A stretch of 32,000 nt of DNA from Salinisphaera sp. Q1T1-3 (GCF_003602005.1 NZ_QZWD01000001.1:176641-208640), one strand, 5' to 3'. Shown: positions 1 to 32,000, counted from the stretch's first letter. Numbers and translations: made by a program. Notes: a model not told the origin generated them from the sequence alone.

Positions 1-105
1 CTGATCGGCTTGTTCATCGTCTACGGCGTCGGGTTCTCGCACATCATGCCGGTCCACAATGCCGCGCACGACGTGCGGCATTCCGCGGTCTTTCCCTGCC
101 ACTGA
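1..105 (+). CDS. cbtB: 3' end of cobalt transporter subunit CbtB (partial, starts outside the window)
   Basis: Frame-1 translation LIGLFIVYGVGFSHIMPVHNAAHDVRHSAVFPCH* shows a hydrophobic helix followed by a His-rich ...FPCH C-terminus typical of CbtB. It lies directly upstream of cbtA. Confidence 0.6.
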   Translation: MIGLFIVYGVGFSHIMPVHNAAHDVRHSAVFPCH

Positions 106-215
106 GGCTGTGTACACGCAGGCGGCGTCATCGTCGCTGATTGATGCGCCGACCGGCGCGACACGCCAGGACGTGACGCGCGTCGGCCGGCACTTTCTGC
201 GTTGCCGAGCGAGAA

Positions 216-989
216 TTGGATGACATGCTGTTCAGACGACTGATTCTGTCGGCCGTCGGCATCGGGCTGATCGTGGGACTGCTTGCCGGTATCGGCGAAC
301 AGTTCTCGACCGCCCCATTGATTGCCGCGGCCGAACACTACGAACAACCCCATCACCATCACGCACATGCGGCCGATTCACACGGCCACGCGCACGACGA
401 TGGGGCCTGGGCACCTGGTGACGGGGCCGAACGGATCGTGTTCACGGTCATCGCCTCGATTGGTGTGGCAATCGGCTTTGCCTTGCTGCTGCTCGTGGCC
501 ATGAGCACTGCGCGCATGGCCCACGGCACGCCCATGAGCGCCGGACACGGCATCCTCTGGGGCATGGCGGCCTATCTGACGGTCTTCGTGGTGCCGGCCC
601 TGGGGCTGCCGCCGGAGGTGCCGGGCACGGCAGCAGCCGCACTGACCGATCGGCAAACCTGGTGGATCGCCACCGCGCTGGTCACCGCAATCGCCCTCTG
701 GGCCGCCTGTCTGTCGCCGCGACGCTATCGCGTCATCGCGCTGGCGCTGATCGGACTGCCGTTCATCATCGGTGCCCCCGAGCCGGCCACCGCGCCTTAT
801 GCCGGGCACGATCCCGCGGCCACAGCCGCACTCGAAGCGATCAGTCATCGCTTCATCATCGCCACCAGCGCGCTGAACCTCGTGCAGTGGCTCGTGATCG
901 GCGCGCTGGGCGGCCTGGCAATGCAACGCGGGATCGTGCCGGCCATTGAACGCGCCGCGCCGCGGGCATCGGCATCCGCACAGCGATGA
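216..989 (+). CDS. cbtA: Cobalt transporter subunit CbtA (multi-pass membrane protein with a His-rich loop)
   Basis: 257-aa ORF with several hydrophobic helices and the His-rich segment HHHHAHAADSHGHAHDD. It is the first complete gene of a cobaltochelatase cluster, and its stop overlaps the next start (ATGA at 986-989). Confidence 0.75.
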   Translation: MDDMLFRRLILSAVGIGLIVGLLAGIGEQFSTAPLIAAAEHYEQPHHHHAHAADSHGHAHDDGAWAPGDGAERIVFTVIASIGVAIGFALLLLVAMSTARMAHGTPMSAGHGILWGMAAYLTVFVVPALGLPPEVPGTAAAALTDRQTWWIATALVTAIALWAACLSPRRYRVIALALIGLPFIIGAPEPATAPYAGHDPAATAALEAISHRFIIATSALNLVQWLVIGALGGLAMQRGIVPAIERAAPRASASAQR

Positions 990-2761
990 ACGACACCCTG
1001 CTGCCTTTTTCGGGCGTCGTCGGTCAGTCATCGCTCAAGACCGCGCTGATTCTGGCCGCGATCGAGCCGCGGCTGGCCGGCGTGCTCATCTCAGGGCCCC
1101 GCGGTGTGGCCAAGTCGACGCTCGCGCGCGGGCTGGCGGCACTGGACCGGCAGGCCGAAGGACGTTTCGTGACGTTGCCCCTGGGCGCCGACATGCCCCA
1201 GGTGGTCGGCACTCTGAATCTGTCGCAGGCACTCGGCGCGGGCGAGGTGGCATTCGAGCCCGGGCTGATCGCAGCCGCGCACGGCGGCTATCTGTATATC
1301 GACGAGGTCAATCTTCTCGCCGATCCGCTCGTCGACGTCCTGCTGGATGTCGCGGCCTCGCGCATCAATCGTGTCGCGCGCGACGGCATCGTCCACGCCC
1401 ATCCGGCCGAGTTCGTGTTGATCGGAACCATGAACCCGGACGAGGGCACGCTCCGGCCACAGTTCTCGGATCGATTCGGTCTCTGTGTCGAGCTCGAGGC
1501 CGCGCCGTCAGCCGCCGAGCGGCGTGCGATCGTCGATGCGCGACTGGCCTTCGAAGCCGATCCGGCCGGCTTTGCCGATGCCCATCGCACCGCTGAGACA
1601 CGTCTGGCGGATGCGATCGAGGCGGCCCGTACACGGTTGACCGAAGTGGCTGTGCCCGATGCGGCCTGCGACACGATCGCACGGCGCTCGGCAGCAGCCG
1701 ACGTGGAAGGCGTGCGCGCCGATATCCACTGGCGCCAGGCGGCCCGCGCGCATGCCGCCTGGCGGGCACACGACACCGTCACCTCCGTCGATGTCGATGC
1801 CGTGGCCGAATTCGTGCTGTGTCATCGCCGCGGGCCCGGGGCCCGTCCAACCGATGATGCCGATGACGCGTCGCCGGATCGCGACGGTGGCCGAAACAGC
1901 GGTTCGAACGACGCGCCCGAAACCGGCCAGGCCGGTCATGACGACAGCCCCGTTTCCCGCGATCGGGATGACGACGCAGACGCCGGCACCGGCGACTGGG
2001 GCGGTATGCCGCCACGTCATGTCGGTGCCGCTGCACCGGTCACCCTGGCTCGTGAGTGGACACGACCGTCTCGCCGCGCCCCCATGCCGAGGCACGCCTC
2101 GGCACCGACTGCCAGCCGATTGGCGAACGGCCGGGTGCCGGCAATGCGCGCATTCGGCACCCATTCCCGGGATACCGGGGCCGGTGTCGACTGGTTCACG
2201 ACCCTGATGCATCGCGCGACGACCGGCGCACGAGACGAGTCGCCCTGTTTCCGACAGCCGCAGCCACGACGACAGCTTTTCGAATGTGTGTTGCTGGATA
2301 TGTCGGCCTCGACGCTCGCCCACGGCGGGCAGGCGCGGGCCCGCGCCGTGGTTGCGGCGATCAATCAGGCCGCTCACCGCGCGCGTTCATGGGCCGGTGT
2401 GATGGTTTTCCGTGGCCGGCAATGCGATTGGCTGGTCACGCCCGGCCGGGCCCGGGCATCGATCGACGGGTGCCTGGACTCGGCATCGGCCGGCGGCGGC
2501 ACGCCGCTTTCGGCTGCGCTGACCGAAGCCCGGGATCGCATCGAACAACAGTGCCGGCGCGCCCCTGAGCTGTCGGTTCGGACCTGGCTCATCACCGACG
2601 GTCGCGCTCGTCTTGATCCGACGCCAACGCGCTGGCCGTGGGAGTTGATCGTGGTCGATAGCGAGCTGACCCGCGTTCGTCTCGGCGGCGCCCGTCGGTT
2701 GGCGGCATCGCTGGGCGGCGTCTGCGTGACGCTGGACGACGTCGCCGGGTGTGCCCGATGA
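986..2761 (+). CDS. ChlD/BchD-like chelatase subunit: N-terminal AAA+ domain, acidic/Pro-rich linker and C-terminal VWA domain. Presumed CobN partner.
   Basis: Walker A-like GPRGVAKST and Walker B YLYIDEVNLL, plus ChlI/D-type blocks VGQSSLKTALILAAIEP and FVLIGTMNPDEGTLRPQFSDRFG. Acidic linker PTDDADDASPDRDGG...DRDDDADAGTGDWGG. C-terminal MIDAS-like LLDMSAS...GGGTPL. Confidence 0.8.
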   Translation: MNDTLLPFSGVVGQSSLKTALILAAIEPRLAGVLISGPRGVAKSTLARGLAALDRQAEGRFVTLPLGADMPQVVGTLNLSQALGAGEVAFEPGLIAAAHGGYLYIDEVNLLADPLVDVLLDVAASRINRVARDGIVHAHPAEFVLIGTMNPDEGTLRPQFSDRFGLCVELEAAPSAAERRAIVDARLAFEADPAGFADAHRTAETRLADAIEAARTRLTEVAVPDAACDTIARRSAAADVEGVRADIHWRQAARAHAAWRAHDTVTSVDVDAVAEFVLCHRRGPGARPTDDADDASPDRDGGRNSGSNDAPETGQAGHDDSPVSRDRDDDADAGTGDWGGMPPRHVGAAAPVTLAREWTRPSRRAPMPRHASAPTASRLANGRVPAMRAFGTHSRDTGAGVDWFTTLMHRATTGARDESPCFRQPQPRRQLFECVLLDMSASTLAHGGQARARAVVAAINQAAHRARSWAGVMVFRGRQCDWLVTPGRARASIDGCLDSASAGGGTPLSAALTEARDRIEQQCRRAPELSVRTWLITDGRARLDPTPTRWPWELIVVDSELTRVRLGGARRLAASLGGVCVTLDDVAGCAR

Positions 2762-4083
2762 CCGCTCAGCAGACCTGTGCCGCGCTCATGATTGCCGCGC
2801 CGGCCTCCGGTCAGGGCAAGACGACGGTGACGGCCGGCCTGGCCCGGCTGCTCACGCGGCGCGGCAGGCGCGTGGCCGTGTTCAAGACAGGCCCCGATTA
2901 TCTGGACCCGCAGATTCTCGCCGCTGCGGCCGATACACCGGTCGAGCCGCTCGATCTCTGGATGGCAGGGCCGGATTATTGTGGCCAGCGATTGGCCGAG
3001 GCCGCCGCCGAAGCCGACGTGATTCTCGTCGAGGGGGCGATGGGACTGTACGACGGCGATCCCTCGAGCGCCGATCTCGCCGCCACGTTCGGCCTGCCGG
3101 TGGCACTCGTGTTCGACTGCAAGGGCATGGCCCAGACCGTCGGCGCGCTGGCGCGCGGACTCGCCGATGCGCGTGTCGATCTGCGCGTGACCGGTGTCTT
3201 CGGCAACGGCATCGGCAGTGCACGTCATGCCGATCTGATCGCCGACAGTCTGCCGGAAGACATGGCCTGGCTGGGCACGCTGGCGCGTGATGCACATCTC
3301 GCGCTGCCGCATCGGCATCTCGGGCTGGTCGGGCCCGACGAGCCGGGCAGCGAGGTCTCGGCGCGGCTCGATGCCATCGCCGACGCTCTGGAACCGGGCG
3401 CACTGGAAAGTGCAGCGCGCCATGTGCGTTTTCCCGTTCGGCCCGCGGCCGTGCCATCGAGATGGCTCGCCGGCCATCGTATCGGCATCGCCCGCGATGC
3501 AGCCTTCAGCTTCGTCTATGCCGCAAACGAGCGACTGCTGGCAGCGATGGGCGCCACGCTGGTCCATTTTTCGCCGCTGAGCGATCACGAACTGCCGGAT
3601 GTGGATGCCCTCTGGCTGCCCGGCGGCTATCCCGAACTGCACGGGGCCGCGTTGGCCGGGAACACAGCCATGCGCGGCGCGCTGGCGTCCTTCCATGCGG
3701 CCGACAGACCGATACTCGCCGAATGCGGCGGCATGCTGTATCTCCAGCAGAGTCTGACCATGCTCGATGGCACCACGCATCGCATGATGGCGCTGTTGCC
3801 CGGCACGGCACGCATGCGTGACCGGGGCGGCTGTCAGGGCATGCAGACCGCGCCGCTGCCGGAAGGCGAGATCCGGGGCCATGCCCATCATCGCTCGATG
3901 AGCGAGGGGCAGGCAGCGCCCATCGCCCACGGGCGTCGCGCCCGGCATCCGGCCCCCGGCGAGGCCATCATTCGCGATCGCGCCCTGACGGCGACCTATC
4001 TGCATCTGTTCTTCGCATCCAACCCGCTGGCGGTAGCGCGCCTGTTCGGCGCCCGAGTCGATGCACCGACCATCCCGGCCTGA
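2758..4083 (+). CDS. cobB: Hydrogenobyrinate/cobyrinate a,c-diamide synthase (CobB/CbiA)
   Basis: N-terminal P-loop-like MIAAPASGQGKTTVTAGLARLL and a C-terminal amidotransferase-type block ILAECGGMLYL. The ATG at 2758 overlaps the upstream TGA (ATGA). The ORF track begins at GTG 2749. Confidence 0.85.
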   Translation: MTAQQTCAALMIAAPASGQGKTTVTAGLARLLTRRGRRVAVFKTGPDYLDPQILAAAADTPVEPLDLWMAGPDYCGQRLAEAAAEADVILVEGAMGLYDGDPSSADLAATFGLPVALVFDCKGMAQTVGALARGLADARVDLRVTGVFGNGIGSARHADLIADSLPEDMAWLGTLARDAHLALPHRHLGLVGPDEPGSEVSARLDAIADALEPGALESAARHVRFPVRPAAVPSRWLAGHRIGIARDAAFSFVYAANERLLAAMGATLVHFSPLSDHELPDVDALWLPGGYPELHGAALAGNTAMRGALASFHAADRPILAECGGMLYLQQSLTMLDGTTHRMMALLPGTARMRDRGGCQGMQTAPLPEGEIRGHAHHRSMSEGQAAPIAHGRRARHPAPGEAIIRDRALTATYLHLFFASNPLAVARLFGARVDAPTIPA

Positions 4084-4104
4084 TTCCCAAACGGAGCCCC
4101 TGCC

Positions 4105-5196
4105 ATGCAACTCGACAAGATTCATGCAACCGTGGTCACCGGTTTTCTCGGCAGCGGCAAGACCACGCTGCTGTCGCACCTCATCGCCAACGCCGGCGAC
4201 AAGCGCATCGCGGTGATCGTCAACGAATTCGGCGAGATGGATATCGATGCCGAACTCCTGCGCGGCTGCCCGCTCGATTGTGACGACGCGCCAGGCAGCG
4301 AAAGCGAGGACGGCGTCTACGAGCTGGCCAACGGTTGTATCTGTTGCACCGTGCAGGAGGAGTTCGTGCCGGTGATGAAAAAACTGATCGAAAAACGCGA
4401 CACGATCGATCATATCGTGATCGAAACCTCCGGCCTGGCGTTGCCCAAGCCGCTGGTCCAGGCGTTCAACTGGCCGGAGATCAAGCAGCACTGCACCGTC
4501 GACTCGGTGATCGCGGTACTGGACGGCCCGGCGATCGCGGCCGGCACCTGGGCCGCCGATCCGGCCGCCGTCGACAACGCGCGCCGCGCCGACGCATCGC
4601 TGGACCATGACCCGAGTCTCGCCGAGCTGCTAGACGATCAGCTGGCCGCGGCCGACATGGCCGTCGTCTCCAAGGCCGACCAGCTGGATGAGCGGGCGCG
4701 CACGACGGTCTCAACCTGGCTGGAGGCGCGCCTGCCGGCCACGGTCAAGACCCTGTTCGTGGCCAACGGCGCGGTCGATGCCGAACTGTTGACCGGCCTG
4801 GACGCACAGACCGAGCAGCGTATCGAGGCCATCACGACGCACCACGATGCACATCACGAGGCCGGCGAGGCCCACGAACATGCCCACGATCATTTCGATT
4901 CCACGGTGATCACCCTGGGGCCGGTGGACGGTACCCGTCTGCAGACGGCGCTGCGCCAACTCATCAGCGAGCAGACGATCTATCGCGTCAAGGGATTCGT
5001 GGCCGACGGCGACAAGCCGATGCGCCAGGTCGTCCAGGGCGTGGGCGAACGCATCTCGCATTACTTCGACCGGCTGTGGACGTCGGACGAGCAGCGCCAG
5101 ACACGGCTGGTATTCATCGGTCATGGACTGAACGTGGCGCGTATCCGAGAAGCGGTCTCGGCCACTGAAGACAGCCCCGCGACCACCGACGCCTAG
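4105..5196 (+). CDS. cobW: CobW, COG0523 GTPase metallochaperone
   Basis: P-loop GFLGSGKTTLL, CICCTV (CxCC) metal motif, and the His-rich stretch HHDAHHEAGEAHEHAHDH. Located between cobB and cobN. Confidence 0.85.
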   Translation: MQLDKIHATVVTGFLGSGKTTLLSHLIANAGDKRIAVIVNEFGEMDIDAELLRGCPLDCDDAPGSESEDGVYELANGCICCTVQEEFVPVMKKLIEKRDTIDHIVIETSGLALPKPLVQAFNWPEIKQHCTVDSVIAVLDGPAIAAGTWAADPAAVDNARRADASLDHDPSLAELLDDQLAAADMAVVSKADQLDERARTTVSTWLEARLPATVKTLFVANGAVDAELLTGLDAQTEQRIEAITTHHDAHHEAGEAHEHAHDHFDSTVITLGPVDGTRLQTALRQLISEQTIYRVKGFVADGDKPMRQVVQGVGERISHYFDRLWTSDEQRQTRLVFIGHGLNVARIREAVSATEDSPATTDA

Positions 5197-5202
5197 CCAC
5201 CG

Positions 5203-8200
5203 GTGCACTTGCTCGCGGCACAACCGGGCGGTTTCACCGACGACGACGGCATCATCGATCTCGATCAGTCGCCGGGCGATGTGGTGATCATGGCCGCGGC
5301 CGACGGTGTGCTCGGTCTGCTCGCCGAGCGCATCGAACGGCAGCCGGCCGGCGGACCCAGCGTCCGTCTGGCCAATTGGCGGAATCTCGCCAACCCGGCG
5401 GCACTCGACCTGTATCGCGACAAGACACTGGATCGGGCCCGCCTGGTCATCGTCGCCCTGACCGGGGGCACGAGTTACTGGCCGTATGGTGTCGAACAGC
5501 TGCGCGCCTGGGCAAGCGAGGCCCCGGGGCGTGATCTCGTGCTCGTGCCGGGCGAGGATTACCCCGACGATGATCTGTTCGCGGCCTGCACGGTCGACGA
5601 GGACATCGCCCATCGCATCTGGCGTTATCTGCGTGAGGGCGGGCTCACCAATGCCGACGGGCTGCTGGCCTACGTGGCGGCGACATTCTTCGATGCCGAT
5701 CAACCGTGGCAGCCCCCCGTGCCGCTGGCGCGCACCATCGTCTACCATCCGAGCCGGCGATCGGCCGCACTGGCCGATTGGCAGACCGCCTGGCCGACCG
5801 GCGACGATCGGCCCGTAGCACTGTTGCTCTTGTATCGAAGCCACCTGCAGAACGGCAACATGGCGGTCTTCGATGCCTTGATCGAGACCCTGATCGCGCG
5901 CGGCCTGAATCCGCTACCGGTTGCCGTGGCCTCGCTCAAGGAAACCGACTGTCTGGCCGCCGTCGATGCGCTGATCACGGACGCCGATGTCCGTGTGGTG
6001 CTCAATACGACCGGGTTCGCCCAGCGCGCTGCGACCAATGCGGCCGCCGCCTCGGAGCCGGGCACCGGCCAGGCCATGTTCGGGCGTGATATCCCCGTGC
6101 TGCAGCTGATTCTGTCGAGCACGACCCGGGCGGTCTGGGCGGCACACGACGCCGGTCTGCGCGCGCGGGATCTGGCCATGTACGTGGTGCTGCCGGAGCT
6201 GGACGGGCGTATCGTGACCCGCGCCGTCGGCTTCAAGACCCGGGCATGGCACAGCCAGGCCTGCCAGATCGATGTCGTGCGCCACGAGATTCTGGCCGAT
6301 CGCGCCGTCTTCGTCGCCGATCTCGCCCGGCGCTGGGCTCGCCTGCAGACGATACCCGCCGCTGACAAGCGCGTGGCGCTGGTGCTGGCCAACAACCCCG
6401 GCACCGACGGACGCATCGGCAACGGGGTGGGGCTGGATACCCCCGCGGCCACCCACAACATCCTCCACGCGTTGCGCGAGGCCGGCTATAACATCGGATC
6501 GCTGCCCGAAACGCCGGCTGCGCTCATGTCGGCGCTGTGTGCGGCACTCAGCAACGACAGCGCGACCAACGATCTCAAGCCGACCTGGCAGAGCATTGAC
6601 CTGGCCACCTACGAGCGCTGGTTCGAGACGCTGCCGAGTGCGGCACGGCAGGCGGTTTACGAGCGCTGGGGCACACCGCAGGACGATCCGAGACATCGCG
6701 ACGGGCGAATCGCCGTGGCCGGTCTGCGTTTCGGCCATGTGTTCGTCGGGCCGCAGCCGCCGCGCGGGTTCGATATCGATCTTGCGGCCAGCTATCACGA
6801 TCCGGATCTGGTGCCGCCACACGGCTATCTGGCGTTCTACGCCTGGCTGCGCACGGTCTTTTCCGTCGATGCGGTGGTCAACGTCGGCAAGCACGGCAAT
6901 CTGGAATGGCTGCCCGGCAAGGCCGTGGCGCTGTCGGCGACCTGCTGGCCCGATCTTGTGCTCGGCCCCATGCCGCAGCTCTACCCCTTCATCGTCAACG
7001 ATCCGGGCGAGGGCGCCCAGGCCAAACGGCGCAGTCAGGCCGTGATCATCGATCACATGACGCCGCCGATCGTGCGCGCCGAAACGTACGGCGAGCTCGC
7101 GACCCTGGAGACGCTCGTCGACGAATACTTCGAGGCCCGGGGACTGGACACGCGTCGCGAAGCCCATCTGCGCGAGCGCATCCTCGCCGTTGCGCGCGAC
7201 AGCCATATCGCCCGCGAGATCGCCGGTACGGATACGGCCGACGACGATGTGATCCTCGATTCGCTCGATACCTATATCTGCGAACTCAAGGAGGCCCAGA
7301 TCCGCGGCGGCCTGCACCGCTTCGGCGAGATGCCCGACCGGACCCTGCTGGCCGAAACGCTCGTGGCACTCGTACGCATGTCACGCGGCGATGCGCCCGC
7401 CGATCGCAGCCTGATCCAGGCACTGGCCGATGATCTCGGCCTCGGCGACCACGATTTTCTGGACACGGCCAATGACGGTCCCTGGCACGGCCCACGCCCG
7501 CCGTGCCTGCAGGCGGTCAGCGATGCCGGCTGGCGGACGATCGGCCACACCCGGACACGTCTGGAACAATTCGCGGGCCGTCTGGTCGAGCGTGCCGTGC
7601 TGGATGATGATCGCAGCGCCGTCGCCGCGCTGCCGGCGACCCGACGTCTGGTCGATTATCTGGGCGATACGCTGCTGCCGGCCCTGACCCGCGGCGTGGC
7701 CGACGAGATGCGGCACACGCTCGCCGGGCTCGCCGGACGTTTCGTGCCGCCGGGGCCGTCGGGCGCACCGACCCGCGGCCGGCTTGATACGCTGCCGACC
7801 GGGCGCAATTTCTACGCCGTCGACAGTCGGGCGATCCCCACGCGCACGGCCTGGACACTCGGCCAGGCATCGGCGACGGCATTCGTGAACCGTCATCTCC
7901 AGGAACACGGCGATTATCCGCGCGCCATCGGTCTGTCGGTCTGGGGCACCGCCACGATGCGCACTGGCGGTGACGATATCGCGCAGGCGTTCGCGCTGAT
8001 GGGGATCGCCCCGGTCTGGGCGGCCGGTGGCAGCCGCGTCGTGGATTTCACCATCACACCGGCATTTCAGCTCGGCCGGCCGCGCGTCGACGTGACGCTA
8101 CGAGTCTCGGGATTCTTCCGGGATGCATTCGCCAACCTGATTCGTCTGTTCGATGCCGCAGTCACGGCCCTCGCCGAATTCGAGGAACCGGGGCAGACCA

Positions 8201-9012
8201 ATACGATTCGGTCTGCCGTGCAACATCGGGCCGCGGCACTCGTCGCCGAGGGCGTCACGCCGACGGATGCACAGCGCCAGGCCGCTTATCGGGTATTCGG
8301 CGCTCGGCCCGGTGCCTATGGCGCGGGGCTGTCCGAAATCGTTTCCTCCGGAGCCTGGCAGGACGCGCGCGATCTGGCCAATGCCTACATCGAGCGCGGC
8401 GGGCATGCCTACGGCCAGACGGCCTATGGCGAACCGGCACACGCCGCATTCGTCGACCGGCTGGCCGGGATCGAGGCCGTGCTGCACAACCAGGACAATC
8501 GTGAACACGACGTGCTCGACTCGGCCGACTATTACCAGTTCCAGGGTGGCATGGCCCAGGCGGCCGGAGCGGCCCGCGACGGGGCGGCGCCGGCCATCTA
8601 TCACGCCGATCACAGCAATCCGGCCTCACCGCGCGTGCGCACGCTGAACGAGGAGCTCAGCCGGGTAATCCGTGCGCGGGTGACCAACCCGAAATGGATC
8701 GAAGCCATGCAGGATCATGGCTACAAGGGCGCTGCGGAAATGGCCGCGACCGTGGATTATCTATTCGCCTACGATGCCACGACCGGCGCGGTGCGCGACG
8801 ATCAGTACGCCGCTGTTAGCGATGCACTACTGCACGATGAGGCCAATCGGGCCTTCATGTCCTGCGCCAACCCGGCCGCGCTCGGCGAGATGGCCGAGCG
8901 CCTGCTGGAAGCCATGCAGCGAGGCCTCTGGCACGAGCCGGGCCCGCATCGGGAACGCGTCGAAGCGGCACTGCTCGAACTCGACGAGCGCCGAGAGCAG
9001 GCACTGGATTAG
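5203..9012 (+). CDS. cobN: Cobaltochelatase large subunit CobN
   Basis: 1269-aa ORF with a GTG start giving the (M)HLLAAQPGG... N-terminus typical of CobN/ChlH. Its size and its context with cobW and the ChlD-like gene fit. Confidence 0.9.
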   Translation: MHLLAAQPGGFTDDDGIIDLDQSPGDVVIMAAADGVLGLLAERIERQPAGGPSVRLANWRNLANPAALDLYRDKTLDRARLVIVALTGGTSYWPYGVEQLRAWASEAPGRDLVLVPGEDYPDDDLFAACTVDEDIAHRIWRYLREGGLTNADGLLAYVAATFFDADQPWQPPVPLARTIVYHPSRRSAALADWQTAWPTGDDRPVALLLLYRSHLQNGNMAVFDALIETLIARGLNPLPVAVASLKETDCLAAVDALITDADVRVVLNTTGFAQRAATNAAAASEPGTGQAMFGRDIPVLQLILSSTTRAVWAAHDAGLRARDLAMYVVLPELDGRIVTRAVGFKTRAWHSQACQIDVVRHEILADRAVFVADLARRWARLQTIPAADKRVALVLANNPGTDGRIGNGVGLDTPAATHNILHALREAGYNIGSLPETPAALMSALCAALSNDSATNDLKPTWQSIDLATYERWFETLPSAARQAVYERWGTPQDDPRHRDGRIAVAGLRFGHVFVGPQPPRGFDIDLAASYHDPDLVPPHGYLAFYAWLRTVFSVDAVVNVGKHGNLEWLPGKAVALSATCWPDLVLGPMPQLYPFIVNDPGEGAQAKRRSQAVIIDHMTPPIVRAETYGELATLETLVDEYFEARGLDTRREAHLRERILAVARDSHIAREIAGTDTADDDVILDSLDTYICELKEAQIRGGLHRFGEMPDRTLLAETLVALVRMSRGDAPADRSLIQALADDLGLGDHDFLDTANDGPWHGPRPPCLQAVSDAGWRTIGHTRTRLEQFAGRLVERAVLDDDRSAVAALPATRRLVDYLGDTLLPALTRGVADEMRHTLAGLAGRFVPPGPSGAPTRGRLDTLPTGRNFYAVDSRAIPTRTAWTLGQASATAFVNRHLQEHGDYPRAIGLSVWGTATMRTGGDDIAQAFALMGIAPVWAAGGSRVVDFTITPAFQLGRPRVDVTLRVSGFFRDAFANLIRLFDAAVTALAEFEEPGQTNTIRSAVQHRAAALVAEGVTPTDAQRQAAYRVFGARPGAYGAGLSEIVSSGAWQDARDLANAYIERGGHAYGQTAYGEPAHAAFVDRLAGIEAVLHNQDNREHDVLDSADYYQFQGGMAQAAGAARDGAAPAIYHADHSNPASPRVRTLNEELSRVIRARVTNPKWIEAMQDHGYKGAAEMAATVDYLFAYDATTGAVRDDQYAAVSDALLHDEANRAFMSCANPAALGEMAERLLEAMQRGLWHEPGPHRERVEAALLELDERREQALD

Positions 9013-9035
9013 GGCCTGTTATTAATCCGGCCCCC

Positions 9036-9064
9036 AAACAGCTGACGACGTCAGCTGTTTTCAA
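9036..9064 (+). terminator. Rho-independent terminator-like hairpin downstream of cobN
   Basis: Perfect palindrome AAACAGCTGACG/CGTCAGCTGTTT (9036-9060) followed by TTTTC. Confidence 0.6.
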
Positions 9065-9102
9065 CGCCATCGAAAGAAACGCCGGCCCTTGTCCGTCTTT
9101 TT

Positions 9103-9377
9103 AGGAACCTCTGATCTATTCATCCACGGTTGCGTTTGAGTCCCAAAAGGCCACGATACAAGGCGCATGGCGCCGCGTCATAGCCACGCCATGATCCAGC
9201 CATGCAACGCCGTAGCGCGGCCTTTTGGGCCAAACCGCTTAGCGGCCGGGCTTTTGCGCGCGCCTGAGCGGCGTTGCCGCTCGCTCATTTGCATTCAGCA
9301 AACGGCGCTCGCGGCGTCTTGTCAGACGCGCGCAAAAGACACCGGCGCGACCGTAGATGAATAGATCAGAGGTTCCT
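9103..9377. mobile_element. MITE-like structured intergenic repeat, copy A (~275 bp)
   Basis: Perfect 22-nt terminal inverted repeat: AGGAACCTCTGATCTATTCATC (9103-9124) and its reverse complement (9356-9377). It extends to 27 nt with one mismatch. The interior forms two long hairpins: 9142-9229 with CCCAAAAGGCC/GGCCTTTTGGG arms, and 9251-9338 with CTTTTGCGCGCGCCTGA/TCAGACGCGCGCAAAAG arms. Confidence 0.6.
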
Positions 9378-9439
9378 TTATTTTCAATGGCTTCACGGCC
9401 GCTGGCCGTGGCGCGCGTGCTGTCGCACATGGCCGCGTT

Positions 9440-9660
9440 ACCGCCCCAAAACCGGCCAGGCAAGGCGCATGGACCTGGCCTTGTTCATCCAGGGTCAAGC
9501 CATGCAACCCCGCATGGCCGGTCTTTGGGCGCAACCCGACGGGACGGCGGTCATTGTTCTGCAGTCCGGCGTTGCCGCTCGCTTGTGTCACATCGCGACA
9601 CCGCGCCCGCCGCCTTGTCTTGCCTGATGAGCCGACCGGCGCGACGCACGCGGATCGGAT
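9440..9660. repeat. Degenerate second copy (B) of the same repeat, adjacent to copy A in the same orientation
   Basis: Colinear shared blocks with copy A: CCCAAAA..GGCC, CAAGGCGCATGG, CCATGCAAC, GGCGTTGCCGCTCGCT, CTTGTC and ACCGGCGCGAC. It has an equivalent hairpin at 9444-9529. Confidence 0.5.
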
Positions 9661-9701
9661 ATACGCCCGGGTCGTCCCGGCAGAGGTGCGGGCCGCCGCA
9701 C

Positions 9702-10353
9702 TCAGCCGTTTGTCAGGCGCGCGATGTGGTCGTCGACGCGTTTTTGCATCGTCTGACAGGCCGGTCGTTGCCGCAGACGATCCCACCAGGCATGCAACAT
9801 CGGCTGTGTTTCGATTTCGGGGCGTGCATCGACGATCCGGGCGGTATCGAGCGCCGCGCCGACCGCGATAATCCGCATGGCTGAATGTTTCGCCGAGCAG
9901 CCAGGGAGCGCGCCCTGTCAGTTCGCCCTCCAGATGGGCATAGACGTCGGGCAGGGCGGCGAGGCCGGCTTCGAGTGCGGCATCGTCGGGCGGCGCACCG
10001 GTTCGCAGTGGTTTGACAATACGTTCGAGCAGCGGCGTCAGCAATGCCGGATTCAGATCGTCGTCGACCCATCGTTCCCAGCGCACGACGCGGGCCTGGC
10101 GCTGCGGACTGGGCCCGCCCATGAGCGCGCTGCGCTCGCGCATCGCGAGATAACGACAGATGGCGCCGGAGTCATCGGTCACGAAATCGCCGTCGACGAA
10201 CGACGGAATCCGGCCGAGCGGACTGGTGGCACGAAATTCCGTGTCCTGGCTGCGCGGTGCGATCTCGATGCTCTCGCACTCCAGGCCAAGCTCGGCGATC
10301 ATGAACCAGACCTTGCGGACGAAGGGCGATAGTGGGGTTCCGTAGAGTTTCAT
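9702..10353 (-). pseudogene. Glutathione S-transferase with an apparent frameshift near 9867-9873
   Basis: The N-terminal 160 aa are GST-like (MKLYGTPLSPFVRKVW..., GRIPSFVDGDF...AICRYL, ...GETFSHAD). After HAD the annotated frame turns Arg-rich and runs into the repeat region. The adjacent frame reads IAVGAALDTARIVDARPEIETQPMLHAWWDRLRQRPACQTMQKRVDDHIARLTNG* and stops at 9702. The span is 652 nt, which is 3n+1. Confidence 0.7.
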
Positions 10354-11768
10354 CGACGATTTCCGACAGGCTTTGTTTCAGACGTTGGCACGAAGGCCAC
10401 GGCAATCAAGGCCAGCAGGGCGAGCATGAAACTGGCGCCGCCGGCGAGTTCGGCATAACGGGTCGTCAACGCGCCGGCGGCGGCATGCGTTGCCGAGCCG
10501 CTCGCGATATCGAGCAGGCTTCCGGCTGCCGCCACGGCAAGCGCGGCCGCGCCGATACGTACGGTCTGGAAGACGCCAGCCGCCATGCCGGCACGCGTGG
10601 CCGGCATCGTGCGCATCGCCAGATTGTCCATGCTGCCGTTGGCCGCACCGCCGCCGATACCGATCAGCCCGAGACCGCAGACGAGCCCGATCTGCGAAAG
10701 CGGGGCCGCGGCTGTCAGCGTCAAGGCGATCACGGCATCGCCCATCGCCATGCAGGCAATACAACCACCCACGAATCCGGCCACGCCAAAGCGCGATACC
10801 ATCATCGGCCCCAGCGGGGTGGCCGCGAACAGGGCGATTGCCATCGGTAGAATGGACAGCCCGGCAATTGCCGGTGAAGCCGACAGTCCGGCCACGACAA
10901 CAGCCGGCACATAAACCATCGAAACCGCCACGGCGATCTGCCACGCCACCATCGTCGCCGACATCGCCCGAAACAACGGATTGGCGAACACCGCCGGGGC
11001 GATCGCCGGATGCTGGCGGCCCCGTTCGATGAAGATCAGGGCAATGAACAGCAACAGGCTGCACGCCGCGGCCATGAAGCCGAATCGGCTCGTGCCCTCG
11101 AGCGCCCAGACCACCAGGCCGAGCGCGAGTGTGAATACGCCGATACCGAGCGCATCGATGGGCGGTGCATCCGGCGCACGGGATGCGGCGATGCGCGGCA
11201 ACAGGGCCCCGGCGAGCAATAGAAACGGCAGATAGACGGCGAAGACGGCCCGCCATCCGAAGTGCGCCATGATCAGGCCGCCGATCAGCGGCCCGAAGGC
11301 AATGCCGCTACCGGCAGCGGAACCGAAGGCAGCGAATGCCCGCGCGCGTGACCGGTCATCCTGCGGAAAGCGTGCGGCCAGCAATGCCGGCCCCGTGGCC
11401 AGGAGCGTGCCGGCGGCCAGGCCCGCCAGCGCCCGCAGGGCGATCAGCAGGTCGGCCGAGGGGGTGACGACCGCCGCCGCGTTGGCCACAAGCGAGAGCA
11501 ACAGGCCCATGGCGAAGAGCCGCCGACGGCCGAGCCGGTCCGCGAGCACGCCGACGGCCAGGATGCTCGTGGCGAACGTCAGCATGTAAGCATTGACGAC
11601 CCATTGCAGCATCGCGCCCTGGATCGAGAAACTGCGGGCGATGGCATCGAGCTGGACGCCGATCACCGACTCCCCGAAGGGCAGCGTGATGCCGGCGGCC
11701 ACCACCGCGATCACCGTCGCCGGCGCGGACCCGCCGCTCGCCTCGGACTCACGATCGGCTGTGTTCAC
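10350..11768 (-). CDS. MFS transporter (drug/H+ antiporter-like, many TM helices)
   Basis: Continuous hydrophobic helices, e.g. LQWVVNAYMLTFATSILAVGVLADRLGRRRLF (an MFS motif-A-like DRxGRR). I chose the GTG start at 11768, which overlaps the upstream stop (GTGA). The ORF-track N-terminal extension to 11996 overlaps the upstream gene and is Arg-rich. Confidence 0.8.
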   Translation of the reverse strand: MNTADRESEASGGSAPATVIAVVAAGITLPFGESVIGVQLDAIARSFSIQGAMLQWVVNAYMLTFATSILAVGVLADRLGRRRLFAMGLLLSLVANAAAVVTPSADLLIALRALAGLAAGTLLATGPALLAARFPQDDRSRARAFAAFGSAAGSGIAFGPLIGGLIMAHFGWRAVFAVYLPFLLLAGALLPRIAASRAPDAPPIDALGIGVFTLALGLVVWALEGTSRFGFMAAACSLLLFIALIFIERGRQHPAIAPAVFANPLFRAMSATMVAWQIAVAVSMVYVPAVVVAGLSASPAIAGLSILPMAIALFAATPLGPMMVSRFGVAGFVGGCIACMAMGDAVIALTLTAAAPLSQIGLVCGLGLIGIGGGAANGSMDNLAMRTMPATRAGMAAGVFQTVRIGAAALAVAAAGSLLDIASGSATHAAAGALTTRYAELAGGASFMLALLALIAVAFVPTSETKPVGNRR

Positions 11769-12751
11769 GGCGCGCGCTCTGCGACGGTCTCGGCCGGGGC
11801 GCTGCCGGCATACAGACGCGCGATGACAGCGCTGACGATGATCTGCGTCTGGTTGTAGATCATGATCGGCAGGATGATCAAACCGAGCCCGGCCTGACCG
11901 GCGAACAGCACGTTGGCCATCGGTAGTCCGGAGGCCAGGCTCTTCTTGGACCCGCAGAACAGCAGGGCGGTCTCGTCGGCCCGGTCGAAGCCGCACAATC
12001 GTGCCAGACCGACGGACAGGCCCATCATCAGGGCCAGCACCCCGATACAGAGCATAAAGGCGATGGCGATGCCCGCCGGAGACATCTGGCGCCAGTAGCC
12101 GCTGGCCACGAACTGTGAAAACGCGGTGTAGACGATCAAGAGAATGACGGCCTTGTCATAGTGCCCGGCCGCGCGTGCATGACGATCCAGAAAGGCGCCG
12201 ATGACCGGTCTCGACAGTTGCCCGGCAGCGAACGGCATCAACAGTTGCACGCTGATCTGGATCAGCGCGTGGCCGACATCCACGCCGCCCCCGTCAGTCG
12301 AATGGGCAAGCAGCATGAACACAAACGGTGTCGCCATCAGCCCGAAGACGTTCGAGGCGGCCGCTGCACAGACCGCCGCGGCCACGTTGCCGCGGGCGAC
12401 CGCCGTGAAGGCGATCGACGAGGTGACCGCAGACGGCAACGCCCCCAGGTAGAGGAATCCCGTGGCCAGCGCGGGCGGAATCACGGCCGGCGCCAGCCAC
12501 GAGATCGGCACCACGATCAACGGGCAGACGCCGAAGGTCATGGCCAGAATCAGCAAATGCAGACGCCAGTGCGTGATCCCCGCCACGATCGATTCACGCG
12601 ATAGCGCTGCGCCATGAGCGAAGAACAGCCCGCCGACGCCGAGGGTGCCGGCCCAGCCGAGGCCGGTGGCTACCTGTCCCTCGGCCGGTACGATCGCTGC
12701 CAGCACGATGATCGCAAGCAGGACAACGGTGAAGGGATCGATGAGTTTCAT
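11765..12751 (-). CDS. Bile acid:Na+ symporter (BASS/SBF-like) family membrane protein
   Basis: 328 aa and about 10 TM helices, starting MKLIDPFTVVLLAIIVLA... with LGALPSAVTSSIAFTAVARGN and LLFCGSKKSLASGLPMA blocks that resemble YfeH/SBF-like carriers. Confidence 0.7.
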   Translation of the reverse strand: MKLIDPFTVVLLAIIVLAAIVPAEGQVATGLGWAGTLGVGGLFFAHGAALSRESIVAGITHWRLHLLILAMTFGVCPLIVVPISWLAPAVIPPALATGFLYLGALPSAVTSSIAFTAVARGNVAAAVCAAAASNVFGLMATPFVFMLLAHSTDGGGVDVGHALIQISVQLLMPFAAGQLSRPVIGAFLDRHARAAGHYDKAVILLIVYTAFSQFVASGYWRQMSPAGIAIAFMLCIGVLALMMGLSVGLARLCGFDRADETALLFCGSKKSLASGLPMANVLFAGQAGLGLIILPIMIYNQTQIIVSAVIARLYAGSAPAETVAERAP

Positions 12752-12906
12752 GCGCGTTCCGAGGACATCACAAACCGGCCGCGGGGCGGCCCGATTGCCG
12801 CGCTGCGGGATAGCCGGGCGCAGTCTACCGGTCGGACGGAAGTCGGGGAACCGAGCGGGCCGGCTCTGCTATCGTCGCGGCCCGAAGAATCATCTGGAGC
12901 CGGCCG

Positions 12907-13251
12907 ATGTCCCCGCTTGTCGTGGCCTATGTGTATCTGTTCATCGCGATCGTCGCCGAAATCGCCGGCACCACGATGCTTGCGCGTTCCGAGCAGTTCA
13001 CCCGCTGGGCGCCGACGCTCGGCATGGCGATCGCCTATATCCTGTCGTTCTATCTGCTGACGCTGGCCCTGCGGACGATTCCGCTGGCCATCGCCTATGC
13101 CTTCTGGGGCGGGCTGGGCATCGTGCTGACGGTGCTGGTCGGCGTATTCTTCCTGCGACAGCCGATCGATGCCGTCGGGGTGGCCGGCATCGCGCTCATC
13201 GTCGCCGGCGTGATTGTCATCAACGGCTGGTCACGCAGCGTCACGCATTGA
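12907..13251 (+). CDS. SMR-family small multidrug efflux protein (EmrE/QacE-like)
   Basis: 114 aa with four TM helices and a TM1 Glu in the IAIVAEIAGTTML context. Contains the PLAIAYAFWGGLGIVLT block typical of the SMR family. Confidence 0.85.
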   Translation: MSPLVVAYVYLFIAIVAEIAGTTMLARSEQFTRWAPTLGMAIAYILSFYLLTLALRTIPLAIAYAFWGGLGIVLTVLVGVFFLRQPIDAVGVAGIALIVAGVIVINGWSRSVTH

Positions 13252-13278
13252 TCGTGACCCGTGCGATGCGGCCCGGTG

Positions 13279-14193
13279 TCAGGCCGACACGCCGGCCGGA
13301 TTCGCCCTGGTCCGCGGCGGATCATCGTCGAGCATGCCGGCAAAACAGCTCAGTGCCGGCGACCATCCGTGTTGCGCGGTCGCCACGAGATGGGTCGTGA
13401 CCTCGCCGAGGTCGGCCGGCAGGGGGAGGGCGTGTATCCCGAAACGGTGTCGATGTGCGGCCACCACCGACGCTGGCATGAGGCCATAGCCCATGCCGGC
13501 CGCCACACACCCCAGAATACCGTCGATTGAACCGAGCTCGAAGATGCGCGTACCCGATACGCCCTGGCGCGCCAGCAATCGTTCGATGCACTCACGATAG
13601 TGACAGCCCTGCCGGAAGGCCAGAAACGGGGTCTCGGCCAGTGCCGCGGCCGAAGGCATCGCCGTCAGCGGCTCGGCGCCGATCAGGACGAGCGACTCTC
13701 GAAAGGCCGCCCGCGTCCAACGGTCGGCAGGCACGCGCTCACCGGCGATGAATGCCGCATCGAGCCGGCCGGCCGCGAGTCCGGCCAGCAATTCCGCGGT
13801 CGTGCCCGTTGTCAGTTGCAGGGTGACCTCGATATGACGGCGATGAAATGCGGCCAGTAGATCGGGCAGGCGCACGGCCGCCGTACTTTCCAGCGCGCCG
13901 AGATGCAGCACGCCACGCGGTGGCTCCGATGGGCGAAAGGCCGACAGGGCTGCTTCGTGCGCGCCCAGCGTGTCGCGGGCATGGCTCATCAGGGTGTGCC
14001 CGGCCGGCGTGAGGCGCACGCCGCCATTGCGCTCGAACAATGTGACGCCCAGCTCATGCTCGAGTTTCTTGATGTGGGCGGTCACGTTGGACTGCACCGT
14101 ATGCATGCGTCGGGCCGCGATGCTGAAACTGCCGGCATCGGCCAGCGCCACGAACAGAGCGAGCGAATGGAGCGTCATTGGATCAACGATCAT
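13279..14193 (-). CDS. LysR-family transcriptional regulator, divergent from the ssu operon
   Basis: N-terminal wHTH LHSLALFVALADAGSFSIAARRMHTVQSNVTAHIKKLEHELGVTLFER and a LysR-type substrate-binding C-terminal domain. The true start may be Met-6 (14178). Confidence 0.85.
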   Translation of the reverse strand: MIVDPMTLHSLALFVALADAGSFSIAARRMHTVQSNVTAHIKKLEHELGVTLFERNGGVRLTPAGHTLMSHARDTLGAHEAALSAFRPSEPPRGVLHLGALESTAAVRLPDLLAAFHRRHIEVTLQLTTGTTAELLAGLAAGRLDAAFIAGERVPADRWTRAAFRESLVLIGAEPLTAMPSAAALAETPFLAFRQGCHYRECIERLLARQGVSGTRIFELGSIDGILGCVAAGMGYGLMPASVVAAHRHRFGIHALPLPADLGEVTTHLVATAQHGWSPALSCFAGMLDDDPPRTRANPAGVSA

Positions 14194-14230
14194 CGTGTCA
14201 CGTGATGCAGCCCATTAAAACAGATCGCCA

Positions 14231-14243
14231 TTATCGATAACGG
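14231..14243. promoter_or_regulatory. Palindrome TTATCGATAA and shared motif ATCGATAACGG in the lysR-ssuC intergenic region (candidate operator)
   Basis: Perfect 10-bp palindrome at 14231-14240. The 11-mer ATCGATAACGG (14233-14243) recurs at 22327-22337, and the palindrome recurs at 26984-26993. Confidence 0.35.
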
Positions 14244-14248
14244 GATGT

Positions 14249-14292
14249 GCGGTCTCCGGCGCGGCACTCGAGCGAAACCTCAACAGGCCCTA
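14249..14292. repeat. Solo terminal fragment of the intergenic repeat family
   Basis: GCGGTCTCCGGCGCGGCACTCGAGCGAAACCTCAACAGGCCCTA closely matches the right end of copy C (GGCGGTCTCTCGACGAAAAGGCGCTCGAACGAAACCTCACAGGCCCTA, 25425-25469). No partner terminus lies nearby. Confidence 0.45.
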
Positions 14293-14380
14293 ATAAACTT
14301 TTCTTTTTTTTAGATTTAGCCTGCGTCGTCGCGGCTGGTAGCTTCGCTGTCCATCATTCGAAGTTTCGCGGAGCGCGAAC

Positions 14381-15172
14381 GTGAGCCGTCACGCAGCGAG
14401 ATATCTGGACCGGGCGCTGCCCTGGCTGGTGCCGGTTGTCGTACTCATCGCCTGGCAGGCGGTCGTCGAGCTCGGCTGGGTTTCGAGCCGTACCATGCCG
14501 GCGCCGACGGCTGTGGGAGCTGCGGCCTGGGAGCTGGCCCGCTCGGGCCAATTGTTCGACAGCCTGGCGGTCAGCACGCGCCGTGCGGCGCTCGGTTTCC
14601 TGTTCGGTGGCAGTGCCGGTCTCGCGCTCGGTCTGATCGTGGGGCTGTCGTACTGGGGCGAGCGACTTCTGGACAGCACGATCCAGATGGTCCGCAACAT
14701 CCCGCATCTGGCGATGATCCCGTTGGTGATCCTCTGGTTCGGCATCGACGAGACCGCCAAGGTGTTTCTCGTGGCCATCGGCACCGCGTTTCCGATCTAT
14801 CTGAATACGTTCCATGGGATTCGCAATATCGACCGGAATCTCATGGAAATGGCGCGCAGCTACGGGCTTTCGGGCACCGCACTCTTTCGAGAGGTGATTC
14901 TGCCGGGTGCCATGCCCTCGATCCTCGTCGGTGTGCGTTATTCACTCGGCCTGATGTGGCTGACGCTGATCGTCGCGGAGACGATCGCAGCCAGCGACGG
15001 CATCGGCTATCTGGCCATGAATGCCCGCCAGTTTCTCCAGACCGATGTCGTGGTGGTCACGATCCTGCTCTATGCGCTGCTGGGCAAGCTGGCCGACGAG
15101 GCAGCCCGGTTTCTCGAACGTCGATGGCTCAGCTGGCACCCGGCCTATCGCAAATCGGAGGTCATGGCATGA
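14381..15172 (+). CDS. ssuC: Aliphatic sulfonate ABC transporter permease
   Basis: 263 aa, GTG start. SsuC/TauC-type binding-protein-dependent permease with EAA-region [29 protein letters not shown], in an operon with ssuB/A/D. Confidence 0.85.
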
Positions 15173-16014
15173 CACGGGTCACTTTTCCCTATCGCGGCAC
15201 ACGCCGTCAAAGCAACGTCGTTGCGCCGGAGACCTCATCGACCGGCGTTCGTCTGGGGTTGCGCGGGCTCGACAAGCGTTTCGGCGCGACACATGTCCTC
15301 GATGCGATCGATCTGGCTATCACGCCGGGACAGTTCGTGGCGATCGTCGGGCGCAGCGGTTGCGGCAAGAGTACGTTGTTGCGACTGGTCGCCGGCCTGG
15401 AAACCGCAACCGACGGTGAGATCCGAGTCGACGATCAACCGGCCGCACGGCATGCAGCCGATACGCGATTGATGTTTCAGGATGCCCGCCTGCTGCCGTG
15501 GAAGCGCGTCGTCGATAATGTCGGCATCGGCCTGCGTGGCCGCTGGCAGGATAGGGCACGGGAGGTTCTGCACGATGTGGGACTGGCCGACAAGGCCGAT
15601 GCCTGGCCCGCCCAGCTCTCGGGCGGCCAGCAGCAGCGAGTCGCACTGGCACGTGCCCTGATACACCGTCCGCGGTTGTTGCTGCTCGACGAGCCGCTCG
15701 GCGCGCTGGACGCGCTGACACGGCTGGAGATGCAGTCGCTTATCGAAGCGCTCTGGCAACACCACGGTTTCACCGTGCTGCTCGTCACCCACGATGTGCC
15801 CGAGGCCGTACAGCTGGCCGATCGCGTGGTGGTACTGGAGCAGGGCGGCGTCGGACTCGATCTGGCTGTCGATCTACCACGCCCTCGCGAAGCGGCCACC
15901 CCGGCGGTGTCGGCCGTGGAAGGCCGCGTGCTCGATCGCGTGTTGGGACGCAGTGACGTGCCGACGTCGACGACCGCATCGGCCACGAGGTCGCGCACGG
16001 CCTCCGCACGGTGA
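15169..16014 (+). CDS. ssuB: Aliphatic sulfonate ABC transporter ATP-binding protein
   Basis: Walker [12 protein letters not shown], signature [15 protein letters not shown], Walker [12 protein letters not shown]. The ATG at 15169 overlaps the ssuC stop (ATGA). The ORF-track extension to 14956 lies inside ssuC. Confidence 0.85.
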
Positions 16015-17060
16015 GCGGCATGGCGTTCCGAAACCCTTCAAACCCGGCACATCTGACAATGACAGACCGATTCATCTCCGTTTTATGCCGTCGTCTCCCG
16101 GCGCTCGTTCTGATCGCCTGCGCGAGCTGGCCGGCGCTGGCGAGCGCCGCCGACCAGGTCGTTCGAATCGGGTATCAACGCTCCTCGACGCTCATGACGC
16201 TGCTGCGCGCTGATAAAACGCTGGAACAACAGCTGGCAGCCCAGGGCGTGACGATCGACTGGCACGAGTTCAACAGCGGGCTGCCGATGCTCGAGGCACT
16301 GAACACGGGCAGTCTCGATCTCAGTGCCGACGTGGCCGACACGGTGCCGATCTTCGCGCAGGCAGCCGGCGCCAACCTGGTGTTCTATGCCACCGAAGCC
16401 CCATCGCCACAGGGCCAGGCATTGATCGTGCACGCCGACAGCGATATCCATTCGCTGGCCGATCTGAAAGGCAGGCGCGTGACCGTGGCCCGCGGGGCCG
16501 GCGACCACTATCTGTTACTGGCGGCCTTGAAGCGTGCCGGTCTGTCACTCGACGACATCAAGGTCTCGTATCTGGCCCCACAGGATGCCAGTGCCGCGTT
16601 CGCACGGCACAGCGTGGACGGCTGAGTGGCCTGGGAACCGTATCTGTCGGCCGCGCGTGCCCGGGACAAGACGCGGACGATCGTCGACGGCGGCAACGGG
16701 CTGGCCAGCTATCGTCGCTTCTATCTCGCCTCGGCCGACTATGCCCGAGCCCATCCCCGGGTTCTGGACACGATCCACCGTGCCCTGACCCGGACCGGCC
16801 GCTGGGTCAGCCACCATCCGCAGGCCGCCGCGACCCGGCTGGCACCGCTCTGGGGGCAGATGACGCCGGCGGTGGTCCGACATGCCCTGGCCAATCGCAG
16901 CTACGACATCGAACCGGTGACCGCGGATCCGTTCGCCGAGCAGCAACGCATTGCCGACGCCTTCGAAAAAGCCGGCGTGCTGCCCCGACACGTCGATACG
17001 AGCAAGGCGCTGATCTGGCAGCCCGGCGCGACCCAACTGACAGGAGTACAACATGACTGA
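16011..17060 (+). pseudogene. ssuA: Sulfonate-binding protein SsuA interrupted by one in-frame TGA (16623-16625)
   Basis: ORFs 16011-16625 and 16626-17060 are in the same frame. Together they align with the intact paralog at 18263-19285: QVVRIGYQRSS vs DVVRIGYQKGS, and SVDG*VAWEPY vs DIDAWAVWDPY. The signal peptide is likeliest from ATG 16059 (MTDRFISVLCRRLPALVLIACASWPALASA). Confidence 0.7.
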
Positions 17061-18237
17061 TACAGACACCGAGGCCGGCGTCCCGGACGCCCTCAAGGTA
17101 TTGTGGTTTCTGCCCACCCACGGCGACGGGCGTTATCTGGGCACCAGCCAGGGGGCTCGCCAGGTGGATCTGGCCTATCTGAAACAGGTGGCACAAGCCG
17201 CCGATCAGCTCGGCTATTATGGTGTTCTGCTGCCGACCGGCCGCAGTTGCGAAGATTCCTGGGTCGTCGCCTCGGCGCTGGCGCCGCTGACCGAGCGACT
17301 GCGATATCTCGTTGCGGTTCGCCCCGGGCTGCAGTCGCCGAGCGTGGCGGCACGGATGACGGCCACGCTCGATCGGATCTCCAAAGGCCGCCTGCTCATC
17401 AATGTGGTCACCGGCGGTGATCCGGTCGAAAACGCCGGCGACGGCGTGTTTCTAGACCACGACGAACGCTACGAGGTCACCCGCGAATTCCTCGACGTCT
17501 ATCGTCGGCTGCTGGCCAGAGAGACCGTCAATCATCACGACAAGCATCTGCGTATCGAGGACGGGCGCCTCATCTTCGCACCCCACCAGGCCGGTGGCCC
17601 ACCGCTGTATTTCGGTGGGTCCTCGACGGCCGCGATCGACGTGGCCGCCCAGCGGATCGACAAATATCTGACCTGGGGCGAACCGCCGGCCCAGGTCGCT
17701 GAAAAGATCGCCACCGTGCGCGCGGCCGCGGCCAGGGTGAATCGCAAGGTCACCTTCGGCATCCGGTTGCACGTCATCGTCCGCGAGACCGACGAGCAGG
17801 CCTGGCAGGCAGCGGACCAACTCATCTCGCATCTCGATGACGAAACCATCGCCGCTGCACAGAAAGTCTTCTCGCGCATGGATTCGGTCGGCCAGTCGCG
17901 CATGTCAGAGCTGCACCGAGGGGATCGCAGCCAGCTCGAGATCAGCCCGAACCTCTGGGCCGGGGTCGGGCTGGTGCGTGGCGGTGCCGGTACGGCCCTG
18001 GTCGGCAGTCCCGAGACTGTGGCCGAGCGGATACGCGAGTACCAGCGCGCCGGTATCGACACATTCATCATGTCCGGCTACCCGCATCTCGAAGAAGCCT
18101 GGCGCTTCGGCGAACTCGTTCTGCCGCTGCTCGATCTGGACGAAGACATCGCGCGGCCGACAATCGCCACCAATACCGGGCCGTTCGGCGAAGTCATCGC
18201 CAACGAAAACGTGCCCGATTCAGCCGCTGCCGGCTGA
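17053..18237 (+). CDS. ssuD: FMNH2-dependent alkanesulfonate monooxygenase
   Basis: 394 aa with [17 protein letters not shown]...YYGVLLPTG...[11 protein letters not shown]...[13 protein letters not shown], which are characteristic SsuD/luciferase-like blocks. Confidence 0.9.
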
Positions 18238-18262
18238 GGCGTTCCCTGTTACGAGATCCGTC

Positions 18263-19285
18263 ATGACCCGCTCCCCGCGTCCAGTCGCACAATCCGCCGC
18301 CGGCCACTTCTTTCGTGGCCGTATCACAGCCTGTGTCTGCCTTGTTCTGGCGCTTTTGGTCGGGTGGTCGAGCGCCATGGCGGCGAGCAGCCCGGATGTG
18401 GTGCGCATCGGTTACCAGAAAGGCAGCATTCTCACGCTGCTCAAGGCGCGAGGCACACTCGACGCCACCTTGAAAAAACGCGGTATCGACGTGCGCTGGG
18501 TGGAATTCGCGGCCGGCCCGCAGATGCTCGAGGCCATAAACGTCGGCAGTATCGACTTTGCCACGGTCGGCGATGCGCCGCCGATATTTGCGCAGGCCGC
18601 CGGCGCCGATCTGGTCTATATCTCGCGGACACCCGCCAATCCGCAAACGGAGGCGATTCTGCTGCCGCCGGACTCGTCGATTCACTCGATTGCCGACCTG
18701 AAAGGCCGGCGCATCGCACTGAACAAGGGCTCGGACGTGAATTATCTGGTAGCGGCAGCGCTTGAACGGGCTGGGCTTAAGTACAGCGATATCAAGCCAC
18801 GCTACCTCACGCCGAGCGACGCCCGTGCAGCGTTCGGTCGAGGCGATATCGATGCCTGGGCAGTCTGGGATCCGTACTACGCCGAGGCCCAGGCCAACGC
18901 CGGCGCGCGCGTCCTGACCGATGCACAGGACATCGTGCCGCATTACAGTTTCTATCTGTCGTCCCGGACGTTTGCCGAGCGACATCCCGATATCGTGACG
19001 CTGTTCAACCACGACGTGGCGGATCTGTGTCAGTGGACGCCGCGCCATGCAATGCAGGCGGCCGATATCCTGTCGCGCGCCACGGGGTTATCCCCGGCCG
19101 TCTGGCGAAAGACGATTGCACGCCACGATTACGGACTCGAACCGATGAGTCCATCCGTCTTCAAGGCACAACAGAAACTGGCGGACACCTTCTACGACAT
19201 CGGACTGATTCCGAAGCCCGTTACGGTGGCCGCCGCGCGCTGGCAGCCGACAAACAAATCCCGGATCGAATCGACGAATGAGTGA
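18263..19285 (+). CDS. ssuA: Second, intact sulfonate-binding periplasmic protein (SsuA paralog)
   Basis: Starts MTRSPRPVAQSAAGHFFRGRITACVCLVLALLVGWSSAMA (signal peptide), then DVVRIGYQKGSILTLLKARG...IDAWAVWDPYY. The ORF-track extension to 17837 overlaps ssuD in another frame. Confidence 0.85.
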   Translation: MTRSPRPVAQSAAGHFFRGRITACVCLVLALLVGWSSAMAASSPDVVRIGYQKGSILTLLKARGTLDATLKKRGIDVRWVEFAAGPQMLEAINVGSIDFATVGDAPPIFAQAAGADLVYISRTPANPQTEAILLPPDSSIHSIADLKGRRIALNKGSDVNYLVAAALERAGLKYSDIKPRYLTPSDARAAFGRGDIDAWAVWDPYYAEAQANAGARVLTDAQDIVPHYSFYLSSRTFAERHPDIVTLFNHDVADLCQWTPRHAMQAADILSRATGLSPAVWRKTIARHDYGLEPMSPSVFKAQQKLADTFYDIGLIPKPVTVAAARWQPTNKSRIESTNE

Positions 19286-19316
19286 TTCAGTCGTCGATCA
19301 CTGCTGTAATATGCCG

Positions 19317-19348
19317 ATCCCGATATAAGCCTAACTTCATATCGGGAT
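19317..19348 (+). terminator. Perfect 10-bp stem hairpin downstream of the ssu operon (no U-tract)
   Basis: ATCCCGATAT (19317-19326), a 12-nt loop, then ATATCGGGAT (19339-19348). Confidence 0.35.
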
Positions 19349-19516
19349 GCGCATATGGGAATGGACGAGTCCTGACCGCGGGCTCGGTTTCTGGGTAATC
19401 GCGCGCGATCAAGCCGGGGGATCGGTATCCGCCGAACGTTCAAAACCATTGAAAACGCACGTTCACAGCGTACGCGGGTTGGCGTGCGCGGAATGAATCA
19501 ACAGGGAGTCCGATAC

Positions 19517-21079
19517 ATGATCAAGATCCACCGGCCGGGGTGCCTGCTGCTTGCCGGCACTGCAGGCCTCGGCATCGCGATGAGCCAGACGGCGATTGCC
19601 GCGAACGAGCCCAGCAATGCCGATCTCGCCAGACTGGTACAGCAACAGGCTGCCCAGATCCAGCAGCTCAAGCAACGCCTGCAGGCCGTTGAGCAACAGG
19701 AAAAAACAAGTCGCCAGACGTCGGTCGCAGCGACCTCGCGCCCGGTCAGTGCGAGCGATTCGCGCAAGAACGCACCGTCCGTGCCGGACGGCCAGGCCGC
19801 CAAACCGGCGGCATCGGAAGGCAACGACGCCGGAAATGCAACGCTGTCCAAACGCGTCGCGGCCCTCGAATCACAGGGTCTCAAGGTCGACTGGTCGGAT
19901 GGCGCGCCGGAATTCTCGAGCGCGGACGGGCAGTACAGCTTCGGCATCGGCGGCCGGGTCCAGTACGACTTCTCCACGACGAGCGGCTCCCGCTACGACG
20001 GCGCAGGCGACGAGGCCAACCTGAATTCGCGCAACATCACCGGCACTGAATTCCGTCGTGTGCGTCTGGATGCCCACGGCCAGATCACCGACCCGATCCT
20101 CTACAAGGTCGAACTCGATTTCGCCGGCAACGACGTCACGTTGCGTGATGCCTATCTGGCTGCGCAGAAGAAATTCGCACTGGGCAAGGGCACCATCTAT
20201 CTCGGCAACAAGCGCGCCGATCTGGGGCTCGATGCGGGCACATCCTCGAAATGGACCTGGTTCACCGAACGCAACACGGTGGCCAACGCCATTCTCTCGG
20301 AGGCCGGCACCTACAACACCGGCGCCTTCGGCTCGTTCAACGGCCATGATTGGCATTATTCGCTGGGCGTCACCAAGGGCGGCACAAGCACATCCAACCG
20401 CGCGTCCAACAATTTCGAGATCGCCAGCCGTGCCCACTGGGATCCGATCGATACCGGCAACACCATCGTCCATCTGGGCGTGAACGGTTTCTATGAGGAT
20501 ATCGATCGCGAACGCCAGGATCGCATCGCCAGCAACGAGATCATCGCCGGGCATTACAACGGCAACCTGCGCGTGGCCAGCGCCGCCGTCGACGATCCGA
20601 AAAGCAGTCATGCGTTCGGTTTCGAGCTGGCCGGGCTGACCGGGCCGTTCGCGGCGGGCGCAGAGTGGGGACGGCGCGACATCGAATCCCGTAATGGCCC
20701 GGGCACGCACTACACGGCTTATGCGGGCCAGGTCGGTTATTCACTCACTGGTGAAGCCTTCGGTTACTCGACGAGTCAGGGCGTCTGGACACATCCGGAT
20801 GTCGCGCATCCGGTCGGCCAGGGCGGTTGGGGCGCCTGGCAGCTCGTCGCACGCTATCAGGCGCTGGATTTTCAGAACAGCGGCCAGTATCGCGGCGGGA
20901 CCGGGCACGCGACGAGCGTCGGCCTGGACTGGTATCTCAACGATTGGGTCCGCGGCATTCTCGACTATAGCCGCTGGCAGACGAACAACCGTATACCGCT
21001 CGCCGGCACGCCGGACGACGGCTATTACGGCGCCGATGACGGGAACACGGTCAACGCGCGGGCACAGATCGTGTTCTGA
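19517..21079 (+). CDS. OprO/OprP-family (phosphate-selective porin O and P type) anion porin
   Basis: AGGGAG lies 8 nt upstream of ATG 19517. Signal peptide MIKIHRPGCLLLAGTAGLGIAMSQTAIA, then a coiled-coil-like QQQAAQIQQLKQRLQAVEQQ. Beta-barrel blocks FGIGGRVQYDF, FRRVRLDAHGQI..YKVELDFAGN.VTLRDAYL, and a C-terminal ...NARAQIVF. Confidence 0.8.
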   Translation: MIKIHRPGCLLLAGTAGLGIAMSQTAIAANEPSNADLARLVQQQAAQIQQLKQRLQAVEQQEKTSRQTSVAATSRPVSASDSRKNAPSVPDGQAAKPAASEGNDAGNATLSKRVAALESQGLKVDWSDGAPEFSSADGQYSFGIGGRVQYDFSTTSGSRYDGAGDEANLNSRNITGTEFRRVRLDAHGQITDPILYKVELDFAGNDVTLRDAYLAAQKKFALGKGTIYLGNKRADLGLDAGTSSKWTWFTERNTVANAILSEAGTYNTGAFGSFNGHDWHYSLGVTKGGTSTSNRASNNFEIASRAHWDPIDTGNTIVHLGVNGFYEDIDRERQDRIASNEIIAGHYNGNLRVASAAVDDPKSSHAFGFELAGLTGPFAAGAEWGRRDIESRNGPGTHYTAYAGQVGYSLTGEAFGYSTSQGVWTHPDVAHPVGQGGWGAWQLVARYQALDFQNSGQYRGGTGHATSVGLDWYLNDWVRGILDYSRWQTNNRIPLAGTPDDGYYGADDGNTVNARAQIVF

Positions 21080-21101
21080 CGCCGATACGGCCTGGTTGCG
21101 A

Positions 21102-21136
21102 AAGCCTTCGCGGTCCACTCTCGCGGGGGCTTTTTT
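21102..21136 (+). terminator. Rho-independent terminator after the porin gene
   Basis: AAGCCTTCGCG (21102-21112), a 9-nt loop, CGCGGGGGCTT (21122-21132, with two G:U pairs), then a T-run. Confidence 0.65.
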
Positions 21137-21313
21137 CGTCGACCGCCCCACCCACGGCATAGTCGAATTCACGAATAGCAAATCGACAAATCATATTTCT
21201 GGATTCAATACCGTTTGGTTATTTTCGTCGGCAACTAAATAACCGAATGTGAATCTCCGCCCGATAAGCGGTCAGCATTCGGTTGATGTCTCGATATAAC
21301 GAATGGTGTTTTG

Positions 21314-22324
21314 ATGCCCACGCGTATTCTGAAGAACCTCGGTGTTCTGTCGTTCGTCACGCTGGCCGGCGTGGCGTCTCTGCCGGCGCAGGCCGCCGAC
21401 CAGAACCTGCTCAATGTCTCGTTCAGCGTGACCCGACAGGTCTTCCAGGCCTATGACCCGGTGTTCGCCAAATACTGGAAGCAAAAAACCGGCCACACAG
21501 TCGACATTCACGATTCCTACGGGGGCTCCGGCAGTCAGTCTCGGGCTGTGATCGCCGGTCTTGATGCCGATGTGGTCACCCTGTCGGCGGCCGCCGACAT
21601 CAACGCCATCGCCGACAAAACCGGCCTGATCGCGAAGGACTGGCGCACACGGCTGCCCAATGACAGCTCGCCGTATTACACGCCGGCCGTGTTCCTCGTG
21701 CGCAAGGGTAATCCGAATATTCATGGTTGGGCGGACCTGACCCACAAGGGCGTTCAGGTGATCACGGCCAATCCGAAGACGTCGGGCGCGGCCCGCTGGA
21801 ACTTTCTTGCCGCCTGGGAATGGGCCGCGAGAAAAGGCGGAGACGAGGCCGCGAAAAAATACGTCACCCAGCTCTACAAGAACGTGCCGATGCTGCCGGC
21901 CAGCGGACGCAAGGCGACCACCGCATTCACACGTGGCGGTACGGGCGACGTGATGATCACGTACGAGTACGAAGCCAAACTCGCCCAGAAGAATTTTCCG
22001 GGCAAGGACTTCCAGATCGTGTATCCGAAATACACGATCAGCATCCAGCCGCCGGTCGCCGTCGTCGACAAGACCGCCAGACAACACGGCACGACCGAAC
22101 TCGCCCAGGCCTATCTGAAGCATCTCTGGAGCGATGAAGGGCAGCAGATCATCGCCGACAATGACCTGCGTCCGCGTAACGAAAAGATTCTGGCGGCCCA
22201 CGCCAAGGACTATCCGAAGGTCGAGACATTCACCGTGCCGGAAAAGTTCGGTAGCTGGCGTCAGGCCCAGAAACGGTTCTTCGACGAAGGCGCGATCTTC
22301 GATCAGATCTATCGCGCCCCGTGA
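21314..22324 (+). CDS. Sulfate/thiosulfate-binding periplasmic protein (Sbp/CysP)
   Basis: Signal peptide then LLNVSFSVTRQVFQAYDPVFAKYWKQKTGHTVDIHDSYGGSGSQSRAVIAGLDADVVTLS...YTPAVFLVRKGNP, which are typical Sbp/CysP blocks. The track start is TTG 21311, and ATG 21314 is more likely. Confidence 0.9.
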   Translation: MPTRILKNLGVLSFVTLAGVASLPAQAADQNLLNVSFSVTRQVFQAYDPVFAKYWKQKTGHTVDIHDSYGGSGSQSRAVIAGLDADVVTLSAAADINAIADKTGLIAKDWRTRLPNDSSPYYTPAVFLVRKGNPNIHGWADLTHKGVQVITANPKTSGAARWNFLAAWEWAARKGGDEAAKKYVTQLYKNVPMLPASGRKATTAFTRGGTGDVMITYEYEAKLAQKNFPGKDFQIVYPKYTISIQPPVAVVDKTARQHGTTELAQAYLKHLWSDEGQQIIADNDLRPRNEKILAAHAKDYPKVETFTVPEKFGSWRQAQKRFFDEGAIFDQIYRAP

Positions 22325-22337
22325 TCATCGATAACGG
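22325..22337. promoter_or_regulatory. Second copy of the ATCGATAACGG motif, in the 22-bp sbp-cysT spacer
   Basis: TCATCGATAACGGATC. The 11-mer ATCGATAACGG (22327-22337) is identical to 14233-14243, and 9 of 10 positions match the TTATCGATAA palindrome. Confidence 0.3.
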
Positions 22338-22346
22338 ATCGTTCTG

Positions 22347-23183
22347 ATGGCCATTCTGCTACGACGAGGCAATCCGTTGCCGGGTTTTGTTCCGGCAACG
22401 AGCCTGACCCTGATCTATCTCAGTCTGCTGGTGCTCATCCCGCTCGCCGCTGTCGTGCTGCGAGCCGCCGGTCTGAGCGGCGCTGAATTCTGGCGCGTGA
22501 TCACCTCACCCGAGGCCATGGCGTCCTATCGCCTGACTTTCGGCGCTGCATTCACGGCCGCCGCCCTGAATGCGGTGTTCGGGTTCATCGTGGCCTGGGT
22601 ACTGGTGCGTTATTCGTTTCCGCTACGCCGCGTGCTCGATGCCCTGATCGATCTGCCGTTCGCCTTGCCCACGGCTGTCGCGGGCATCGCCCTGGCAGCG
22701 CTCTACGGCAGCAACGGGTGGTTCGGCAAATCGCTGGCAATGCTCGGCATTCAGGTCGCTTATACGCCGGTCGGCGTGTTCATTGCCCTCATCTTCGTTG
22801 GCCTGCCGTTCGTGGTGCGCACGGTCCAGCCGGTCATCCAAGAGCTCGAGACCGAACAGGAAGAAGCGGCCGGCAGCCTGGGCGGGACCCGCTGGCAAGT
22901 CTTTCGTCGTGTCATCCTGCCGGCGCTCTGGCCGGCGGTCGTTACCGGTTTCACGCTGGCGCTGGCCCGTGGCATCGGCGAATACGGCTCGGTGATCTTC
23001 ATTGCCGGCAACGTCCCGGGCGTGTCACAGATCACGCCGTTCGTCATCTTCACCCGGCTCGAGGAGTTCGATTATCCGGCCGCGAGTGCGATTGCGGTCA
23101 CGTTGCTGGCGATCTCGTTGCTTCTCCTGCTCACGATCAACGGTCTGCAACAATGGCGCGCTCGCCGCGAGGGACGGGGATGA
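22347..23183 (+). CDS. cysT: Sulfate ABC transporter permease CysT (CysU)
   Basis: 278 aa with 6 TM helices and EAA loop EEAAGSLGGTRWQVFRRVILPALWP. Follows sbp/cysP. Confidence 0.9.
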   Translation: MAILLRRGNPLPGFVPATSLTLIYLSLLVLIPLAAVVLRAAGLSGAEFWRVITSPEAMASYRLTFGAAFTAAALNAVFGFIVAWVLVRYSFPLRRVLDALIDLPFALPTAVAGIALAALYGSNGWFGKSLAMLGIQVAYTPVGVFIALIFVGLPFVVRTVQPVIQELETEQEEAAGSLGGTRWQVFRRVILPALWPAVVTGFTLALARGIGEYGSVIFIAGNVPGVSQITPFVIFTRLEEFDYPAASAIAVTLLAISLLLLLTINGLQQWRARREGRG

Positions 23184-24094
23184 TGGCTGATATCACGGCC
23201 AACGCCGGGCGCGTCGTACCGGCCTCCGGCAATACGCGCGTGGCCCACCGGGCCGCTGCCGATGAGCCGATCTGGGTGCGCCGATCACTGATCGGCCTCG
23301 TATTCGTCTTTCTGGGGGTATTTCTCGTCGTGCCTCTGGCCATCGTGCTTTCCAGTGCGCTGTCTCAGGGCTGGGCGCTCTATGCCCGGGCGGTGACCGA
23401 TCCGGATACCTGGTCGGCGATCGTCCTGACGCTCTGGGTCGTGGCGATCACCGTGCCGCTGAACACGCTGTTCGGCATCGCGGCGGCCTGGGCGATCGCC
23501 CGTTTCGATTTCCGGGGACGCAGCGTGCTCACCTCGCTGATCGATCTGCCGTTCTCGGTCTCGCCGGTGGTTGTCGGGCTGGCCTATGTTCTGGTTTTCG
23601 GCCGCGGCGGCTGGCTCGGTCCATGGCTCGGCGCGCATGACATCCAGATCATATTCGCGATGCCGGGCATGGTGCTCGTGACCATGTTCGTCACGGTGCC
23701 GTTCGTGGCCCGCGAGCTGATCCCGGTACTCGCCGAACGTGGTCAGGAAGAGGAAGAGGGCGCCTTGTCGCTCGGTGCCTCGGGTTGGCAGACGTTCTTC
23801 CGCGTCACGCTGCCGGCCGTGAAATGGGGGCTGTTGTACGGCGTGGTGCTGACCACCGCGCGCGCACTCGGCGAGTACGGCGCCGTGGCGGTCGTCTCGG
23901 GACGCGTTCCCGGCGAAAACGAAACACTCACGCTGCGTGTCGACATGCTCTACGAGAACTACCAGGCCACGGCTGCGTTCGCGGTGGCCTCGCTGCTGGC
24001 GGTGATCGCCCTGATCACGCTCGTGCTCAAGACCTATCTCGGCGACCGCAAGGACAACGCCTGCCCGTTATCGGCCGGCGCGCCGGATTCATAG
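23180..24094 (+). CDS. cysW: Sulfate ABC transporter permease CysW
   Basis: The ATG at 23180 overlaps the cysT stop (ATGA). MMADITANAG..., EAA loop EEGALSLGASGWQTFFRVTLPAVKW. The ORF-track extension to 22718 lies inside cysT. Confidence 0.9.
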   Translation: MMADITANAGRVVPASGNTRVAHRAAADEPIWVRRSLIGLVFVFLGVFLVVPLAIVLSSALSQGWALYARAVTDPDTWSAIVLTLWVVAITVPLNTLFGIAAAWAIARFDFRGRSVLTSLIDLPFSVSPVVVGLAYVLVFGRGGWLGPWLGAHDIQIIFAMPGMVLVTMFVTVPFVARELIPVLAERGQEEEEGALSLGASGWQTFFRVTLPAVKWGLLYGVVLTTARALGEYGAVAVVSGRVPGENETLTLRVDMLYENYQATAAFAVASLLAVIALITLVLKTYLGDRKDNACPLSAGAPDS

Positions 24095-24103
24095 AGACCT
24101 GCA

Positions 24104-25180
24104 ATGAGTATCCAGATATCCAATGTGTCCCGGGCTTTCGGCAATCACCGAGCCCTGGCCGACATCAACCTGCGCATCGAGCCCGGTGAGCTGGTCGCGT
24201 TGCTCGGGCCGTCCGGCTGCGGCAAGACCACGCTGCTACGCATCATCGCCGGACTCGAGCAGCCGGATCAGGGCACGCTCGAACTCGAAGGCCAGGATGT
24301 GGTTTCGCGCCACGTGCGCGATCGCGGCATCGGCTTCGTTTTTCAGCATTACGCGTTATTCCGGCACATGAGCGTGTTCGAGAACGTGGCCTTCGGCCTG
24401 CGCGTTCGGCCACGCCGGACACGCCCGATCGAAACCGAGATCCAGCGGCGTGTGCATGAACTGCTCGAACTCGTGCAGCTGGACTGGCTGGCCGATCGCT
24501 ATCCGCCACAACTCTCCGGCGGGCAGCGTCAGCGCATTGCGCTAGCCCGCGCTCTGGCAGTCGAGCCGCGTGTACTGTTGCTCGACGAACCCTTCGGGGC
24601 GCTGGATGCCAACGTGCGGCGGGATCTGCGACGCTGGCTTGTCCGGCTGCATGACGAGTTGCACGTCACGAGCGTGTTTGTCACGCATGATCAGGAAGAG
24701 GCCATGGAAGTCGCCGATCGGATCGTGGTCATGAACCAGGGTCGGATCGAACAGTACGGCACGCCCGATGAAGTTTATGAAACCCCTGCCACGGCGTTCG
24801 TTTCGCGATTTCTGGGAGATGTGAACCTCTTCCACGGACGGATCGAGCAGGGTCAGTTGCACACGGCAGCCTTCGGCGCCCGGGCGACCGCCACGCCGGC
24901 CGGCGAGGGCGCTTCGGTTCAAGCGCATGTGCGGCCGCACGAGCTGCGCCTGCGACGCGATGCCGGCCCGAATACCGATCTGCTGCCCGTGCGTATCCGC
25001 CGGATTCGCCCCCTTGGCGCTGATGTCCGTATCGAGCTCGATGCCGAAGGCGAAACCGGGCCGATCCAGGTCGTGTTGCCGCGTCACGAATACCGGCAGC
25101 AGGCGTTTTCGGAAGGCGAGCAGGCTTACGTGGAGCCGACACAGCTCCACGTCTTCGACGGCGATCAGAAACGCGCCTGA
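24104..25180 (+). CDS. cysA: Sulfate ABC transporter ATP-binding protein CysA
   Basis: Walker [12 protein letters not shown], signature [15 protein letters not shown], Walker [12 protein letters not shown], and a C-terminal TOBE-like regulatory domain. Confidence 0.9.
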
Positions 25181-25194
25181 ACGCGACGCGCCCC

Positions 25195-25469
25195 AGGGCC
25201 TGTTGATGTTTCGTGCGAGTCCGCGCCCAGTGCGCCCTGAAATTGACGATGGGCGGCAAGACGAGGCGTCGTGCGCGCCGTGCCGCCATGCTGCATCCGC
25301 GGGCTACAACGCTGGATTGCCGTCGTATTCTTGATTTTGGGGCGCTTGTCCCTTCGGGTGGGCCGCCCATGAAAAATCGACGATGGGCGCCCGGCAGCGT
25401 TGCGAGCCTTGCCGGACACACGGCGGTCTCTCGACGAAAAGGCGCTCGAACGAAACCTCACAGGCCCTA
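25195..25469. mobile_element. MITE-like structured intergenic repeat, copy C (inverted relative to A and B)
   Basis: Imperfect ~25-nt terminal inverted repeat: AGGGCCTGTTGATGTTTCGTGCGAG (25195-25219) and CTCGAACGAAACCTCACAGGCCCT (25445-25468). The interior is colinear with the reverse complement of copy B: GGCAAGACGAGGCG vs GGCAAGACAAGGCG, CAACGCTGGATTGC vs CAACGCCGGACTGC, and GCCTTGCCGG vs GCCTTGCCTGGCCGG. Confidence 0.55.
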
Positions 25470-26819
25470 GACTGCCTCGGAACGGAACGAGGCCACGATA
25501 CGACGGACCAGACGATCAACATCAATCGCCAGCTCGGGCACGGCCGTATGTTCCCATACATCGCCCCGCGACCGGACACCCAGCACATGCAATCGCGCGG
25601 CCAACGGCTTCAGCCCGAGCCGGTGCGGGGCGACCGTGGCTCGGCCGGTCGCAAGGAGCTGTCGCAGCAGGGCGGTGTCGGGATGGTTTGGATCGGTAAC
25701 CAACCCCGTACAGTTGACAACCCGGGCCGCGGAGAGCGATGAGCCTTCCGCGCCGGCACGTGGCCGCAACGTGAGCGCCAGCCGATCATCCGGCGCCGGA
25801 TCGCAGGCCAGAAGTCTGGCGGCGACAATCCGCAGCCGGCCACTGGCACGCAGGCGTTCCACGCGACGTGCGACTTCGGGGGCGAGGCGGTGACGACAGA
25901 TATCCCAGTAGGGCCGGGCATGTCGCAGCAACCGCGCGCGTATTCGCGGGTCCAATGCCTGCCAGATGGCATCGGCCTGTGCGCGCAGCTCGTCACTGAC
26001 GCGGCGCCAATCGCCGGTAGTCTGCATTCGGGCCCGCACCGCCTTCATCAGCGCGACCGCCGAATGGAGCGGCCAATCGGAGACGGGCGCCGGTGCGGCT
26101 TGTAGACTGGCGTCGGCGGCAACGGGGGCATGTGCGGCCGGCACCAGGCCGCGTCGCGAGACCGCGATGATGGGGCCGCGATGGCCTTGTCTATCGAGTT
26201 CGATGATGCCGTCCATGGCCGTCTGTCCGGTACCGATCAACACGATGGGATCGTCGCGTTGTGTTGCGGCGACATGCCAGGCCCCCGGCGCCCAGGGATC
26301 GGCGTGATAACCCGGATGGTCGGCGGCATCCCTCATGGCGACCGGTGTACGCGGCCGCTCGGCGCCGACGGCGAGCACGACGTGTCTTGCCCACGGCACC
26401 TGCCCGCTGCGGCATCGCACCTGCCAATACTCGGGCGATGAACCCGGCTCTATCGCCATCGCTTCATCGAGCCGCACCTGCAAGCCGGCGCGTCGGGCAG
26501 CCGCGAGACAATCCGCGAGATAGTGGCGATACCACGCACGCGGCAGGAAGTCCCGATCATCGACGTCGTGGCCGAGACGACGCACGAACTCGACGAATTC
26601 CTGTGGCCGATCAGGGCAGGCTGTCATACGCACGGCCGGCGTGTTGAGCTGATGCATCGGGCCGGGGTGTCGATAGGCCGGCCCGAAGAACGCCTCGCGT
26701 TCCAGGACAAGCACCCGCCGCTGCGGCTGCGCCATGAGCAGCCGTCTCGCGGTCGCGATCCCGCAAAAGCCGCCGCCGATGATGATCACATCGAACTCGT
26801 CTGTCGCTCTCAACGCCAT
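25467..26819 (-). CDS. FAD/NAD(P)-binding oxidoreductase (YdhS-like, NAD_binding_9-type)
   Basis: Dinucleotide fold FDVIIIGGGFCGIATARRLL near the N-terminus and a second Rossmann-like IVLIGTGQTAMDGIIEL. I chose the start at ATG 26819 (MALRATDEF...) because a sigma-54 promoter occupies 26857-26872. The track start is 26930. Confidence 0.65.
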   Translation of the reverse strand: MALRATDEFDVIIIGGGFCGIATARRLLMAQPQRRVLVLEREAFFGPAYRHPGPMHQLNTPAVRMTACPDRPQEFVEFVRRLGHDVDDRDFLPRAWYRHYLADCLAAARRAGLQVRLDEAMAIEPGSSPEYWQVRCRSGQVPWARHVVLAVGAERPRTPVAMRDAADHPGYHADPWAPGAWHVAATQRDDPIVLIGTGQTAMDGIIELDRQGHRGPIIAVSRRGLVPAAHAPVAADASLQAAPAPVSDWPLHSAVALMKAVRARMQTTGDWRRVSDELRAQADAIWQALDPRIRARLLRHARPYWDICRHRLAPEVARRVERLRASGRLRIVAARLLACDPAPDDRLALTLRPRAGAEGSSLSAARVVNCTGLVTDPNHPDTALLRQLLATGRATVAPHRLGLKPLAARLHVLGVRSRGDVWEHTAVPELAIDVDRLVRRIVASFRSEAV

Positions 26820-26856
26820 CAAACGCTGCCCGTCTCGAAAGTTGCAGCGCCCTGAG

Positions 26857-26872
26857 GGCAATATGTGCGCCA
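26857..26872 (-). promoter_or_regulatory. Near-consensus sigma-54 (-24/-12) promoter for the YdhS-like gene
   Basis: The - strand reads TGGCGCACATATTGCC against the consensus TGGCACG-N4-TTGCW. GG and GC are correctly spaced and TTGC is perfect. It lies about 38 nt upstream of ATG 26819 and immediately downstream of a sigma-54 activator gene. Confidence 0.6.
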
Positions 26873-26926
26873 TGTCGAAAACCGCGAAAACACGCGTCGG
26901 CGTGGCGCGAAGCGTCATATAAGACA

Positions 26927-26944
26927 CCATGTGCCGTCACATGG
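26927..26944 (-). terminator. Hairpin between the activator gene and the sigma-54 promoter (weak terminator or protein site)
   Basis: CCATGTG/CACATGG 7-bp stem with a 4-nt loop. On the - strand it is followed by TGTCTTATAT. Confidence 0.35.
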
Positions 26945-26983
26945 GACGCTTCTTGTCATATACGACAGACATGCTGTGGTGCG

Positions 26984-26993
26984 TTATCGATAA
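26984..26993. promoter_or_regulatory. Third copy of the TTATCGATAA palindrome, about 112-121 nt upstream of the sigma-54 -24 element
   Basis: Perfect 10-bp palindrome that overlaps the activator stop codon (TAA on the - strand). The distance suits an enhancer/UAS or another operator. Confidence 0.3.
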
Positions 26994-28624
26994 TCGCCCG
27001 CGGCAAGCCCGTGTTTTCGCAGCCGTGCTCGCAGGGTGCTCGGGTTGATGTCCAGCAATTGCGCAGCACCGCCGGGGCCGTGGACACGGCCCCGGCAGTG
27101 GCGCAGTGCAGCGATGATGTGTTGGCACATCGCCTCGTCGAGGCTCATCCAATCGGCCGCATCGTCGTCGAGCGGCTCTGCGCACATCGGGCGGGCGATT
27201 TCGGCCTCGCCGGCGACGGTCGTCGGCATGTTGAAACCGAGCGCACGCGCTAACGCAAGTTCGCGACCGTCGCCCAGAATCGCGGCACGCTCGATAACGG
27301 CCATCATCTCGCGCACGTTGCCGGGCCAGTCATAATGTCGGAGCATCACCATATCCGCATCGCTTGGCAGCACCTCGGGCAGACCGAGGCGCCGTGCGAC
27401 CCGGCGGGCGATGTGCTGCGCCAACTCGGCGATATCGTCGGCGCGATCGGCCAGGCGTGGAATCCGGATTGGAAAAATGGCGATGCGGTACCACAGATCG
27501 GCCCGGAACTGCCCCTGGGACACCATGGCGACCAGATCCCGATGGGTCGCCGCGACGATGCGGACATCGCTGCGGATTTCCTGTTCGCCGCCAACGCGCT
27601 GGAACGTGTGATCCTGCAACACGCGCAGCAGCCGGACCTGGGCCGGCAGTGGCAGCTCGCCGATCTCGTCGAGAAAGAGGGTGCCGCCATCGGCGCGTTC
27701 GAACCAGCCGCGCCGATGGCGTATGGCGCCGGTAAAACTGCCTTTTTCGTGGCCGAAAAGCTCGGAATCGATCAGTTCGGCCGGGATCGCACCACAGTTC
27801 ACACGAATGAAAGGCGCCTCGGCACGGGACGAGCGATCATGGATGCTCCGGGCGATGACTTCCTTGCCGGTACCGGTCGCGCCAAGCAGCAAAACCGTTG
27901 TATCGGAACCGGCCACGGCGTTGGCCTGGCGCATCGTGTCACGCAGCCCGCCGTCCTCGCCGACAATCCGATCGCGCAGCGTATGCCGCCCAAGGCGTTG
28001 CAGCAACGATTCACGATCGGCATCGATCCGGGCGCGTAACTGGTCGAGCTCGGCGCTGCGTCGATGATTGCGAAGCGCCTGGGCAAGCGGGGCGAGGGCA
28101 GCATCCCGCAGGGCAGTCTCCGAACTCGTCCGAGGCTGATCCGGCGATATGTCCGCAATCGCGAACCCGTCGCCCGAGCCGTCAGCGAGGCGAAACACGA
28201 GTCTTCGCCGGCCCGTGCCGGGGGAACCGAAGACTGACAGGGCACCCGCCGCGGCGTCAGCGGACAGGGCATAGAGATCGTGTCGTTCGAACGAAGCCGC
28301 AAGCGCCCTGATCTGTTGCGCGTCCAGATTCGCGTTGACAGAGACGACCTCGCCAATCCCTGACATGGTCTCCAGACGCCGGTTCTCACTGTCGAGACGG
28401 TCGATTCTCAGACCACTCACCACGAATGCTTCGGCGAGAATGTCGTGGATGCGCGGCAGCACCTCGTCGAGCCGCGCGTGCGATGCCACGGCCTGCCAGA
28501 CGCGCACGGCCTGATCGTGCGATGGCGCGACGGCGCCGCTTGGCCGCGGGGCGTGTATGACGGCGTCTCGATGTGTTTCGCGGTGCTGTGATGCGGCCGC
28601 CGACTCGGATGACAAGACGTTCAT
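26984..28624 (-). CDS. Sigma-54-dependent transcriptional activator (bEBP): N-terminal sensory domain (probably GAF-like), AAA+ domain and C-terminal HTH
   Basis: Walker A LLLGATGTGKEVIAR, GAFTGA-loop variant EKGSFTGA, Walker B GGTLFLDEIGELP, plus VRIVAATHRDL and C-terminal GPGGAAQLLDINPSTLRARLRKHGL. The ATG at 28624 overlaps the upstream stop (ATGA). The track extension to 29020 lies inside the upstream gene. Confidence 0.85.
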   Translation of the reverse strand: MNVLSSESAAASQHRETHRDAVIHAPRPSGAVAPSHDQAVRVWQAVASHARLDEVLPRIHDILAEAFVVSGLRIDRLDSENRRLETMSGIGEVVSVNANLDAQQIRALAASFERHDLYALSADAAAGALSVFGSPGTGRRRLVFRLADGSGDGFAIADISPDQPRTSSETALRDAALAPLAQALRNHRRSAELDQLRARIDADRESLLQRLGRHTLRDRIVGEDGGLRDTMRQANAVAGSDTTVLLLGATGTGKEVIARSIHDRSSRAEAPFIRVNCGAIPAELIDSELFGHEKGSFTGAIRHRRGWFERADGGTLFLDEIGELPLPAQVRLLRVLQDHTFQRVGGEQEIRSDVRIVAATHRDLVAMVSQGQFRADLWYRIAIFPIRIPRLADRADDIAELAQHIARRVARRLGLPEVLPSDADMVMLRHYDWPGNVREMMAVIERAAILGDGRELALARALGFNMPTTVAGEAEIARPMCAEPLDDDAADWMSLDEAMCQHIIAALRHCRGRVHGPGGAAQLLDINPSTLRARLRKHGLAAGDYR

Positions 28625-29829
28625 GCCAGCGCGCGCGCCGGCCAGGATAGAGGCGCCCGCGCGGGGTCGAGCCGACCGGCATGAGCAGCCGCGCAGTAGC
28701 GGCCGGTCGCCGCCATAGCCGCCGGTCGCTCGCACGGTCCCTGATACAGGAGTGTGCCGCGCCGATCGTCGCGCGCGACTTGCCAACCCTGGCCACGCAA
28801 TGAACCGCCGTGCACGGCCACCGGGAGACCGGGCAGATCCAGATGCCAGCCCTGCGGCCCGACCAGAGGCGGGGCATGTCCACAGATGGCAGACGCAATC
28901 ACACGCGCTTCTTGCCGCAGCATCCGTTCGTCCGTCAGATCGAATCGCTTGGGCGTGGCCGTGCAGGCATCGATGGCATAAATCGCCGGATCGCTCGTGC
29001 GCCCACGCGTATCGACACAAACGCCGCGACGTGTCGAACGCAGGCCGGCCGCCATGGCCAACCGGGCATCGCCCGGCACCCGATCGGCCCAGATCATATG
29101 ATCGACATTCAGGGCAGTTCCGTCATCCAGGCTGATGGCTACCGGGCGCTGCACCGCCTGGCAGCGCACGATACGACGCGCCCCGTGTATCACCACATTG
29201 GGATGTTCGAGGGCCTGCAGAATCCGGCGGGGAAGCGGGGCGGGCAGTTGGGTCTCAAGCGGTGTCTCCGTCGCCAGGATCCACTCGACTTCCACGCCGC
29301 TCCGGCTCAACAGCTCGACCACGCGGCAGGCCAACCCCTCGTGACCGTAGACGGCGACGTGTCGCAGTCGTCGATTGTCCAGTCGCTCGAGCAGCGTTCG
29401 CGCGCCCGAAAACGTGGCAGCCTGAATGCAGCGGGGCTGTTCGTATCGGAACGCGGTTCTCGCACGGTGCCCGGTGGCCAGGACCGCGGCTGAGTAATCG
29501 ATCGGGGCATGCGTGGTCATTGCGCGTCGGCCCGTGCGATCGAGACCGAGGACGCGCGTGTGTGCATGCAGTGTCACGCCCAGCTCCTGCGGATCCACAT
29601 GGCCGTGCTCGAGCGCCAGACCCGGCGCATGCGCCGTCGCCAGATAATTCTGGGGCTGGGCATAGCGAATCTGGGTGCCATCATCACCACTGACCAGCGT
29701 CAGCGGCCGCTCACGGTCGAGCCGGCGGATCTCGTCGGCCACCGCCCAGGCGGTGGCGCCGCCGCCAATGATCAGAACCGACGCGTCGGTACGTGCGGGT
29801 GAAATGCCGGTCATGTCGAAACCATCCAT
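28621..29829 (-). CDS. FAD-dependent pyridine nucleotide-disulfide oxidoreductase family protein (rubredoxin/ferredoxin-reductase or NorW-like fold)
   Basis: FAD fold SVLIIGGGATAWAVADEIRRL, central strand VAVYGHEGLACRVVELL in place of GxGxxG, late motif DPAIYAIDACT (compare IYAIGDC), and a reductase-C-like tail. An alternative start is Met-6 at 29814. Confidence 0.75.
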   Translation of the reverse strand: MDGFDMTGISPARTDASVLIIGGGATAWAVADEIRRLDRERPLTLVSGDDGTQIRYAQPQNYLATAHAPGLALEHGHVDPQELGVTLHAHTRVLGLDRTGRRAMTTHAPIDYSAAVLATGHRARTAFRYEQPRCIQAATFSGARTLLERLDNRRLRHVAVYGHEGLACRVVELLSRSGVEVEWILATETPLETQLPAPLPRRILQALEHPNVVIHGARRIVRCQAVQRPVAISLDDGTALNVDHMIWADRVPGDARLAMAAGLRSTRRGVCVDTRGRTSDPAIYAIDACTATPKRFDLTDERMLRQEARVIASAICGHAPPLVGPQGWHLDLPGLPVAVHGGSLRGQGWQVARDDRRGTLLYQGPCERPAAMAATGRYCAAAHAGRLDPARAPLSWPARALA

Positions 29830-29831
29830 CC

Positions 29832-30440
29832 TCAGGCAGATTCCGCGATCGGCTCGGGCACCGGGCCCGCACTCGGCGTGGGGAATATCCGGGCATCGAG
29901 CCAGCGCACGCTGCTGATCCAGAGCCCTAGATAATCGATCCCGGCACCCCGATTGACGATATGGAAGACCTGTCCGACGGCATCGAACAACACCAACCGG
30001 TTGTCAACCGGGACCACCGAATCGAGCAGGCGGGTAAAGGCCCGGTCGGTCAGCAGGCCCGGGTATCCGTGGGCCAGCGGCCGCAGGATCTCGTGAACCA
30101 GATGCCAGGTGTCCGAATGGGCCGGATCGCCGATGGGCAGATCGAAACTTCCGTTGTGCATCAAATAGATACCGCGATCAATCTTGAACGGATGAGCATT
30201 GCAGGCGCTCACGGCGCCGTAGGTCTTGCGACGCAGATGGATTGCCAGTTCGGAATCGCGATGACGGCGAAGAAACGTCATGGCACGCGTCGAATCGACC
30301 GCTACATGACGTTCGACGACGGTTTCGCCCGACGCAGTACGGCCCATCACGCCCCAGCCATCGGCGTTGTAGATCGCCGCCGCCTCGATCAGCGTGTCCG
30401 GAACGGCGATGCCTGCCGGCTTATGTATCAGTACGCACAT
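29832..30440 (-). CDS. Ntn-hydrolase / class-II glutamine amidotransferase-like protein (N-terminal Met-Cys)
   Basis: With the ATG at 30440 the protein begins MCVLIHKP..., and it carries ADGWGV, HLRRKTYGAVSACNAHPF and LMHNG blocks typical of YafJ/GATase_4-like Ntn enzymes. GAGG lies 9 nt upstream of this ATG. The track start is 30449. Confidence 0.7.
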   Translation of the reverse strand: MCVLIHKPAGIAVPDTLIEAAAIYNADGWGVMGRTASGETVVERHVAVDSTRAMTFLRRHRDSELAIHLRRKTYGAVSACNAHPFKIDRGIYLMHNGSFDLPIGDPAHSDTWHLVHEILRPLAHGYPGLLTDRAFTRLLDSVVPVDNRLVLFDAVGQVFHIVNRGAGIDYLGLWISSVRWLDARIFPTPSAGPVPEPIAESA

Positions 30441-30666
30441 CGTGTTCATCCTCGACTTTGCCGACCAGAACCTGGGTTGCCTTGAACAGACCGACCGCCG
30501 GATCGCCGATCCGCAGGCCCATCGCGTGTAACGAACTCGTGGTCACGACGGCCGACATCACGCCAGCCGCCGTTTCGATCTCGACTTCCGACATCACGGC
30601 GCCGGCGTGGATGTGAATCACACGCCCGCGAAACTGATTACGGGTATTGATCCGATGTCCGCTCAT
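30421..30666 (-). CDS. Molbindin (Mop) / single TOBE-domain oxyanion-binding protein
   Basis: 81 aa. INTRNQFRGRVIHIHAGAVMSEVEIETAAGVMSAVVTTSSLHAMGLRIGDPAVGLFKATQVLVGK matches the molbindin/TOBE pattern S/TxRNQ..G.V......G.V..EV.... Its 3' end overlaps the next gene by 20 nt. Confidence 0.75.
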   Translation of the reverse strand: MSGHRINTRNQFRGRVIHIHAGAVMSEVEIETAAGVMSAVVTTSSLHAMGLRIGDPAVGLFKATQVLVGKVEDEHDVRTDT

Positions 30667-30880
30667 CGAAAAATCGCTCTCGTGATGGAAATAGAAAAGG
30701 GCCCATGACAGGCCCGCGAATGCGGACGCGTCGGTGTCCGACGCGCCGAGGCCTGAACCAGATCAATCGTCGACATCAATGGACATTCGACGACCACACA
30801 ACAGTGCGACGCCGCAACAACCGCGACAAATAACCGGCTGGCCCGAGCGGCATATCAGTAGAGCGGGCATCCATTGGGCT

Positions 30881-30896
30881 TGCATAGGCTTCGCCA
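30881..30896 (-). promoter_or_regulatory. Candidate sigma-54 promoter about 215 nt upstream of the mop-like gene
   Basis: The - strand reads TGGCGAAGCCTATGCA. GG and GC are at consensus spacing, and the -12 region is ATGCA rather than TTGCA. It shares the TGGCG start with the promoter at 26872. Confidence 0.35.
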
Positions 30897-32000
30897 GAAT
30901 CGTGTATGCCGCGACAAATGCGGCGGCCGAACAACGGGCCGAAATCGAGTCTCAAGATAGCCAGGGCGCCTTATTACGTGAATGAAGAAAACACGCTTTG
31001 TTAATCGCGAGATTGGATAAGGCGAGCGGCGCCGATCGGCAATATGTCTTCTGCGTGACGCGCCGAAAAGCCAGATCAGTCGGTCAAGGCGGCTACCAGA
31101 AGAACGCCTTGATCGACTTCCGTGGACGGGCAGCTGAGCGCATCGCGCGCAGCGATACAAAAGCGCCTCGTAGCGAACGATGAATCACAAACCATCGGTC
31201 AACCCACACGAGCCGTGGAGACGGCGCGATCTCAACCGTTGAGGCTGTGGCTGATTCATTCGCGCGCAGCTCCACACGGCAATCCCGCGCCACGACACGG
31301 GATAACGACATCCGCGCCGAAACCGCTTCGAGGGGCAAGCATGAACAAAGCCCGTGTGATCGGGCAGACCGCGTCAGACGAGCGCAGAGATATGAACAGA
31401 GTTCTCTGGATGACAGTTGGTGGCCGCCCAACAGAGCCGCTGCAACGCTGTCACCAATGGGTGACCGGCAACGGTGTCCATACATTATTTAACATAATAT
31501 ACATTATGCGCAGTTATAAAGCGCTATCGAAGACGACTGCATACAGCCTCGCGCGACCATCACACGGCTCGATCTCTCTGAGCCCGCGCGCTCAAACGCC
31601 GTCGTGAAAGCGGATGCTGCGCGCCTGCTGGCGCGCGTTGCTTCTTGTCGTCCGCGGATCGCCCGTGCTGGCTGGCGTCGCAAGCACGCGCCCTGGGTTG
31701 GCCACTTCGTCGTAAGTCACGGCGAACGCTGGGCGCCCACTGGGATGCCTCAAACATGTCTCAAACCATTGAGTATTCGAGTTAGCGAACTCCGGCGGCT
31801 GCCTGGAGACGGCCAAACGTAGAGCGTGGTCGCCGTTGGTGTTTGGTTCGCATTGCGGGTCCACTCGCCACAGAGGAAGCGCAGGTGCTTCGCTTTGCTT
31901 CAGGAGATCGATCGCCGTCACGACGAGCGCGGTTCCGAGTGATCAGACGCATCCAAAGTCGCGGGCGCGAGAGACGACTTGCTCGGAAACGGCCCATCAA

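Follow-up and report, generated by a model that had tools for sequence, protein, structure and literature searches.

What kind of system is encoded where five tightly packed minus-strand genes, for a TOBE/Mop protein, an Ntn hydrolase, two flavoproteins and a sigma-54 activator (bacterial enhancer-binding protein, bEBP), adjoin sulfate and sulfonate uptake genes? We examined these genes within a 32,000-nt stretch of Salinisphaera sp. Q1T1-3 DNA (the window). We consider it probable that these genes extend the sulfate-starvation (sulfur-scavenging) regulon in a lineage-specific way, as two transcription units in an SfnR-like hierarchy. The layout is best read as following a known regulatory circuit, with uncharacterised enzymes placed in it. 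An initial annotation had found no match with any characterised operon, which holds for the enzymes and not for the regulatory layout, as the latter mirrors the CysB/SfnR hierarchy.

All five annotated open reading frames were borne out, together with their coordinates and junctions (Table 1). The first 20 nt of the Ntn gene overlap the 3' end of TOBE, the Ntn and flavoprotein genes are joined by TGAggATG, and the flavoprotein and bEBP genes share an ATGA overlap. Because these junctions overlap or are only 2 nt apart, co-translation of the four genes from TOBE to bEBP is implied. The neighbouring uptake genes were confirmed by NCBIfam (ssuB, ssuA, ssuD, sbp, cysT, cysW, cysA). The LysR gene of the window is not CysB-like, a point against the sulfate-starvation reading. 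Profile searches with the domains named in the initial annotation matched TOBE, Pyr_redox_2, Sigma54_activat, NAD_binding_9 and, marginally, GATase_4, with no match to GAF or Reductase_C.

Table 1. Features of the locus, with positions counted from the first nucleotide of the window.
Feature	Position	Strand	Basis or remark
Sulfate uptake operon porin-sbp-cysT-cysW-cysA, convergent	19484..25180	+	Pfam and NCBIfam
YdhS-like FAD/NAD(P)-binding protein, 450 aa, predicted class B flavin-monooxygenase-like fold	25467..26819	-	NAD_binding_9, AF2 model
Sigma-54-type promoter TGGCGCacataTTGCC	26857..26872	-	38 nt ahead of the YdhS-like start codon
Candidate activator-binding palindrome GTCTTATATGAC, proximal copy	26914..26925	-	about 45 nt upstream of the -24 element
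Hairpin CCATGTGacggCACATGG, weak terminator-like, after the bEBP gene, between the palindromes	26927..26944	-	
Candidate activator-binding palindrome GTCGTATATGAC, distal copy	26955..26966	-	exact-match search
Sigma-54 activator (bEBP), 546 aa	26984..28624	-	Sigma54_activat, AAA_lid_14, HTH_8
FAD flavoprotein, rubredoxin-reductase/NorW-like, 402 aa	28621..29829	-	Pyr_redox_2
Ntn hydrolase, Cys nucleophile, 202 aa, predicted class II glutamine-amidotransferase fold	29832..30440	-	residues, AF2 model
TOBE/Mop, single domain, SsuF-like, 81 aa	30421..30666	-	Pfam TOBE, Mop model
Terminator-like hairpin and U-run in leader	30699..30715	-	about 35 nt before the TOBE start
Claimed sigma-54-like site TGGCGAagcctATGCA upstream of TOBE	30881..30896	-	8/11 consensus positions

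The TOBE-Ntn pair

TOBE-Ntn is one of two conserved sub-units within the five-gene stretch. A synteny survey of 79 species genomes, mostly Nevskiales for the in-operon pair, showed TOBE immediately ahead of Ntn in 66 of the 70 loci that could be tested, with sbp upstream of the pair in 51 of 62 loci and cysTWA downstream in 41 of 54. The usual arrangement was sbp-TOBE-Ntn-cysTWA, with the pair inside a sulfate ABC operon, and the called genes of Solimonas and a second genome read porin-sbp-TOBE-Ntn-(sbp)-cysTWA. The sulfur link suggested in the initial annotation is strongly backed by these homologues, which lie inside sulfate ABC operons in most genomes that have them. In a Salinisphaera relative, Ntn neighbours genes for an FMN reductase and a luciferase-like monooxygenase. 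Chromate transporter genes were close by in two loci.

The TOBE protein scored 51.8 bits with the Pfam TOBE model (PF03459, cut-off 22.3) and 52.9 bits with the Mop model TIGR00638, slightly below its cut-off of 55. Its single TOBE domain carries the (S/T)xRN and KA(S/T) oxyanion motifs of molbindins as NTRN (TRN) and KAT, aligned with the ModG and Mop structures. Molybdate, not sulfate, is the classical ligand of TOBE proteins, and the window protein aligns best with molybdate-binding proteins. Its best match in the plasmid collection (46.5% identity) lies in a Ralstonia ssuEADCB operon, at the place of ssuF; SsuF and other small Mop-like proteins are already known from sulfate-starvation operons.

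All 25 aligned homologues of the Ntn protein begin with MC, which supports the annotated start and leaves the Cys nucleophile N-terminal after Met removal. With Pfam GATase_4 the protein scored 23.1 bits, barely above the cut-off of 23. The hmmsearch alignment equated the invariant C2, R70, T73, N96, G97 and D110 with GlmS C1, R73, T76, N98, G99 and D123, and all gamma-glutamyl-binding residues of class II amidotransferases are retained. Foldseek matched the AF2 model (pLDDT 90.5) best to the GlmS glutaminase domain, EgtC, PA1307 and PurF, with a probability of 1.0 against 1xff, 4zfk, 1te5 and 1ecb and modest TM-scores of 0.45-0.59. The protein is thus predicted to be of class II amidotransferase type with a four-layer alpha-beta-beta-alpha Ntn fold. 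Its nearest large homologue group was the N-terminal domain of phage GATases (27-39% identity over the full domain), and 77 of 80 viral loci had an amidoligase no more than 4 kb from the GATase; no amidoligase was seen in the bacterial TOBE-linked loci. That the family's closest relatives beyond this clade are phage proteins coupled to amidoligases points to gamma-glutamyl or peptide-tag chemistry rather than to sulfur specifically, and so counts against the sulfur-scavenging reading.

The invariance of all glutamine-binding and catalytic residues suggests a working Ntn enzyme, which makes a non-catabolic role of TOBE-Ntn unlikely, in which the pair would sense or regulate the sulfate ABC transporter or sulfate activation post-translationally, for instance by buffering molybdate, selenate or chromate entering via derepressed CysPTWA, with Ntn as a signalling amidase. 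Most Nevskiales operons have the pair between sbp and cysT, which would fit such a role, as would the Mop/ModG motifs, the alignment with molybdate-binding proteins and the chromate transporter genes, but in Salinisphaera the pair stands apart from the transporter genes and some species of the genus have Ntn without TOBE.

The activator and the two flavoproteins

The regulator matched Sigma54_activat (PF00158, 231.9 bits), AAA_lid_14 and HTH_8 (27.8 bits) and is a bacterial enhancer-binding protein, with an AAA+ domain bearing a GAFTGA-type loop (GSFTGA) and a C-terminal HTH. Residues 1-215 had no Pfam or PDB sequence match, GAF included. It aligned end to end with the bEBPs of loci L089, L002 and L172 at 46-48% identity, identity in the central domain alone not being diagnostic among bEBPs, and each of these relatives lies beside sulfur-scavenging or NAD_binding_9 genes. 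The L089 bEBP (48% over its full length) is preceded by an FMN reductase and an SfnB/DszC-like oxygenase and followed by a YdhS-like gene, an sfnE/sfnC-like-bEBP-flavoprotein layout. The L172 bEBP (46%) is divergent from a cysteine-dioxygenase-YdhS-like operon, and that of L002 (46%) from a sulfate operon. The bEBP and the YdhS-like flavoprotein, which adjoin in two unrelated contigs (L089 and L172), are the second conserved sub-unit. In other lineages TOBE-Ntn is flanked by short bEBPs that lack a sensor domain, so the type of regulator varies.

The YdhS-like protein scored 93.4 bits with NAD_binding_9 (PF13454), and its invariant G15, G17 and G20 and G196, T200 and D203 form two Rossmann-type dinucleotide motifs. 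Only the N-terminal FAD motif was detectable by sequence against PDB chains. The AF2 model (pLDDT 91.1) had PvdA, SidA, KtzI and FzmM as top PDB folds (TM 0.62-0.68), and a class B flavin-monooxygenase-like fold is predicted. The gene was observed inside or after sulfate operons in nine loci, and the Panacagrimonas copy is paired with a TOBE gene of its own. Some homologues were fused or adjacent to cysteine dioxygenase (CDO_I), while others followed a sulfonate-type ABC transporter or lay beside TauD. A literature search found no substrate for any PF13454/YdhS member.

The second flavoprotein scored 81.8 bits with Pyr_redox_2, and its best PDB sequence match was rubredoxin reductase 2v3a (E 1.6e-16); no redox-active Cys motif was seen in it. 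This NorW-like gene was present in none of the 71 species-level loci. Among related loci it occurred only in L005-7, three near-identical metagenome contigs that are 81% identical to the window locus and carry an additional 292-aa gene. The TOBE-Ntn-flavoprotein-bEBP order was likewise restricted to L005-7 (62-88% protein identity), and the five-gene order was found in 0 of 71 loci. The five-gene unit of the initial annotation thus gives way to two conserved sub-units.

This distribution could also reflect chance adjacency of five independently acquired genes with unrelated roles, TOBE-Ntn being the sole real unit. We find that quite unlikely, given the implied co-translation of four genes, the retention of their order in L005-7 and the recurrence of the bEBP/YdhS-like adjacency in unrelated contigs. 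A module for nitrogen/molybdenum metabolism or nitric-oxide/redox stress, combining a NifA-/NorR-type activator, a NorW-type reductase, an amidotransferase and a molbindin, would lie in classical sigma-54 territory and agrees with the best NCBIfam matches (NifA and NorR for the bEBP, NorW for the flavoprotein, Mop for TOBE), but it is very improbable, as the scores fall far below cut-off and cover only generic AAA+ or FAD cores (NifA 324 against 529, NorR 318 against 476, NorW 82 bits against 392), flavorubredoxin, nif and mod genes are all absent, and across about 70 genomes the syntenic neighbours are sulfate and sulfonate genes. The initial annotation had already set aside norRVW and nif/mod, and we likewise rejected NorR-NorVW on these scores, with no NorV neighbour and no GAF match.

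Promoters and regulatory sites

The near-consensus sigma-54 promoter annotated before the YdhS-like gene was recovered as TGGCGCacataTTGCC. Its pattern, TGGYRC-N5-TTGC, had 2 matches in the window against 0.4 expected, and just 4 sites with at least 9/11 consensus positions were found in 64 kb of strand. GG-N10-GC sites also lie 25-40 nt ahead of the first gene in L089 and L172, about 30 nt before the YdhS-like gene in the former and at the cysteine-dioxygenase-YdhS-like operon in the latter. Judged by sequence, a sigma-54 promoter is credible for the second transcription unit, the YdhS-like gene, and for that unit only. The candidate palindromes GTCGTATATGAC and GTCTTATATGAC are 41 nt apart and 45-95 nt upstream of the promoter, with no further exact match within the window. 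The annotated hairpin between the bEBP and YdhS-like genes (CCATGTGacggCACATGG) was also present.

The site claimed upstream of TOBE, TGGCGAagcctATGCA, is probably not a promoter. Sites of its 8/11 quality occur at about 0.5 per kb per strand in the window, which is chance level, and its ATGCA is the start of a small open reading frame. Its GG is lost in L005-7, where the 487 nt upstream of TOBE held no sigma-54 site with at least 7 matches. Several other lineages do have a sigma-54 site upstream of TOBE. The sigma-54 control first proposed for the whole module is credible for the YdhS-like gene and improbable for the TOBE-led unit. The leader hairpin shares its shape, and not its sequence, with L005-7 and had no Rfam match.

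A proposed sulfur-scavenging circuit and its known counterparts

Read as an extension of the sulfate-starvation regulon, the region would begin with TOBE-Ntn-flavoprotein-bEBP as unit 1, whose promoter is probably not sigma-54 dependent and may respond to sulfur status, by analogy with Pseudomonas sfnECR. TOBE would be a small, SsuF-like protein that binds an oxyanion, be it sulfate, sulfite, thiosulfate or molybdate. The Ntn protein, from its residues and model, is a putative cytoplasmic Cys-nucleophile gamma-glutamyl amidohydrolase, which would recycle cysteine sulfur by cleaving glutamate off a gamma-glutamyl sulfur compound; glutathione and gamma-Glu-Cys are the most plausible substrates. 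The coupled TOBE may interact with Ntn and gate its activity by oxyanion supply, or may handle the oxyanion. The bEBP, the last gene of unit 1 and equipped with a putative N-terminal sensor domain for a presumed ligand, would recognize the two GTCkTATATGAC palindromes and activate the sigma-54 promoter of unit 2, the YdhS-like NADPH/FAD enzyme. We infer that this enzyme may be a single-component heteroatom (sulfur) oxygenase, converting for example a sulfinate to a sulfonate or a thioether to a sulfoxide; the product would then pass to the neighbouring SsuD for desulfonation to sulfite.

The joint proposal that TOBE-Ntn is an oxyanion-gated glutathionase and that YdhS/PF13454 proteins are single-component NADPH/FAD sulfur oxygenases is offered tentatively and is, taken whole, rather doubtful. 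If it is true, TOBE senses sulfate or sulfite and controls an Ntn enzyme that frees cysteine from glutathione under sulfate starvation. The pair would then be the bacterial equivalent of yeast Dug2/Dug3, carried within the sulfate transporter operon throughout the order Nevskiales. The large YdhS/PF13454 family would also gain a function, in either of the two oxidations above, as partner of cysteine-dioxygenase-type enzymes, SsuD or TauD, here with a dedicated SfnR-like sigma-54 activator.

Among known systems, EgtC hydrolyses a gamma-glutamyl-cysteine-derived sulfur compound. The Ntn protein has several features in common with the stand-alone class II amidotransferase-type hydrolases EgtC and YafJ/PA1307: a Cys1 nucleophile, an Asn-Gly oxyanion hole, and Arg and Asp residues for gripping the alpha-carboxylate and alpha-amine of the glutamyl group. 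Its model fold matches 4zfj-4zfl and 1te5. It is shorter, at about 200 aa where they have 230-270, identity is 14-19% and TM-scores are 0.45-0.6; ergothioneine genes are absent, and the TOBE partner sets it apart. The phage amidoligase/class II GATase/ATP-grasp trio, reportedly described by Iyer et al. in 2009, occurs in LUZ24-like, phiEco32 and OM43 phages; its GATases also start with MC, but have long C-terminal tails. SsuF, which is needed for sulfonate use and whose function is unknown (PMC4267179), resembles the window TOBE as a single TOBE domain of about 70-80 aa within sulfate-starvation gene clusters. SsuF is the last gene of ssuEADCBF, whereas the window TOBE stands outside the ssu operon and is translationally coupled to Ntn rather than to ssuB, and the Nevskiales TOBE gene sits within the sulfate transporter operon. 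Class B flavin monooxygenases (PvdA, SidA, KtzI; FMO/Tmm) share the fold and both dinucleotide-binding motifs with the YdhS-like protein, at just 14-18% identity; the introduction of PMC13352529 names Tmm as an oxidiser of dimethyl sulfide.

The closest regulatory parallel is the Pseudomonas CysB/SfnR system (sfnECR or msuEDC-sfnR, then sfnFG and sfnA), for which the titles of SfnR papers cited in PMC8234197 point to a CysB-dependent operon ending in a sigma-54 activator. The likeness is one of gene layout. In P. putida and P. aeruginosa the genes upstream of the activator differ from the TOBE, Ntn and NorW-like flavoprotein genes seen here, the target is the two-component SfnG rather than a single-component YdhS-like FAD enzyme, and the window bEBP carries an N-terminal domain of about 215 aa without a Pfam match. 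Here too the activator is the last gene of an operon, putatively one for sulfur scavenging, and by analogy it would then fire the sigma-54 promoter of a flavin oxygenase gene; in L089 the bEBP follows its reductase and oxygenase genes as sfnR follows sfnE and sfnC.

Gene layout of the module and its surroundings

The five genes of the module were recovered from a six-frame ORF list and the minus-strand sequence in exact agreement with the initial annotation, and each junction it had described was found, namely the 20-nt overlap of the TOBE gene with the gene for the Cys-nucleophile (Ntn) hydrolase, the TGAggATG spacing and the ATGA overlap. Its expected domains were largely recovered by Pfam profiles: TOBE, Pyr_redox_2, Sigma54_activat and NAD_binding_9 were detected and GATase_4 was marginal, while GAF and Reductase_C were not found. 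Residues 1-215 of the sigma-54 activator (bEBP) had zero matches in a word-indexed protein search and in a search of PDB sequences, and no relatives of the NorW-like flavoprotein were found in a metagenome scan.

Features of the module and its sigma-54 promoter region, in window positions
Feature	Position	Strand	Basis or remarks
TOBE	30421-30666	-	six-frame ORF list, minus-strand sequence; Pfam TOBE 51.8 bits
Ntn hydrolase	29832-30440	-	six-frame ORF list; GATase_4 marginal, 23.1 bits vs cut-off 23
NorW-like flavoprotein	28621-29829	-	six-frame ORF list; Pyr_redox_2 81.8 bits
bEBP	26984-28624	-	six-frame ORF list; Sigma54_activat 231.9 bits, AAA_lid_14, HTH_8
YdhS-like (NAD_binding_9) protein	25467-26819	-	six-frame ORF list; NAD_binding_9 93.4 bits
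Sigma-54 site TGGCGCacataTTGCC	26872-26857	-	38 nt before the YdhS-like start codon
12-nt palindromes GTCGTATATGAC, GTCTTATATGAC	45-95 nt upstream of the 26872-26857 site	-	41 nt apart

Salinisphaera sp. Q1T1-3 encodes a hypothetical protein that shares 99% identity with the Ntn protein. The public annotation of this genome seems to start both the Ntn and YdhS-like enzymes too late (window 30440 and 26819); the former is annotated as MIHKP..., with loss of the catalytic Cys, and the latter at 422 aa, with loss of the GxGxxG FAD motif at its N-terminus, a motif invariant among homologues.

The adjacent plus strand carries ssuB, ssuA, ssuD, a phosphate-type porin, sbp, cysT, cysW and cysA, so that the module converges with an island for sulfate and sulfonate uptake. 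An SsuA-like ORF in the window (16011-16625, followed by ssuD at 17053) matches the 319-position model at 7-178 alone, and this gene for a sulfonate-binding protein has probably suffered a truncation or frameshift; an ssuA paralogue of full length was observed at about 18300-19285. A LysR gene (13279-14193) was considered as a candidate CysB within the window and rejected as PtrR-like. The cobalt chelatase/cobalamin cluster at 216-9012 (cbtA, a ChlI/VWA-type AAA protein, a CobB/CobQ-like amidotransferase, cobW, cobN) has no relation to the module. Upstream of the module, positions 30700-32000 have a lower GC content (0.595 vs about 0.66) and contain no ORF with a Pfam match.

Conservation of the TOBE-Ntn pair

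Homologous neighbourhoods were surveyed using one genome per species, giving 79 loci that were mostly from Nevskiales (Solimonas, Nevskia, Hydrocarboniphaga, Panacagrimonas, Stagnimonas) and Salinisphaera. Window proteins were mapped by tblastn, and these maps were used with called contig genes in place of greedy ORF calling, which gave spurious opposite-strand ORFs in high-GC loci. The TOBE gene was directly upstream of Ntn in 66 of 70 testable loci, a sulfate-binding protein gene was upstream of Ntn in 51 of 62, and cysT-cysW-cysA lay downstream in 41 of 54. A bEBP gene occurred within 10 kb of Ntn in 8 of 71 testable loci and a YdhS-like gene near it in 9 of 71. The TOBE-Ntn pair is thus the robust unit, and sulfate uptake is the function with which it is robustly associated. 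In two genomes the called genes showed the order porin-sbp-(sbp)-TOBE-Ntn-(sbp)-cysTWA, one of the two having a divergent bEBP. A Panacagrimonas operon reads sbp-TOBE-Ntn-sbp-TOBE-YdhS-like-cysTWA, so a second TOBE gene is paired there with a second enzyme.

The proposal that all five genes form one conserved unit did not hold, as the NorW-like flavoprotein was near Ntn in 0 of 71 testable loci and the TOBE-Ntn-flavoprotein-bEBP order was observed only in three near-identical metagenome contigs (L005-7; Ntn 81% identical). From these counts and the rarity of the four-gene order, the five-gene unit is lineage-specific. The three contigs contain an extra 292-aa gene without a Pfam match. Other Salinisphaera species had the Ntn gene alone, in one case adjoining a luciferase-like monooxygenase and FMN reductase.

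Further genes were observed alongside the pair elsewhere. In several gammaproteobacterial MAGs (L067-L070) TOBE-Ntn is followed by a weakly EAL-like gene of ~270-315 aa and a 411-aa flavoprotein; the 292-aa gene of L005-7 had no BLAST similarity to these EAL-like genes. A Ralstonia megaplasmid (L090 6001-8745) carries an EAL-like gene annotated 'diguanylate phosphodiesterase' and an esterase between an ssuF-like TOBE gene and cysTWA. Accessory hydrolases seem to be a recurring, unexplained theme in sulfate operons.

The TOBE protein can be aligned with the structures of ModG and Mop, and its TRN and KAT motifs are intact. Its best match in a plasmid collection (46.5% identity) occupies the ssuF position in a Ralstonia cluster, sbp-ssuEADCB-[TOBE], that continues to cysTWA; SsuF, whose function is unknown, is described as essential for sulfonate desulfurization (PMC4267179). 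Because of the synteny, a role for the module in molybdenum or nitrogen metabolism is unlikely. NorRVW can be dismissed, as the initial annotation had done, because its defining features were tested for and not found. The NorR, NifA and NorW equivalog scores were far below their cut-offs.

A word-indexed protein search returned only 38 clusters of Ntn homologues. The MC start was present in 25 of 25 aligned family members, in which C2, R70, T73, G75, N81, N96, G97 and D110 were invariant. A profile search of PDB sequences aligned these invariant Ntn residues to GlmS C1, R73, T76, N98, G99 and D123, which in class II amidotransferases serve as the nucleophile, the ligands of the glutamine alpha-carboxylate and alpha-amine, and the oxyanion hole. 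An AlphaFold model (pLDDT 90.5) matched the GlmS glutaminase domain, EgtC, PA1307 and PurF. Given the invariant GlmS-matched residues and the fold match, the Ntn protein should be a compact stand-alone Cys-Ntn amidohydrolase, predicted to recognise free glutamine or a gamma-glutamyl moiety.

An exhaustive profile search with the Ntn domain gave 534 cluster representatives at E <= 1e-30 and 6271 at E <= 1e-10, many of these relatives having long C-terminal tails. Ntn relatives are also encoded by 161 IMG/VR viral contigs. In 77 of 80 viral loci (L092-L171) an amidoligase-like gene was within 4 kb of the Ntn relative, accompanied in 10 by a RimK-like ATP-grasp gene; neither gene was found in any of the bacterial Ntn loci. 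Amidoligase, GATase and ATP-grasp are an already known phage trio (PMC3890496, PMC10580990). This link to phages favours an amide chemistry, gamma-glutamyl or peptide, for the fold, and it also shows the TOBE-linked bacterial clade to be a separate offshoot.

Proposed sigma-54 control and the YdhS-like flavoprotein

The site before the YdhS-like gene is the only strong one for sigma-54; across the window, it is one of four that match 9 or more of the 11 consensus positions. The palindromes upstream of it flank a hairpin noted in the initial annotation and had zero further exact matches in the window. The bEBP aligned end to end, N-terminal domain included, with those of three other loci. One (L089, 48% identity) has the order FMN reductase, SfnB/DszC-like oxygenase, bEBP, YdhS-like protein and DUF2292, with TGGACCggttcTTGCG about 30 nt before the YdhS-like gene. 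In L172 (46% identity) the bEBP gene runs divergently from an operon of cysteine dioxygenase and YdhS-like genes, which TGGCCTactcgGTGCT precedes; in L002 (46% identity) it is divergent from a Nevskiales-type sulfate operon. The full-length bEBP relatives at YdhS-like genes elsewhere therefore make this pairing a second conserved unit. A small DUF2292 gene was observed right after the divergent bEBP in L002 (5889-6095) and after the YdhS-like gene in L089 (6263-6442); no counterpart was seen in the window.

Sequence comparison of the YdhS-like protein with PDB chains detected the FAD motif alone. A model built from 34 homologues (pLDDT 91.1) was closest in fold to the class B N-hydroxylating flavin monooxygenases PvdA, SidA, KtzI and FzmM (TM 0.62-0.68), and both dinucleotide motifs were invariant among homologues. 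Several homologues are fused to a cysteine dioxygenase (CDO) domain (PF05995); one such fusion adjoins a TauD gene (L088 1616-3613), another homologue follows a sulfonate-type ABC transporter, and in L172 (839-4617) CDO_I is translationally coupled with the flavoprotein. The CDO/YdhS-like/TauD linkage hints at a route that would run from thiol to sulfinate, sulfonate and sulfite. Such neighbours suggest that the enzyme may oxygenate the sulfur of a thiol-derived compound, e.g. by turning sulfinate into sulfonate in a step before SsuD or TauD. A literature search on YdhS returned nothing relevant to function.

A second sigma-54 site had been proposed upstream of TOBE (30896-30881). It has only 8 of 11 positions, its GG is lost in L005-7, and equally good sites occur at about 0.5 per kb per strand in the window; we rejected it as a promoter on this alignment and background count. 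No sigma-54 candidate was present within 487 nt upstream in L005-7. Other lineages have sigma-54-like sites 60-90 nt upstream of the TOBE-Ntn pair with short bEBPs alongside, so that control of the pair by sigma-54 is real there though unproven in this lineage. Distant Ntn homologues without TOBE (about 36% identity; L079, L080, L082 and L083, from Ideonella and Hydrogenophaga) have a sigma-54-like site, GGGAACGCGACTTGCA or TGGAACAGCCCTTGCG, conserved exactly 50 nt before the start codon.

A comparison of 25000-32000 with Rfam detected neither a riboswitch nor any other RNA family, and leader fold stability was unexceptional (z = -1.5). The TOBE leader (30699-30885, minus strand) has a terminator-like hairpin with a U-run, located about 35 nt upstream of the start codon; the hairpin shape is kept with different sequence in L005-7 (L005 9547-9775), where the upstream gene is divergent. 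The leader also contains a 40-aa ORF, MQAQWMPALLICRSGQPVICRGCCGVALLCGRRMSIDVDD, which includes 5 Cys and begins and ends at positions conserved in L005. These features may represent attenuation or a leader peptide, as judged from two sequences.

A probable sulfur-starvation context and the SfnR hierarchy

The region holds two pairs that are conserved but uncharacterised: TOBE with Ntn, and the bEBP with the YdhS-like flavoprotein. The gene set of the initial annotation was confirmed and its interpretation supported in part. The best explanation of the region is that it belongs to the sulfate-starvation regulon, with an SfnR-like sigma-54 sub-circuit. To our knowledge none of the module's enzymes has been characterised. 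Three orphan groups gain a testable sulfur-starvation context: the ~200-aa Ntn clade, TOBE proteins of the SsuF type, and the YdhS/PF13454 family, to which an uncharacterised E. coli protein belongs. If correct, the gamma-glutamyl hydrolase and sulfur-oxygenase roles would be new steps in bacterial sulfur scavenging, two extra genes in the sulfate transporter operon across a whole order of Gammaproteobacteria would be explained, and sigma-54/SfnR-type control of sulfur assimilation would reach beyond Pseudomonas. If not, the cluster would be a routine lineage-specific patch of the sulfate-starvation regulon.

According to titles cited in PMC8234197, the sulfur-scavenging operon of the Pseudomonas CysB/SfnR hierarchy ends in a bEBP gene, whose product activates the sigma-54 promoter of a flavin oxygenase gene. 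The regulatory layout of the module parallels that of this hierarchy; the likeness is one of layout, and the enzymes of the module are different.
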